A stretch of 64,000 nucleotides of DNA from an uncultured cyanobacterium (GCA_963703315.1 OY969811.1:3904001-3968000), one strand, 5' to 3'. Counted from the stretch's first letter, positions 1-64,000 are shown. Translations and numbers: made by a program. Notes: generated by a model not told the origin, from the letters alone.

Positions 1-1125
1 ATTATCTTGAGGGCTATAATTCTGAGCTTCTTTAATTAATTCGGGTAGAACCCGTGAGGCAGGATAGGAAACCGCGATCGCTTGCTGAGTGACAAATACA
101 TCACTGTCTTGCGAAAAGTCTGGGTGGGGATGGATTTGGACTTCACCAATGAGAACTTGAATTTCTGATGGTGGTGGTACAAGGATTTGTAAAGCAAAAG
201 GAATTGCTCCTGTTTGCTTATTCTGATCATTTGTATTGGTAATGGGATAGCGCTGATTAAAGACAACATCAAGGGTTTGAGGATCTTTGAGACTTACTTC
301 AATTTCTCCCTTGATATAGACATCGCCTGTCAGATTAAAGCTATTGTCTTCGTTAACAATGTATTGCGGCTGTTGGAGGCGGAGTAAAATGCGTGGCTGG
401 AGTGGCGCATTAATCTCGACTGGCTCGGCAACGGATGGTCTTTCTAATTTTTCTAATTCTAATTTTTCTAATACAGGGGAATCGCTTAGCAAATCTTGAT
501 TGCTATCTTGATCATCGGTATTCTCTTCTTCATCAAGCTCATCATTAAAAAGTGCAAACTCCTCAAACATCGATTGCACAAGTTCTGTCGATCTTTGTTC
601 GGCAATATCCAGAATTGGCGAGCTATAGCTTAGAGGTGTGGGTTCAGTTTGGACAATACCGAGGGCGTTGGTATGGACATCATCGGCAATTTCGGTAGGA
701 GTCTCTAAATCTTCCTCTTCAAGATCGTTGCTATATTGCCAGTCTGCACCTGAGTCTTGAGAAACGGGGATAACATCAAATTTGACGGTTTTCTTCCATG
801 CAGAAACTTCATTTTCCCCACCAGAGTCTGACTCTGAGTCTGCTGCCACGCAATCAATTTGCCATAGACCGGGGGGGAAATTGGTGTAGGGCATCACGAT
901 TAGCAAGCCATCATGACTAATGCGCTTGGCAATTTTTTGTTGTAAAGGTTGATGCCGCACATCCGCGAGGGGACGATAGGCGATCGCGATCCCAACTAGT
1001 GTATTTGACAAGGCAGAGCGTGCCGCAAGTCGATACTGCCCTTCCAAAATCTCAACGGTTGGAGATTCTAAGGGCAACCAGGACTTGTCACCTTTGCGTT
1101 GTAGCAAAAACTCCCAGTTTTCCAT
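1..1125 (-). CDS. conserved cyanobacterial hypothetical protein with acidic low-complexity middle; runs off the left edge
   Basis: ATG at 1125 gives MENWEFLLQRKGDKSWLPLESPTVEILEGQYRLAARS; no stop in the stretches I checked; probably missing from the ORF track because the stop lies outside the window. Confidence 0.8.
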   Translation of the reverse strand, partial: MENWEFLLQRKGDKSWLPLESPTVEILEGQYRLAARSALSNTLVGIAIAYRPLADVRHQPLQQKIAKRISHDGLLIVMPYTNFPPGLWQIDCVAADSESDSGGENEVSAWKKTVKFDVIPVSQDSGADWQYSNDLEEEDLETPTEIADDVHTNALGIVQTEPTPLSYSSPILDIAEQRSTELVQSMFEEFALFNDELDEEENTDDQDSNQDLLSDSPVLEKLELEKLERPSVAEPVEINAPLQPRILLRLQQPQYIVNEDNSFNLTGDVYIKGEIEVSLKDPQTLDVVFNQRYPITNTNDQNKQTGAIPFALQILVPPPSEIQVLIGEVQIHPHPDFSQDSDVFVTQQAIAVSYPASRVLPELIKEAQNYSPQDN

Positions 1126-1183
1126 AACGGCGATCGCGGTTTAAATGTGCTTAGTTACGGGCAATACTAACCGATCTAGGTTG

Positions 1184-1328
1184 CTATAGCAACTTACGGC
1201 AGGTTTCGATCAAAAGAACTGCAAGGAAATTTTCAAAAGCGTTGCTTCGCAACGCTTTTGAAAATTTCCTTGCGATTTGAGCGCACGTTAGTTTCCTGAA
1301 CTGTCGGCACGCTGTGGGATTGCTATAG
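1184..1328. mobile_element. MITE-like element with CTATAGCAA...TTGCTATAG ends enclosing a perfect 25-bp-arm hairpin (1221-1273)
   Basis: Terminal inverted repeats plus gcaaggaaattttcaaaagcgttgc-ttc-gcaacgcttttgaaaatttccttgc. Confidence 0.6.
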
Positions 1329-1376
1329 TAATATGTCTATGTAGATTACAAATTGCGATCGCGATTATAAAGACAA

Positions 1377-4300
1377 ATGATTCAGGTCGAACAGTCGATC
1401 AGGCATTTGGAAGATGGACAGTCTCTCAATAGGCGATCGCTAGATGCTTTAATTAGAGCGATCAATCTATTTCAGGGATCTTTTTCGCTGATCATTATCA
1501 ACTGTAATTACCGCAGTCTGCGCCAAAAGCTACTGACTGCCATAGCATCACAAACAGGAATGCTATGTCGCGAAATCTGGTGGCGGGAATCCCACGAGAC
1601 TCTGTATGACAAACTGCAAAATTTTTGGCGAGATGGGCATCTGGAAAATATTCCTGCCCTGATGTGCTTAGGCTTAGAGCAAACTAGAGCCGAGGATTTA
1701 GCAAATTTATTTGTCGAAGCGAATCTATTTCGCGATCGCCTCAAGCAAAAGATCAACTGTCCCTTAGTGCTGTGGCTAGATGATCGCGCTCTGCAACAAT
1801 TCTGGATTACGGCTCCTGAGCTAGCAAATTTAGCGGCTCCCCCGATCAAATTTGGATTGACATCGGTTGAGTTAGCCAATGAAGTTGATCAGCAAGTAGA
1901 GCGATTATTAGAAATTGTCAAAGATCCGCAAGTTCCCTTGTTTTGGCAAGATACTAAAATTGATGCTGACCGTGATGTTTTTTCCTATAGTGAGATGGAG
2001 ATCGCTCGCCGAGAACTGCGACTAGCTCAAGAGGCTTTACATTCACCGATTTCTCTAGAACTAGAAGCAAAGTTAGACTTCTTAGTCGGAAGATTATTGT
2101 GGCGATCGCCTCATATCACGCTCAATGAAGTATATGAAGAATCTCATGGGTCAGTGCATAGCGTATCGCAAATCTATTACCAGTGCAGTTTCGACTATTG
2201 GCAACGTGTTAATAAACCAATTGAGAGGGGTATCGTTTTATTTTATCTGGGGAATTTGTGGTGGCATAACTCCTTTGTCAATGGGCGACAGGCTCAAACC
2301 TCTTGGTTGAAGGCAAAACAATTTTTTGAAGATGCGATCGCCGCTTTTCAAACAGCGCAGCGCAGTGACTTAATTGCAAAATATGGTCGAGCTTATAGCG
2401 GTGTTCTTGAACAACTCCAAAATTGGCAAGAACTAGAGCAATGGATTTTTGAATTACTGCCATTACATCAGCACATACCCCTCGAACTAGCTCAGGATTA
2501 CGGATATTTAGCCAAGATTGCCGTCGAAAGAGGCGATTGGCTCAATGTTAAACAATATTCATTGGATGCACTAAAAACTCTAGAGCAGATCCCCACTTTT
2601 GATGACGATCAGCTTACTTACAATTGGTTGCGGTTACGTCATATTCAACTCGGTCAATATCAACTGTTATTGACTCAGAGCTATCTTCAACTTCAGGAGA
2701 TTGGACTAGCTTCTAATCTAATTGAATCAACGATCGCTAACTTTAATCTGAATTACGAACCCAAACTCTACATTCGCTTTTTGGATACTTTCCATGATAT
2801 TGCCTTTACCCAAGGTCGCTATCTTGAAGCTTTCCAAACTCGCCAAAAACAGCGATCGCTAGAGCAGAAATATGGACTAAGAGCGTTTATCGGCGCGGGA
2901 ACGCTGCAACCCAAAAAACTATCGCCTAATGCCAGTATTGCGGAATTAGATGCTAGTAAATTTGATATAAACTCTGGCGAAATCGCGGCTTCTGGTAGAA
3001 ATCAAGATGTGGAGCGTCTGGTGAAACGGATTCTCTCGGTGGAAAATCAACTCACGGTCATTCATGGAGAATCAGGTGTTGGCAAAAGCTCCCTTGTCAA
3101 TGCGGGATTAATTCCTGCCCTCTTGCAGCGATCGCTCACGGGACAAGAATTGCTGCCCATCAAGATTCATATCTATACCAATTGGATCAATGCTATTTCT
3201 GCTGCCATTTATGAAATGTATGACCTTAGTGATCAGACACCAATCGCAAGAAGAGGCTCTTTATCTAGTCATGAATTTGGTAACCAATTAGGCGATCGCC
3301 TTGCAAATAGTGAGCAGGATGCCAAAAATTTACTGCGTAAGCTGAGAGAACTAGCATTTCATGGTACACAAATTGTTTTAGTCTTTGATCAATTTGAAGA
3401 ATTCTTTTCTACCTGTACTCAACCCCAAGAAAGAGCAGTTTTTAGCGAATTTTGGCAAAATTGCCTCAAGATTCCGCTTCTCAAGTTAGTCATTTCCATC
3501 CGTGAAGATTACCTACATTTACTGCTAGAACTAGACTCTAAGAATACCGAAATCGATATTTTAAGTCGTGACTTGCGCTATGCCCTCGGCAATCTCTCCC
3601 CCGCCGATGCCAAATCCCTGATTGAAAATCTCACTGAACAGGCTAACTTTTTGATCGAACCACTCTTAGTGAATGAACTAGTCAGAGATCTAGCAGGCGA
3701 TCGCGGTTCAGTACGTCCCATTGAACTACAACTAGTTGGCTCACAAATCCAAGATCGGAATATTACGACGCTCTCTGCCTATCACGAAGCAGGAGGAAAA
3801 CAACGCATTGTCGAACAATCAGTGGAAGAGGTTGTGCAAGCCTGTGGTAATGCGGCTTTTATTGCTCAACAGGTGTTAATCCTCCTGACCGATGAGCAAG
3901 GCAAACGTCCATTGCGGACTTACAACGAATTGAGAATAGGGATTCTGCCCTACTCTAGTAATACCCTTGATCTCGACCTTGTATTAGAAATTTTAATCGG
4001 ATCAGGACTAGTTTTCCAATTGCCAGAATTACCCAGTAATCGCTATCAACTGGTGCATGACTATCTAGTTCCATTTATTCGGAATAATCAAGAAGCAGGT
4101 TTGCTAGATGAATTACGCAAAGTTAGGTCTTCAGCACAACGCAGTCAAACCAACCTCAATAGACTAACTAGAGTTGCTTTTATAGGGACTGTGTTGGGGT
4201 TATTCATGATGGCAGGTTTGGCTTTCCAAGCCAATCGTCAACGTCAGTTAGCTGAGTTTGGTGAAATCGAAGCCTTGAATTCTTCGGCAAATTCGAGTTT

Positions 4301-6374
4301 TCTGCTCAATCGGCAATTGGAAGCGTTAACTACATCTGTGCAATCTGCAAAGAAATTAAACGATACCGATGAAGGAACCGATAAAACTAGGATTAAGAAG
4401 TTAATCTTTGAAAATCTGCAAACAATCGTTTACAACATCCGTGAGCGCTATCGATTTTATTCGATCAAAATGGACTCACCATTTTATGCAGCCAAATTTA
4501 GTCCTGATGGCAATACTCTGGCGTTTGGTAGCTTTGATGGTGGAGTTTATCTATATAAAAGTGATGGTCAGTTGATTGCGCGTTTAGTTGGTTTGCAAGC
4601 AAGAGAAATTCGTGGTTTAAGTTTTAGTCCTGATGGTAAGAGAATTGCATCAGCAGGGCAAGGCAAAAGTGTCAGAATTTGGAATGTTGAGACTGGTAAA
4701 CTGATTGCTAAATTCTATGCTCATCAAGATGATATCTTTCGGGTGCATTTTCATCCTGATGGCAAAAGATTGCTGACGGGTAGTAAAGATGGCACTGCCA
4801 AAGTTTGGGACAGCGATCGCGGTATTGACATCCTGACCATCAATCCCAAAAACGTCGATGGTAGTTCTCCCCAAAAGGAATCGGGAGCGATTCAGGATAC
4901 GAGTTTTAGTCCTGACGGTAAGTTAATTGTAACGGCTAAAAATAACATCATTTCTCTATGGGATTTGCAAGGTAATTTACTAGCTCAGGCGATCGCCCAT
5001 GAAAAAGAGATTTACAGTGTCAAGTTCCATCCTAACAGCAAGCAATTGTTATCATCGGGGCGCGATGAAACTGTGAAACTGTGGCAAATCAATGGACAAG
5101 TTAGCGAACAAGTAGATCAACAGAAGCTTCAAATTCAATTAATACGCACATTTAAGGGCAATGCCACCGATGTTTTAAGCTTAAACTTTAGTGCTGATGG
5201 TAGTCATATTGCTTTTGGCTCTCAAGATAATTCGATCCAGATTCTCAATGCTGATGGGGTAACAGAAATGAAACTAGGCGGACATACGGATGGAATTTTT
5301 GATGTTAACTTCAGCCCGAATGGTCGATATCTGCTATCGGCAAGCAAAGATCGCACAGTCCGACTCTGGGATTTCAAAGCGACATTAATCGATACACTCT
5401 ATGGTCATGTCAGCAGCATTTGGTCAGTGAGCTTTCGCCCCGATGGTCGAGTCTTCGCGTCAGGCAGTGTCGATAAAACTGTGCGCCTTTGGAATGCCGA
5501 TGGAACCTTTAGACAAGAACTAAAAGGTCATGAGGATACGGTCTATGGTGTTAGTTTTAGTGCTGATGGCAAGAAACTAATCACCGCCAGTAATGATCAG
5601 ACCGTCAGAATTTGGGATAGCGATACAGGCAAGCTACTGCATATCCTCAATATTCATGGTGCAGAGTTGATCTATGCCGCCTTGAGTCCCGATCAAAAGA
5701 TCTTAGCGACTCTAGGCTGGGATAACAAAATTAAGCTATGGCAATGGGACAATACCGATAAACCGAAGTTGTTACATACATTAGAAGGTCATACAAAAAC
5801 GGTGTGGGCGATCGCCTTTAGTCCTGATAGTCAATCTCTAGCCTCGACTAGTAATGATCAAACTGTAAGAATTTGGAATGTGAACAATGGTCAAAATCTG
5901 CATACGATGGAAGCGCATACTAATGGTGGGCTGGCTGTTGCCTACAGTCCAGACGGTAAGCAGATTGGCTCGGCTGGTAAAGATGGCAAATTGAAACTAT
6001 GGAATGCTCAAACAGGCGCTCTCGAACAGGTGATTTCGGTAACGGCTGATTCTTGGATCTATGGCATGAACTTTAGTCCAGATGGCAAGGTGATCGCGAC
6101 TGCTAACGCTGATAAAACGGTCAAAATGATGGATCGCGCTAGTGGTGAATTACTCAAAACCTTATCTGGACATACTGCCGAAGCCTATGCTGTCAGCTAT
6201 AGTCCCGATGGCAAAACTATTGTTTCAGCGAGTCGAGACAATACGCTCAAATTATGGAATGCGGAGACCTTGCATTTTAATGAACTCGTTCAACGGGGTT
6301 GCAGTTTGCTAGACAACTATCTGGAATACACGCCAACATTAACTCCAGAACAAAAACAAATTTGCAAAAATTAA
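1377..6374 (+). CDS. STAND-type (nSTAND1-like) NTPase with helical/TPR-like N-terminus, one predicted TM helix and about 14 C-terminal WD40 repeats
   Basis: Walker A GESGVGKS, Walker B LVFDQFEE, IREDYL and RYQLVHDYL motifs; hydrophobic VAFIGTVLGLFMMAGLAF; repeated GH...FSPDG...W[DN] units. Confidence 0.9.
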   Translation: MIQVEQSIRHLEDGQSLNRRSLDALIRAINLFQGSFSLIIINCNYRSLRQKLLTAIASQTGMLCREIWWRESHETLYDKLQNFWRDGHLENIPALMCLGLEQTRAEDLANLFVEANLFRDRLKQKINCPLVLWLDDRALQQFWITAPELANLAAPPIKFGLTSVELANEVDQQVERLLEIVKDPQVPLFWQDTKIDADRDVFSYSEMEIARRELRLAQEALHSPISLELEAKLDFLVGRLLWRSPHITLNEVYEESHGSVHSVSQIYYQCSFDYWQRVNKPIERGIVLFYLGNLWWHNSFVNGRQAQTSWLKAKQFFEDAIAAFQTAQRSDLIAKYGRAYSGVLEQLQNWQELEQWIFELLPLHQHIPLELAQDYGYLAKIAVERGDWLNVKQYSLDALKTLEQIPTFDDDQLTYNWLRLRHIQLGQYQLLLTQSYLQLQEIGLASNLIESTIANFNLNYEPKLYIRFLDTFHDIAFTQGRYLEAFQTRQKQRSLEQKYGLRAFIGAGTLQPKKLSPNASIAELDASKFDINSGEIAASGRNQDVERLVKRILSVENQLTVIHGESGVGKSSLVNAGLIPALLQRSLTGQELLPIKIHIYTNWINAISAAIYEMYDLSDQTPIARRGSLSSHEFGNQLGDRLANSEQDAKNLLRKLRELAFHGTQIVLVFDQFEEFFSTCTQPQERAVFSEFWQNCLKIPLLKLVISIREDYLHLLLELDSKNTEIDILSRDLRYALGNLSPADAKSLIENLTEQANFLIEPLLVNELVRDLAGDRGSVRPIELQLVGSQIQDRNITTLSAYHEAGGKQRIVEQSVEEVVQACGNAAFIAQQVLILLTDEQGKRPLRTYNELRIGILPYSSNTLDLDLVLEILIGSGLVFQLPELPSNRYQLVHDYLVPFIRNNQEAGLLDELRKVRSSAQRSQTNLNRLTRVAFIGTVLGLFMMAGLAFQANRQRQLAEFGEIEALNSSANSSFLLNRQLEALTTSVQSAKKLNDTDEGTDKTRIKKLIFENLQTIVYNIRERYRFYSIKMDSPFYAAKFSPDGNTLAFGSFDGGVYLYKSDGQLIARLVGLQAREIRGLSFSPDGKRIASAGQGKSVRIWNVETGKLIAKFYAHQDDIFRVHFHPDGKRLLTGSKDGTAKVWDSDRGIDILTINPKNVDGSSPQKESGAIQDTSFSPDGKLIVTAKNNIISLWDLQGNLLAQAIAHEKEIYSVKFHPNSKQLLSSGRDETVKLWQINGQVSEQVDQQKLQIQLIRTFKGNATDVLSLNFSADGSHIAFGSQDNSIQILNADGVTEMKLGGHTDGIFDVNFSPNGRYLLSASKDRTVRLWDFKATLIDTLYGHVSSIWSVSFRPDGRVFASGSVDKTVRLWNADGTFRQELKGHEDTVYGVSFSADGKKLITASNDQTVRIWDSDTGKLLHILNIHGAELIYAALSPDQKILATLGWDNKIKLWQWDNTDKPKLLHTLEGHTKTVWAIAFSPDSQSLASTSNDQTVRIWNVNNGQNLHTMEAHTNGGLAVAYSPDGKQIGSAGKDGKLKLWNAQTGALEQVISVTADSWIYGMNFSPDGKVIATANADKTVKMMDRASGELLKTLSGHTAEAYAVSYSPDGKTIVSASRDNTLKLWNAETLHFNELVQRGCSLLDNYLEYTPTLTPEQKQICKN

Positions 6375-6389
6375 AAGCCCAAATAAAAG

Positions 6390-6442
6390 CCCAGCAAATT
6401 TTTAAAAGCGTTGCAAAGCAACGCTTTTAAAAATTTGCTGGG
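6390..6442. repeat. perfect hairpin, 25-bp arms, GC-AAA-GC core
   Basis: cccagcaaatttttaaaagcgttgc-aaa-gcaacgcttttaaaaatttgctggg. Confidence 0.9.
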
Positions 6443-6483
6443 TTCGGGTTTAAGCGCAAAGCGCTGTATGATCGAAAGCCATA

Positions 6484-6586
6484 ATAACAATTCACGAAAG
6501 TGTAACTACACTTTTCTGAATTAAAAATCAAACCCAGTAAGAGTTTTCAAAACTAGAAATGGTATAGCCATTTTTAGTTTTGGTAC
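6484..6586. mobile_element. about 105-bp double-hairpin dispersed element (ATACCAA-end family)
   Basis: Close reverse-complement copy at 61212-61315; related sequences at 8603-8645 and 37519-37619. Confidence 0.75.
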
Positions 6587-6604
6587 AAATCATAGGAAAA
6601 AGTA

Positions 6605-7423
6605 ATGCAAGACCAAGAAACAAGCTGGCAATCCTTAGTCCTAGTCGCCATATTAGGGATTTTGGCAGTCATTAGTTTTAATTCATTCGTGATTATCAAC
6701 CCTGGGGAAGCAGGAGTATTGAGCATATTAGGCAAAGCCAAGGATGGCGTACTGCTCGAAGGTGTGCATTTCAAACCACCTGTGATTTCGCAAGTCGATG
6801 TCTATGATTTGACCGTACAGAAGTTTGAAGTGCCAGCCCAAAGCTCAACCAAAGATTTGCAACAACTTACGGCAAGTTTTGCGATTAACTTTCGTCTCGA
6901 TCCTATTGAAGTGGTGACGATTCGTCGTACTCAAGGTACATTGCAAAATATTGTCTCTAAAATTATTGCGCCTCAAACCCAAGAATCCTTTAAGGTGGCG
7001 GCGGCTAGACGTACTGTCGAAGAAGCGATCACGAAACGGGATGAACTCAAACTAGATTTTGATGAGGCTTTGAGTCAACGTTTGAGTAAGTACGGCATTA
7101 TTGTCTTAGATACCAGTGTCGTTGATTTGAATTTCTCGACAGAGTTCTCTAAGGCAGTTGAAGAGAAACAAATTGCAGAACAACGCGCTCAGAGAGCCGT
7201 ATATATTGCCAGAGAAGCGGAACAAGAAGCGGAAGCTACCATCAATCGTGCGAAGGGACAAGCGGAAGCGCAACGCCTGTTACGAGAAACATTGACTTCT
7301 GAATTGTTGCAAAAACAGGCGATCGAAAAATGGGATGGCAAGTTTCCTCAAGTATTAGGAGGGAATGGTGCAGTTCCATTTATTAATTTAGAAGTTGGCA
7401 AACCACAATCTAATATTCGTTAA
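6605..7423 (+). CDS. prohibitin/SPFH (band 7) family membrane protein
   Basis: N-terminal TM helix, SSTKDLQ, FSKAVEEKQIAEQ..A.RA coiled coil, IEKWDG motif. Confidence 0.92.
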   Translation: MQDQETSWQSLVLVAILGILAVISFNSFVIINPGEAGVLSILGKAKDGVLLEGVHFKPPVISQVDVYDLTVQKFEVPAQSSTKDLQQLTASFAINFRLDPIEVVTIRRTQGTLQNIVSKIIAPQTQESFKVAAARRTVEEAITKRDELKLDFDEALSQRLSKYGIIVLDTSVVDLNFSTEFSKAVEEKQIAEQRAQRAVYIAREAEQEAEATINRAKGQAEAQRLLRETLTSELLQKQAIEKWDGKFPQVLGGNGAVPFINLEVGKPQSNIR

Positions 7424-7434
7424 TCTCAAACCTA

Positions 7435-7481
7435 ATACATAAGAGAGGTACGGCGCGAAGCGCCGTACCTCTCTTATGTAT
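7435..7481. repeat. perfect hairpin, 22-bp arms, GC-GAA-GC core; possible terminator
   Basis: atacataagagaggtacggcgc-gaa-gcgccgtacctctcttatgtat. Confidence 0.9.
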
Positions 7482-7540
7482 ACAAACCCTGACATATCGA
7501 GGTTTTAGAGATGGCAATACTAAAACTTGAGTTAGCATAA

Positions 7541-8602
<1,062 letters not shown>

Positions 8603-8683
8603 TACCAATTCACAGAAGTGTTGACACACTTTTGTGAATTAGTGTTAGCCAAGCAAGTCAAGTAGCTAAGCGCAATTAAATGA

Positions 8684-9247
8684 TTAGGGGCAACCTGATT
8701 CAAGTTGAGGATTTTTGGCGATCGCCCGATCCCATGATGATTTGCGTTCTCGTTTGTAGATTTCTAATGCTTCATCAGTAGCTGACATTTTGCGATTATT
8801 CTTTTTGTAGTAGTCACGAGCCGCGATCGCGCCTACCAAATTAGCTTCCGAACCAGCGATCGCGCATTGTCTTACCCGCAGGTTCTGCTCTACTGTAAGT
8901 CTTGGTTTGCGCCAAACTTTTGAAGCAGCAAGGGCTTTTTGAAACTGCTCGACTGCATCGTTAAACAGCCCCATTTGGAGTGCTTTGTCTCCATCAATCC
9001 AGTAGGTCATGATTGCATATCCGTAGGGACTCGCCTCAAGCATTTTGCGTAGCTGTTCTGGAGCTAATCCTGAACCTTGCTGTTTCGCTTTTTCTGGGGT
9101 TACTGGTTCTGCTTTTGATTCAACTGTTGTTTTAGCGATCGCCCCAGAAAGTTGGTTGGTCAGAGTCGATGCTTGGGTTTGTCCACAGGCAATTAGTGAA
9201 CAGCTAAGGGCAAGGAAACCGAAGAGTTTGGTTTTTGAGAAGGTCAT
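8684..9247 (-). CDS. lipoprotein D of the array: shared leader plus helical (TPR-like) C-terminal domain
   Basis: Signal peptide with lipobox LIAC-GQ; leader homologous to three neighbours. Confidence 0.8.
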   Translation of the reverse strand: MTFSKTKLFGFLALSCSLIACGQTQASTLTNQLSGAIAKTTVESKAEPVTPEKAKQQGSGLAPEQLRKMLEASPYGYAIMTYWIDGDKALQMGLFNDAVEQFQKALAASKVWRKPRLTVEQNLRVRQCAIAGSEANLVGAIAARDYYKKNNRKMSATDEALEIYKRERKSSWDRAIAKNPQLESGCP

Positions 9248-9268
9248 ATTGATTGATGTGATGTTAAT

Positions 9269-9313
9269 TTAGGGCAAAAATTCTAGGGGCTGAACAATTT
9301 TTATAAGCTCATT
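9269..9313 (-). pseudogene. relic of the 3' end of gene 12343-12951
   Basis: Translates NELIKIVQPLEFLP* versus NEFTKIVQSLEFLR* in the intact gene; no start codon. Confidence 0.75.
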
Positions 9314-9326
9314 TGTTTTTGGTTCC

Positions 9327-10295
9327 TTACCAACCTTCAACGACTTCCCGTAGTAACTCTTTTTCTCCTTGGGTGACAGTCAGAAAATTGCCTGTGGGGG
9401 TTTGTGCCAAGGTATAGGTCACATCACCGTTTACTGCCATGATCAAGGTCGGGGAAGCTTGAGTCAAGGGTAAACGAATGGATTTTGTTGGATCTGCTTT
9501 CTCTGTGCCTACATAGTATTCTGGAGTAGTTACTCCACAAATATTGATAACGTAGTTTTCCGTTGCCATCTTAGCTAGAGATTTTTCTTCACCTTGACAA
9601 GCTGACTTGGCTTTTCTGGGGGGAGGAGTGAGACGAAATTCCGCCCCTTGATATTTTCGATATTCCTTTGCAAATAAATAAGTGCCAGATAGATCGGCGC
9701 TAGGTGCAAGGTCAACCTTCTGTCCATAGCCTTTGTCTTCAAACTTTACTAACATAGGGACAGCATCCCTTGTATAGACAATCAAGTCATTCCAACCATT
9801 GCTAGTATTACCTGAAACGATAATCGGTGGATGACTGGTGGGAATGCGACCTATGAGTTGGTACTGACCTCTCAATTGCTGGAAAATTAAGGTTGTACAA
9901 CCTCCAGTTCCACAAAAATAACTACCCATCAAATGAACAATAACTTCAGGTGATGCATCACCATTTAGATCAACTTTGGCATAGGTATAATCGTTGACAC
10001 TCTCACTACTGGGATAACCTTGCTTATCTTCCCATATAGCCATTTCTAAAGTTGGGTCTGGGGATTTCTCTGACTCGATCCAAGGGATTTGCGCGGTCTT
10101 GGATTTCGCCGATGATTGTGGTTCTGGTGATTTTGCAAGAGCTACTGGGTTTGCGGCTGGTTGGGATGCAGTGGTTGTTTGCGCGATCGCATTGGGTGTC
10201 GCATTAGGTGCATTTCCGACTGGAGCTTGTCCACAGGCAATTAGTGAGTAACTGAAAGCTAGTAAACCGAATAGCTTAATTTTTGAGAAGATCAT
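9327..10295 (-). CDS. lipoprotein C of the array: shared leader plus a DLNGD...CGTGGC domain and a second small beta-rich domain
   Basis: Lipobox LIAC-GQ, Pro/Ala/Thr linker, DLNGDASPEVIV and FCGTGGCT motifs. Confidence 0.82.
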   Translation of the reverse strand: MIFSKIKLFGLLAFSYSLIACGQAPVGNAPNATPNAIAQTTTASQPAANPVALAKSPEPQSSAKSKTAQIPWIESEKSPDPTLEMAIWEDKQGYPSSESVNDYTYAKVDLNGDASPEVIVHLMGSYFCGTGGCTTLIFQQLRGQYQLIGRIPTSHPPIIVSGNTSNGWNDLIVYTRDAVPMLVKFEDKGYGQKVDLAPSADLSGTYLFAKEYRKYQGAEFRLTPPPRKAKSACQGEEKSLAKMATENYVINICGVTTPEYYVGTEKADPTKSIRLPLTQASPTLIMAVNGDVTYTLAQTPTGNFLTVTQGEKELLREVVEGW

Positions 10296-10338
10296 ATTTT
10301 TAATAGGTTATGTTTTATAGCTTGCTCTGATGGATAAA

Positions 10339-10440
10339 TCACTCAAACTTAGAGAGAATATCTGCACCGCGTTCTTTGGCAAGTTTTTCGAGGCGATCGC
10401 GTTTTTCCTCAAAAAAAGTAGTTCGGATAGAGCGATCGCG
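10339..10440 (-). pseudogene. relic of the 3' end of gene 11061-11609, bounded by a HIP1 site
   Basis: Translates RSIRTTFFEEKRDRLEKLAKERGADILSKFE* versus RSIRTTFTKAERDRLENLAKERGADILSKFK*; in-frame stop upstream and no start codon. Confidence 0.88.
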
Positions 10441-10478
10441 AGGTAATTGTAAATCTTTTTAGGTTTTTCGCCTGAAAA

Positions 10479-11018
10479 TCACTTCGATGCTCCACAAACA
10501 GCACGTAGCACAGTTGACTCACCTTCTTCAGCGCCATATCTAGCAATCGCAGGAATGATTTTTCCATCGATTGAGGATTCACCACAGTCTGCCGTGCGCC
10601 ACGGACTGTAGTAATCCTCTCCTCGGCTGTACTCAGCCCTAGTACGAAAGCGCCAACGATTGCTACCTAAGTCTTGCTTTTCGTGTATGTAAATTTTGTA
10701 CATAATGCCTTGTCTCATTCCAGAGTAGATAAACTCTGTGGCTTGTTGTGCTACAGGTGCGTTTGTTGAAGAATCCTGAGATTGGGCGATCGCGTTTTTA
10801 ACTTCAGTAGATGCTATAGCCGATGGTTGGGGTTCTGGTGATTTTTCGGCAACTACTGGTTTTTCGGTTGGTTGGGGTGCAGTGGTTGTTTGCGCGATCG
10901 CACTGGATGTTGCCTTGGGCGTTGCATTAGATGCAGTCGAAACTGGAGTTTGTCCACAAGCAATTAGCGAGTAACTGAGGGCTAGTAAACCGAATAGCTT
11001 GATTTTTGAGAAGATCAT
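10479..11018 (-). CDS. lipoprotein B of the array: shared leader plus unrelated small C-terminal domain
   Basis: MIFSKIKLFGLLALSYSLIACGQ leader, nearly identical to that of 9327-10295. Confidence 0.82.
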   Translation of the reverse strand: MIFSKIKLFGLLALSYSLIACGQTPVSTASNATPKATSSAIAQTTTAPQPTEKPVVAEKSPEPQPSAIASTEVKNAIAQSQDSSTNAPVAQQATEFIYSGMRQGIMYKIYIHEKQDLGSNRWRFRTRAEYSRGEDYYSPWRTADCGESSIDGKIIPAIARYGAEEGESTVLRAVCGASK

Positions 11019-11060
11019 GTTTTTATGGGTTATGTTTTGTAGATTGCTCTGATGGATAAC

Positions 11061-11609
11061 TCACTTAAACTTAGAGAGAATATCTGCACCGCGTTCTTTG
11101 GCAAGGTTTTCGAGGCGATCGCGCTCTGCTTTTGTAAAGGTAGTTCGGATAGAGCGAGCTTGATCACGCATTAGCTCCGCTTGCAACTTGCCACTTCGAT
11201 CAAACATGAATAGCTTTCCATCGTGGGAAAAAGCGATCGCAGCAACTTTGCCATTGAAGTGATAATTATAGGTAATACCACCGCCACCTTCAAGATTGCC
11301 TGCTGAAGCAGAAGAGACAAATGTAGCTGGATTTACTCGACCACCGCCTATACGGGTGGCACAAACGGTGAACCGATTCGATCTCTGCGTAATCGCTTTG
11401 CGATAACCATCGCAGGGTCGCTGTTCGATTTCTGCATAGGCTTCATACAGCGTTTTGGCAAGATTGGAATCTGTGGAGCGCTGTGCCACAATTACTCTTA
11501 TTGAAGACATCTGAGATTGTGCGATCGCTGTTTCGACAGAGGCTTGGGCAGCAAAGGGAACTGCGATCGCAGTGAGTAAGGGAATTGCAAAAAGTTGTGA
11601 GATTTTCAT
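11061..11609 (-). CDS. secreted hypothetical protein (array gene Y)
   Basis: Sec-type signal peptide ending AQA; 182 aa. Confidence 0.78.
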   Translation of the reverse strand: MKISQLFAIPLLTAIAVPFAAQASVETAIAQSQMSSIRVIVAQRSTDSNLAKTLYEAYAEIEQRPCDGYRKAITQRSNRFTVCATRIGGGRVNPATFVSSASAGNLEGGGGITYNYHFNGKVAAIAFSHDGKLFMFDRSGKLQAELMRDQARSIRTTFTKAERDRLENLAKERGADILSKFK

Positions 11610-11645
11610 TGTTTAGTTTGAATAAAGGTATAGAAAATATCTAAG

Positions 11646-11726
11646 AACCCCCTTTAATTCCCCCTTGCAAAGGGGGAAAATAAGAATTCTTGTTCTCCTT
11701 TGCAAGGGGAGGGTTAGGGAGGGGTT
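11646..11726. repeat. cyanobacterial CCCCCTT..AAGGGGG paired-hairpin (REP-like) repeat
   Basis: tcccccttgcaaaggggga and ctcctttgcaaggggagggttagggaggggtt in inverted arrangement. Confidence 0.75.
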
Positions 11727-11757
11727 ATTGACAAGATTTTAGAAATTAGCCAATTTG

Positions 11758-12336
11758 TTAGAGATCGCAAGCTTGCTGTCCCCAAGTTAGGGGTGGTCTA
11801 GTGCGAGTACGAGCATCAAGGTCGGGAGCGCAGGTAAATTGCTTGATGGAGCCATCAGGAAAAAGTCCGATGGTTACTGATTCACCCGTGCGATCGCGTC
11901 CAAAAGTAACCGCAGCCACACTTTCACAATTTTGGATAATCTGCTTCGCAATCTCAGTCCTCACTTCATCGCCAGACTTCCAAAAATCAGCAACCCCGCT
12001 ACCACTGATGGTAAGTGTATATCTGCGATTGAGATTGGCTGAGCGATCGGGATAAGGCACTGATAAACGAGAAAAACGACTGTTATTGGTTACTTTCACA
12101 TCAGGAATAGTTTCCAACACATCCTTAACATTTGCGACCACCTGCTCACATACCGTTCCATTTTTGACTTTCGCTTCAGGTGATGGCGTATTAGTTGCGG
12201 TGGATGTTTGGGCGATCGCATTGGATGTGACACTAGGCATCACATTAGGCGCAGTCAAGGCTTGAGATTGTCCACAGGCAATCAGTGAGCAGCTAAGAGA
12301 GAGAAAACTGAAAAGTTTGATTTTAGAGAGTTGCAT
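11758..12336 (-). CDS. lipoprotein A of the array: shared leader plus unrelated C-terminal domain with 4 Cys
   Basis: MQLSKIKLFSFLSLSCSLIACGQ leader. Confidence 0.82.
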   Translation of the reverse strand: MQLSKIKLFSFLSLSCSLIACGQSQALTAPNVMPSVTSNAIAQTSTATNTPSPEAKVKNGTVCEQVVANVKDVLETIPDVKVTNNSRFSRLSVPYPDRSANLNRRYTLTISGSGVADFWKSGDEVRTEIAKQIIQNCESVAAVTFGRDRTGESVTIGLFPDGSIKQFTCAPDLDARTRTRPPLTWGQQACDL

Positions 12337-12342
12337 ATTGAT

Positions 12343-12951
12343 TTAGCGCAAAAATTCTAGAGATTGGACAATTTTGGTAAACTCATTGGGAGTCATGTGG
12401 GCTGTGTCAGTGCAAATAATCGCAGCATTGATCCAATTGGCGGCTTTGCTATCGATAGTTCTCACGGAGTAGAAAGGCGATTTGCCTGCGGGAAAAGTCC
12501 ATAGTTGTTGTGGAGTCTTGGCGATCGCATCTGTCATCGGAGCGCCATTACCGTTGCCAATATTGACATCCACCTCGCCCAAAAGCTTAGTATTGACAGT
12601 GCGGGTGTAGCGCCCACTTGGACCACCAAGCCCGCCGCCAGTCGCCTCAACCGCAAAGCAATGATTTTGACGATTGCGATATAGCACCGTATAGTCAGGA
12701 CCAAAGCGGCAGACTCCGTTAGCATCAATCCTGTCTCCCTGACGACAAGGTTTAGTTTCGACTGCCGCCATCCAAAATCCTTGAGGCACATATTTGGGAA
12801 GCGCAACTTTGATGCCAAGGGACTTCAGTTTTGTGCTAAAGCTAGAGTTGATCAAACTATGACCATTATTAGTTTGGGCAGAGACGGGAGCCGCAAAAGC
12901 AGCAGTTAGAGTCAACAGGGAAAGTAGAGATAGGCAGGTAGTAAATTTCAT
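12343..12951 (-). CDS. secreted hypothetical protein (array gene X)
   Basis: ATG at 12951 gives signal peptide MKFTT...VSA-Q; LPKYVPQGF motif. Confidence 0.78.
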   Translation of the reverse strand: MKFTTCLSLLSLLTLTAAFAAPVSAQTNNGHSLINSSFSTKLKSLGIKVALPKYVPQGFWMAAVETKPCRQGDRIDANGVCRFGPDYTVLYRNRQNHCFAVEATGGGLGGPSGRYTRTVNTKLLGEVDVNIGNGNGAPMTDAIAKTPQQLWTFPAGKSPFYSVRTIDSKAANWINAAIICTDTAHMTPNEFTKIVQSLEFLR

Positions 12952-13055
12952 AGGTAAGTTGGTGATTGTGTTTATTAAGAAAGCGTTCAAGAATTACTCG
13001 CTGTGATCAAAAAATTAGCTGAATCCAGACCAGTTGCTGAGTCCATCTCAGCCTC

Positions 13056-13469
13056 CTATTTATCAAAGGGTCTTTTAGAACTAGAGCATGTTTGATCAAG
13101 TAAATACGACGCAATCCAGCCTCTAGTTTGACTAGGCATATACTCTACATAGTCCCAATTCACTCCTTCATTATCACTTTGACGCACGATGGGTGAATAC
13201 CCGCTAATGCTGTAATACAGTTGGGCTACTCGTTGTCCCACTAAGACATAGCCAACGATCTCAGACTCAACTCCAGGGGCAGAGCGCATATTCACCCGTG
13301 ATCCCTTTTCTTGACCAAGAATATCAGCAAGGCAACGTCCTCGAAATGCTGGGGGTGTGTTTTGGGCATCGGCGATCGCAGTGAATTGAGGTGCGAGAGT
13401 GATGAGAGGGGCAATAATTGCCACCAAAACTTTAGTTAATTTCATAGATTGGAATTTAGCTTCAGGCAT
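13056..13469 (-). CDS. secreted bacterial SH3-like domain protein
   Basis: Signal peptide; VNMRSAPG...W..V......GWIAS pattern. Confidence 0.78.
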   Translation of the reverse strand: MPEAKFQSMKLTKVLVAIIAPLITLAPQFTAIADAQNTPPAFRGRCLADILGQEKGSRVNMRSAPGVESEIVGYVLVGQRVAQLYYSISGYSPIVRQSDNEGVNWDYVEYMPSQTRGWIASYLLDQTCSSSKRPFDK

Positions 13470-13719
13470 TTCTTATGATTAAGATATCTCGACAATATCT
13501 TTGGTTCCAACTGATTTCGTCTCCTAGCGAGTAGGCGGGGAGGCTTCATTTTTGGAAATGCTTTACAGGTCTCTGTTTTAGCCACATTATCCTAAACGAA
13601 ATACAAGTAAAAAATGTAAGATCTTGATGGATTTTAGATTTTTTTAATTTTCGTTTTTGATATGGGCTGTAAGGCAGAGAGATAAGCCTCACTAAAGCGA
13701 AACCACCCTGCTTTACGTT

Positions 13720-14202
13720 CTAAAACGTTTTCCATTCTTCGCGATTGAGAAAGAAGCCGTTGCCTTTGGGGTTGGTGCAGGTCAGCCCGTTAGTGCGCGA
13801 CTTGCAAACAAAGCCGCCTCTGCTCCAAGTCTTGCCATAGGCTAGGGTCTTGTAATTGGGTGAATAGGCGCTATCCCCCGCACAAAGTACGCTCGGCTTA
13901 CCGACTTTGGGTAAAGATAAGCCACTGCCCCAATCCAAATTGCAGGATGCTGGCTGCGGTGGCATCGGGTTCAATTGGCTGACAATTTCACAACGCAGGC
14001 GGTCGCCATAGATCACGCAGTAAATATTTTTACTAGGCATGATGAAGCCATTTCGACTAAAAAAATCTTCCGATGATTGCGCGATCGCAGGTGCATTTAC
14101 AGGTGCATTTTGTGGCAAAGCTTCAGCTTTTAAACTGGTGAAGGGAAATAGAGAAGTGGCGATCGCTAAAACTGTCAAACAGGAAACACGAAATTTTGGC
14201 AT
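13720..14202 (-). CDS. secreted Cys-rich protein (DUF6636-like)
   Basis: Signal peptide; F.MPSKNIYC...C..DWG...CAGD...L.YG.TW..GGF.C.S...GLTC.N..G.GFFL. Confidence 0.75.
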   Translation of the reverse strand: MPKFRVSCLTVLAIATSLFPFTSLKAEALPQNAPVNAPAIAQSSEDFFSRNGFIMPSKNIYCVIYGDRLRCEIVSQLNPMPPQPASCNLDWGSGLSLPKVGKPSVLCAGDSAYSPNYKTLAYGKTWSRGGFVCKSRTNGLTCTNPKGNGFFLNREEWKTF

Positions 14203-14289
14203 TGGATTGAGATTCAATTAAATAAAATGTAAGTGATCATAAACCATCCAGAAGCAAGGCGATAGCTAAGTGCTTGTGCCAAATAAATT

Positions 14290-14344
14290 ACCAAAACCCG
14301 TAAAATTGCGCCCCCGTAGGGGGCGCAATTTTACGGGTTTTGGT
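14290..14344. repeat. perfect hairpin, 26-bp arms, C-GTA-G loop
   Basis: accaaaacccgtaaaattgcgccccc-gta-gggggcgcaattttacgggttttggt. Confidence 0.9.
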
Positions 14345-14374
14345 TTGTAATTAATTTTTTTGGTTTGACGATCG

Positions 14375-16276
14375 CTAGATATTGATACTTTGAGGAATGC
14401 GTGATGGTCTGAGGTAACTGTAATCGGCAATCCTTGTTTCATTGCGCGACTTGATGGTTTTCTCGATCGCCTTCAACTCATCCTGAAAACTCCGTAAGGG
14501 CTTCTCAATGCGATCATCAGTGAAATAGTCATCATTATAATCTCCTAATGTCGTGTAATAGACTGAACCGAGAATATAAGTCAGTTTCAATTGTCCCTTT
14601 GCCTGATCAATCGGTGGCAGTAATGCAAAGAAATCCTCTTCAGTTGCGCCTGTGGTCTGAGTCGGTGCAGGGGTATAGCCTGCTAAGGGAATTGCAGGAG
14701 TATACACAATTAAATCTCCCTGTGGGAAGTTCACGGCGGCGTGTTGAGCGCTGCCTGTGAAGATCACCGCTGTGACAGCCTCAGCTAAATAAGCTAAGGT
14801 GCGAATCTGTCCATTTTCGCCAAAGCTAGTCACACGACCACCATCATCAGCGATGATTTCCTTTGCCCATGCTTGCAGTTCAGTGTCCTTCTCTATATCT
14901 GCATCACTGGCATAATAAACTGATAGATAACTCTTGACCCAAGTAGCGATCGCTTCCCAAACTAATAGTGCATCATCACGATAGGGATAGTCAGGGAGTA
15001 AGTTGGGATTGTCAACACCGCGCTTCCTGAGAGCTTTAGGTAATACGGCATCCTCAAATTTATAGGATTTAACTCCATTCACAGAGACAGCGCGAGAACT
15101 GGCGATCGTTCCTGCCAGCAAGCCATCGACACCACCACCAGCACTCACTAATTTAGACTGTGCGGCATCATTGATTGCTAAAGTTCCTTGGAAATGCGGT
15201 TTGAGCAAGATATATAGAGGGTGATTGCTGGCAAGTTGCCGATTGGTGGCGATCACAAAGGGTTCCACAAATAAATGGGTTCTACCCAAATGGCTAAGTA
15301 GTTGATGATGATTCGCATCGGCAATCTGGACAACGGTTTTGGCAATCAACCAGTTCGGCTCATCACCAGTTTGGAGTAAAAAGATAGGATGAGTCTTGGG
15401 ATCTTGTCCTAATTGAATAGCGATCGGAATCAAGCTCTTTTCCCCTTGAGGAATGGCAAATAGAGCTAAAGGAGCATTAATGTACTTCTGTTCTCCTGTG
15501 GGAAAAGTACCACCAACGATCGCCTCTAGTTCTGCATAGTCTGCTAAATATAAACGTCCTTCTGCTCCTGCTGTAGCTAAGGAATCATTGGGTAAAACCT
15601 GTTGAAACTGCTCTTCAGTTAATGGGAATCTGGCATCAAGAGCGGCAATCCGTTGAATTACTAAAGGATTAAACCCAGCGACACGCAATCTCGCAAATTC
15701 AGTGTTACTAATATAGTTTTGGCTGATCGCAGGGAGAGGTATAATCCAAAATAGATTGTTATATTCTTCAATATTCACTCCTTCTAAATTAGTAGATGGA
15801 GTTTCTAAAACCGATGGTAAATCTTCTAATAGCTCTAGTAATGCCGAATCAGAATGAGCCGTACTTGCGGCGAGTAATCGTTTAGAAAAGTCCTGTTGCT
15901 TGGCTTTAGACTTTTGTTTGCCATCTTCTAATAGCAATGGGTTAGCTCGCTCATTCAGCAAAACCTTGACGGCGGCTTTCCCAACTAACAATCCCCAAGA
16001 TAATGAGAATCTCTCGTTGGTGGGAACTGTCTCTACTAATGGTAGTGAATCGATGTAGGTATAGTTATATTGATAAAGATTTCTAGCATTGTTCAGAAAT
16101 CTCTGACGTTGATTTATTTCAGGATCATTCTGAGGCAGAAGTGGATAACCACTGGCAGGCGATCGCCTTAATATCCAAGCAGCCAAATTTTCCAACTTTG
16201 CCGCGATAAACTTTAATACTTTGGCAACACCACCCAAAAGAGCAAAGATCATGGATGTACCTTGAAATTTATACAC
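14375..16276 (-). CDS. lox: lipoxygenase (non-heme iron)
   Basis: W..AK, HQLLSHLGRTH, QHAAVNF and C-terminal IPQSINI iron-ligand motifs. Confidence 0.95.
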   Translation of the reverse strand: MYKFQGTSMIFALLGGVAKVLKFIAAKLENLAAWILRRSPASGYPLLPQNDPEINQRQRFLNNARNLYQYNYTYIDSLPLVETVPTNERFSLSWGLLVGKAAVKVLLNERANPLLLEDGKQKSKAKQQDFSKRLLAASTAHSDSALLELLEDLPSVLETPSTNLEGVNIEEYNNLFWIIPLPAISQNYISNTEFARLRVAGFNPLVIQRIAALDARFPLTEEQFQQVLPNDSLATAGAEGRLYLADYAELEAIVGGTFPTGEQKYINAPLALFAIPQGEKSLIPIAIQLGQDPKTHPIFLLQTGDEPNWLIAKTVVQIADANHHQLLSHLGRTHLFVEPFVIATNRQLASNHPLYILLKPHFQGTLAINDAAQSKLVSAGGGVDGLLAGTIASSRAVSVNGVKSYKFEDAVLPKALRKRGVDNPNLLPDYPYRDDALLVWEAIATWVKSYLSVYYASDADIEKDTELQAWAKEIIADDGGRVTSFGENGQIRTLAYLAEAVTAVIFTGSAQHAAVNFPQGDLIVYTPAIPLAGYTPAPTQTTGATEEDFFALLPPIDQAKGQLKLTYILGSVYYTTLGDYNDDYFTDDRIEKPLRSFQDELKAIEKTIKSRNETRIADYSYLRPSRIPQSINI

Positions 16277-16287
16277 CCAATAATATC

Positions 16288-16432
16288 GTAATTTTTAAGT
16301 TGGCGTAGCAAACTTAAAAATTACAAACAATTTACAGCCTAAGTAATTAAGTTGCGGCACGAAGCGCCGCAACTTACAGCCCAAGAAACATGTAAAAGCG
16401 TTGCTTCGCAACGCTTTTACATGTTTCTTGGG
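16288..16432. repeat. cluster of three triloop hairpins (16288-16324, 16348-16376, 16380-16432)
   Basis: Loops GTA, GAA and TTC, each closed by GC..GC; the third has perfect 25-bp arms. Confidence 0.85.
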
Positions 16433-16441
16433 GTTGGTGTA

Positions 16442-17137
16442 TTACTTGACTAGTCCTGCTCGGAGGGCGCGTACTGCTGCTTGAGTGCGGTCATCGGCAC
16501 ATAACTTATTCAAGATATTTCGTACATGGGTTTTGACTGTACCAACCGTAATGTAGAGACGCTCAGCGATTTCTGCATTGCTATTGCCATTGACGATCTC
16601 TGATAGTACCTCTAGCTCGCGCTCAGTCAGTGGTGTAGCTTGGAGGACTTGTTTGTAATCAGCCTCAGCCGCATCAATTTCTACGGTAGCTTCGCGGCGG
16701 CGCACTTGCTGTAACACGATATTGGCGATCGCAGGGTCAATCCATGAGTTACCCTCAGCCGTTAATTTCAAGGCTTGTACCAGATTCTCAGAGCTAATGT
16801 CTTTGATGCAGTAGGAGTCTGCCCCTGCGGCAAAGGCAGCTAAAACTGTCTCTTGGCTATCTGTCAAAGTCAGAATTAAAACTTTAGTCGCTCTACCCGT
16901 TTCGGTAGCGGTTGCTTTAATTTGGCGTGTTACCTCTACGCCATCAATATCAGGTAAACCCAAGTCAACGATCGCTACGTCAGGTTGTTGGCTATTTACT
17001 AGGGCAATACCTTCTGCACCCGTTGCGGCTTCACCAACAAAAACAAGCTCTCCCTGCTGTTGTAAAGCGATTTTCATGCCCATGCGGGTCAGGTCATGGT
17101 CTTCAATTAGGACAACACGAATCGAACTCATAAGCAT
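16442..17137 (-). CDS. NarL/LuxR-family response regulator
   Basis: REC domain (IEDH, VDLGLP) and LTERELEVL...TVKTHVRNIL HTH. Confidence 0.95.
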   Translation of the reverse strand: MLMSSIRVVLIEDHDLTRMGMKIALQQQGELVFVGEAATGAEGIALVNSQQPDVAIVDLGLPDIDGVEVTRQIKATATETGRATKVLILTLTDSQETVLAAFAAGADSYCIKDISSENLVQALKLTAEGNSWIDPAIANIVLQQVRRREATVEIDAAEADYKQVLQATPLTERELEVLSEIVNGNSNAEIAERLYITVGTVKTHVRNILNKLCADDRTQAAVRALRAGLVK

Positions 17138-17221
17138 TTTTGCAGATTATGCAACCGTCATTATTGTTACCAGAATCGCACAGAAGAGGCAATAAAACCA
17201 GATTGCGCCGCCACTCTTTGG

Positions 17222-17863
17222 CTACTTTTGGATAGCTTGACCTAATCGTTTCAGGATTTGGAGTACTTGCCCCAGTTCATGCTGTCTAGGAAATAGAGAG
17301 AAAGTCCGCGAAACGTCATATTGAGGCTGGCTATTGTGGGTCATTTTCAAGAAGACAAATTCATCACCATTCGTGGCTAAACCAAAGGATGGTTTGTCTT
17401 TTTGTCCATTGGGACTGGCTAGCATATATGCCAATAATTGCGGAATGGCAGCTAACACAGAGATACTAGTTCGTTTTGACTCAACTACTAAAATCCATAG
17501 GTTTTGTTGAATAACCAGCATATCGATAAAACCTCGCAGGATTTCCTCTGTATCATCCAGTTCTAGCGTGATTCCATAGGGTGAATGCATTCGATAGGGA
17601 GCATCTAGAAAACCTGCTAGTTCTAATAGAGGCGATACGACGACTACTTGGATTGTTCCTTCTAAGAGCAGTCCATCTAATCTTTGGTAGTCATAACGCT
17701 GTTTTAGTCGTTTGATACCTGCTTGTTCTGTCTCAGTTAATGCTGGTAAGTCTTCTTGCCATTCCCTAAAAAAGCGATCGCTATCAGCTTGTCGCAAATT
17801 AAAGCGATCGCTTAAATCATTCAGACTATGAATTGCATCGGTAATTCCTATCGTGGCAACCAT
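17222..17863 (-). CDS. PD-(D/E)XK nuclease-fold protein (HsdR N-terminal-like, cyanobacterial family)
   Basis: G.IDMLV...ILVVESK...QLLAYM...GLATNG.EF.F.K pattern. Confidence 0.78.
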   Translation of the reverse strand: MVATIGITDAIHSLNDLSDRFNLRQADSDRFFREWQEDLPALTETEQAGIKRLKQRYDYQRLDGLLLEGTIQVVVVSPLLELAGFLDAPYRMHSPYGITLELDDTEEILRGFIDMLVIQQNLWILVVESKRTSISVLAAIPQLLAYMLASPNGQKDKPSFGLATNGDEFVFLKMTHNSQPQYDVSRTFSLFPRQHELGQVLQILKRLGQAIQK

Positions 17864-19435
17864 TTAGTTTTTACCAACAACAAACGTTGACTCTAAGTTC
17901 TGATTATAGGTTGCGCCACTCTTTGTGGTTTGGGTGATGGCGATTTGGTAAGAGGCATTGTTGTTTTCGCGTAGCCAAGGAGAGCAGTAACGACCTATCG
18001 GTAAAGTGTAAGTATTGCCGTTAATAATTGCGCCATCGCTAGGTGCAGATTTGGGCGGAATTTTAAAAGTAATACTGCGCCGTTTTTGATAGTCAGAGGC
18101 GACTACACCTGTTGCGGATTCTTTGCTCAAACATTGCACTTGGATTTCGGTGTTTTTGAGCAGTTCACGTACATTGCCGCGATCGCTGAGAACTAATTGA
18201 TTTTCAGTACTTACCCCTGAGATTTTTTGTAATTGGAAAGCACTGACGCGATCGGGATGAAATCCGCCTGTAATTTTCACTACTTGGAGGTTTTCTGGTG
18301 CAGTGGCGGGAATGACTTGATATTCCAGTGTTCCTGCTAGTTGATATTGGATTTCAGCAGACTCATTACGAACATTCACGGTTGCGCCAACTTCTACGCG
18401 ATCGACTCCCAAAGCTGTTGGTGTTTCGGCGGCAGCCCAATCAAATCGATAAAATAATCTTGCTGTATCTTTTAAAAGAGTATAGCGATCCGATGTATTG
18501 GAACTAGGGCGCAGTAAGCTAGACAAACCTGTGCGATCGACCCAAATATTTTTAATCAGTCCTACTTTTTTACCGATCGCCTGTGCCAATGGTGCGCGAT
18601 CGCTTGTAATTTCCGCAGGAATATCTAGACGCGGTACAAGGGTAATCTTGCCATAGTTGCCTGTCTCGCCATTGCGCCCATTGTTGCTGGTCTCGCCATC
18701 ACGACCACTTTGACAGGAATAAACATCGGTGCGAGAAACCCCTTTATAAGTACGTCGATATAGCCAATCATCTTGCCGATATTCCGAAGATTTTGAAGAG
18801 GATTGCGAAAAATCAAAACCATCCGATGAACGCCTACAAAGTCGAGTTTCTTGAGACTCATAGGACCAAGGCGCTTTAGCATCTTTAAAGGGTCGTCGCT
18901 CAATATCCCAAGAACAATATCTAACTCGCCATTCTGGTTCTTGGCATTCACAGCCTTTACCACCAACAGCACCACGCCCATTTCTGCCGCCGCGTCCTCC
19001 TGCATTCCGAATTTCGATCTGCCGCAGATCCGCAATATTTGTATAAAAAATAATCGCATTGCCGCCATTGCCACCACGTCCACCATTGCCGCCATCACCA
19101 CCACGTCCACCCGATGCCCCAATCAGTGAGTATTCAGGACGATAGGGTTGGGCGCAACTACTAGCCGATCGCCCTGCGGTTCCATCTTCGCCGTCATCAC
19201 CATTTGTGCCAGTGAGGTCATAAGTAGCGGGTTTCCCATCACCAACAATTTTGATGTCTTGACCATCCCTGCCCGATCGCCCATCGCGACCCCGATCGCC
19301 CTCTTCTCCAGATCGTCCAAAAGTATTTTGGGCGATCGCTACTGAGTCAAATGATGGTCTGACTAAAGGTAAAGTCAGGATGGTGATTGGTAAAGCGGAG
19401 ATCAAAAATTTAAGCGATCGGGTTTTCCACATCAT
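17864..19435 (-). CDS. secreted collagen-like (Gly-X-Y) protein
   Basis: Signal peptide; several G-X-Y blocks (GEEGDRGRDGRSGRDG, GGRGGDGGNGGRGGNG) separated by Cys-containing segments. Confidence 0.82.
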   Translation of the reverse strand: MMWKTRSLKFLISALPITILTLPLVRPSFDSVAIAQNTFGRSGEEGDRGRDGRSGRDGQDIKIVGDGKPATYDLTGTNGDDGEDGTAGRSASSCAQPYRPEYSLIGASGGRGGDGGNGGRGGNGGNAIIFYTNIADLRQIEIRNAGGRGGRNGRGAVGGKGCECQEPEWRVRYCSWDIERRPFKDAKAPWSYESQETRLCRRSSDGFDFSQSSSKSSEYRQDDWLYRRTYKGVSRTDVYSCQSGRDGETSNNGRNGETGNYGKITLVPRLDIPAEITSDRAPLAQAIGKKVGLIKNIWVDRTGLSSLLRPSSNTSDRYTLLKDTARLFYRFDWAAAETPTALGVDRVEVGATVNVRNESAEIQYQLAGTLEYQVIPATAPENLQVVKITGGFHPDRVSAFQLQKISGVSTENQLVLSDRGNVRELLKNTEIQVQCLSKESATGVVASDYQKRRSITFKIPPKSAPSDGAIINGNTYTLPIGRYCSPWLRENNNASYQIAITQTTKSGATYNQNLESTFVVGKN

Positions 19436-19520
19436 ACTAAAGCCTTTGAAAGCAATCTATTTTGTTGACATTATTATTACAAACTGAGTTCCAAAGTTAT
19501 AGCTAGATATAAACTCATAT

Positions 19521-19615
19521 TAAGTAGGTAGGCGTAATTAAACTTACAATGGGTTTCAGTCACCGCAATAGTTGGAGGCATAGCTATCTTATATTTAATT
19601 TATCCCACTTACTTA
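19521..19615. mobile_element. MITE-like element, TAAGTA...TACTTA end family
   Basis: taagtaggtaggcgtaattaaa ... tttaatttatcccacttactta; relatives at 59693-59796 and 62995-63099. Confidence 0.65.
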
Positions 19616-19649
19616 GAAAAATATTCCTGAAAATTTTTACTCCGCTAGT

Positions 19650-20729
19650 TTATTTACTTAGATCTTTTAATCCAGTAATTAATTTTACTAATGACTCAAT
19701 TACGCCTAATTTTAAAGTTACATCAAGGGAGACAAGAAGCCATGCAATAAAAATGTAAGGCAAATTTTTGTTGATTTCTGCATTAGGATTAGGGAGCTTT
19801 TCAGGAAATAAAATATAAAATGCCATTATCATAAGTGGCAAAGTAATGCCAATGAATCTTATTGCAATCTCCTGTATTTTCTGAAGACGAGTCTGTTTAA
19901 TGACTTCGGCGGTCATTTGAAAAAATTGCCATTCCCAAGAACCATATTCTTCCGTGAAATAATAGTAGGCAAGATTATAAAAATTTTCCCTTAAATTACT
20001 AAGGGTTGTTTGCCTCGGTGCAATTAACCATCTTCTTCTTTCAAGAATATAGTAAGCCATATTTTTAAAGTGCTGTTGAATCCATTCTTGACTGACTGAT
20101 TTTCCAATACTATAATGCCAAGGAATTAAAGTTGTTACTCTTGCTAAGTAGTTCATTCTAAAAAGAATCATACTTTTAACATCTCGTCTATAAGTTACAT
20201 CATCTCTTTTTAATTCAAGATTTAGGTTGATAATTTGTATAACACACAAGGTTTCAGGAATTAAGTATTCTATGATTCTAACTAACAGCCTAGAATATAT
20301 GATCTGTATTGTTATAAAAGAAATTCCATATATTGCGTATACAATAGGTAAAGAAAAAGAATTGTCAAAAAACTGTAAAGTAAAATAAATAAATAGATAA
20401 ATTCCAATAAAAAAAGGAATTGACCCTAATAAAAAATAAATGGTAAATCGCTTGCGATGTTCATCTGCAATTTGAGTATACTTCTCTTTTTTTAGTCCAA
20501 AAAAGTCGAGTGAAAAATCTTCTGCCAAATCAAAAGATGAATCAGTAATCAGTCCCTTTAAAAAAGATGAAATTATTTTTTTATGACCATCAGAGTTAAT
20601 TGTCATTGAGAAAGGAAATCCAACAACGTATCCTAGAAAATGTTTACTTAACCATAATATTTTTAATAATAGTTGAGGTCTATTATAAAGAAAATAGCCT
20701 TCAAGTTTCTTCTTCGCTTGATCATCCAT
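19650..20729 (-). CDS. AT-rich hypothetical multi-pass membrane protein
   Basis: 359-aa ORF with about 4 hydrophobic helices; visibly low GC. Confidence 0.7.
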   Translation of the reverse strand: MDDQAKKKLEGYFLYNRPQLLLKILWLSKHFLGYVVGFPFSMTINSDGHKKIISSFLKGLITDSSFDLAEDFSLDFFGLKKEKYTQIADEHRKRFTIYFLLGSIPFFIGIYLFIYFTLQFFDNSFSLPIVYAIYGISFITIQIIYSRLLVRIIEYLIPETLCVIQIINLNLELKRDDVTYRRDVKSMILFRMNYLARVTTLIPWHYSIGKSVSQEWIQQHFKNMAYYILERRRWLIAPRQTTLSNLRENFYNLAYYYFTEEYGSWEWQFFQMTAEVIKQTRLQKIQEIAIRFIGITLPLMIMAFYILFPEKLPNPNAEINKNLPYIFIAWLLVSLDVTLKLGVIESLVKLITGLKDLSK

Positions 20730-20918
20730 TTTTATTCAGATAAAGTTATCAAAAAATTATAGAGTATTTATCTTTTTTGGCGTTGTACATCTTCATAATG
20801 CTATTCAAGTATTGTGTCTTTGGCTCCTTACCTAGTAAGACCCATTAACGTTTGGTCATTATGAATATCGGCAACGCCCAAAATTCGGACAACCTAGCCT
20901 AAATTTAAAATAAAAAAT

Positions 20919-21200
20919 ATGTCAGCTAATCAAGGACAACAACTCGAAAAGTATAGTAGTCAACATCCTCAAGAAGTTTTACTAGTTAAGCTCAAAATTG
21001 ATGAAGAACTGGATGAAGTTATGATTTTTAAAGGATTTTCTAGCTCCTTAATGCGATCGACTGCCTTTGATCCTGATGTATCCGTAATTAGCGATCGCGC
21101 TGAAATTTTGACTATTGATCGCCTCACCGCACCCTATCAACCAAATCAGCCTCACTACATCCAACAAGGGATAACATGGAAAGAATTCCAAGATTTATAG
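20919..21200 (+). CDS. conserved small cyanobacterial hypothetical protein
   Basis: LE.YS...P.EVL.V...IFKGFSSSL...T.FDPD..V pattern. Confidence 0.8.
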   Translation: MSANQGQQLEKYSSQHPQEVLLVKLKIDEELDEVMIFKGFSSSLMRSTAFDPDVSVISDRAEILTIDRLTAPYQPNQPHYIQQGITWKEFQDL

Positions 21201-21274
21201 CGATCGCCAGTTATGTCAGGACAAAACCAATAAATAGAGTTGCGCCGCAACTCTATTTGAGGTTGATCGCTATA
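21196..21274. mobile_element. MITE-like TATAGC...GCTATA element with inner hairpin (21232-21258)
   Basis: tatagcgatc...gatcgctata ends; aggacaaaacc internal motif shared with other copies. Confidence 0.6.
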
Positions 21275-21314
21275 TTTGATCTCAAATTGATGTAATCGTA
21301 ATTCCTATTTTTTT

Positions 21315-22649
21315 ATGCTTAACGAAACAAGGCAATCAATTTATACAAAGCAGGTGAAAATCGCCTCAATTTTGCTGTACCAAAATGTGTTACAGCAGGA
21401 AACATGGGAATCCTATGTCAAACTATTGCATTGCCTTGCTAACTATCTACTTGATGGGCATGAAAATAGTTCGCGGCGACTCAGTTATTTATTCGCCTAT
21501 GGCAAATGGTTTCGAGCGATCGCGGCTACGGGCTACAACTGGAGAGATTACGTGATTTCGCAGATTCTGGCATCTGATAATCCTTTTAGTCAGCAAGCGC
21601 AAACGACAGAACTGCGGCAATTACCTGCATCCTTAGTATTGGCAGCTAAGCATGATCTACAAGTTTTAGAAGAGTTAAGTCTTTGGGGTGGAGATAAATT
21701 AGTCGATTTTATTGAGTCCTTTGGCGATCGCTCAGTGGCTTGGCAATTAACAGATAGCGATTTATCTAAACTCTCAGAAACAAAGCGTTCTCTGATTCTC
21801 AAATTTCAGGCAACTGATGGCTGGACAGAACTTTTGCCAGACCTAGCCAATTACTATAAGCACTCAGGTACAGGCATCTTTACTGACTATGAGGCATTCC
21901 GTTGGCATAAAGGACATTTGGAAGGGATTGCTTATCCTGATTTAGTCCAGTTATCGGATCTGATTGGTTACGAGTCGCAGCGCCAAACTCTATACAAAAA
22001 TACAGAAGCGTTTTTGGCTGGCTATCACGCTTTACACGTCCTGCTCTATGGCAGTCGTGGTACAGGTAAGTCGTCAATGGTCAAGTCTTTAATGTATGCC
22101 TATCGCGATCGCGGTTTACGTCTCGTCGAAGTCTCTAAAGATGCGCTAAAAGATTTACCCACCATTGCCGACATTCTGCGCCAAGTTCCCCAGAAATTTA
22201 TTATTTTTGTCGATGATTTGTCCTTTGAAGAAGAAAGCGAAGACTATAAAGCGCTCAAGGTGGTTTTGGAAGGAAATCTTTCGGCTCAACCAAACAACCT
22301 CTTAGTTTACGCAACTTCTAACCGTCGCCATTTATTGCGTGAATACTTTAGCGATCGCCCTAGCTTAAAAGATCTCAGCGATCGTAAGGAGGTCAATCCT
22401 TGGGATACAGTGCAGGAAAAGTTATCTTTAAGTGATCGCTTTGGTTTAACTTTGACCTTCCTCAATGCCGATCAAGAAATCTATCTCAAAATCGTGCATC
22501 ATCTGGCTAAACGTGCGGGGATTGAATTACTTGATGATGATCTCAATTTTCGGGCTTTGCAATGGGCAACTCGGAATAATGGACAGTCAGGACGTACTGC
22601 CCAGCAATTTGTCGATTTTCTGCAAGCAGATCTCCAACTGAAGAGTTGA
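21315..22649 (+). CDS. DUF815-family AAA+ ATPase
   Basis: LLYGSRGTGKSS, FVDDLSFE, YATSNRRHL, EKLSLSDRFGL, SGRTA.QF. Confidence 0.92.
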   Translation: MLNETRQSIYTKQVKIASILLYQNVLQQETWESYVKLLHCLANYLLDGHENSSRRLSYLFAYGKWFRAIAATGYNWRDYVISQILASDNPFSQQAQTTELRQLPASLVLAAKHDLQVLEELSLWGGDKLVDFIESFGDRSVAWQLTDSDLSKLSETKRSLILKFQATDGWTELLPDLANYYKHSGTGIFTDYEAFRWHKGHLEGIAYPDLVQLSDLIGYESQRQTLYKNTEAFLAGYHALHVLLYGSRGTGKSSMVKSLMYAYRDRGLRLVEVSKDALKDLPTIADILRQVPQKFIIFVDDLSFEEESEDYKALKVVLEGNLSAQPNNLLVYATSNRRHLLREYFSDRPSLKDLSDRKEVNPWDTVQEKLSLSDRFGLTLTFLNADQEIYLKIVHHLAKRAGIELLDDDLNFRALQWATRNNGQSGRTAQQFVDFLQADLQLKS

Positions 22650-22666
22650 GAAGTAAGGTAATAACA

Positions 22667-23266
22667 ATGGCTCTCTCTGGATTACCAAATATTTTGCATG
22701 ACATTCAGTCGCGTACTAGTTGGCAGCAACGCTGTCAGTATTTACTGATTGTCGAAAAGTGGGCTGATATTGTTGGTGAGTCGGTAGCCCAGCAAACCTG
22801 TCCGATTGGAGTCTATCAAAAGTCTTTACAAGTGGCAGTTTCTAGTCCAGTTTGGTCACAGGCACTTACCTTTGAGCGCGTGCGGCTGTTAGCGAAGATT
22901 AATACTTTGCTGGGTCGCTCTAATACTTTAGCGATCGCCGATATTCATTTCTCAACGGCTAAATGGGCTACGCATCAACAAACTTTAAAACAGAGTAAGT
23001 TTGTCAACCAAGAGCATCCCAGTTATTTACCCGCGATCGCCAATGAATCACCCAAAAATAAGCGGCAGGAGCGGCAGGATCAGTTAGCCGAGACTCCTAA
23101 ACCACCTGAAACTGCTAGCGAAGCATTTCAACGTTGGCAATCGGTAATGAAGCTCCGAACCACTCAGATGCCTAAATGTCCACGCTGCGATCGCCCCGCC
23201 CTCACAGGAGAAATATCGCGTTGGCAAATGTGCCGCGTTTGTGCGATCGAACATTTATTCAAATAG
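22667..23266 (+). CDS. dciA: DciA/DUF721 family protein with C-terminal Zn ribbon
   Basis: W..IVG..VA.QT.P...L.VAV.S..W.Q.L; CPRC...C.VC. Confidence 0.8.
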   Translation: MALSGLPNILHDIQSRTSWQQRCQYLLIVEKWADIVGESVAQQTCPIGVYQKSLQVAVSSPVWSQALTFERVRLLAKINTLLGRSNTLAIADIHFSTAKWATHQQTLKQSKFVNQEHPSYLPAIANESPKNKRQERQDQLAETPKPPETASEAFQRWQSVMKLRTTQMPKCPRCDRPALTGEISRWQMCRVCAIEHLFK

Positions 23267-23280
23267 CTTAATTCCGCATC

Positions 23281-24537
23281 ATGCCCCATCTCGAATCTCT
23301 CCATGCTTGCAATCCTAGCTTTACGCTTTGCTCTGATAGTAAGGCTAATCACTATGTGGACTTGGCAGCAATTAGGGGCGAGGATGTGGTGAAGCGTCTA
23401 CGGCGGGCGATCGCCTTATCTCCCAATAAACCCACTTACCAGCTACTTTCAGGACATATTGGTAGTGGTAAAACGACAGAATTACTCAGATTGAAATTGG
23501 GGCTAGAACAGCAAGGATTTGCTGTAATTTACTGTAGGGTAGACCAATATCTTCAGATTAACGATATTAGCTTAACTGAGCTTTGGCTAGCAATTTTAAA
23601 GTTGATTTTGCAGCAATTAGAGAGTAAGGGAGACTCATTATCTCTGGCTTATTTACCTAATACGATCGCGGAAATCGAAAAATGGATGCGGATATCTGTG
23701 CCTATTGGCGGCTCTACCTATGTGCCACGACTCCAAAGAATTTTACAAGTTCTGCAAGATAGCGATCAAAACCGTCGTCAGTTGCGTCATTATCTAGAGC
23801 CGCGCATCAAAAGTTCATTATTGGCGGCGGGTGAAGAAGTAACTAACATTGAAGTCGATCGCCTGAAGCAAATGGGAAAAAAAGGACTAGTGATTTTAGT
23901 CGATAATCTTGATCGGCTATCGCTGGCACAGGTGGAAATTATTTTTGGCGAAGGTGGTAAGTATTTACGTCAGTTTCAATGTCATACGATTTATACAATG
24001 CCACTGCTAGCGATCGCCGATCATGATGAGCAATTTCAGCAACGTTTACAGCAGCACTTAAAGGGGAATACACCGATTGTGTTACCAAATCTGGCAATAC
24101 GCGATCGGCAAGGTGCAATCAATTCCTCAAGTCTGAACTTATTGCGCCAAGTTGTCTTAGCCAGAGTATTACCAAACCTTGCGGCGGAGAAACGTTTAGA
24201 GAGAGTCACTGATTTCTTTGATCATTTAGCAACTCTCGACCTGCTCTGCGTTTCCAGTCATGGTCATTTACCTTATTTACTGTCACTGTTAGCTGGTTGT
24301 GTGCAATTCCAAGATCTGCCAATTAGCTCCAAAACACTTACCGCAGTCTTGGAAATTGATTATGCAACGAGGCTCGCAACCATTAATGACCAAGATCGCC
24401 AATCCTTGCAACACTATGTGGCTGCACCCTATCGACTGACCCCAGAGGCGATTACTCTATGTCGGCGGCTGTTGCTATTTGCCCATCATGATACGGAAGG
24501 CGATTGGTTTAGCAGTCCCTTTGTCAATCCCAACTAA
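23281..24537 (+). CDS. P-loop NTPase (cyanobacterial GHIG.GK.TEL family)
   Basis: Walker A SGHIGSGKTTEL, Walker B LVILVDNLDR. Confidence 0.85.
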   Translation: MPHLESLHACNPSFTLCSDSKANHYVDLAAIRGEDVVKRLRRAIALSPNKPTYQLLSGHIGSGKTTELLRLKLGLEQQGFAVIYCRVDQYLQINDISLTELWLAILKLILQQLESKGDSLSLAYLPNTIAEIEKWMRISVPIGGSTYVPRLQRILQVLQDSDQNRRQLRHYLEPRIKSSLLAAGEEVTNIEVDRLKQMGKKGLVILVDNLDRLSLAQVEIIFGEGGKYLRQFQCHTIYTMPLLAIADHDEQFQQRLQQHLKGNTPIVLPNLAIRDRQGAINSSSLNLLRQVVLARVLPNLAAEKRLERVTDFFDHLATLDLLCVSSHGHLPYLLSLLAGCVQFQDLPISSKTLTAVLEIDYATRLATINDQDRQSLQHYVAAPYRLTPEAITLCRRLLLFAHHDTEGDWFSSPFVNPN

Positions 24538-24592
24538 AGGAAGCAAATTTTTGTGGCGCGGCTTTGCCGCGCCACAAAAATTTGCTTCCTTT
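24536..24592. terminator. perfect 27-bp-arm hairpin filling the whole gap between convergent genes; likely bidirectional terminator
   Basis: aaaggaagcaaatttttgtggcgcggc-ttt-gccgcgccacaaaaatttgcttccttt. Confidence 0.75.
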
Positions 24593-27471
24593 TACTGCAC
24601 AAGTTCCCCTAAACAATTAATCAATTCGCCAACCACGATAGGTTTACTGAGATATCCATTCGCGCCGAGACTGATCGCTTTTTGCCGATGCCGATCGCCT
24701 GTGCGGGAGGTCAGCATCACTACGGGCAGAGCGTACCAAAGATCGTGGGTGCGAACGGTTTGTAGTAGATTAAATCCATTCACTCTTGGCATTTCCACAT
24801 CGGAGATCACCATCGAAACTTTGCCTTGAACGCGATTAAGTACATCAAGGGCTTCTTGACCATCACGACAGGCAATCACTTCAAAATCTAATTGCTTCAG
24901 CATTCGCTCTAGCATATTTCGAGTTGCGATCGAATCCTCCGCAATCAAAATTGTCTTGACTCTTTTTTGAGCAACATTAACTTCTGGGTTGCCCTTGACC
25001 GCTAATTTTTGATTAACTTTTTGCTTGGATTTTGCAGTATTTTTCTGGAGCAGAACATTTAAGTTGTCAGGAACTAAAACAGGTACAACTTGCCCTGTGC
25101 CTAAAATCGTACAACCTGCGAGATAACTGGGAGTAGCTACACTGCGATCAAAAGGTTTTAGAATTAATTGTCGTTCTTCAATAATCGTGTCAATGGCTAC
25201 AGCGATCGGGAGATCGTTCCGATTGAGAACTAAACATACCTTAGCGAGTAATTCATGATTTCCCTCAATATAGGGAAGAGCTTGTTTGAGATGTAATAAC
25301 GGGATGAATTTCTTTCGCCAAGCGAGTTCTGTTGAGTTGTTTGCTTGAGAAATCTGAGCTTCTGCATAAGGAAAAATATCTAAGATATCGTTAGCAGGAA
25401 TTGCAATGAGGTTCTCGCCGATCGCACAAATCAGTAATGTAATGAGACTCAACCCAAGCGGTAACCGAATTGTAAACGTCGTTCCCTGACCTTGTAAGGT
25501 CTCAACTTGGATATTCCCGCGCAAACGGTTGATTTGCGATCGCACAATATCTAAGCCCATGCCGCGCCCAGAGATATCACTCACAACATTGCGGGTTGAG
25601 AAATGGGGCTGAAAAATAAAATTGAGAATTTCTTGACGTGGAAGTTTGCCAATGGGAATTTCGGCAGGACAAATATTTCTCTCAACGGCGCGATCGTAAA
25701 CTTTTTGGAGATTAATGCCATCACCATCGTCCTTAAGCGAAATAACTACTTGATTTCCTGCAATAACGGCGCTAAGGGTGAGAATTGCTGTCTCAGGCTT
25801 GCCCAATTCCAATCGAGTCTCAGGCATCTCCACACCATGATCGAAGGCATTGATTAATAGATGGTTTAATGGTGTTTGTAATTGTTCTAAGATTACTTGG
25901 TCAATGGGAACATCTTCACCTTGAATGACTAGTTCTACTTGTTTGTTAAAGCGCTGACAGAGCCGCTTCAGTTGTGGCACAAATCGACTCGCAAGGGTTT
26001 TAAAAGGAACCAGACGGGATTGGGTTAATTGACCATAGAGCCGATCTAAATCCTGCCGTAAATATTCGATTTCTTCGCCTAAGTCGCGATAACTTAGGTC
26101 AATGTCAGAGCGACTTTCCCGAACGCGCAGCAGGACTTCTTGAAAATTTTGCAGAGTAATATGCGAAGAAGAATATTGATCAAGTTCTAATTGATCAAAA
26201 TCCTCATTGATCTGGTTGCTGACCGCTTGATTAATTATAGAACTATTTTGGGAATTAGGATTTGGTGTCGCGATCGCCAGTTGATCGTAAACTGTCTGCA
26301 CTTGCTCCTGTAGCGGAATCATCTGCAATACCAGCGACTGTAAATTTTTATTGGTCTGTCCTAATTGCTGCTGTTGTCGCAGTAAACGTTCATGGCGCAA
26401 GATCATTTCGGCGACTGTATTAGTCATACTCTCAATTTGAGCAGAGGGAATCCGCAAATACGAAATTGCTTCGGAGGTGGCAGGGGCGAGCGCTGGTGAT
26501 TCGAGTACAGTTTGGATCGGATTGACAACTTTCTGTTCAATGATCGGTTCTGCAATGACGGTCGAACTATGATCTATATTTGATGCCTGAATGATCGATT
26601 TTGCTTGACTCTCATCAGCTTCTTTTGGTGCAGAAGTTAATTGAGATGATCCTTCTGTAATGGGAGCATCGCCATAGAGATATTGCAAACGCTGCGATCG
26701 CAACCTGTTGATCACAACTTGGACTTCTGACAGGAGGTTCGTGATCTCCTTTTCTTGGGGAAGACGTGCTTCAAAAGGTTCCACTGTGTCAATCAGCCAA
26801 TCTAGCCGCAAAGTATCACCGAGCAGTAGACATTCTTCACAAAAATATTGTAGTTCTACTCTAATGGCGGTTTCAGATAAAGATGCATTGGCTAATAATT
26901 TAGTTTCTACTTGCTTAATACAGGCTTCTAAATCCTTCTCTAAGGAAGATATAACAATGGGACTAAGGGTTGACTTGGGCTGATTGGGACTATTGGCGAT
27001 CGCATCGGTGGTTGACGTGTTTTCCTCTGATTTCTCAGATTCATCGTTAACGATCGCGAGTAAAGCATCCAATTTCTGCAATAGTTCGAGATCGATATTA
27101 ATGTCAACTAAGGCATTATTTGGTAAATTGCTTGCCTGCGAAAGTACTGCCGCTACTTCATCAATGCCCTGACTTAACACTTCCGCAATCGTAGTGCGAT
27201 CGCAAAATTCGTTATGTTGCAAAATCTCTAGCAGATCTTCTAATTTATGCGCGAGCTTGCTGAGACTGAGTAATTCAGCGATCGCTGAACCACCTTTGAG
27301 AGAATGTGCCGCGTGCATCAAAAAGATGTAGTCAGGTTTTCCCGCTTGGATTTGGGCTAAACCGCGTTGGAGATTTGCCAAATAACCAGGTGCATCCTCA
27401 TTGAGAAAGCATTGACGAGTTTCAATCGCAATCTCATTTAAAACCTCGGCATTTAAAGTTCGCATGGGCAT
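24592..27471 (-). CDS. cheA: CheA-like hybrid histidine kinase (Hpt, HATPase, CheW, REC)
   Basis: AAHSLKG Hpt motif, HLLINAFDHG, DDGDG, SGRGMGLD, C-terminal REC (SDVEMP). Confidence 0.95.
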   Translation of the reverse strand: MPMRTLNAEVLNEIAIETRQCFLNEDAPGYLANLQRGLAQIQAGKPDYIFLMHAAHSLKGGSAIAELLSLSKLAHKLEDLLEILQHNEFCDRTTIAEVLSQGIDEVAAVLSQASNLPNNALVDINIDLELLQKLDALLAIVNDESEKSEENTSTTDAIANSPNQPKSTLSPIVISSLEKDLEACIKQVETKLLANASLSETAIRVELQYFCEECLLLGDTLRLDWLIDTVEPFEARLPQEKEITNLLSEVQVVINRLRSQRLQYLYGDAPITEGSSQLTSAPKEADESQAKSIIQASNIDHSSTVIAEPIIEQKVVNPIQTVLESPALAPATSEAISYLRIPSAQIESMTNTVAEMILRHERLLRQQQQLGQTNKNLQSLVLQMIPLQEQVQTVYDQLAIATPNPNSQNSSIINQAVSNQINEDFDQLELDQYSSSHITLQNFQEVLLRVRESRSDIDLSYRDLGEEIEYLRQDLDRLYGQLTQSRLVPFKTLASRFVPQLKRLCQRFNKQVELVIQGEDVPIDQVILEQLQTPLNHLLINAFDHGVEMPETRLELGKPETAILTLSAVIAGNQVVISLKDDGDGINLQKVYDRAVERNICPAEIPIGKLPRQEILNFIFQPHFSTRNVVSDISGRGMGLDIVRSQINRLRGNIQVETLQGQGTTFTIRLPLGLSLITLLICAIGENLIAIPANDILDIFPYAEAQISQANNSTELAWRKKFIPLLHLKQALPYIEGNHELLAKVCLVLNRNDLPIAVAIDTIIEERQLILKPFDRSVATPSYLAGCTILGTGQVVPVLVPDNLNVLLQKNTAKSKQKVNQKLAVKGNPEVNVAQKRVKTILIAEDSIATRNMLERMLKQLDFEVIACRDGQEALDVLNRVQGKVSMVISDVEMPRVNGFNLLQTVRTHDLWYALPVVMLTSRTGDRHRQKAISLGANGYLSKPIVVGELINCLGELVQ

Positions 27472-27486
27472 AATCTTGCAAATTGC

Positions 27487-30204
27487 TTACTCGGATTTTT
27501 CTAGACGGAACTGACGTACGGAGGTTTGCAGTTCATCAACTACTCCCACCAGTACTTGCAGCGAGGAAACGACGGTTTGGGTATCGGTGGCGGTGGATTG
27601 GGCGATCGCATTGGCATTTTCCATAATGCTGTTCACCTTTTGCGAGACTTGAGTTTGGGAAATCGTACTGCTGGAAATGGTCTGTAAGTAGTTGTCGATG
27701 GTTTGGCTCAGATCTGCCAAGTCCTTCAGCGTTTCCTTAGTTTCTTCAACGGATTGGGTTCCCGCGACAACCTCCGCAGTTCCTATTTCCATCGCTTTTA
27801 GTACTTCTGTAGTCTCTTGCTGAATGTTGGTAACCAGTAACTGAATTTCTCTGGTTGCATCGGTTACGCGATCAGCTAAGCGCCTCACCTCATCGGCAAC
27901 GACCCGAAAACCCTGTCCATTTTCACCTGCTCTAGCCGCTTCGATGGAAGCGTTAAAAGCGAGTAAGTTGGTTTTCTCGGAGATACTAGAAATAATCGAT
28001 ACAATTTGCGAAACCTCTTGGGATGACTCGGCAAGTTGCTTCATCTTTTTCGATGTAGCGGCAACCGTAGACCGAATTGCTTTAATACTGCCGACCGTGC
28101 GATCCATTTTCACATCACCTTCTCTCGCCGCGATCGCCGCTTTTCTTGCCACACCTGCCGCATCCTGAGCCGATTGAGCTACCTGTGCGATCGACTGCGT
28201 ATTTTGTTCTACCGCTTCAAGGGCTTGAGCGATACCGTCAGACTGTGCCAACGATGCACTGGAAAACTTCTGGACGGAGTTTTCACTTTCTTTTGCCAGC
28301 GATTCTGCATGGATTGCCGTAGATTTGACTTCTTCCACCAAGTTCCGCAATTTGCGAATCGTGGCGTTAAAAGCATCAGCGATCGAGCCAACCACACCAT
28401 CTGTGACCTTTGCCTCAGCCGTTAAGTCACCTTTTTGTGCGCCTTCAATTTCCAAGAGCAGATTGATAACTTCCCTTTGCAGCAATTCCTTCTCTTTACG
28501 TTGGATTTCCGCTTCCTGCTCCTTGAGTAGAGACTGTTGTGCTAGCGCCTTCTCAGACATCTCAATACTGTCTGCCATGCTGTTAAAGGATTGCGCTAAT
28601 TCCCCAATTTCATCTTTAGCAAATACCTCTGCTCTTGCCTTGCGATCGCCTAATGTAAATCGCTTAGCGATCGGAGTGAGAGATTGTACAGGCTTAGCAA
28701 CCACCCGATCCAAAAATCTTGCTAATAAAATATCCAAAAGAATGACGATCGCTGCGGAAATACTGAGGGCAATCCATGTATTTTTCAACAAATCGTTCAT
28801 TTCCGTTTCAGGTGTCCCCCGCACCAGAATGCCGACAGGAGCATTGCTATACTTGGGTACAGCCCCTTTATCAGTTTCAATAATGCGATTGGGAACGGCT
28901 CTCGCTGCCATCGTGTAATAGGTATTCCCCACTAACACCCGACCTGTTACTGTTTGTCCATTTTCCGCAGCCGCAGCACGACTGAGTAACTCATCTGCTG
29001 CTGCCCCTGAGATTGGCAGATTAGCATTACTCGTCTCAAAGTTGGGTTGTTCAATGGAAGTCGCGATCGCAAATTCGCCCGATGGTTTGCGATAGTACAC
29101 CGCACCATAGCCGCCTAATCCTTTCTTGCCAGTCGTTTGAGCCGTTGATGCCAGAGCTTTGAGCGTATTATCGACAATGGGAGCTTTTTTATTGACGATA
29201 TCTCCTGAAATCAACACGCCAATAATTTTCTGAGTTGCGGGATCTTTAACTGCTGTAGCGGTGTAACGAATGAGAGAATCAATCGGTGTAAAGCCATCGG
29301 GCAAAGGCGGCGCTTCCTTTTGCAGATCATCAGCACTAACGATCGCGGTTGCTTTGATTTGACTAGGATCTGCCAGAATATCGCTTACTAAATTATTGGG
29401 ATTAAAGTCTTGCCCTGTGCGATCGCTATTAGCACTGACAATCACCTTCGCATCGACACCAACTAGGGTCGCATATTCAATCTTTCTTGCCTTAATTTCG
29501 TTCTCCAGAATCTTCTTCACCTGCTCTTTGAGAGGGGCGGGAACTGGTTGCTTAGTGGCATAGTTGCTAGCCGCACTAATTACTGCCGCGTTGTCTGACT
29601 GCCCCCGAAACCCAAACCCCATCTGATTAATTTTGATGTTGTAGTTGATTTCCATAACCGACACTTCCGACTGTGCCTGTTTGAATAACTGATCCTGCAA
29701 AGAGCGACCAATTAAGAATGCACCAAAACCCACCAGAGAAAGCGATAACAATTCCGAAACTAATAGAGCCGAAAACTGCTTACGTCCCACAGGTAAATCA
29801 TAAAACCACTGTAATCGCGAAGATTTTTGCGGGGATGTCGCTTTTGACGATTTGGTGACTTTTTTAGCGGGTTGTTGCTCTGATTCTCTGGGAGAGTAAG
29901 TTGATGAACTGGAGGGCGCAGCGATCGCGACACCTTGAGTAGAGCCATACTCCGTTTCTCCCATTGCTTCGATCGCCTTAGTGGCGATCGCGGCATAGGT
30001 TCCATCCTCATCTTCTTCAATAATTTGCTGATAAATTTCGCGTGCCGCATTGGTATTACCTTGGCTCTCCAAATCATAGGCATACAGAATTCGTGCCATC
30101 GGATCGCCGCCTTGTGGTGAATTCCCATTGCCATTAGCAGAGCCTTTCCCATTGCCATTAGGAGCGAGAGATACTGAGGTTAAAGTGTCGTTATTTGGAG
30201 TCAT
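27487..30204 (-). CDS. methyl-accepting chemotaxis protein (TPR-like N-terminus, 2 TM, periplasmic sensor, HAMP, MA domain)
   Basis: [33 protein letters not shown] signature; [17 protein letters not shown]. Confidence 0.95.
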
Positions 30205-30261
30205 GGTTTTAATTAAAAGTTAATAGACTTAACTAGTGGTGTGCAGCTTTGCCGCGCACCA

Positions 30262-30777
30262 CTAATTCTTGACTGGAATACTCGCAATATCGGCTAATTC
30301 CGCGATCGCCTCATTACCCCCCACATCAGGATTTAAAATCCGAAATACCTCATTCACATTCAAAACCCCGTAGGTATTACCATCTAGCTTTACCAATCCT
30401 GATAGCAAAGCCTTAGCCCGTGATGGCAATTTTGCTGGTAAAGCAATTAGCTTTTGAGAATCAAGAGTAACCATTTCCTCCAGTGCTGTCACGATCGAAG
30501 CAAGGCGACGGATTCCCCCATCTGGCATCGGCGCACGCAGAGCGATCGTTATAATTGGTTTTGCCAAAGGCGTTGGCTGAATCCCAAAAAATTTCTCTAA
30601 ATTCAGCACCCATAGTAAACTGCCCCGTTGGTTAGTAATTCCTAACAGACAAGGATCTACCCCCGGAATGGGACTAATGTCTTGAGGCTGTAGCTGCACA
30701 ACCTCATCAACATAACTGACTGGGATTACAATCCGCAGTAATGAAGAAACCCTAATTCGGCAATATTCTTGAATCAT
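30262..30777 (-). CDS. cheW: CheW-like coupling protein
   Basis: ISPIPGV...LLGITNQRGSLLWVLNL. Confidence 0.92.
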   Translation of the reverse strand: MIQEYCRIRVSSLLRIVIPVSYVDEVVQLQPQDISPIPGVDPCLLGITNQRGSLLWVLNLEKFFGIQPTPLAKPIITIALRAPMPDGGIRRLASIVTALEEMVTLDSQKLIALPAKLPSRAKALLSGLVKLDGNTYGVLNVNEVFRILNPDVGGNEAIAELADIASIPVKN

Positions 30778-30846
30778 AGAGATATTCGGAAACGAGTTGA
30801 TGAAGATGATTTACTAAAAGCAGTAAATCATCACTTCTGTAATTAC

Positions 30847-31212
30847 CTAATTAACGTGTTGATAAACCGTATCTAGTAATTGTTTGGGTGCAAATGGCTT
30901 AGTTAAATAGGCATTTCCGCCCTGACGCAAAGCCCAGAATTTATCGAATTCTTGATCTTTAGAAGTACAAAAGATAATCGGAATTTGTTTAAACTGATCT
31001 TCATTGCGAATGGTACGACAGAGATCGAGACCACTTTGACCAGGCATAATCACATCTAAAACAATTAGATTGGGTGGTGTATGGTTAGATAGCCATTGCC
31101 AAGCATCTTCAGCATTTCCTTGCAAAATCACATCAAATCCAGAACGCGATAATAAACTGGAAATAAGTTGCTGTTCTGCGTGTCCATCTTCAACAACGAG
31201 TACGGTTTTCAT
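30847..31212 (-). CDS. cheY: CheY-like single-domain response regulator
   Basis: VVED, LDVIMP, CTSK.QEFDKFW...QG..AYLTKPF. Confidence 0.93.
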   Translation of the reverse strand: MKTVLVVEDGHAEQQLISSLLSRSGFDVILQGNAEDAWQWLSNHTPPNLIVLDVIMPGQSGLDLCRTIRNEDQFKQIPIIFCTSKDQEFDKFWALRQGGNAYLTKPFAPKQLLDTVYQHVN

Positions 31213-31335
31213 AGAGTCTTTAATTATGGTGGTTCTGATTGATTAGGGTTGTGCTGTAAGAACTAGTTTTTGAGTGATGCGGCGATGCTACGCCACCCAA
31301 AATTGGTTCCTTCTTTTGGTTAGAGACTGCTCGAA

Positions 31336-32565
31336 TTAGGATAAACAACTCGAAGAGTCGCCCATCTTTAGGTCAATGTTATTACTAAACTGATTATTGA
31401 GATTTTGGTTGTTTTGGAGAAGGCGCTGAACTTTACTAATGAGTTTGTCCGCATTTACAGGTTTGATGATGTAATCATTTGCCCCTGCGAGTTGCGCCCT
31501 CATGCGATCGATGATGCCATCTCTCCCTGTGAACATCACAATTGGAACATTCCGCATATGTCGCGATTGCCGTAACATTGTGCAGAGTTCATATCCATCA
31601 ATTTCTGGCATAGTAATATCCATTAAAATTAATGCAGGTTTTTGCCTGACTAAGGAAGTCAGACAACTAGTGGGATCGGTAATTCCCAACACTTGAAATC
31701 CAGACATTTCGAGTACCATCTTTACCTGACGCTGCACTGTGTGACTGTCATCGATACAAGCAATCAAAGGACCTGTTGGTGCTTGAAAAGCGATCGCTGG
31801 ACTGGTCTGTGATGGAAATACTTCCAAAATCTTGTTAGCAATTAATGGAGCTAACCATAATGCCAATACATGAGGTTCTATTTCTAACTGACGGCACATC
31901 GTGTAGATGCTGAGTTTCTGCTCTAAGATGTCTAGCCAGACAGATAGACTCACATTTTGTAAGCTGGGATTTTGGGGTGATACCTTTCCTGTTCGTGCAT
32001 TTATTTGATCATTATTGGTATTCTCCCAAAAGTTACTGAAGTCTTTAACTTTGCTGCGATCGAGATATATACGTGCAAACAATGAAGAAATATGGGGATG
32101 GAGCTTCTGCCAAAAGCGCACATGAGTGGAAATTGGTCTCATGAGGTCAGATAATGGTGCAGCAATTAGTACAGGTTTGATGCAAATATTCTGCTCAAAT
32201 TTCACATAGGCACTAGTATGAGAAATTGCATGGATTAAGGCTTCTCTCGAAAGACAAAGAAGGATGCGACGGAATTCAGTAAGGGAAAGCTGGTGTTCCA
32301 CTTGCCATTCATACAGGCTTTCATATTCTGACTTGTCTGCACTAAGTCTTGGTGGGGAAAGATTAGGGTTAATTTGCTGCCAAAGCAAATCAAAGCGCTC
32401 AGGTCTATAACCAATTGTCGTTGCATAATATAGTCGAGAGCCGCCAACGTATAACTGCCAACCAATCGATTCGTCTTGAGGAATTGATATCGATAGACAT
32501 CCTGTTAGCTCTCGTTGAGCAATAACCTGCAATAACTTATACGGATTGTTGAGACTGACTTGCAT
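31336..32565 (-). CDS. PatA-family response regulator (PATAN-like N-terminus plus REC)
   Basis: TGCL.I...W.LY..G.L.YA N-terminus; IACIDDS...LMDITMP..DGYELC REC; first gene of the taxis operon. Confidence 0.88.
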   Translation of the reverse strand: MQVSLNNPYKLLQVIAQRELTGCLSISIPQDESIGWQLYVGGSRLYYATTIGYRPERFDLLWQQINPNLSPPRLSADKSEYESLYEWQVEHQLSLTEFRRILLCLSREALIHAISHTSAYVKFEQNICIKPVLIAAPLSDLMRPISTHVRFWQKLHPHISSLFARIYLDRSKVKDFSNFWENTNNDQINARTGKVSPQNPSLQNVSLSVWLDILEQKLSIYTMCRQLEIEPHVLALWLAPLIANKILEVFPSQTSPAIAFQAPTGPLIACIDDSHTVQRQVKMVLEMSGFQVLGITDPTSCLTSLVRQKPALILMDITMPEIDGYELCTMLRQSRHMRNVPIVMFTGRDGIIDRMRAQLAGANDYIIKPVNADKLISKVQRLLQNNQNLNNQFSNNIDLKMGDSSSCLS

Positions 32566-32807
32566 GGAATTGAAGTACTAAATTTAACTGAATCACCAGT
32601 CTGAAACCTCAGAGCTACTTGATGTAGTCTGAATTGCCGTCCCCCAGATAAATATTAGAATTTACGCACTAAGTCTCAGAAGTAGAAGCAGTTGATGAAT
32701 TGACCCTGCTGTAAAGCAAGGATTTCACTATATTTTTGCGTAAGCCCTAAATATCTTAAAACACTTGCCTCGGATTTAAAGTCTCGGTAATTTGGATTAC
32801 ATGAATC

Positions 32808-32851
32808 ACCATAATTAAAATAGATCAAACTCCGTTGTAGCGTATGATACA
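32808..32851 (-). promoter_or_regulatory. NtcA-type promoter: GTA-N8-TAC (32837-32850), 23-nt spacer, TA-N3-T -10 box (TATGGT, 32813-32808)
   Basis: tGTAgcgtatgaTACa on the + strand; spacing to the minus-strand -10 box matches the canonical NtcA-activated layout. Confidence 0.6.
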
Positions 32852-32876
32852 CAATTCTTAATTGTTTGGGATATTT

Positions 32877-35120
32877 TCACTCAACTGACACAAGAGCGCC
32901 TAACAGATTACTATCATCAAGTATGGCATTGGTCATGTCCGCATTCCGCAAATCTGCACCCCGCAAATCTGCACCCCGCAAATCTGACCATTGTAAATCT
33001 GCATATTGGAAGTTCACACCCCGTAAATCTGCACCCCGTAAATTTGCATATTGGAAATTCGCATAGCTGCAATTACTTCCATTCAACGCTACTCCACTAA
33101 AGTCTACTTGCTGTAAGTCCGCTTCTACAAAATCTGCACCCCGTAAGTTTAAGCCTGCAAAATTACGTTCGCCTTTTTGGTATTGATTAAGTAATGTCTG
33201 CACAGTTACAGGCGCAAAACTAGCGATCGCTTTTATATTCTCTATATTTATATGATCTGGATTATCTGTGCCAGAAGCTACTAAGGATGAGCTATTGGAG
33301 GCAGAAAGTTGTGAAGCCTCAGAATTGTCGCCTAACTCATCAATAATCCGTAATACACCAATAATCTTGCCATTAGGATCATGGACAAGTACTGTTGACA
33401 TATTTACATCAGTCCAATTACCATCCCGAAGTTGGAAAGGCATCTTCACTGCATCTAGCGGTTTACCAGCTAAAGTGTCGAGAATTGCTGCTTGTAATTC
33501 CAAGGCTTGAGATTCGGGGATAATAGGTGAGGGATAGCTCATAATTGCGGAGTTATTCCAAGCAAATAGTTTCTCTGCGGCAGAGTTCCATAATAAAACC
33601 TTGCCACTAGGACTAATGATATCGATCGCTACAGGGACAGCCTTAATTACCGCTTTTAATAGCTCATTGGTACGTTGCAGACTAGCTTCCGCTTCACCCC
33701 TTTCACTAATATCAATACATACACCATCGGCAAAAATTACTCCCGAATCAGTACGATAATAGCGGGTGATATTTTGCGCCCACTTCACTTCTCCAGAGAG
33801 AGAAATAATCCGAAACTCATGGCGGAAAGTGGCAAGTTTATCAAAGCCAGCTTTGATTAAAGCTTTAAATTGATCGACATCTTCAGGATGAATTAAATCT
33901 AGTAATTGATTGGGATTCGAGATTACTTGTCTAGGTGCAATCCCAATTAGATCGGTTAACCCATCACTGATAAATGGAATTGAAATTTTTCCTTCGGGAG
34001 TAATTGCCAAGCGATAGAGGGTTGCGGGCATACTTGAGGCGATCGCCGCTAACCGTGATTCACTTTCTTGCAACGCTGCTTCCGTGCGCTTGCGTTCGGT
34101 AATATCACGGGAGTTAATCACCAATCCCTGTACGTTAGCATCTTGCAAAAGGTTGCAGCAAACTGACTCTAAATAAATCCAATCCCCATTAATATGCTGA
34201 TAACGCATCACAATCGGTGTGGATACGGCAAAATTATCAACGGATTGAGTTAAAAAGTTCTGAAAAACTGGTAGGTCTTCAGGATGGATAAATCGGATAA
34301 ATTTTTTATCGATTACATCTTCGGGCATATAGCCTAAAGTTTTAAAAATGGCAGGACTGCAATAGTGAATTGTGGTATCAATATCGAGGATATTCACAAT
34401 ATCCGAAGAATGCTGCATTATTGCTCGTAATTTTGATTCGTTGCGGATCAAATTGCGAGAAATACGTCGTTGTTCTTCTCTTTCTACCCGAATCTGACGA
34501 TCCATTAGATTCAACTTAGCATTCATTTCAGCAACTCGAATTTCTAAGCGTTGATGAGAATGCTGTAATTTATCAACTTCTTGTTTACGTTGGGTAATAT
34601 CTTGAATCCACCAACGCATTCCAATTACTTTGCCATCTAAGGCGCGAATGCTGATAATCGTAAAGCTGGCATCAAAGGGCTGACCTGTCGGGAACTGCAT
34701 CCGAAAATCTAGGCTTTTAATGTTTTGTCCTCTCTGTAGCTGTCCAATTAATCTTTGGAACTGCTCTTTGTAAGAAGGATAAACAAAGTTTTCGAGATTT
34801 TTATTCAGAGGTTGCTCGCCAAACATCAAGGTCGCAGCACGGTTTGCCTCCAGAATGTCACCATTAGCGTCGGTCACAAAATAGCCGTCAGGAGCAAAGT
34901 CAAACAATTCCCGATATTTATCGAGTTCCCCAGCTAGCGATCGCTGACGCACTTCTAATTCCGTTAAAGTAGTACGCAAAACATTGCTAGCATCTTCTAG
35001 ATTAAGATTTCTAGTCTCAATTTCTTCAGAAGATGCTACGGGTAATGCTGCAATATGCTCTAGCTCTTGCAGTTGCTGAATCGAGTTTTCGATTAGTTCG
35101 AGACAGAGGCGCATTCCCAT
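32877..35120 (-). CDS. multi-PAS sensor protein with C-terminal pentapeptide repeats and no recognisable kinase or cyclase
   Basis: Four PAS/PAC-like units (DITQRK, IHPED, RDITERK, DISER), then LL..Y..GERNF and A[DN]LRG repeats. Confidence 0.85.
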   Translation of the reverse strand: MGMRLCLELIENSIQQLQELEHIAALPVASSEEIETRNLNLEDASNVLRTTLTELEVRQRSLAGELDKYRELFDFAPDGYFVTDANGDILEANRAATLMFGEQPLNKNLENFVYPSYKEQFQRLIGQLQRGQNIKSLDFRMQFPTGQPFDASFTIISIRALDGKVIGMRWWIQDITQRKQEVDKLQHSHQRLEIRVAEMNAKLNLMDRQIRVEREEQRRISRNLIRNESKLRAIMQHSSDIVNILDIDTTIHYCSPAIFKTLGYMPEDVIDKKFIRFIHPEDLPVFQNFLTQSVDNFAVSTPIVMRYQHINGDWIYLESVCCNLLQDANVQGLVINSRDITERKRTEAALQESESRLAAIASSMPATLYRLAITPEGKISIPFISDGLTDLIGIAPRQVISNPNQLLDLIHPEDVDQFKALIKAGFDKLATFRHEFRIISLSGEVKWAQNITRYYRTDSGVIFADGVCIDISERGEAEASLQRTNELLKAVIKAVPVAIDIISPSGKVLLWNSAAEKLFAWNNSAIMSYPSPIIPESQALELQAAILDTLAGKPLDAVKMPFQLRDGNWTDVNMSTVLVHDPNGKIIGVLRIIDELGDNSEASQLSASNSSSLVASGTDNPDHINIENIKAIASFAPVTVQTLLNQYQKGERNFAGLNLRGADFVEADLQQVDFSGVALNGSNCSYANFQYANLRGADLRGVNFQYADLQWSDLRGADLRGADLRNADMTNAILDDSNLLGALVSVE

Positions 35121-35163
35121 ACAGCATCCATGATTTAATCAGTCTTTACTAAGGTCTATATAG

Positions 35164-35280
35164 TATAGCAACCATCAAAGGACACTTTCATGAGTTAATT
35201 TTGCTTACCTGCTTATATAGTTATCCATAAAGAGAGTAGTGGCGCTACTCTCTTTATGGGTTTTGATGGCGATCGCTATA
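35164..35280. mobile_element. MITE-like TATAGC...GCTATA element with inner hairpin (35225-35259)
   Basis: tatagcaaccatcaaa ... tttgatggcgatcgctata. Confidence 0.55.
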
Positions 35281-35317
35281 CAATAAAAATAACCCATAAG
35301 TTCAGGAGCCAAAGCCA

Positions 35318-36028
35318 ATGGTCAGCCAACTGAGCAAACCGCACATCATTTATCCCGAAAGCGATGGGAAACCTATGGCAGACAATACGAAACAGTTTGA
35401 ACTGATTGTCGAAATTAAAAAAGGGTTGGATCTACTTTTCATAAATGATCCGCAAGTATTCATCGCTGGCGATCTGTTTTGGTATCCCGTAGAAGGTCAA
35501 CCGAAAATTGTGACTGCACCTGATGTGATGGTAGCGATCGGTCGTCCTAAAGGAGATCGAGGTTCTTATAAACAATGGGAAGAAAACAATATTGCTCCCC
35601 AAATTGTATTTGAAATTCTCTCACCTGCTAACAGTCGCGCTGAGATGAGCAAAAAGCTGCTCTTTTTTGAGCGTTATGGTGTGGAGGAATATTATCTTTA
35701 TGACCCTGAAGAAAATGTTCTCGAAGTTTGGCAGCGAACCTCTGATGGGTTAGCTTTGATGGATTTTACCGATAGCTGGACTAGTCCCCGCCTTGGCATC
35801 CGTCTAGATATTACTTCAGGCAGACTGCAACTTTATAATGCTGATGGCACAAAATTTTACTCATATATTGAGGTGAGTTTAATGCTTGAGCAGGAGCGTC
35901 AACGTGCTGACCTAGAGAGCCAAAGGGCTGATCTAGAAAGTCAGCGTGCCGACCAAATTAGTCAGCAACTTGCGGAGATGGAGGAGAAGCTTAAACAATA
36001 TCGCGATCGCTTTGGGGATCTTTCCTGA
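35318..36028 (+). CDS. Uma2-family endonuclease-fold protein with repetitive coiled-coil tail
   Basis: YPESDGKPMADNT.QF, APDVMV, FEILSP, YGVEEYYLYDP; QRADLES repeats. Confidence 0.92.
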   Translation: MVSQLSKPHIIYPESDGKPMADNTKQFELIVEIKKGLDLLFINDPQVFIAGDLFWYPVEGQPKIVTAPDVMVAIGRPKGDRGSYKQWEENNIAPQIVFEILSPANSRAEMSKKLLFFERYGVEEYYLYDPEENVLEVWQRTSDGLALMDFTDSWTSPRLGIRLDITSGRLQLYNADGTKFYSYIEVSLMLEQERQRADLESQRADLESQRADQISQQLAEMEEKLKQYRDRFGDLS

Positions 36029-36069
36029 TTAAAAAAACAAGCGGCGCATAGCGCCGCTTGTTTTTTTAA
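36029..36069. terminator. hairpin with A/T tails between convergent genes; likely bidirectional terminator
   Basis: taaaaaaacaagcggcgc-ata-gcgccgcttgttttttta. Confidence 0.8.
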
Positions 36070-37463
36070 CGTAAGGTGATATTACGATTAGGTACTTTTT
36101 TTTGTGGTTTAGCGGGTGACTTAGTTGGTGTTGACGAAGATGTCTTGGTCACAGGATGCCGATCGCCACGATCGCTTTGTCCACGTCGGGGTTGATGCTT
36201 CGATTGTCTACCAACTTGGATTGGCTCAGGCTTAGCACGAGGATCAGGATCAAAGCCATCAATAATTTCTTGAGGCAGCGATCGCTTGATTAATTTCTCA
36301 ATATCTGAGAGGAATTTGCGCTCATCCACACATACTAGTGAGATGGCTTCACCTGATGAGCCAGCACGACCTGTGCGCCCGATGCGATGCACATAGTCTT
36401 CGGGGACATTGGGCAACTCGTAATTCACCACATGGGGAAGTTCGCTGATATCTAAGCCACGCGCCGCGATATCTGTCGCCACTAAGACTTGCAAACTGCC
36501 ATCCTTGAATTTGCCGAGGGCGCGAGTCCGCGCCGCTTGACTTTTGTTGCCATGAATTGCCATCGCCACGATGTCATCTTGATGCAATTGCTTAACGAGG
36601 CGATCGGCTCCATGCTTGGTGCGGGTAAAGACTAAGACCTGATACCAATTGTGGGTTTTAATTAAATGCGTGAGTAATTCTCGCTTGCGATCGCGATCGA
36701 CAGGAAAAATCCTTTGGGTCACCAAATCCGCCGTTGCATTCTGAGGCGCAACTTCAACTAGTACAGGCTGATTTAGCAAGGTACTGGCAAAGGATTTGAT
36801 TTCATTAGAAAAAGTGGCTGAAAACAGCAAATTTTGGCGTTGCTTAGGTAATAGAGCCAAGATCTTTTTAATATCACGAATGAAGCCCATGTCCAACATC
36901 CGATCAGCTTCATCAAGTACCAAGATCTCGACTTTAGATAAATCTAATCTGCCTTGCTGTACATGATCTAGCAAGCGTCCTGGAGTTGCCACTAAGATTT
37001 CTACACCGCCTCTGAGGCGATTGATTTGTGGATTAATATTCACGCCGCCATAAATTACCATTGATTGCAAAGGCAAATGGCGACCATAGGTTTTGACACT
37101 TTCTTCGACTTGGGCGGCGAGTTCGCGGGTAGGTGTGAGGATCAAGGCGCGAATGGGAATTTTGCCAGTAGGCGATCGCTTGACGACCTTATTAGATAGC
37201 AAATGCAAAATTGGCAGGGTAAATCCTGCGGTTTTACCAGTACCTGTCTGTGCGCCTGCCAGCAAATCTTGACCTGAAAGAACAACGGGGATCGCTTGTG
37301 ACTGAATTGGTGTAGGGTCGGTATAGCCTCGTGCAGCGACAGCACGCACAATTTGCTCAGATAAACCTAGGGCTGCAAAACCCTGTGCTGAGGCGATCGG
37401 TGCAGAAGATTTATGAGGTACAGAAGATTTCTTTACAGGAAAGGTAATTACAGAAGAAGACAT
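36066..37463 (-). CDS. rhlE: DEAD-box RNA helicase, RhlE/CrhC-like
   Basis: [34 protein letters not shown]. Confidence 0.9.
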
Positions 37464-37518
37464 AGAACTCCAAATTGTGTATTCGGTCTGTCGCTGTTAG
37501 CGAGGCAATTTTGTAGTC

Positions 37519-37619
37519 ATACCAATTCTTAGAGTTTTGCGACATTCCTAAGAATCTAAAACCTTACCCAGAGGGATTTTAAAGCTTCAAAGATGGGGTT
37601 GCCATTTTTGAAATTGGTG
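37519..37619. mobile_element. degenerate ATACCAA-end double-hairpin element in the helicase upstream region
   Basis: ataccaatt...aattggtgt ends; same layout as the 6484 and 61212 elements. Confidence 0.55.
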
Positions 37620-37772
37620 TCAGACGGATCAGAGACAGAAATATAACGTGACAGCAGTATCAATAACTGGGAGCAGATACTGTAGGGTTAAATCTTAGCA
37701 TTAAATTACGGGATTATCGTCGCTTTTTGTCAACTTTCCTGATATAGCAAAGCAAGTTTTGCTTAGGACATA

Positions 37773-37825
37773 AAACCCAAGAAGCGCGTGGCGGCGCGAA
37801 GCGCCGCCACGCGCTTCTTGGGTTT
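37773..37825. repeat. perfect hairpin, 25-bp arms, GC-GAA-GC core, preceded by a TATAGC...AGGACA left end
   Basis: aaacccaagaagcgcgtggcggcgc-gaa-gcgccgccacgcgcttcttgggttt. Confidence 0.9.
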
Positions 37826-37856
37826 CTATTACAGCGCATTGCGCTGCAAATTCTCA

Positions 37857-38780
37857 TTAATTTAGAGCTACTGTTTCATGGAAATAGTTGTAATCAAGAT
37901 AGCGATGTCCATCTTTGCTGGTGTGAATTACATCCACAAAGCGGCGATCGCCTAAAATCTGTGGTGATGAATACATATGCCGAGCATGAATCGTTCCTGA
38001 GATCGTTTCATCAACACCCGTGAGAGACACGAGAACTTGAGCATTTAATCGCTGCATTGTTTCCATACCCATGCCATACAGAGGACTACTTTCATCAATC
38101 GTATGCATCACTGTCCAAGATAGAAGAAATACAGGAGAATGATCGCGCACTAACTTCAGTTCATGCAATCGCCGCATCATTTGCCCTTCGGAAGTTATTT
38201 CATCAATCATTAAGTACACTCTTAATCTTGCTTCGAGAATATTGTTCCGTCGTTCATTCGCTGTGCGAAACATGAGCGTAGGAACGCCATTGTAATCATT
38301 AATAGTCGCTACATGACTAAACATCACACGGGAAGAGGATTTGGCGAATCTGGTAAAGGCTATTCCCGTAATTACAGCAAATAACATTAAACTAGCGATC
38401 GATTCCAATGTAACAATTAGATTGGAATAAAGTGTATCTGGATGCATGACTCCATAACCAATAGAGGCAAGGGTTTGGACACTAAAGAAAAAAGCCTCCA
38501 AAAAACCAATATCTTTAATTCCACCGATCGCATTGCTATCTAGTAAGTAGAGCATTGCAAATACGGCATTGAGAAAGATATCAAAAACGACCACGATCGC
38601 AAAAAATCCAAGCCAAGGCATTGTTAACAGAAGATGATAGGGATCGCGAAAATAGGAATACCAATTATTTCCACCGACAACTTGGAGAATGCCATCACGC
38701 TGTTCTAATTTGATTAAAGGACGATGCAGCTTACGTTTGATTCTCATATACGACTTGCCTACACATTGGCTTTCCTTCAT
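37857..38780 (-). CDS. inward-rectifier potassium channel (KirBac family)
   Basis: AFFFSVQTLASIGYG selectivity filter, two TM helices, FR.ANER.N, SWTVMH.IDESSPL; start uncertain (38780 or 38747). Confidence 0.92.
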   Translation of the reverse strand: MKESQCVGKSYMRIKRKLHRPLIKLEQRDGILQVVGGNNWYSYFRDPYHLLLTMPWLGFFAIVVVFDIFLNAVFAMLYLLDSNAIGGIKDIGFLEAFFFSVQTLASIGYGVMHPDTLYSNLIVTLESIASLMLFAVITGIAFTRFAKSSSRVMFSHVATINDYNGVPTLMFRTANERRNNILEARLRVYLMIDEITSEGQMMRRLHELKLVRDHSPVFLLSWTVMHTIDESSPLYGMGMETMQRLNAQVLVSLTGVDETISGTIHARHMYSSPQILGDRRFVDVIHTSKDGHRYLDYNYFHETVALN

Positions 38781-38823
38781 GGTAATATGGGCGGCGCTTC
38801 GCGCAGTCCATCCTAAACTTAAC

Positions 38824-39537
38824 ATGACTCAAGTTCATACATATTCTGATCTAGTTACAGGTCGTCTGATCAGTCGCTACAAACGTTTCTTTGCTGATAT
38901 AGAACTAGAGAATGGTGAAATAATTACTGCCCACTGTGCGAATACAGGTCCAATGACAGGTGTCTGTGAAATTGGCAGTCCCGTTTTAGTTTCCTATCAC
39001 CCTAGTCCTAAACGCAAACTCGCCTATAGTTGGGAAGCAATATATCTAGATAATGAATGGATAGGTGTGAATACCAGTCTTCCTAATCGCGTAATTGGGA
39101 ATATGCTCGATCGCCATTTAATTCCAGAACTAGAGCCATATACAACTGTGAAAGGTGAAGTAGCCTATGGCAATGAGAAGAGTCGCATTGATTTTCTCTT
39201 AACTGACTCTAATAGCGGTAAAAGAACCTATCTGGAAGTCAAAAATACAACTTGGTGTCTGGGCAATTTGGCTCTGTTTCCTGATACGGTGACAACGCGA
39301 GGACAAAAACACCTGCGTGAATTGATGTCTGTAATTACTGAAGATACTAGCGCCGCTTTAATCTTTTTTATTAATCGTGGCGATTGCGATCGCTTTGCCG
39401 CAGGCGCACAGGCTGATCCTGAATATGGGAGATTACTTAATCAGGCGATCGCTAAAGGCGTAAAAATCTTACCCTGTCGATTTGCGATCGAGCCAACAAA
39501 AATTACATATCTGGGCTTAGCCGAAACCCAGAAGTAA
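38824..39537 (+). CDS. sfsA: sugar fermentation stimulation protein / nuclease SfsA
   Basis: RYKRFFAD, AHCANTGPM, SRIDFLL, LEVK, FPD.VT.RGQKHL.EL; start set at ATG 38824. Confidence 0.93.
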   Translation: MTQVHTYSDLVTGRLISRYKRFFADIELENGEIITAHCANTGPMTGVCEIGSPVLVSYHPSPKRKLAYSWEAIYLDNEWIGVNTSLPNRVIGNMLDRHLIPELEPYTTVKGEVAYGNEKSRIDFLLTDSNSGKRTYLEVKNTTWCLGNLALFPDTVTTRGQKHLRELMSVITEDTSAALIFFINRGDCDRFAAGAQADPEYGRLLNQAIAKGVKILPCRFAIEPTKITYLGLAETQK

Positions 39538-39568
39538 GTTGCGGCTAATTCTTGCTTTGCTGAATCAT

Positions 39569-39609
39569 AAAAAAACAGAAAGAGTGCTTAGCACTCTTTC
39601 TGTTTTTTT
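39569..39609. terminator. hairpin with T-tail downstream of sfsA
   Basis: aaaaaaacagaaagagtgc-tta-gcactctttctgttttttt. Confidence 0.75.
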
Positions 39610-39861
39610 GTTGAGTTTAGGTGTTAGCTACCAGTAAAAGGTTTAACCATTTTCCAGAATGTGTAAGGAACACCAAAACTCAGAGCAAAACAAACTGCAA
39701 ATTCTGCCATAGGTCAATCGGTATGTCTTGTGTAAAAAGGTTTAGTTTATTTGAAGTGTTGCCAAATGCAACCTTAGAACTACACCATACAACTTTATTT
39801 AGGGTTTGGCTATATCCAGTTGGGGGATGCTTTTAATGCAAGAGATAGCTACGAAAAATCA

Positions 39862-40005
39862 AAAACCGAAATAAATGAAGGCGTTGCTTCGCAACGCCTT
39901 CATTTATTTCGGTTTTATCTCCTCAGCAAAAATTTTTTTGTTTAGGACACAAAACCCAATAAGAGAGTTGCGGCGCGGAGCGCCGCAACTCTCTTATTGG
40001 GTTTT
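39862..40005. repeat. two perfect 26-bp-arm triloop hairpins (39862-39916, 39951-40005)
   Basis: Cores gcgttgc-ttc-gcaacgc and gcggcgc-gga-gcgccgc, with AAAACC/GGTTTT ends. Confidence 0.9.
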
Positions 40006-40195
40006 AGTTTGTACTAACTACTGCTTTGCTATACCTTGTTTTTGGTGTGGGTAAGTTGCATTTGATCTAAATTTCATGTCAAATATGTCAAACTTTTTCG
40101 CCAAATTATCCAACTTGTGATAGTCTGTCTCCCTGACGGGGTTACTCCTAAAGACTAAGTAAATAAATCTTTTAAATCGTTTCTCACATAAGGAA

Positions 40196-40714
40196 GTGAT
40201 ATCTGTGAAAAATCTAACTAAATTATTGCTTGGCTTAACTGCCTTGAGTATCGCGATCGCTCCTCCCTCAGCCCAAGCGCAACCAGCCTATGGTAGTTAT
40301 GTAGGTGCTGGTGCAAGTTTTGGATTCACAAACGGTAACAACAGTTTAGGTGAATCATCGCGTACTTCTGGATTAGTGGCTGCTCGATATAAGTTTTTGG
40401 AATTTCCTGTTTCGGTCAGAACCCAAATCTTGATCGGTAACAGTACCGCAGTAGTTCCTACTGTTTCTTTTGATGTGCCACTAAACTTTGATGCTGATGT
40501 GTATATTGGGGCGGGTGTAGCATTATCGAACACTGTTGATACAACTCCAGTGGGCAACAAAAACAGCTTTGTGATCCAGCCTGGTATTGATTACACGCTA
40601 CCGAACAGTAACCTTGTCCTTTTTGGTAACGTTATTTTTGCCTTCGATGCCTATCGTAATTCCCCTGGCACATCAGCAACCTCATTGCAAACTGGTTTGG
40701 GTCTAAGATTTTAG
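40196..40714 (+). CDS. small outer-membrane beta-barrel protein
   Basis: Signal peptide AQA, alternating beta-strands, C-terminal GLGLRF. Confidence 0.8.
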   Translation: MISVKNLTKLLLGLTALSIAIAPPSAQAQPAYGSYVGAGASFGFTNGNNSLGESSRTSGLVAARYKFLEFPVSVRTQILIGNSTAVVPTVSFDVPLNFDADVYIGAGVALSNTVDTTPVGNKNSFVIQPGIDYTLPNSNLVLFGNVIFAFDAYRNSPGTSATSLQTGLGLRF

Positions 40715-40740
40715 TAAGGCTTTGCAAAAAATCATGACTA

Positions 40741-40785
40741 TAAACAAAAGAAAGGCGACGCATTGCGTCGCCTTTCTTTTGTTTA
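40741..40785. terminator. perfect 21-bp-arm hairpin after the outer-membrane protein gene
   Basis: taaacaaaagaaaggcgacgc-att-gcgtcgcctttcttttgttta. Confidence 0.75.
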
Positions 40786-40872
40786 TCCCAAAGATGAATG
40801 CACCGCAACTCTCTTTGGGTTTTTCTTGGTAGGATGCAAGTAACCTCTAACATCAGAGTAATTCAGAGCAAT

Positions 40873-43188
40873 ATGGATACGATCCAACAGCCTCAACCTA
40901 AGATAGGTGCATTTGAAAAATTGCGACAGGCTTCACAATTCACCGTGATAGGAGTTGAAGATTCGATTCCGTTGCGGGTGATGGTGCAAATCTTTGTATT
41001 TATTAGCATTGGGGCAATGGATGCGGTTGCCAGTTCCAGTAATAGCGCTTGGGCAATCCCTCTCAGTGCGATCGCCGCAGTCTGGGCGTGGTATGCGCGG
41101 CGCAAACGTAATGTCATCGTGAAATTATTCATTGCGATCGCCATGATTGCCATGCTCGTAGTATTTCTCAATGATCTGGTGCGAAATACTGAAGAGACGC
41201 GGCTATTACTTGCGAGATTGCTGATTCAGTTACAGGTTTTGCATAGTTTTGACTTGCCACGCCGTAAGGACTTGGGCTATTCGATTGTGATTGGCTTAAT
41301 CCTGATGGCATTGGCGGCAACCTTAAGCCAGACCATGATTTTTGCATTGTGGCTAATTGCGTTTTTAGTGGTGGGAATTACGATTTTATTGCTGGATCAC
41401 CGATCGCGGCTAGGGGTGCAAACGGTTAGCTTCGAGCCAAATAAAATGGGGATGTCGCTGTTGCCTCTATCGGGACTATTGGCGATCGTCTTGGTGTTGG
41501 GGTTACTAATATTTGCCTTTCTGCCACGTTTACCGGGGTTTCAGTTACGCAATTTTCCCGTAAGTGTGAATATTCCTGTAGATAGACAAATTCCGCGTGG
41601 GGGGATTTTGACTAGACAGCAGCAAAATCAGCAGCAAGCTGGTACTAATGGCACTGGTGGGACTGGCACTGGTGGAACTGGCAACAATAATGATCAAGAG
41701 ACCTTGCCGCCACTATTTGCTCCTGAGATTACTACGGTGGGAGGTAAGGGGGGCAACAATACTCAACGTCAGCCTGAATTGGTGATGCGCGTGCGATCGC
41801 AAGCAGAGTTATTTTGGCGCGTTATGGCGTATGACGAATTTACAGGGAAAGGATGGCGCATCTCTCGCAATGATCCTTCACAAATTCGCACTATTAAACG
41901 CAATCCCTTTAATTATGAATTTTTTCCACCAATTCCCACCTATGCATTTATTGGTGCTACGAAGTTAGTCAAGCCTCTGCCTACCCAAGAAGTAGTCCAA
42001 ACCTACACGATTACATCAACAAATTTTCCTAATCTGGTACCTGCGGCGGCTGTACCGAGTCGGATTTATTTCCCTAGTGAAGAGTTGGATTTTGACCAAG
42101 AAGGGATGATTCGAGGTCCGGGTCCTTTGCCAGAGGATTTGACCTATACCGTCATTTCCAATGTGGTTCTCCGTGACCCGAAACTATTGCGGACAATGCC
42201 GAATGAATATCCACGAGCAATTCGTAATTATTACCTACAAGTGCCTGCCGATCTATCTCCTAAAGTTCGGAATGCCGCCTTAGAGATGGTTGCTAGTGCT
42301 AAAGATGCATCGGGTAAGCTGGTTGCTTTAAATAACCCTTACGATGTCGTAGTGCAGATTGCCCAAAGCCTAAAGCAAAACTATGCAGTTAAGCCTCTCA
42401 GTTTTGACGAGTCGAAGGGAGATCTCGTCTCGCAGTTTGTCACACAGGGGGGCGGCGAGGAGAGTCACTTTATTTCGACGATGGCAATCATGTTGCGATC
42501 GCTTGGCATTCCCACCCGCTATGTAGTTGGTTTTGCCCCTGGTAAATTTAACCCCTTTACAGGGCTATACGAGGTGCAGAACATTGATACACAGTCAATG
42601 GTAGAAGTGTTTTTCCCTGTCTACGGTTGGGTCGCCTTTGATCCTGTCCCCAATCGTCCCTTATTTCCGCCATCAATTGAGAATAATCGTACTTTTGGCG
42701 TGATTCAAACCTTTTGGAATTGGATTGCTCAATTTCTGCCCAGTCCAGTCAATAATTTCTTTGCTAATCTCTTTGATGGCATCGGCAAATTTTTAGGTGG
42801 TGTCATCAGTTGGCTGATCGAAATGGGTTGGGTTGGGGTTGCCTTTGGTTTAGCGATCGCCTTTGGTTTCGGCATCGGTGGTTGGGCTTTGTGGCAATTT
42901 GCGATTTGGTGGTGGCAGTTACGCCGCTTGCAAAAAATGCCGATCCCGCAGCGTACCTATCAACAAATGTTGCAATGGCTCTCAGAGCAGGGCAAACCGA
43001 AATCGCCCCAGCAAACCCCGCAAGAGTATGTGGCAAGTCTCCGCGATCGCCTATCTGAGCAACAAGTTACAGCGATCGCCCAAATTACACAGATCTATCA
43101 AGATTGGCGCTATGGCAATCAGGCGATCGGCTACAACCTCGCCACAGAGCTAAGAACTCTTTTAGATCGCTTAAAATCCCATAGATAA
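40873..43188 (+). CDS. TgpA-like membrane protein (DUF3488-like TM region, transglutaminase-like domain, DUF4129-like tail)
   Basis: Multiple TM helices; LRSLGIPTRYVVGF, VEVFFP.YGWV.FDP; QTPQEY tail; start could be further upstream (40798 or 40834). Confidence 0.88.
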   Translation: MDTIQQPQPKIGAFEKLRQASQFTVIGVEDSIPLRVMVQIFVFISIGAMDAVASSSNSAWAIPLSAIAAVWAWYARRKRNVIVKLFIAIAMIAMLVVFLNDLVRNTEETRLLLARLLIQLQVLHSFDLPRRKDLGYSIVIGLILMALAATLSQTMIFALWLIAFLVVGITILLLDHRSRLGVQTVSFEPNKMGMSLLPLSGLLAIVLVLGLLIFAFLPRLPGFQLRNFPVSVNIPVDRQIPRGGILTRQQQNQQQAGTNGTGGTGTGGTGNNNDQETLPPLFAPEITTVGGKGGNNTQRQPELVMRVRSQAELFWRVMAYDEFTGKGWRISRNDPSQIRTIKRNPFNYEFFPPIPTYAFIGATKLVKPLPTQEVVQTYTITSTNFPNLVPAAAVPSRIYFPSEELDFDQEGMIRGPGPLPEDLTYTVISNVVLRDPKLLRTMPNEYPRAIRNYYLQVPADLSPKVRNAALEMVASAKDASGKLVALNNPYDVVVQIAQSLKQNYAVKPLSFDESKGDLVSQFVTQGGGEESHFISTMAIMLRSLGIPTRYVVGFAPGKFNPFTGLYEVQNIDTQSMVEVFFPVYGWVAFDPVPNRPLFPPSIENNRTFGVIQTFWNWIAQFLPSPVNNFFANLFDGIGKFLGGVISWLIEMGWVGVAFGLAIAFGFGIGGWALWQFAIWWWQLRRLQKMPIPQRTYQQMLQWLSEQGKPKSPQQTPQEYVASLRDRLSEQQVTAIAQITQIYQDWRYGNQAIGYNLATELRTLLDRLKSHR

Positions 43189-43229
43189 AAAGGGGGCGCT
43201 TAGCGCCCCCTTTTTATCTATGGGATTTT
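43173..43229. terminator. perfect 27-bp-arm hairpin overlapping the last 16 nt of the upstream CDS
   Basis: aaaatcccatagataaaaagggggcgc-tta-gcgccccctttttatctatgggatttt. Confidence 0.8.
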
Positions 43230-43320
43230 GTAAAGTTTTGTGATTTTATTACAAATTCTTGGCTGATTCACCGCTTTTGGTAGACTAGATGGCGAATATA
43301 TTAAATTTCTTATTTTAATT

Positions 43321-43806
43321 ATGAGCGTAGTTATTCAAGTTTTAGAAAAAGCCGACGAAGAACTCCGTTATCCCAGCATTTCTGAGTTGCAAAGTGTCAA
43401 AGACTTTCTCTCCACTGGTGCTCAAAGGGTGCGGATTGCGACGATCTTGGCAGAAAGCGAAGACAAAATCGTTAAGAAAGCGACCACAGAACTATTTAGA
43501 ATTCATCCCGACTATATCTCCCCTGGTGGCAATGCCTATGGTCAAAAGCAACGCAACCAATGCCTGAGAGACTTCACATGGTACATCCGCCTCACTACCT
43601 ATGGGGTTTTGGCAGGTGATAAAGAACCGATCGAAAAAATCGGGATCATTGGTGCGCGTGAAATGTATAACTCTCTTGGCGTACCTTTGGTTGGTATGGC
43701 TGATGCAGTACGTGCGCTCAAAAATGCTTCTCTTGCGCTATTGAGCAAAGAAGATGCAGATGCGACTGAACCCTATTTTGATTACATCATTCAAGCTTTG
43801 TCCTAA
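43321..43806 (+). CDS. apcD: allophycocyanin-B alpha subunit
   Basis: MSVV.Q....AD.ELRYP...EL, PGGNAYG, chromophore Cys in [28 protein letters not shown]; stand-alone gene. Confidence 0.9.
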
Positions 43807-43851
43807 TTGTTTAATGCATTAAAAGCAAGTGGTGCGCGGCTACGCCGCTTA

Positions 43852-43894
43852 CCAAAAGAGAGTGGCGGCGCTTCGCGCCGCCACTCTCTTTTGG
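43852..43894. repeat. perfect hairpin, 20-bp arms, GC-TTC-GC core, between convergent genes
   Basis: ccaaaagagagtggcggcgc-ttc-gcgccgccactctcttttgg. Confidence 0.9.
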
Positions 43895-43895
43895 G

Positions 43896-44825
43896 TTAAA
43901 TTTTGCCTGCGATTTGGAGAAGTGTTACTTCCCAAACTAATCGTGGTTGCACATAACGGGCAATCAACTCTCTTGCTTTATCGAGATGTTGTAAAACAGA
44001 TTTGGAGCGTTGCTGTTCCCAAAAATAATTTTGGAGATAATCAATCAGCCATAACTGCAAATCCACTTCTAGTTCTTTCGTGATTTGCTTAGCGATCGCC
44101 ATCGCACTTTTGGCATCTTTAGGAATTTGGCGCACTGAAGTTAATAACTCAAGGGGAATGCTTTTAAATCTCTCGAAAGACTCGATCGCCTGTCCTGCGG
44201 AACCTTGAGCAAGGGCAACCACTTCGGGCGGAATGGTATGTCCTTCACGGGTGAGGACTTCCTGCATTTGCGCTTGATTTAGCCTTGTAAAGGGAATACG
44301 TTGGCAGCGTGAAACAAGGGTGGGTAAGATCGAACCCGCATCGGGAACAATCAAGATAATCGTGGCGTAAAGAGGTTCTTCTAAGGTTTTGAGGAGGCTA
44401 TTAGCGGCGGACTCTGCCATTGATTGCGCTTCTTCGAGGATAACCACCGATCGCTTGCATTCGAGAGGCGATCGACTGACAAATTCGCTAATTTCCCGCA
44501 CCTGCTCGATTCTAATCTGGGGTAAAGCACGACGTTTTAACCCTGAGGCATCGGCTTCTTTCGCAGTAAGCATTTTGCCCTTATCTAAATAGGTCGGCTC
44601 TACCCACAGCAGATCAGGATGATTACGATCGCTTAAACGATTAGCCGATTTGCGATCGCCTAATAAAATTTCCGCAAAAGCTGAAGCGGTCTTACTGCGC
44701 CCTACACCACTTGTACCCGCAAACATATAGGCAGGGGCAATGCGATCGCGTTGAATTGCTGCTTTTAATAGGGCGATCGCTTGAGTTTGTCCAACAACAG
44801 AGTCAAAGGCGGTAAACACATTCAC
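43896..44825 (-). CDS. holB: DNA polymerase III delta' subunit
   Basis: VGQ, AY.FAG..GVGR, NHPDLLW, AANSLLKTLEEP, LPTLVSRCQ. Confidence 0.93.
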   Translation of the reverse strand: MNVFTAFDSVVGQTQAIALLKAAIQRDRIAPAYMFAGTSGVGRSKTASAFAEILLGDRKSANRLSDRNHPDLLWVEPTYLDKGKMLTAKEADASGLKRRALPQIRIEQVREISEFVSRSPLECKRSVVILEEAQSMAESAANSLLKTLEEPLYATIILIVPDAGSILPTLVSRCQRIPFTRLNQAQMQEVLTREGHTIPPEVVALAQGSAGQAIESFERFKSIPLELLTSVRQIPKDAKSAMAIAKQITKELEVDLQLWLIDYLQNYFWEQQRSKSVLQHLDKARELIARYVQPRLVWEVTLLQIAGKI

Positions 44826-45515
44826 CTAATCATTCCATTGACTTTGCTGCGATCTCCAAGATTCACTAGAACGGAGACTTTTGCGATTGGGGCTATCATT
44901 TTCCACCACAAGGCGACGACGCAACCACCAGCGAATTGCTTCATCGACAGCCGCCGTAGGATTGTTAGAAATTTCCGTTAGTTCTGCAAACAATTCTGGA
45001 GAAATTTCGACATAGGTTTTCCGACTGGGGGACTGGGGTATATCAACAGCAATTGACTCAGTATTATCCATATTCAGCGCCAGAACCGCTTGATTTGTCT
45101 CTGTGTAGTTAGCAATATTCTCTATACCTACCTCCCGATTGAGTTCATTCGTATTCTCGCTCGATTTGTCAGCTTCATTGGTGCGGATGGTTAGCATAGG
45201 AACAATCTCTGCGTCATGAAATAGATGGAGTCTGATGGCAATAAAGGTAACTGCAAGATTAATCGCTGCTACAACTAATAAATTAGTGGATTGTGCCAGT
45301 ATTAAAATTAGGGTTGCGGTCAGACTAATTATTAAACCAGTCACTAAAAGATTATAGCCGACTGCTTTTCTTGAGTTTGTTAGCTGGATTTGTCCTAATC
45401 CATTGACATTTCTGAGATTGTAGGGAGCATCACTTAAAATGGTAATTAGAGCGATCAGAATGTGAATTAGTCCAATTGCTAAGAAAAATCCGTTGAGTAG
45501 CCAAAAATCTTGCAT
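44826..45515 (-). CDS. membrane protein (3 TM) with C-terminal RHH-like domain ending WND
   Basis: Hydrophobic N-terminal half; C-terminus homologous to 45528-45782. Confidence 0.75.
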   Translation of the reverse strand: MQDFWLLNGFFLAIGLIHILIALITILSDAPYNLRNVNGLGQIQLTNSRKAVGYNLLVTGLIISLTATLILILAQSTNLLVVAAINLAVTFIAIRLHLFHDAEIVPMLTIRTNEADKSSENTNELNREVGIENIANYTETNQAVLALNMDNTESIAVDIPQSPSRKTYVEISPELFAELTEISNNPTAAVDEAIRWWLRRRLVVENDSPNRKSLRSSESWRSQQSQWND

Positions 45516-45527
45516 AAATTTTTTTAA

Positions 45528-45782
45528 TTAATCGTTCCACTCGCCGCGCGGTGGTACGACAGGATTCATGGTTAGAGGACGGGAACGATCAGCTTCTTTG
45601 ATGGCTCGGCGCTGTAACCATTGACGGATCGCTGTATCGATCGCCTGTTCAGGATCATTAGTTACTTCACCGAGTTCGGCAAGCAAAGCAGGGTCAATGT
45701 CTATGCTCTTTAGTACCTCATTAAATACTGCTTCATTAGCCGATTGGTCTATTTGCGGTACGTTAGCGTTATCTTGTGGCAT
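45528..45782 (-). CDS. small ribbon-helix-helix-like cyanobacterial protein ending PPRGEWND
   Basis: SIDIDPALLAEL...DP..AID.AIRQWL pattern. Confidence 0.78.
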   Translation of the reverse strand: MPQDNANVPQIDQSANEAVFNEVLKSIDIDPALLAELGEVTNDPEQAIDTAIRQWLQRRAIKEADRSRPLTMNPVVPPRGEWND

Positions 45783-45974
45783 AAGGAATATTTAAATTAA
45801 CTGGAATTAACTGGAAATTAACTGGCACTATGCAGATTTTACCTAGATTTGTTACCTTCTAAATGTGCAGAGCGATCGCAATTAAGCTTTTTGCCATGCA
45901 GAATGCAGTAGGGACGGCGCACCGCACCGCCTCTACTGTATTCTGAAGTAACATCACCAACTTTATCTGTATCC

Positions 45975-47246
45975 ATGTCTTCACTTCAGGTCACACGCGG
46001 CACACGCGATATTCTTGCTCCCGAAATTTATTACTGGCAGCAGTTAGAGACAACTGCGCGTCAAATCCTTAGTCAAGCCGCCTATACCGAAATTCGCACG
46101 CCTATTTTTGAAGCAACTGAGCTATTTGCGCGGGGTATTGGTGAAGCCACAGATATTGTCGGTAAAGAAATGTATACCTTTAGCGATCGCGGCGATCGCT
46201 CTCTGACTTTGCGACCTGAAGGCACAGCAGGGGTAGCGCGATCCTATATCGAAAACAAGTTATTTGCTCAGGGTGGTGTGCAACGACTCTGGTATATGGG
46301 AGCGATGTTTCGCTATGAACGCCCCCAAGCAGGTCGCCAGCGTCAATTTCACCAGTTAGGCGTAGAGGTGTTAGGTAGTGCTGATCCCCGTGCCGATGCT
46401 GAAGCGATCGCGATCGCCAGTGATTTTTTGCAAGCAGTTGGTTTAACCGATCTCGTCGTTGATCTCAATTCCGTCGGCAGCGCCGAAGATCGGGTTGCCT
46501 ATCGTCAAGCCTTGGTGGACTATTTCACGCCATTTGCCGAAGAAATTGATGCCGATTCTCGCGATCGCCTCACCCGCAATCCTTTACGCATCCTTGATAG
46601 CAAAGACAAGCGTACTCAAGAAATTTCTCAAGATGCCCCCAGTATTCTCGATTATTTAAGCATTGAGTCCCAACAGCATTTTGAGAAGGTACAAAATTTA
46701 TTAACCGATCTAAACATTGCCTATCGGATTAATCCTCGCCTTGTACGCGGCTTAGACTACTATACCCGCACCGCCTTTGAAATCCAATCTAATTTACTAG
46801 GCGCACAGTCAGCAGTCTGTGGTGGTGGACGTTACGATCGCCTGATTGCTGAATTAGGTGGTGCAGATGTGCCTGCGGTGGGCTGGGCGATCGGCTTAGA
46901 GCGCTTAGTCATCCTCATGCAACAGGTTGCCGAACAAAAGCGATCGCAAATTGATTTCTACATTGTCTCGCGTGGTGAAAAAGCTGAAGCCAAGTCTCTA
47001 TCCATTGCTCAAGCTATTCGTAAAGCAGGCTTTACAGTGGAACTTGATCTCAGTGGCGCAAAGTTTGACAAGCAATTCAAACGTGCTAGTAATGCCAATG
47101 CGAAAGCGGCTGTGGTGATCGGTGATTCGGAAATTGAGGCAGGACAGGTACAAATCAAGTGGCTAGAAACTGGTGATCAAGAGGCGATCGCGATCGATGA
47201 TCTCAATTCCAGTTTTGAAGCGCTACGCCAAAAAATTGATCAGTAA
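45975..47246 (+). CDS. hisS: histidyl-tRNA synthetase
   Basis: RGTRD, LRPEGTA, FRYERPQAGRQRQFHQ, LVRGLDYY, GGGRYD, GLERL. Confidence 0.98.
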   Translation: MSSLQVTRGTRDILAPEIYYWQQLETTARQILSQAAYTEIRTPIFEATELFARGIGEATDIVGKEMYTFSDRGDRSLTLRPEGTAGVARSYIENKLFAQGGVQRLWYMGAMFRYERPQAGRQRQFHQLGVEVLGSADPRADAEAIAIASDFLQAVGLTDLVVDLNSVGSAEDRVAYRQALVDYFTPFAEEIDADSRDRLTRNPLRILDSKDKRTQEISQDAPSILDYLSIESQQHFEKVQNLLTDLNIAYRINPRLVRGLDYYTRTAFEIQSNLLGAQSAVCGGGRYDRLIAELGGADVPAVGWAIGLERLVILMQQVAEQKRSQIDFYIVSRGEKAEAKSLSIAQAIRKAGFTVELDLSGAKFDKQFKRASNANAKAAVVIGDSEIEAGQVQIKWLETGDQEAIAIDDLNSSFEALRQKIDQ

Positions 47247-47321
47247 AAAATAAAAATGGCTACGCCATTTTTATTTTTTACAAAAGAGAGGGGCGGCGCT
47301 TTGCGCCGCCCCTCTCTTTTG
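47243..47321. terminator. two abutting triloop hairpins (47243-47281, 47281-47321)
   Basis: gtaaaaaataaaaatggc-tac-gccatttttattttttac and caaaagagaggggcggcgc-ttt-gcgccgcccctctcttttg. Confidence 0.75.
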
Positions 47322-47323
47322 GG

Positions 47324-47416
47324 TTAAAGACTATTAGCAGCATTGGCTAAAACCGAAACTGCAATCACACTTACAAAAAACTTCACGGAAAAACTGAGTA
47401 GTTCAAATATCGTCAT
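47324..47416 (-). CDS. 30-aa hydrophobic microprotein (copy 2)
   Basis: MTIFELLSFSVKFFVSVIAVSVLANAANSL*; 16/30 identical, ungapped, to 47430-47522. Confidence 0.7.
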   Translation of the reverse strand: MTIFELLSFSVKFFVSVIAVSVLANAANSL

Positions 47417-47429
47417 TGCAATGAGGGGG

Positions 47430-47522
47430 TTAGAGACTAGAGATAGCATTTGCCAAAACTAAAACAGCGATCGCACTAAAATAGAACTTGAAAATGAATT
47501 TACCAAAATGAAATACTGACAT
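47430..47522 (-). CDS. 30-aa hydrophobic microprotein (copy 1)
   Basis: MSVFHFGKFIFKFYFSAIAVLVLANAISSL*; GAGGAG Shine-Dalgarno 7 nt upstream of ATG 47522. Confidence 0.75.
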   Translation of the reverse strand: MSVFHFGKFIFKFYFSAIAVLVLANAISSL

Positions 47523-47644
47523 TACCTTGCTCCTCACTGCCTTAACTCTTGATGTACTTAGTATCAAGTTTTTCTCTAAGTTAGGACGTGATGTTAGGCT
47601 TTGAGGTTCCGTGATTGCGATCACTAAGGCGTGTGATCATAGAT

Positions 47645-47695
47645 ACATCAAGCCCAAGGTGGCAGCGCTTTGCGCCGCCACTTTGGGCTTGATGT
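47645..47695. repeat. near-perfect 24-bp-arm triloop hairpin at the oxidoreductase stop
   Basis: acatcaagcccaaggtggcagcgc-ttt-gcgccgccactttgggcttgatgt. Confidence 0.85.
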
Positions 47696-48285
47696 CAAGA
47701 GCTATATCTTTCTTCTGCAAAAGGCTCACCACGATGGTGATAGCCATTCCGCTCCCAAAAACCTAGCTGCATCTTATTGAGAAACTCGATACCATTAATC
47801 CATTTAGCGCTCTTCCAAGCATAGAGATGGGGAACAACTAAGCGCATCGGACCTCCATTATCAATCGGTAATGGCTGATCAAAGAGAGTATGAGCAAAGA
47901 AATTCTCTTCTCTAACAAAATCTTCCATTGCTATATTGGTCGTATAGCCACCATAGCAATGTTCCATCAGATGCAAGGCTTGAGGATCAATTTCAATATA
48001 TTTGAGAAAGTCAGTGACTTTTACTCCCTTCCATTTGACATCCAGTTTTGACCATGTAGTAACACAATGGAAGTCGGCGGTAAACTCTGTTTGTGGCATT
48101 GCCATAAAGTCATCCCATGTAAAGGTTTTCGCGGTGGCGAGTCCCCATACTCGAAATTGCCAATCTTGCCGTTGAATGTTAGGAGTGTCGCCGTAGGTCA
48201 TGATTGGGAAGCCATTAGTGAGCCTTTGCCCTTTGGGAACCCGATCTTGATTTGGCGATCGCGATTGAAATAAGCCTCTAAACAT
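47695..48285 (-). CDS. sulfite oxidase-like molybdopterin-binding oxidoreductase (YuiH-like)
   Basis: RVP.GQ, DFHCVTTWSKLD, GGPMRLVVPHLYAWKSAKW, GFWERNGYH. Confidence 0.92.
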   Translation of the reverse strand: MFRGLFQSRSPNQDRVPKGQRLTNGFPIMTYGDTPNIQRQDWQFRVWGLATAKTFTWDDFMAMPQTEFTADFHCVTTWSKLDVKWKGVKVTDFLKYIEIDPQALHLMEHCYGGYTTNIAMEDFVREENFFAHTLFDQPLPIDNGGPMRLVVPHLYAWKSAKWINGIEFLNKMQLGFWERNGYHHRGEPFAEERYSS

Positions 48286-48390
48286 AAGTCTTTACCTAGC
48301 GCTATATCTAAAATCTATTATCCGATTTTTTGTGGCAAGGCAAAGTCACGGCACAAAAAATTGGATAGCGATTGCGATCGCCATTTGTAT

Positions 48391-48433
48391 CAATAAGTGA
48401 GTAGCGGCGCTTTGCGCCGCTACTCACTTATTG
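48391..48433. repeat. perfect 20-bp-arm triloop hairpin inside a TAGCGAT...ATCGCTA shell
   Basis: caataagtgagtagcggcgc-ttt-gcgccgctactcacttattg. Confidence 0.88.
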
Positions 48434-48515
48434 GGTTTGATCGCTATAGGAACAAACTCAAAACATTATTAGTCATAATTTAGATAGAAATCTATTGGCA
48501 TCCCCAGAGGCGTTT

Positions 48516-49226
48516 ATGAGCGCTCAACACATTTCAAAATTGGCACCAAAATTGGCAGTTATTTCATCTGTCAGTATGGCACTAAGCATAGCCGTGACCG
48601 CCCTGATGGCAAGTCCTAGCGATGCTGCTTCACGTTATCGGGCAAAAGCGAATCCTCAAGCACCGATTACCCAAACAAGACAAAATCAAGTAGCTCAAGT
48701 ATTTCGTTCGACTTTAAGTTTCCCTGCTGGTCAACCGATCGCTACTAAAATCAATCGCCAAGATACTTTATATATTGCCAAGGGAGAAACTGTAAATGCC
48801 AGTCTCCTTGTTACTCAAGATATTGCCGCTAGTAATGGTATGGTTTTAATTCCTGCGGGGGCAGTAATTGAAGGACAGTTTGTACCTGCGGAAGGTGGCT
48901 CTAAGTTTGTTGCTCAGAAGTTGACCAGTCGTGGGGCAACAGTAAGGCTTCAAGCCGAATCTGCTTTAATTAATGATATTAAAGATCCCCGTGAGACTAA
49001 TGCAGGAGCAATTTTGACTGATGCGGGGATTGGGGGAGCCGCAGGAGCAGTTTTAGGTGGTGTGTTACGTGGCAATGTGCAAATTCTTGACGTTCTTGGT
49101 GGTGCTGCTGCCTCGGTACTAGTTGGTAATGTCACAGCACCGCAAGTGACTGTAATTGAACCAAGTACAGTCGTTAATGTCATCACTAAGCAGGCGATTA
49201 CCTTTGCGGTCAGGGATGATTATTAA
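48516..49226 (+). CDS. secreted hypothetical protein with glycine-zipper-like C-terminus
   Basis: Signal peptide; IPAG..I.G...P...GS.FVA; GIGGAAGAVLGG. Confidence 0.78.
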   Translation: MSAQHISKLAPKLAVISSVSMALSIAVTALMASPSDAASRYRAKANPQAPITQTRQNQVAQVFRSTLSFPAGQPIATKINRQDTLYIAKGETVNASLLVTQDIAASNGMVLIPAGAVIEGQFVPAEGGSKFVAQKLTSRGATVRLQAESALINDIKDPRETNAGAILTDAGIGGAAGAVLGGVLRGNVQILDVLGGAAASVLVGNVTAPQVTVIEPSTVVNVITKQAITFAVRDDY

Positions 49227-49266
49227 AAATCGAGTAGTGGTGCTTCGCACCGCTACTCGATTTTTA
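49224..49266. terminator. triloop hairpin beginning at the stop codon
   Basis: taaaaatcgagtagtggtgc-ttc-gcaccgctactcgattttta. Confidence 0.75.
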
Positions 49267-49369
49267 TGGGCGTTTTGACTTTGACTTGGGATAAGTTTTT
49301 ATCGCGTTGTGAAGTCATCATGCTAACCTTGTAGCAAATTTTTTATGCTGCTGACCTCTTCAAACCCCA

Positions 49370-51436
49370 ATGGAAATAACATCTTTAGATGCAAATCCAC
49401 TAGATACAAGTACGGATTCAGGTGCAGATTCAAGTCAACCTGCGAGTTTGAGCATTAATCGCTTGAATGTAGTTACTGACGACCCTGTACAAATTCCAGA
49501 TTCCGCGCCCAGCTTTTTGACAGAAGGGTTAGCAGGATTAAAACTTTCCCATACTAAGCAAAAAGGTGATTGCTTATACCTGTATAGTCAAGACCGCGAA
49601 TTTAACTGTGCCACCAAGATTTTAGAGGCGATCGCCCCAAGCACTCAGGATCTCGAAAGTTCAGTGTTATTCGCCGAAGGAATTCGTCGTCTTAAATTAC
49701 ATGGAAGCTTGTGGGCATTAGGACTAGACCTACCGATCGCAGATTCGGCGATCGTTGCCGCCGATATTATTGCGACATTGCTTACCAACTTCCAGCAAGA
49801 TCCTCGCCTTATCCCCAAATTTGCTCAAACTAAGCTCAAGTTGTTGTTGCAAAATAATTGCCTCAATTTGCTATGTGAGACGCGCACGCCGATCTTGCAA
49901 GCAGAGATGGTGTTGCCAATGTTAGACACTTTACGCAATGTCGAGGCGGCGGAATATTTTCAATCGGTGACAGTCTCGAATCGGGTGATCGGGGAGAAGA
50001 AGCCTAGCTGGTCATTTGAAATTGATTTGCTAGCGATCATTGGCTCTCAAAATCCTCAGTCTGAGCTATTGGAGTTGGATGATCAGCAGGACGATATCAT
50101 TCTGAGTGAAGAGGATGGAGAGCCGAGTTCTTGGCAAAAACTAGGGACATTTTTGAGCGATCGCCTCGCACCTTTGCGATTTTTAATAGATCTGAAGTGG
50201 TTGGGACAGACTACACCACAAATGCTCTCTTTGCCTGCTTGTGTGGCTAGCTTGGTAGTTGGGATTGGCACAACAATCGCCATTGATCGTACCCTCAGTC
50301 ATTTGGCACAGCCCAATGAAACGACGAAGTTTGTCATTGCTGATCCCAAAATTAATCTGTCCCCTAATCTGGCAGAAAATGCTTCGGCAAAAGTGATCAC
50401 TAATAAACCTGCTCTTAATTTTAATATTGCTCTACTTAATGAGAAATTGTCCCTGATCGATTGGCAGACTACTAAGAAACAGCGATCGCCTGATGTTTTG
50501 GTTGTCGGTAGTTCTAGGGCATTACGAGGAGTGGAGCCTAGTACCCTTGAGAGAGCCTTAATCAACAAAGGTTACAAAGACATTAGCGTGTTTAATCTTG
50601 GTCTTGATGGCGCAACCGCAAAAGTAGTCAATCTCCAACTTACGCAGATTCTGTCACGTCCTCAACTGCCGAAGATGATTGTTTGGGCGGATGGACTACG
50701 CGCTTTTAATAGCAACCGCAATGATCTTACCTATGAGGAAATCACTGCTTCTACTGGCTACAAACAGTTGCAAGAGGATCTCAAAAATAAGGATACTAAT
50801 CCTAGTGATGCAATACCGACTCAAACCGCGATCGCTGATAAATCTCCCAATCCGATCGCCCAATCCTTTGATCTGTTGTTCACGACCTTTTCTAAACGTC
50901 AAGAAATTCGGACTTCATTAGTTAAAAAATTTGAGCGCGATACCCATTTGCTCAGCAATAGTGAAGCCCTGATTGCGGCGACAATGCCAAATACAGTTAC
51001 GGCTCTCGATTCCAAAGGCTTTGTTGCCTTCGATGTCACTTTTGATCCTAATACCTATTTCCAAAAGTATCCCCAAGTTCCAGGGGACTACGATCTGGAC
51101 TATCGTAACTTTGAGACTACTGGTTCACAATTTGATGCTTTTGCCAATGTCGTAGACTTTTGCCGCCGTAATAATATTGAGCTTGTCGTAGTGAATATGC
51201 CCTTACATACCTCTTATCTGGATGGGATTCGCACTCGCTATGAAGCTAGTTTTAATGGCAGGATGCAGGAGCTTGCCTTGCGCGAAGGTTTTACCTATCT
51301 AGATCTATCTCAAGCAATTCTCAATCAAGCTGACCTTTTTTCTGATCCGAGCCATTTAAATCAAAAAGGGGCGATCGCCATTTCCCAACTTCTTGCCCAA
51401 AATCCTAAAATCCCTTGGCAAAAGCTCAAAAGATAA
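49370..51436 (+). CDS. membrane-anchored SGNH/DltD-like (DUF1574-like) protein
   Basis: One TM helix; VVGSSRA, FNLGLDGA, FSDPSHLN..GA motifs. Confidence 0.8.
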   Translation: MEITSLDANPLDTSTDSGADSSQPASLSINRLNVVTDDPVQIPDSAPSFLTEGLAGLKLSHTKQKGDCLYLYSQDREFNCATKILEAIAPSTQDLESSVLFAEGIRRLKLHGSLWALGLDLPIADSAIVAADIIATLLTNFQQDPRLIPKFAQTKLKLLLQNNCLNLLCETRTPILQAEMVLPMLDTLRNVEAAEYFQSVTVSNRVIGEKKPSWSFEIDLLAIIGSQNPQSELLELDDQQDDIILSEEDGEPSSWQKLGTFLSDRLAPLRFLIDLKWLGQTTPQMLSLPACVASLVVGIGTTIAIDRTLSHLAQPNETTKFVIADPKINLSPNLAENASAKVITNKPALNFNIALLNEKLSLIDWQTTKKQRSPDVLVVGSSRALRGVEPSTLERALINKGYKDISVFNLGLDGATAKVVNLQLTQILSRPQLPKMIVWADGLRAFNSNRNDLTYEEITASTGYKQLQEDLKNKDTNPSDAIPTQTAIADKSPNPIAQSFDLLFTTFSKRQEIRTSLVKKFERDTHLLSNSEALIAATMPNTVTALDSKGFVAFDVTFDPNTYFQKYPQVPGDYDLDYRNFETTGSQFDAFANVVDFCRRNNIELVVVNMPLHTSYLDGIRTRYEASFNGRMQELALREGFTYLDLSQAILNQADLFSDPSHLNQKGAIAISQLLAQNPKIPWQKLKR

Positions 51437-51447
51437 GTGGTTATCGC

Positions 51448-53745
51448 TCACAAGCCATTGCCGATCGCAAAAAATGCTGACCAGTAGAAAGGATGACTGT
51501 GATTTGACGATTTAATTAGAGAAACTTGGGCTTTGTGTAATGCTTCAGCAGCAGGAACATCACCTTTTTGGAATTCGCGATAAAATGCTGCCATGAGAGC
51601 TTGTGTACCTGCGTCATCGACGATCCAGAGAGAGGCGATCGCTTGTTTTGCGCCAGCCTTTTGCACTTGATAGCCAAAGCCTAAGATTTCTACACCACTG
51701 CCGAGTTTTCCTACTCCTGTCTGACAGGCACTCAAGATAATCAAATCGATATTGGGAATTTGCCAATCGGTGATTTCACCTAGACGAATTTTGTCGCCAT
51801 TGCCGAAGATGATGAAGGAGTTATCTGGCGCACCTGTGTTGAATTCGGCATGGGTGGCGAGATGGAGAATATTATGATTCTTGAATTTGGATTCAATGGC
51901 TTTACGGCTAAATTGATCTTCGATGAGGGTGACTGAGTTTTGAAATGAGTTAGCGATCGCTTGAACTTCTTTAACGGTTGCGGGTAGGGCTGTTTGTCCA
52001 AATTTGCGATCGCCAGCTTTACCGCCAAAGGCTCCTGCGAGGATCTTGGGTGTATTTTTGGGTTGTGGTGAAAAATCTGACAGGGTATAGGCGATGAGGT
52101 TGCTAATCTGGTATTTCTCCGCTAGCCATTGTTTGCCGTCATAGAGTGCGGCGATGGGAATATAGCGCAAGATACCATCGGGTGCATAGAGGATCGTTTT
52201 GGCGTTGAATTGAATGAGTTCGGCTTCGATGGGTTTAATCAGGAGGTTATAGAGTTGTATTGATGGCTCTTTGAAATCTTCGGAACTAGCATCAAGAAGT
52301 CCCGCCTTAAAATCATTAATTAAGGTTGCTAGTTGGTCTTTGGAGATTTTGGTGGTGCGGCGGATGGGGAGGTTATTGGGGGCAAAGAGGATGATTTCGA
52401 GGCGATCGCCTAAAATGAATGGATAGAGTAAGACGGTTCCCCTTGGGATTTGGTTGAGATAGTCGGGAACTTTGTTGATTTCGGTTTGGGGAAGTTGTTG
52501 GATTTGATTGGCAAGTTGATTGTTGATGTCTTGGCTATTGTCAGGGCTAACAGCTAACAGCTTATCGTTAATAGCCTTCTCTGGTGCTAAAAGCCTAACT
52601 CCCTGTGCGGATCTGTCGCTGCCTTTGATGTTTTTGAGATAGTCTTCGAGTTCTTGGACTTTGAGGAGGTCGAGAACTTGCAGGGCTTCGATGATGCGGT
52701 CTTGTTGGAGGAGGATATCTGCAAGTTCGCGATAGGTCTTTTCAACGGTGGCTAAATAGGACTGTTGGAGGTCTTTATCAAGTTTTTTGACATCTTTACG
52801 AATCGCTTCGCGGACATTGATCGATTGTTTGTAAAAGAAAATGGCGAGTTCGGGTTGCTTAAGGTGGTCAAAAGATTCTCCTAGATTATTGAGCGCAATT
52901 CCCTCACCATGACGATTTTTGATTTCCCTTGCGATCGCTAAATATTGCAGATAGAACTCGATCGCTTTGTCATATTTTTTGAGAGCATGATAAGAGGCTC
53001 CTAGATTTCCCCGTGCTGCTCCTTCACCGTAACGATCCTTGATTTCTTGCGCGATCGCTAAGCTTTGTAGATAGGACTCGATCGCTTTGTCATATTTGCC
53101 GAGGGAATCGTATGCATTCCCCAAATTTACAAGCGAAATTCCCTCGCCGCGACGGTCTTTGCTTTCTCGGAAGATTGCTAAAGCTTGCAGATGAAATTCG
53201 ATCGCTTTGTTATATTTACCAAGAGATTCATAGGCACTTCCCAGATTTCCCAGTGACTTTGCCTCACCGAGACGATCTTTGGTTTCCTTGTCGATTGCTA
53301 AGCTTTGTAGATAGAACTCGATCGCTTTGTCATATTTGCCGAGAAAAAGATAAGTGCTGCCCAGATTTCCCAGCGTAATCCCCTCGCCATTTCTATCTTT
53401 GATTTCTCGTGCGATCGTTAATCTTTGCTGATAGGAATCGATCACTTTGTCATACTGCCCTAAGTAGAAGTATCCAACTCCTAATCCGTTATAAGCGCGA
53501 GCCTCACATTCCCGATCTTTTATTTCGCGACAAATATCAAGAGACATACGTGCGAACTCGATTGCCTTTTGATATTGACTGTCTCGTATCGCTCTAATGC
53601 CTTGGCTATACCGCCAATCTGCTTCTGATGCGCGGGCTTGAGTTGTTTCTGCTTGAACTGTCATCAAAGCCAAATCAGGCGGCGACCCCACGCCCAAAAT
53701 CCCAGTCAAAGCCACAAACGTCAACGCATAAAACCGCGAAGCCAT
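51448..53745 (-). CDS. TPR-repeat plus CHAT (caspase-like) domain protein with signal peptide
   Basis: About six 40-aa TPR repeats (120-bp DNA repeats near 52860-53500); HLATHA and LSACQTG dyad; HPFYWSAF. Confidence 0.93.
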   Translation of the reverse strand: MASRFYALTFVALTGILGVGSPPDLALMTVQAETTQARASEADWRYSQGIRAIRDSQYQKAIEFARMSLDICREIKDRECEARAYNGLGVGYFYLGQYDKVIDSYQQRLTIAREIKDRNGEGITLGNLGSTYLFLGKYDKAIEFYLQSLAIDKETKDRLGEAKSLGNLGSAYESLGKYNKAIEFHLQALAIFRESKDRRGEGISLVNLGNAYDSLGKYDKAIESYLQSLAIAQEIKDRYGEGAARGNLGASYHALKKYDKAIEFYLQYLAIAREIKNRHGEGIALNNLGESFDHLKQPELAIFFYKQSINVREAIRKDVKKLDKDLQQSYLATVEKTYRELADILLQQDRIIEALQVLDLLKVQELEDYLKNIKGSDRSAQGVRLLAPEKAINDKLLAVSPDNSQDINNQLANQIQQLPQTEINKVPDYLNQIPRGTVLLYPFILGDRLEIILFAPNNLPIRRTTKISKDQLATLINDFKAGLLDASSEDFKEPSIQLYNLLIKPIEAELIQFNAKTILYAPDGILRYIPIAALYDGKQWLAEKYQISNLIAYTLSDFSPQPKNTPKILAGAFGGKAGDRKFGQTALPATVKEVQAIANSFQNSVTLIEDQFSRKAIESKFKNHNILHLATHAEFNTGAPDNSFIIFGNGDKIRLGEITDWQIPNIDLIILSACQTGVGKLGSGVEILGFGYQVQKAGAKQAIASLWIVDDAGTQALMAAFYREFQKGDVPAAEALHKAQVSLIKSSNHSHPFYWSAFFAIGNGL

Positions 53746-53878
53746 GACCGATCCTCAAGGAAAAAGTAGAAAGTTAAAAGAAAAAAGTGGGCGGGTTTTG
53801 GTGTTTTCTGGTGCGAATACATCTCAAACTCTGACACTCTGCACAGTCAATATATCACTAAATTTTCTTGCACCTCCA

Positions 53879-53928
53879 TCTCCCCGATTTTTTTAAACAT
53901 TCACCACAGCAAGAGATCCCCGACTTTT
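53879..53928. repeat. two degenerate copies of the cyanobacterial ATCCCCGACTT repeat
   Basis: tctccccgattttt and gagatccccgacttttt. Confidence 0.4.
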
Positions 53929-54118
53929 TCTTTGCATTCATCAATTATTGGTATGTTGTGGGCGAATCTATAATCAAATTAACCCTGAGCGATCGCACAA
54001 ATTTTTAGCTGATTTTGTAAAAGTATGAAACACTTATGCTATTTTTGCCCAATATAGTGATCCAAACAGCTATGATCGCCTTACATTGCTTTGCGATCGC
54101 AAAGCTTTAACCTCACTT

Positions 54119-54124
54119 GGGTAA
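54119..54124 (+). promoter_or_regulatory. possible SigF-type -10 element GGGTAA upstream of pilB
   Basis: GGGTAA about 20 nt before the pilB start; short motif that could occur by chance. Confidence 0.35.
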
Positions 54125-54142
54125 TGAACTCTTAGGAAATCT

Positions 54143-56161
54143 TTGGCTATGAATACATCAGACCAAGCGCCAACCACCGCCGCAAGCAGAAACAAAACCA
54201 AAGCTCTTGCTAAACGGGGAGGTCGAACTCCCTTCGAGAGCAAACTGATTCAAGCAGGACACGCCACCTCAGACCAATTCGATCGCGCTGTCAAAGATAG
54301 CCAAGAACAAAATATCCCATTTCTCAACGTCCTAGAGCAGATTCTGGGGCAGCAGCTCGCTCCAGACATTACCCGTTATTACAAACGCCAACAACTTTTT
54401 GAACTGCGTGTTCTATACGGACTCGAACCAATTGATCCTGATGTCGAAATTGACAAATTTGATATTCCTACCCTCAGTACTTTACTCGACTCCAATATCA
54501 TCCCCATTTCCAGTTGTCGCGATTGCGAGATTTTGCCTCTCATCAAGACTGAAAATAGTATTACCCTTGCCGTAGTTGCGCCTGATAGCTACAAAGTCCA
54601 AAATGAGATTGCTCGCCTACTCAAAAATATCACCGTAGTTAGGCGCGTAATTTCTCGCGAAGATTTTCATCGCACCTTTGACAACATTGTGCAGTTTCAG
54701 GTCAACAAAAGTTCCAAAGGTGAAGGCGCAATCAGCGATGAAGATCTCCAAGTTAAAGATGATGTCTTCGGCGAAGATATCTCTGACAGCGATCAAGGCG
54801 ATGAACTCATGGTCGGTGGGGAGAATTCAGCCCCAATCATTAGTCTTGTCGATAAAATCCTCGTCAAAGCTCTCAAAGAAGGATGTTCCGACATTCACAT
54901 TGAACCACAGGAAAAAGACCTCTGCGTTCGGTTGCGGAAAGACGGTGTATTGCGCGAATACTTCTTCCTTAGCGAAAACAAGCGCTTACCCAAAAACATT
55001 ATCAACGCGGTTATTTCCCGCTTCAAGATTATCTCGAACCTGAACATTGCGGAAAAGCGAGTTCCCCAAGACGGCAAACTGAAGCGCAACTTCCAAGGTC
55101 GCCGCGTGGACTTCCGTGTAAATACTTGCCCCACCCAAAATGGTGAGAAGGTATGTCTACGGATTTTGGATAACTCCAATACCCAGCTTGGTCTGAACAA
55201 ACTGATCAGTGATCCTGAAAGTTTGGAATTAATGCAAAGCTTTGCCAAACGTCCCTTTGGCTTGATTCTCGTTACAGGTCCTACAGGTTCAGGTAAAACC
55301 ACCACTCTGTACTCTACTCTCGCAGAATGTAACGACCCCGGCATCAACATCAGTACGGCAGAAGATCCCGTTGAATATAACTTACCGGGATTGACCCAAT
55401 GCCAAGTGCTACGGGAAAAAGGCATGACCTTTGCCAGCATTCTTCGTGCTTTCCTCCGTCAAGATCCTGATGTAATCCTTGTCGGTGAGACGCGAGATGC
55501 GGAAACTGCCAAAACCGCGATCGAAGCCGCGCTAACGGGTCACTTAGTTCTAACCACCTTACACACCAACGACGCACCTAGCAGCATTGCCCGCCTTGAA
55601 GAAATGGGCGTAGAACCATTCATGGCAAGTACTGCAATTATTGGTGTCCTCGCCCAGCGTCTTGTGCGTAAGGTTTGCGACAACTGCCGTATTCCTTATA
55701 ATCCTTCCCAAGAAGAACTCGATCGCTTTGGGTTACCTAGTAGCGACCTCGAAAAGACCTTCTATCGCGCTAACATCGTCAACCGCGAAGCGATGCTCCC
55801 TGGTCAGCGCGTCTGTCCAAAATGTAGCGGCTCTGGCTACAAGGGTCGTGCAGGTGTATACGAGATCATGAAAATGACCGAACGCTTGCAAAGTGCCATT
55901 AACAAAGGTGCGACTACGGAAGTTGTTAAAGAGATCGCTGTCCAAGAAGGGATGAAGACTTTAATGGCTTATGCCTTTGACTTGGTACGTGAAGGAGCCA
56001 CAACCCTAGATGAGGTGCTGCGAGTCGTCTATACCGACAAAGGTCGTGAGGCAGAAGAACGCGCCCGACGTGGTAAAGGGCTGGAATGTGACAACTGTGA
56101 TGCTATGCTCACTCCCGAAACCGTTGAATGTCCATACTGCACCGCACCGAGAACTTTCTAG
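54143..56161 (+). CDS. pilB: type IV pilus assembly ATPase PilB with C-terminal Zn-ribbon extension
   Basis: SDIHIEP, PQDG, GPTGSGKTTT, EDPVEY, LRQDPDVILVGE, TLHTND; C-terminal CDNC...CPYC. Confidence 0.95.
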   Translation: MAMNTSDQAPTTAASRNKTKALAKRGGRTPFESKLIQAGHATSDQFDRAVKDSQEQNIPFLNVLEQILGQQLAPDITRYYKRQQLFELRVLYGLEPIDPDVEIDKFDIPTLSTLLDSNIIPISSCRDCEILPLIKTENSITLAVVAPDSYKVQNEIARLLKNITVVRRVISREDFHRTFDNIVQFQVNKSSKGEGAISDEDLQVKDDVFGEDISDSDQGDELMVGGENSAPIISLVDKILVKALKEGCSDIHIEPQEKDLCVRLRKDGVLREYFFLSENKRLPKNIINAVISRFKIISNLNIAEKRVPQDGKLKRNFQGRRVDFRVNTCPTQNGEKVCLRILDNSNTQLGLNKLISDPESLELMQSFAKRPFGLILVTGPTGSGKTTTLYSTLAECNDPGINISTAEDPVEYNLPGLTQCQVLREKGMTFASILRAFLRQDPDVILVGETRDAETAKTAIEAALTGHLVLTTLHTNDAPSSIARLEEMGVEPFMASTAIIGVLAQRLVRKVCDNCRIPYNPSQEELDRFGLPSSDLEKTFYRANIVNREAMLPGQRVCPKCSGSGYKGRAGVYEIMKMTERLQSAINKGATTEVVKEIAVQEGMKTLMAYAFDLVREGATTLDEVLRVVYTDKGREAEERARRGKGLECDNCDAMLTPETVECPYCTAPRTF

Positions 56162-56164
56162 ATG

Positions 56165-56203
56165 AGTATTTGAGACTTGCGCTTAGCGCAAGTCTCAAAT
56201 ACT
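56165..56203. repeat. perfect 18-bp-arm triloop hairpin between pilB and pilT
   Basis: agtatttgagacttgcgc-tta-gcgcaagtctcaaatact. Confidence 0.85.
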
Positions 56204-56291
56204 GGTTTAAATTTTGCGCTTAGCGCAGTTTTTAGAAGCTAAATAGGGAATCATGCACTTAATTAGGATTAGATCAGGAGAATAGCCCGCT

Positions 56292-57452
56292 ATGGTAATG
56301 GATTACATCATTGAAGACTTGATGGAAGAGGTTGTAGAACGCAAGGGTTCTGACCTGCATATTTCCGCAGGGCTTCCCCCTTACATTCGCATCAATGGTC
56401 ACCTCACCCGCACCGATCGCGACCCACTGACACCAGAAGAATGTCAGCGCTTGATTTTTGCGATGTTGAATAATAACCAGCGTAAGGCACTCGAACAAAA
56501 CTGGGAATTAGACTGCTCCTATGGGGTTAAGGGATTAGCCAGATTTAGGGTCAATGTTTATAAAGATCGCGGAACCTACGCCGCTTGCTTGCGGGCGCTA
56601 TCTTCCAAAATTCCTGATATGGACGATCTCAACCTACCGCCAATTGTGCGTGAACTTAGTGAAAAGCCGCGTGGATTAGTGCTAGTCACTGGTCCAACGG
56701 GTTCAGGGAAAACGACAACCTTAGCGGCAATGATCCAAACGATCAACAAAACCCGCGCTGAACATATTCTCACCGTTGAAGATCCGATTGAGTTCGTGTA
56801 TGAATCTGTAAAAAGCGTAATTCACCAGCGTCAAGTGGGTGAAGATACCAAGACCTTTGCGAATGCCCTAAAAGCAGCTTTGCGGGAAGATCCAGATGTA
56901 ATCCTTGTAGGGGAAATGCGGGACTTAGAAACGATTCAGTTAGCCGTATCCGCCGCCGAAACAGGTCACTTGGTATTTGGTACATTGCACACTAGTTCGG
57001 CTTCTCAGACCGTCGATCGCATGGTGGATGTATTTCCGCCAGAGCAGCAGGGACAAATTCGCGTCCAGCTTTCTAACTCCCTTGTCGCTGTATTGAGTCA
57101 AACCCTTGTATCTCGTCATAATCCTCAACCTGGGCAATTTGGACGGGTGATGGCACAGGAAATTATGGTGGTTACACCTGCGATTTCCAACCTGATTCGT
57201 GAAGGTAAAACCGCCCAAATGTATGGCTTTATCCAAACGGGTGGTAAAGAATCGATGCAAACTCTTGAGTCAGTACTCGCGAAGTTATATATGGATGGCG
57301 ATATTACCTTTGAAGCGGCGATGTCGAAGACTTCTCGCCCTGAAGAACTATTGCGCGTAGTTGGTCCCAATCCCCCTCCTGTCATGAAGCGTAAAGCAAC
57401 TGGAGATATTAGATCTCAAGACATGATCAAATCGCGATCAATTAGTGGCTAG
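56292..57452 (+). CDS. pilT: type IV pilus retraction ATPase PilT
   Basis: GSDLHI, GPTGSGKTTT, EDPIEF, ALREDPDVILVGEMRD, AISNLIRE (AIRNLIRE-type motif). Confidence 0.96.
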   Translation: MVMDYIIEDLMEEVVERKGSDLHISAGLPPYIRINGHLTRTDRDPLTPEECQRLIFAMLNNNQRKALEQNWELDCSYGVKGLARFRVNVYKDRGTYAACLRALSSKIPDMDDLNLPPIVRELSEKPRGLVLVTGPTGSGKTTTLAAMIQTINKTRAEHILTVEDPIEFVYESVKSVIHQRQVGEDTKTFANALKAALREDPDVILVGEMRDLETIQLAVSAAETGHLVFGTLHTSSASQTVDRMVDVFPPEQQGQIRVQLSNSLVAVLSQTLVSRHNPQPGQFGRVMAQEIMVVTPAISNLIREGKTAQMYGFIQTGGKESMQTLESVLAKLYMDGDITFEAAMSKTSRPEELLRVVGPNPPPVMKRKATGDIRSQDMIKSRSISG

Positions 57453-57508
57453 CCTCAAGTTTCCTACCCGAAATGATGATTAATAGAGATGATTAAAGAG
57501 GTGCAATA

Positions 57509-58717
57509 ATGGCTAAATTTCAGGCAAATCTCAAAGACTCCAAAGGTAAGGCGGTACAGCAGACCATGGTTGCGGCATCTCAGAAAGAAGCCCGTGACAC
57601 TTGGAAACAAAAAGGCTTTTACGTTCAAGACATCAAAGAAGTGAAGGGCGGCTTTGATTTTGCTGCCTTGACGATGAAAAAAGTAACGGTCAAGGACTTA
57701 GCTTTGTTTTCAAGGCAGTTAGCCACCTTGGTCAATGCAGGTGTCTCCATGGTGCGTGGTTTGGGGGTAATGTGCGATCAATGTGCCAACCCTCGATTGA
57801 AAATAGCCCTCACTGAAGTTCTTGATGATGTGCAGCAAGGTACTAACTTTTCAGATGCGCTGCGTAAGCACCCAAAGGTATTTGACAAGTTGTACTGTGC
57901 AATGGTGCAAGCGGGTGAAACAGGTGGTGTACTAGATGATGTTTTGGCACGTCTGGCGACATTACTCGAAGACTCAGCCCGTTTGAATAACCAAATTAAG
58001 TCAGCGATGACCTATCCAATTGTGGTTTCATCGATCGCCGTAATCATCTTCTTAGCGATGTGTATTTTCATCATTCCGACCTTTGATGGTGTATTTAAGA
58101 GCTTGGGTGGTGAACTACCAGCATTTACACAAATATTGGTAAATATCAGTAACTTTTTAAAGAGTGAAAAGATATTTATTTTGCCTGCCTTATTCTTTGG
58201 CATTGCATTTACCTACAATCGCATCTACGCAACTCCTGCTGGCAAACTATATTTTGATGGCGTGTTCTTGAAATTGCCTTTGTTTGGTGATCTTGTAATT
58301 AAGACGGCGGTTGCTCGTTTTGCACGGACTTTTGGTTCACTATCCCGTGCAGGTGTACCCATTTTGAGTTCCCTAGAAATTACGGCGGAAACCGCAGGTA
58401 ATCTGGTAATTACGAATGCGATCGACTCAGCGCGAAATGCTGTGAGAGAAGGTGGTCAAATCGCGCCTGCGATGGAAAAGACAGAAGTATTTCCTGTAAT
58501 GGCTTTGCAAATGGTCAGTATTGGCGAAGAAACTGGTGAAATCGATAAGATGTTGATGAAGGTGGCTGACTTTTATGAGAATGAAGTTGAAGAGGCTGTA
58601 AAAGCACTGACAAGTTTGATGGAACCTTTGATGATCGTTGTACTCGGCGGTATGGTCGGTTCGATTATTGTTGGGATGTACTTACCGATCTTCTCGATTA
58701 TGGATAAGATCAAATAA
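57509..58717 (+). CDS. pilC: type IV pilus platform protein PilC
   Basis: FSRQLATLV.AG, AGETGG.LD.VL, AMTYP, IGEETG, LMEP. Confidence 0.96.
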   Translation: MAKFQANLKDSKGKAVQQTMVAASQKEARDTWKQKGFYVQDIKEVKGGFDFAALTMKKVTVKDLALFSRQLATLVNAGVSMVRGLGVMCDQCANPRLKIALTEVLDDVQQGTNFSDALRKHPKVFDKLYCAMVQAGETGGVLDDVLARLATLLEDSARLNNQIKSAMTYPIVVSSIAVIIFLAMCIFIIPTFDGVFKSLGGELPAFTQILVNISNFLKSEKIFILPALFFGIAFTYNRIYATPAGKLYFDGVFLKLPLFGDLVIKTAVARFARTFGSLSRAGVPILSSLEITAETAGNLVITNAIDSARNAVREGGQIAPAMEKTEVFPVMALQMVSIGEETGEIDKMLMKVADFYENEVEEAVKALTSLMEPLMIVVLGGMVGSIIVGMYLPIFSIMDKIK

Positions 58718-58728
58718 GACTCAAATAA

Positions 58729-58755
58729 AAAAAGCCCTGCTACGCAGGGCTTTTT
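58729..58755. terminator. likely bidirectional terminator between pilC and miaA
   Basis: aaaaagccctgc-tac-gcagggcttttt. Confidence 0.75.
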
Positions 58756-59666
58756 TATAGCAATGCGATCGCCTCTTCCCAACTACTCCCTGATGGCAAC
58801 CAATTAATCGGTAAAGCTCCATTTCCTGAACCACGAAACCATGTACGCTGGCGTTTCGCAAATTGACAGGTGTGAGTAATAGTTAATTCTTCTGCCGTTG
58901 CTAAATCAGTTTTATTGGCTAAATAATCTGACATTTCGCCATAACCTAAAGTTTTTAAAAGCGGTAAGTCCTTTCCATAACGCTTCTGCAAATCACGAAT
59001 TTCATCCAGCCATCCCTGTTCTAACATCTGTTTAGTGCGATCGCCCACTAATTTCCGATAAGCATCGAGATCTACACAGTCCAAACCAATTTGCACAATC
59101 GGGTAACTAGGAGGTTGCTCGTACTGCTGTGCTGACAGTGGTTGACCTGTTACATAAAAAACCTCTAGCGATCGCCAAGTTCTGACTTGATCATTAGCAT
59201 GAATTTTAGTTGCGCCCACAGGATCAACCTGTTGCAAAACTTGATAGCAATAGTTTTGTCCTAGTTCCTCAAATTGCGATCGCAGTTCAGGTTGAGGCGC
59301 GACTCTAGGAATTTTTAGACCTGCCGTAATTGCTTTAATATACAAACCTGAGCCACCAACCAAAATCGGTGTCACCCCCTCTGCATGAAACTTAGCAATT
59401 AAAGTTTGAGCTTGATCTTGATAGTCCGCTAAAGTCAAAGTTTGCTCAGGATCAATAATATCAATCAAATAATGCGGAACTCCTTGACGCTCCTCGACAG
59501 ATGGCTTTGCCGTACCAATATCTAAATAGCGATACACTTGGCGCGAATCCGCACTCAGAATAGGGGCGTTGAGATGTTTAGCAAGGGCGATCGCGAGACT
59601 CGTCTTCCCCGTTGCCGTTGCCCCTAAAATTACAATTAAACCCACGTGCTGCGCGATTGATACCAT
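58755..59666 (-). CDS. miaA: tRNA dimethylallyltransferase
   Basis: GATATGKT, DSRQVYR.LDIGTAKP, VGGSGLY, AKRQRTWF. Confidence 0.97.
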   Translation of the reverse strand: MVSIAQHVGLIVILGATATGKTSLAIALAKHLNAPILSADSRQVYRYLDIGTAKPSVEERQGVPHYLIDIIDPEQTLTLADYQDQAQTLIAKFHAEGVTPILVGGSGLYIKAITAGLKIPRVAPQPELRSQFEELGQNYCYQVLQQVDPVGATKIHANDQVRTWRSLEVFYVTGQPLSAQQYEQPPSYPIVQIGLDCVDLDAYRKLVGDRTKQMLEQGWLDEIRDLQKRYGKDLPLLKTLGYGEMSDYLANKTDLATAEELTITHTCQFAKRQRTWFRGSGNGALPINWLPSGSSWEEAIALL

Positions 59667-59692
59667 ATTTGATTCCGAGTCAATTAACTCTA

Positions 59693-59796
59693 TAAGTATC
59701 TAGGCGCAATTAAATATAAAACCCTAAAACCTTTGGCGCACGCTGCGCGTGCGCCAAAGGTTTTGATTCTAGTTTTTAATTATGCCCAGATACTTA
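59693..59796. mobile_element. MITE-like TAAGTA...TACTTA element enclosing a triloop hairpin
   Basis: taagtatctaggcgcaattaaa ... tttaattatgcccagatactta; inner aaaacctttggcgcacgc-tgc-gcgtgcgccaaaggtttt. Confidence 0.7.
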
Positions 59797-60105
59797 GCCA
59801 CAATTAAAAGTTAACATAACGTTACTTACTTGAAGAGGGTTTCTCATATTTATTTTAATACCCTAAAAAGCATATTTACTTACATCAATTGTCCTGAAAA
59901 AGTATTATTAAGCTTTTAGTTGATAAATCCTTAAAGACTTGCTTGAAAAGGATTTTAGTTCTAATTTCTCTTTAAGAATACATGAATTTGTCATCAAGGT
60001 TGTCACTTCTATTTTCTAAGAAGATATAATACAAATGGATGATGACTTAAGTATTAATTAAATCAATAATTAATACATGGCATTCCTCAGGGAGAGGAGG
60101 GCAAA

Positions 60106-60570
60106 ATGAAAACTAAATTAATCGCGGTTTTGGCTATTCTCGGTGGAGTTTGGTGGGCAACTCCTGTAGCAGCTTATGATCCTGCTCAACTTCAGCAACT
60201 TCTCCAAACTAAGCAGTGTGGGGGCTGCGACTTAACTAATGCCAACCTTGCAGGTGTAAATCTCAGTCAAGCGCATTTGATTGGTGCAGCGCTCATGGGC
60301 GCAAACCTTAAAGGTGCGAATCTCACTGGTGCAAACCTTGAAGGTGCGGATCTCACTGGTGCAAAATTGGAAAATGCTAACCTCACTAAAGTGATGGCAA
60401 CTAATGCCATTTTTAATGACAGCAATTTAACAAATGCTAATTTTACTAATGCTTCGTTGTTCCATGCCAATTTACGAAAGGCAAATGTGAATAACACCAT
60501 TTTTAAAAATGCCAAGGTGACTGGTGCTGACTTTACTGGTTCAAATTACAATCTAGCGATCGCTGACTAA
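60106..60570 (+). CDS. secreted pentapeptide repeat protein
   Basis: Signal peptide; LLQTKQC.GCDL..ANL repeats; strong GGAGG SD. Confidence 0.92.
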   Translation: MKTKLIAVLAILGGVWWATPVAAYDPAQLQQLLQTKQCGGCDLTNANLAGVNLSQAHLIGAALMGANLKGANLTGANLEGADLTGAKLENANLTKVMATNAIFNDSNLTNANFTNASLFHANLRKANVNNTIFKNAKVTGADFTGSNYNLAIAD

Positions 60571-60604
60571 ATTAACTAATAGCGCTTTGCGCTATTAGTT
60601 AATT
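60570..60604. terminator. triloop hairpin spanning the gap between convergent stops
   Basis: aattaactaatagcgc-ttt-gcgctattagttaatt. Confidence 0.7.
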
Positions 60605-61207
60605 ACTCAATTGGCGACGAAAATCTCTAGGGCTGAGACGTAGAGGGTTTTGGGTATCCCAAATACCTAGCTCTTGCAATCTTGCCTTGGATTGGGCGCG
60701 ACTAATTCTTGCGTCATACTTTGCATTGGGGGGGTAGGAGTCAGCGATCGCCAAGCCTTCCGAGACTAAATATTGATTCACCAATAGATTATCTTTCCAA
60801 ATATAGGCAAGGAGACGATCGGAGTTATCCTTTTGCTTCACATCAAATTCGAGAATTACCTTCTGCTCTTTGATCAAGTCTGACAAACGTTGGCGAGAGC
60901 GATCGCCCCAAGGAGCTTGTTCCTTTAGTGGCGCACTGATGCCGAGTAAGCGCACACGCTGCACTGTCATATTCGGATTACTCAATATGGAAGCTTCAAC
61001 GGTTTGTCCACTGACGACACGGTTAATTAACCATAGTTCGCCATTGACCCGATCCTTTGGCTGCGTAAAAGAGAGCGCGATATTGGCGATGATCAGGAAT
61101 GCCAGTAGCAACCCAATCAAAATCAACGGACGTGTTGCGGATTTATTCAGCGATCGTTTCTGCCCAGTTTTAGAATTCATCAACTTTTGCATACTCGCAG
61201 CAGACAT
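60599..61207 (-). CDS. thermonuclease (staphylococcal nuclease-like) family protein
   Basis: RVVSGQT, VRLLGI.AP, D...RLLAY.W, N..LV.EGLA, GIW; canonical acidic residues (DGDT, IDAPE) appear substituted. Confidence 0.85.
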   Translation of the reverse strand: MSAASMQKLMNSKTGQKRSLNKSATRPLILIGLLLAFLIIANIALSFTQPKDRVNGELWLINRVVSGQTVEASILSNPNMTVQRVRLLGISAPLKEQAPWGDRSRQRLSDLIKEQKVILEFDVKQKDNSDRLLAYIWKDNLLVNQYLVSEGLAIADSYPPNAKYDARISRAQSKARLQELGIWDTQNPLRLSPRDFRRQLSN

Positions 61208-61211
61208 ATTA

Positions 61212-61315
61212 ATACCAAAACTAAAAATGGCGTAGCCATTTTTAGTTTTGAAAACCCTTACTGGGTTTGGGTTTTAATTTACAAAAGTGTTGTTACACTT
61301 TCGTAAATTTGTATA
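61212..61315. mobile_element. about 105-bp double-hairpin dispersed element (ATACCAA-end family)
   Basis: Reverse-complement copy of 6484-6586. Confidence 0.75.
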
Positions 61316-61324
61316 AAGCCTAAA

Positions 61325-61365
61325 AATCGATAAAGAGGTTTGCAACGCAAACCTCTTTATCGATT
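61325..61365. terminator. perfect 19-bp-arm hairpin at the ferredoxin stop
   Basis: aatcgataaagaggtttgc-aac-gcaaacctctttatcgatt. Confidence 0.7.
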
Positions 61366-61735
61366 AATCAGCCTCAATCGGGAAACTAAACTCAAACCAG
61401 CGCCGTTTGCGCTGAGAAAAAAAGTTGCCAAACTGTAAGCGATATACTTCGTCTTCGTCTTGGGTTTCTAGATCTAGATCTGAGAGGGCGTAACCAGAAC
61501 AAATTAGTGCATATCCCTCATCCTGTAAGGTTTTGGACAAGCCAATCACCTCATGCTGATCGATTTTTCCAGACTTGACTCGCATCGCGCAAGCTGTACA
61601 AGCACCATTCAAACAGGAAAAAGGTAAGTTAATCCCTTGAGCTTCTAAGGAGTCAAGAATATAGCGATCGCCTTCAATATCAGCTTCGTAGAGCTTGTTA
61701 TTTTGGCGATCGTGAATGCGAACGTGATAGGACAT
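61364..61735 (-). CDS. 2Fe-2S ferredoxin with C-terminal extension (Fed2/FdC2-like)
   Basis: LPFSCLNGACTAC...GYALIC; ETQDEDEVY.LQFG tail. Confidence 0.9.
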   Translation of the reverse strand: MSYHVRIHDRQNNKLYEADIEGDRYILDSLEAQGINLPFSCLNGACTACAMRVKSGKIDQHEVIGLSKTLQDEGYALICSGYALSDLDLETQDEDEVYRLQFGNFFSQRKRRWFEFSFPIEAD

Positions 61736-61739
61736 AGTT

Positions 61740-62288
61740 TTACACGCGAGTAGGAATCATGCCAGTTTGACGTGCATAGTCAAATAAGCCGCCAGCATCA
61801 ATTACAGGACGCACATCGCCGAGGGATTTCAAAGTGAAAGTTTCTCCAGTCGTTTCATTAATAATGACATTGTTATCAAAATCAATGGTGGCTTCTTCGC
61901 CAGTCTTGAAGCGATCAACTAGGCAATCAACCGATTCCCAAGGATATAACTCACCTGTTGCCGTGCAGTTACGGAAGAAAATTCTGGCGTAGGACTGAGC
62001 AACTACGGCATCAAGTCCCGCCGCACCGAGGGCGATCGGTGCGTGTTCACGAGAAGAACCACAACCAAAGTTTTCACCCGCGACAATAATCGAATAAATC
62101 GTTTTGCTTTCCCCATCAGCAATAAAGCGATCATAGCGATCGGGTAAACCAATCAAGGCATAGCTACCCAGTTTCTCGTACTCATCAGGCTTAGAAGGTA
62201 CAAGTGTGAGATATTCCGCAGGAATAATTTGGTCAGTATCAATATTGTCATCTAAGACAAATACTTTGCCTTGAATTTTTTTACTCAT
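61740..62288 (-). CDS. leuD: 3-isopropylmalate dehydratase small subunit
   Basis: DNIDTDQIIPA, NFGCGSSREHAP, SYARIFFRN. Confidence 0.95.
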   Translation of the reverse strand: MSKKIQGKVFVLDDNIDTDQIIPAEYLTLVPSKPDEYEKLGSYALIGLPDRYDRFIADGESKTIYSIIVAGENFGCGSSREHAPIALGAAGLDAVVAQSYARIFFRNCTATGELYPWESVDCLVDRFKTGEEATIDFDNNVIINETTGETFTLKSLGDVRPVIDAGGLFDYARQTGMIPTRV

Positions 62289-62332
62289 AGTTTTTGCATC
62301 TAGTCAAAATAAATTAGTTGTTGGAATTAAAT

Positions 62333-62407
62333 GTAGGATGGGTTCGCGATCGCGTAACCCATGATCTTTACTTGATTGATGCGTTACATTGCACTAACGC
62401 ATCCTAC
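62333..62407. repeat. GTAG-family REP doublet (REPIN-like)
   Basis: GTAGgatgggttcgcgatcgcgtaacccat ... gatgcgttacattgcactaacgcatcCTAC. Confidence 0.8.
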
Positions 62408-62419
62408 AAATAATTCAAC

Positions 62420-62923
62420 TTAGTCAAAATAAAATAGAGTGACAACTTTGCGTTGTTCTTCGGCATCTTGACAGGTTTGTAATAAAGTCTCACTGCCGTG
62501 AAATGCAAAGCAAATCAGTTGCTGACATTTAGAAATAATTTCCTGATTACATCGGCTACTTGCTTCAGCTAAAGAGAGCGTGTCATTCTCGCTATGCTCA
62601 ATTAAATGAATTACATTTTCTAGCTGCTCGCGAGACTCATAGGGCTGCCTATCTAAGCTTTGTGGCAAAATCACAGTCAACAAATTAGGGTCAGCTCGCA
62701 AAGCGCCCCGAATAGCAGCAAAATTAGTGCCTGTTGCCCCAGAGGTAATAATACTGTTGCCAGATAGCGCCAAGGCATAGCTGAGCAGTTCGATCAGCAG
62801 TTGGTGAGTCAATGGCACATGGCGTGAACCTAAAAACGCGATCCGCTTCGAGCCTTGCTGCTGAATCGTCGCAAGCTCCTGCAAAAAGTCGTCTAGCTTG
62901 GGTAGATTAATTGACTGAGTCAA
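62420..62923 (-). CDS. DprA/Smf-like (SLOG) Rossmann-fold protein, short cyanobacterial form
   Basis: RIAFLGSRH, ITSGATGTN.A.IRGA, LTVILPQSL, CNQEII. Confidence 0.85.
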   Translation of the reverse strand: MTQSINLPKLDDFLQELATIQQQGSKRIAFLGSRHVPLTHQLLIELLSYALALSGNSIITSGATGTNFAAIRGALRADPNLLTVILPQSLDRQPYESREQLENVIHLIEHSENDTLSLAEASSRCNQEIISKCQQLICFAFHGSETLLQTCQDAEEQRKVVTLFYFD

Positions 62924-62994
62924 ACAAATCCCTCTCGATTACTACTTACTGAACGAATACCTACACAATATCACTTAACCCTAGAGAAGCAAAC

Positions 62995-63099
62995 TAAGTA
63001 CCTCGGAATAATTAGAAACTACTTCTAAAAGCTGTGGCGCACGCTGTGCTTGCACCACAGCTTTTAGGGTTTTAAATTTTAATGAAGCCTACTTACTTA
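62995..63099. mobile_element. degenerate TAAGTA...TACTTA element with inner hairpin
   Basis: Same layout as 59693-59796 (ctaaaagctgtggcgcacgc...ccacagcttttag). Confidence 0.6.
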
Positions 63100-63309
63100 T
63101 GGAGTTAATCAAAATCTCTTTGTCCTAAAACCTAGGTATAGTTTAATATTATTTTCACTCTTAGCGTCTGCACAAGGATTAAAAACTACACTACTATCAA
63201 CCGTCATCAGGTATCGAGATGACTTTCCGATGAGCCATGAAAATGGATAAGATTGGCGATCGCTATGGCATCACTGGCTGGAATTCTTAATAATTTGCTC
63301 TAAAAATTT

Positions 63310-64000
63310 ATGGTGGGTCACTTGACAATTGACGATATCAGAACCGAGACAGAGAAGGTAGAGGCACTTTTAGCTACCTATCGCTTATTGCCAAGTTTTA
63401 AGCGCGAATTAGCGATTGATCGCGCGATCGCTGACGTTACGATCACTCCAGAGGAAATTAATCTCGCATTACAAGAATTTCAGCAGCGCTATAAGTTAAC
63501 GACACAAGAAGCGATCCAAAACTATTGCCAAGCTTATAGTCTTACGAATGAGCAACTGCAAATGATTGCCCTGCGTGAGTTCAAAATCGAAAAATTTAAG
63601 CAGCAAACTTGGGGGAATCGTCTCGAATCAGCATTTTTAAATCGCAGAGCCAGTTTAGATCGTGCTATTTATTCGGTGATTCGCCATAAAAATCCTGAGC
63701 TTTTACAAGAACTATTCTTTCGGATTCAAGACGGTGAACAGACCTTTGCTGAGCTAGCCGCCCAATATTCTCAAGGCATAGAATCACAAACGGGCGGCAT
63801 GATTGGTCCTGTGCCTCTTAGTAAAATTCATCCTGCGATCGCCGAAAAAATGCGTCATAGTATGCCGCAACAGATGCATCCTCCTTTTCTTTTAGAGGAA
63901 TGGTTTGTACTTTTGCGGCTGGAAAAATTTATGCCTGCTCAATTTGACGATACGACTAGCCAGATTTTGCTAGGTCAACTGTTTGAAGAATTTTTGCAAG
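63310..64000 (+). CDS. PpiC-type peptidyl-prolyl isomerase, partial (runs off the right edge)
   Basis: MVGHLTIDDIR...; FL.R...LD..IYS.IR, ELFFRIQ.GEQTFAELA.QYSQG.E..TGG.IGPV. Confidence 0.88.
   Translation, partial: MVGHLTIDDIRTETEKVEALLATYRLLPSFKRELAIDRAIADVTITPEEINLALQEFQQRYKLTTQEAIQNYCQAYSLTNEQLQMIALREFKIEKFKQQTWGNRLESAFLNRRASLDRAIYSVIRHKNPELLQELFFRIQDGEQTFAELAAQYSQGIESQTGGMIGPVPLSKIHPAIAEKMRHSMPQQMHPPFLLEEWFVLLRLEKFMPAQFDDTTSQILLGQLFEEFLQ

Follow-up and report, generated by a model that had tools for sequence, protein, structure and literature searches.

Export leaders and unrelated cargo domains re-paired in a variable chromosomal array of Pseudanabaena, with a possible role in envelope defence

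What holds eight small genes for exported proteins in one row, when four of them carry the same lipoprotein leader on domains with no detectable relationship? The row lies in the window, by which we mean the whole 64,000-nt stretch of DNA analysed, from the chromosome of a freshwater Pseudanabaena. It stands amid housekeeping genes, between gap1 (7577..8602, + strand; glyceraldehyde-3-phosphate dehydrogenase by family scan, outside the system) and lox (14375..16252, − strand; lipoxygenase by family scan, with no linkage to the array in relatives). An earlier note on this DNA had described eight co-oriented signal-peptide genes and proposed a fixed export module that captures interchangeable domains. 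All eight were indeed open reading frames of the minus strand, and simple sequence rules predicted export for every product: each has a basic N-terminus and a hydrophobic stretch (best 11-residue Kyte-Doolittle mean 2.0–2.8), and none of the eight has a later membrane helix beyond the signal region.

From the gap1 end, gene A (8684..9247) joins a lipoprotein leader (9107..9247, repeat D1) to a helical two-cysteine cargo with a weak TPR-like score (E 0.2). Gene B (9327..10295) has a lipoprotein leader and Pro/Thr/Ala stalk (10108..10295), then domains B1 (PF27665, with DLNGD and CGTGGC motifs) and B2, and gene C (10479..11018) has the leader and a long stalk (10819..11018), ending in a piece derived from an X leader (repeat D6), before a small two-cysteine cargo. 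Gene X (11061..11609) puts a non-lipid leader of the MKISQ type before cargo X; gene D (11758..12336) has the lipoprotein leader (12196..12336) and a four-cysteine cargo; and gene E (12343..12951), 6 nt from D, has a non-lipid leader and a four-cysteine cargo for which DUF4367 is a lead only (score 0.89). Non-lipid leaders also begin gene F (13056..13445), with an SH3b-like domain (Pfam SH3_3, E 4e-5, below the cut-off), and gene G (13720..14202), with DUF6636 and six cysteines (PF20341, E 6e-15, over the cut-off). All are on the − strand with short spacers, as are two orphan 3′ tails, one of an E-type gene before A (9269..9313; translation ending in NELIKIVQPLEFLP and a stop; repeat D7, 81% identical to 12335–12387) and one of an X-type gene, seen by repeat comparison and translation (10339..10440). 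Between X and D a dispersed hairpin repeat (I5, 11641..11745), found at 15 genomic places, is not specific to the array.

In A, B, C and D there is a LIAC lipobox with Cys21, and in X, E, F and G an AxA site. That the four lipoproteins have one leader in common was borne out by tblastn (E 1e-7 to 1e-22 among them), and beyond these four the same search gave no other leader match in the 4.57-Mb genome. The suggested split into A/D and B/C lineages survived for the second pair only: over residues 1–26 B and C are identical at 24 of 26 positions, whereas A is equally close to C and to D (20 of 26 each), and a leader tree (weak, at 52 columns only) puts A-type leaders in one group and D-type leaders in another. 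A and D do have an upstream E-tail context in common. Similarity upstream of the leaders stops at about −18 nt, save where the tail of the upstream gene has been co-duplicated; no common promoter was found there, and promoter-like sites in the array are at chance level (9 vs. 9.4).

The common leader had been noticed before, but the 3′ end of the upstream gene, missed at that time, also belongs to the duplicated unit, which consists of upstream gene tail, spacer and downstream leader. One copy of X tail, spacer and leader is 340 nt long, is 84% identical to 10819–11157 and contains the X-type orphan tail; an E-tail/leader copy is a further case, and comparable tail copies occur in other arrays (L084, L088, L093 and L106). 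To judge from its sequence, the E-type orphan tail before A is a leftover of partial duplication or recombination. Orphan tails and leader stubs lie between array genes, and the arrays also hold truncated genes, stubs and one IS insertion.

The cargos themselves are as unrelated as had been claimed. Pairwise profile-profile comparison of 11 cargo domains gave no pair above 6.5% probability, so at this level they are not detectably homologous to each other and do not look like diverged copies of one domain. Cysteine counts are even in all 11, and the two proteins that were folded by prediction yielded four different folds. B1 is predicted to form partial beta-propeller blades and B2 an eight-stranded beta-barrel; an X homologue is predicted to be a beta-meander with helical caps and a D homologue alpha/beta, KH-II or alpha-lytic-prodomain-like (Z at most 5.8), the X and D models resembling generic folds only (Z at most 6.3, VIA-align). 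The B2 barrel aligns with PliC (4mir; Z 7.3, rmsd 4.3, 82 residues aligned), the BtaiB immunity protein (Z 7.0), MliC/YdhA (2f09; Z 6.1, rmsd 3.5, 75 aligned) and Neisseria ACP (Z 5.8), a range of 5.8–7.3 for the MliC/PliC/ACP group, but barrels of no relation score equally well. Unlike that group, B2 has no Pfam MliC match, and the MliC signature, the SxSGxxY loop (SxSG), is not seen in its alignment; identity to the lysozyme-inhibitor barrels is 2–7%, the top-scoring matches for B2 are to enzyme domains of no relation (2qmi, Z 7.8), all fold matches stay below Z 8, and B2 is one of 11 cargos.

Family scans gave only weak scores for A, B, C, X, D, E and H, and searches of Pfam, NCBIfam, PHROGs, PADLOC and PDB sequences placed no cargo in a known family of immunity proteins or inhibitors (no PDB match at E below 0.04). 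Foldseek with B returned nothing at E 0.001 or below, Atlas searches with E and X returned unnamed clusters only, a viral-contig scan with E gave one weak fragment among 61 candidates, and hhalign gave no link between C and Adhesin_E (0.3%, from shallow alignments). The closest B homologues outside the array (68–72%) have a different lipoprotein leader, and B1 occurs elsewhere in fusions with PF07007 (LprI) and PF03724 (META).

Among relatives, the lipoprotein leader was present in 15 of 48 genus genomes and in 0 of 23 other genomes of the family. The 16 arrays recovered had 14 gene orders and eight different downstream neighbours, in keeping with interchangeable domains but not with a tie to the gap1–lox interval, which the earlier note had proposed to compare among relatives. 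Neither outcome that the note had named as refuting its reading, a constant gene order or homologous cargos, was observed. In three relatives gap1 is followed by a collagen-like gene while arrays lie elsewhere, and we rejected the interval as a variable slot. Forty-four proteins bear the lipoprotein leader, in 10 architectures with seven different first cargos, and leaders identical at 41–43 of 43 positions head C, D, E or X cargos (43/43 on E and C, 42/43 on D and X). The export module is thus found on non-homologous domains as proposed, but no single leader is fixed in that role: six or more leader types, both lipidated and non-lipid, are re-paired with cargos and hybridised (hybrids in L031:8260, L092:1111 and P0003). 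Cargo C, for example, follows a non-lipid hybrid leader in L031, and in P0267/P0268 it comes with a leader of its own. Cargos are also fused to one another (E+X, X+D, B1+B2 and B1+F), in P0108 and P0009 in mid-domain.

The stretch at about 12950–13350, at gene F, is 96–100% identical to a distant species. Against G073, dS was 0.015 for F and 0.19 for D, compared with 1.57 and 1.87 for the core SPFH and response-regulator genes; against G002 it was 0.19 for C, compared with 0.83 and 1.28 for core genes. Because a dS of 0.015 for F stands against 1.6–1.9 for core genes, we conclude that pieces move between species, and such interspecies replacement was seen repeatedly; several of the compared genomes are metagenome bins, although a single contig holds both halves of the mosaic, F (dS 0.015) next to E (dS 0.85). 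Pieces of the array have likely been swapped between distant species.

At 24 junctions the overlaps ranged from −5 to 34 nt, and junctions fell within genes as well as in spacers. The sole conspecific rearrangement, in a near-identical strain whose contig is otherwise 98–100% identical to the window, was an out-of-frame 1,014-nt deletion at the 4-nt microhomology ATTG. Leaders and cargo domains have very probably been re-paired between species, through ordinary recombination of the homologous and short-homology kinds. Leaders, stalks and C-terminal tails, all conserved, would serve as anchors, and the mobile unit would be the upstream tail, spacer and downstream leader; incoming DNA, probably taken up by natural transformation (ComEC is present in the genome, over its cut-off), would recombine at one anchor and be joined at microhomology at its other end. 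Cargos that exist as stand-alone cyanobacterial genes could be captured in this manner, and re-pairing would switch a cargo between membrane-tethered and soluble forms.

As to what the array does, we favor a role in defence, at odds that we judge close to even with doubt slightly the heavier; a recombining leader/cargo repertoire and a renewable envelope-defence role, taken together, we hold tentatively and a shade less readily. In the periplasm or on the cell surface, disulfide-bonded cargos would attach to lytic enzymes, toxins or phage proteins of foreign origin and block their action, much as a heterogeneous poly-immunity locus would, and the shuffling would probably refresh a protective coat around the cell. 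In favor of defence we count the predicted barrel shape of B2, the fusions of B1 to PF07007 and PF03724, and several features of layout in common with polyimmunity loci. D homologues, too, occur in methylase/helicase islands or mobile DNA at seven loci, picked by eye from 32 and uncontrolled. Against it, no cargo belongs to a known immunity or inhibitor family in the searches above; at the loci read, stand-alone E, H, G and F sit amid ordinary genes, and no toxin gene adjoins any array or stand-alone homologue. RNA was represented by one run of the 22 listed (share 0.06). A stronger version, rather unlikely in our estimation, is a combinatorial library for extracytoplasmic defence, spread over the whole genus and working without a recombinase, in which leaders would be landing pads that capture inhibitor domains from a pan-cyanobacterial pool, with tethered/soluble switching, fusion and trade across species. 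Cyanobacteria would then have their first known extended poly-immunity locus for exported proteins, and some ten new families of inhibitors would be named (A, B1, B2, C, D, E, H, X and DUF6636).

The same shuffling could instead supply variable surface adhesins or decoys, as in Borrelia erp, that alter filament sticking or recognition by phage or grazers; this we consider unlikely, yet a serious contender. It would suit the long Pro/Thr/Ala stalks directly after the lipid anchor, the resemblance of B1 to integrin or propeller blades (Z about 6), LRR cargos whose length varies (205–450 aa) within the same arrays, the fusion of X to Adhesin_E in P0217, the erp-like organisation, and the sediment, river and biofilm origin of the samples that contain at least 0.20 of the words (four runs, two studies). 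Half of the array genes of the window are non-lipidated, though, and their products would be soluble, and SH3b, which occurs alone or fused to D, H or B1, points to the peptidoglycan layer.

The array might also be a nearly neutral gene accordion, in which dispensable exported genes cluster by chance, the region recombines because leaders are common to its genes, and the combinations are unselected. The stubs, truncated genes, IS insertion and out-of-frame deletion would be expected of such a region, 33 of 48 genus genomes are without a leader match, and every cargo has stand-alone homologues elsewhere. We nonetheless find it improbable, given the repeated replacement between species, the many chimeras that are in frame and keep an export signal and a whole domain, and clustering that has persisted through moves to at least eight sites. 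Substitution patterns, too, place the cargos under purifying selection, with dN/dS of 0.04–0.53 for A, C, D, E, G and X (0.17–0.33 for gene A orthologues in five other loci); for F the ratio reached 0.87, on few changes.

Programmed cassettes, with exchange points set by an integron-like recombinase or by the cyanobacterial HIP1 octamer, are very improbable, and this reading is already largely refuted. Integron cassette arrays are likewise variable rows of small genes, and many of their cassettes encode exported proteins. Within the four lipoprotein leaders HIP1 is translated, in frame, as AIAQ/AIAK, and it recurs near the start of X, F and G; its density is 3.3/kb in this array vs. 1.8/kb in the genome, and it lies at four of 24 junctions vs. 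1.5 expected (P 0.05, the junctions not being independent). It is absent, on the other hand, from the other 20 junctions, the conspecific deletion used ATTG instead, and 20 array stretches pooled have 2.0 HIP1/kb vs. 1.8/kb for the genome; on junction count and pooled density we rejected HIP1 as the main shuffling mechanism. Unlike integrons, too, the array has junctions inside genes, the genome has no integron integrase over cut-off (best TIGR02249, 32 bits vs. a cut-off of 265), an attC-like pattern was found in 0 of 93 intergenic gaps (crude RYYYAAC...GTTRRRY pattern, no covariance model), and no recombinase adjoins the arrays read. An ordinary operon, whose products would be subunits or helpers of one envelope pathway and whose differences would reflect gene loss, fits the co-orientation, the short spacers (as between E and D) and the one order common to three genomes, but is scarcely credible and already contradicted by the comparative sequence data, since not a single gene recurs in every one of the 16 arrays, gene order varies, and the cargos, in many combinations, swap leaders and are fused.

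The earlier note knew of no described system of this kind, but the organisation has published precedents in Borrelia erp and Staphylococcus aureus lpl. The erp genes of Borrelia burgdorferi (OspE/OspF/Elp, with an 'upstream homology box') put one conserved leader on ORF bodies of many independent origins, which recombine often and are exchanged horizontally (PMC10016077). In this pathogen they occupy an allelic locus carried by several cp32 prophages, have promoter and operator in common, and encode proteins shown to be surface adhesins. The Pseudanabaena array resembles erp in having a conserved lipoprotein leader on bodies of independent origin and in recombination and horizontal exchange between loci. 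Unlike erp, it is a chromosomal tandem at shifting sites in a free-living cyanobacterium, lipid and non-lipid leader types interchange, cargos fuse in cis, and no common promoter or operator was found upstream of each gene; the array sequences had no PHROG match at E below 0.004, no Erp family came up in Pfam, and no sequence match to Erp was seen.

In S. aureus lpl/csa (DUF576, TilA), the 3′ portion of a gene, the spacer behind it and the 5′ portion of the following gene evolve as one unit (PMC2568036), copy number is altered by recombination (PMC7360770), and later work traced immunity against a secreted lipase toxin to these clusters (PMC10730906). The tandem lipoproteins and the recombined unit correspond to those seen here. 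All lpl genes, however, belong to a single paralogous family, recombine in a conserved region at their center and often have the cognate toxin as a neighbor; in the present array the cargos are not homologous to each other, leaders and tails act as anchors, and there is no adjacent toxin.

Polyimmunity loci, as surveyed in section 39 of PMC3482391, are co-oriented, closely spaced, structurally unrelated small genes that are toxin-free and vary between relatives, usually one locus per genome and with fused multi-domain forms; extended ones were, according to that section, not found in cyanobacteria. AID clusters show horizontal acquisition (10.1101/471110), as does our array. Co-orientation, short spacers, absence of a toxin inside, variability between relatives and fused forms are also common to polyimmunity loci and the array, which differs from both in that it has no recognised immunity family, all of its products are predicted to be exported, and no recombinase adjoins it.

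Shared-leader shuffling has been described mainly from pathogens (erp, lpl), and is met here in free-living cyanobacteria that form blooms and biofilms, with a full leader-by-cargo combinatorial pattern and with exchange that can be measured between species whose core genes are nearly saturated with silent changes. About ten uncharacterised, widespread cyanobacterial exported domains (D or X in 52 of 251 class genomes, H in 68 of 301) are brought together in one locus, which, if defensive, would show how the cyanobacterial envelope is protected against competitors, predators or phage. No publication on this locus was found in the literature searched, most subscription papers lying outside its reach.

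Two repeats flank the array, a dispersed palindromic repeat at the gap1 end (8600..8641; 55 genomic places) and a perfect palindrome with 26-nt arms at the lox end (I1, 14290..14344; five genomic places). Neither had a match in the other array stretches, which are trimmed near genes, and as mobile ends they were rejected on this count. The two repeat types adjoin at one site in the genome.

The array between gap1 (glyceraldehyde-3-phosphate dehydrogenase) and lox (lipoxygenase) is genuine and lineage-specific; its exported domains have been shuffled and traded horizontally. It lies in a genome of 4.57 Mb (42% GC, HIP1 octamers at 1.8 per kb) and its closest homologous loci are mostly from Pseudanabaena. 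The interval holds eight minus-strand ORFs (8684–14202), transcribed in the order G, F, E, D, X, C, B, A, and contigs of a second study span both of its junctions, gap1-A and G-lox, which rules out an assembly artefact. All eight ORFs have a signal-peptide-like N-terminal stretch, in keeping with the earlier note, which had called them exported; A, B, C and D carry the lipobox LIAC, and their four leaders match one another and nothing else across the genome. When the eight genes were scanned, two received a family (G, DUF6636, over the cut-off; F, SH3b, below it) and none was found for A, B, C, X, D or E, while the domain B1 of gene B bears the precomputed label PF27665. The cargos had been described as unrelated, and this holds: the best pairwise profile-comparison probability among 11 cargo domains was 6.5%. 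Every one of the 11 has an even number of cysteines. A proposed split of the leaders into two lineages survives in half: B and C pair at 24 of 26 residues, but A is identical to C and to D at 20 of 26 residues each, dissolving the A/D lineage.

The unit repeated in the window exceeds the leader, taking in the end of X, the spacer and the leader and stalk of C; these 340 nt are present again before B at 84% identity, leaving an orphan X tail in front of B. An orphan E tail likewise stands in front of A. The gene directly after E in relatives' arrays is either D or A, which suggests that two array types (E then D; E then A) have merged in the window. Rearrangement scars elsewhere include a bare lipoprotein-leader stub in the spacer preceding E (L072:1580–1676) and a G tail preceding F (L088/L096).

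A leader profile search matched 15 of 48 Pseudanabaena genomes (including two stub matches and one cut at a contig end) and none of 23 genomes from 11 other genera of the family. The 16 arrays read from these 15 genomes, seven of them cut by contig ends, show 14 gene orders; one is common to three genomes, the remainder are all distinct, and the window's own order is absent from all other arrays read. Downstream neighbours are gap1 or genes for an FAD-dependent oxidoreductase, MscS, ClpB, ChlH, a TPR protein, a Na/H exchanger or a DnaJ protein. The window's array is located at the breakpoint of an inversion: the block of collagen-like gene, response regulator and lox (14375–19435) is inverted relative to gap1 as compared with genome G002 (also loci L188, L190 and L191), and in G002, G009 and G020 the collagen-like gene directly follows gap1. 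That gene (17864–19435) is conserved across the genus, with 72–77% DNA identity, and its 522-aa product is exported and contains collagen-like, Gly-rich repeats. Beyond it (19500–21000) GC falls to 29%, the remainder of the first 30 kb being at about 41–49%, and on the other side of the array (1377–6374) a 1,665-aa protein combines a P-loop motif with numerous WD40-like repeats, as read from the sequence.

E, F, G, H (a cargo of relatives' arrays) and D also exist as stand-alone genes within the genus, and in the class, matches to the X+D profile occur in 52 of 251 genomes and matches to the H profile in 68 of 301; the array thus recruits exported domains from an ordinary accessory pool. A distant F paralogue (33%) lies elsewhere in the window's genome (G000:C1:1732713–1733072). 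No whole B turned up in the other 47 Pseudanabaena genomes, where three weak matches (29–35%) were seen; its closest homologues outside the array (68–72%) carry a different lipoprotein leader.

The leader-by-cargo pattern is unusually complete. The 44 lipoprotein-leader proteins, two distant homologues included, comprise 10 architectures with seven first cargos (A, B1, C, D, E, G, X); fully identical leaders (43/43 residues) stand on E and C, and near-identical ones (42/43) on D and X. Among non-lipid leaders, the X type is found on X, H and X+D and the G type on G and LRR; C also occurs under a hybrid of the lipoprotein leader's first residues with the X-type leader, and A under an F/G hybrid. 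Lipid-anchored and non-anchored forms are both known for six of the seven cargos. Fusions include E+X, X+D and B1+F; in protein P0108, D passes mid-domain into a G tail, and in P0003 the first residues of the array's lipoprotein leader are joined to a foreign leader. Internalin-like exported LRR proteins of variable length (205–450 aa), some with the G-type leader, lie within several arrays (L031:3922–5274, L039, L043, L075, L093), and such LRR proteins also adjoin a pair of D genes from another family (L146).

Judged by synonymous divergence, array pieces move between distant species, because dS for F, D and C is far below that of core genes: against genome G073, dS is 0.015 for F (one synonymous change over 66 sites) and 0.19 for D, with 0.85 for neighbouring E and 1.57 and 1.87 for two core genes, and C against G002 gives 0.19, with core genes at 0.83 and 1.28. 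At 24 junctions, defined as points where the best-matching source switches, the overlap was –5 to 34 nt and the positions were leaders, conserved tails and spacers; HIP1 occurred at four of the 24 versus 1.5 expected (P = 0.05, the junctions not being independent). The window's genome has no integron integrase over cut-off, and no attC-like pattern appeared in 93 gaps. In one contig that matches the window at 98–100% identity, 1,014 nt are missing between X and D; the joint has four letters in common, and the fusion reads out of frame. Foreign DNA is probably taken up (ComEC is present in the window's genome) and recombined at a conserved anchor, its other end being joined at microhomology, a process known as homology-facilitated illegitimate recombination. 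The G002 array is split by an IS630-type element (L031:5341–6494), and a nucleotidyltransferase gene pair, with or without HEPN, precedes several arrays (L033, L036, L105, L093, L189).

The array resembles three known systems but belongs to none of them. Borrelia erp likewise combines one leader with bodies from many separate origins, which recombine and are transferred horizontally (PMC10016077). S. aureus lpl shares a unit spanning two genes (PMC2568036) and accordion behaviour (PMC7360770), and because TilA, one of the lpl proteins, neutralises a lipase toxin, a role like that of lpl is possible (PMC10730906). Heterogeneous polyimmunity loci share the array's layout but contain known immunity domains, none of which was recognised among its cargos, and the survey that describes them did not find extended loci in cyanobacteria (PMC3482391). 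Literature searches listed no publication on this array.

With dN/dS of 0.28–0.87 for F and 0.04–0.53 for A, C, D, E, G and X, compared with 0.03–0.04 for gap1, the cargos are retained yet evolve rapidly. Confident AlphaFold models were obtained for B (pLDDT 86) and an X+D homologue (pLDDT 93). In the model of B, B1 looks like propeller blades (Z about 6), and B2 is a predicted 8-stranded barrel that can be aligned with the C-terminal domain of a PBP (Z 7.8), PliC (7.3), the T6SS immunity protein BtaiB (7.0), YdhA/MliC (6.1) and ACP (5.8); X is a predicted beta-meander (Z at most 6.3) and D a predicted alpha/beta KH-II-like fold (Z at most 5.8). No match passes Z 8, so the models reveal four distinct folds without pointing to a function. 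With the B model, Foldseek gave no match at E 0.001.

That the array is an envelope-defence repertoire we rate at slightly under an even chance. Indirect hints are fusions of B1 to PF07007 (LprI; 7 of 87 homologues) and PF03724 (META; 8 of 87), the SH3b partners of cargos, and the variable LRRs; a further hint, the location of D genes within mobile DNA or restriction-type islands, comes from seven of 32 loci, chosen by eye and without a control. Against defence, no cargo matched an immunity family, no toxin gene was adjacent in any locus read, and stand-alone cargo copies have ordinary neighbours; the main rival to the defence reading is that the products are variable adhesins or decoys. Other cyanobacteria (L178–L183) have H-domain genes side by side within exported-protein clusters, several of these genes carrying a fused SH3b-like domain. 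Two restriction-type islands (L147:5079–5453, L152:6622–7038) hold, next to D, an unclassified exported family with the motif LRxGMxYxxARxxL and no match in Pfam. Neighbours of D-family genes in L147, L149, L150, L152, L145, L148 and L131 are hsdM, SNF2/DUF1156, DNA methylase/UvrD, integrase or terminase, often together with other small exported genes.
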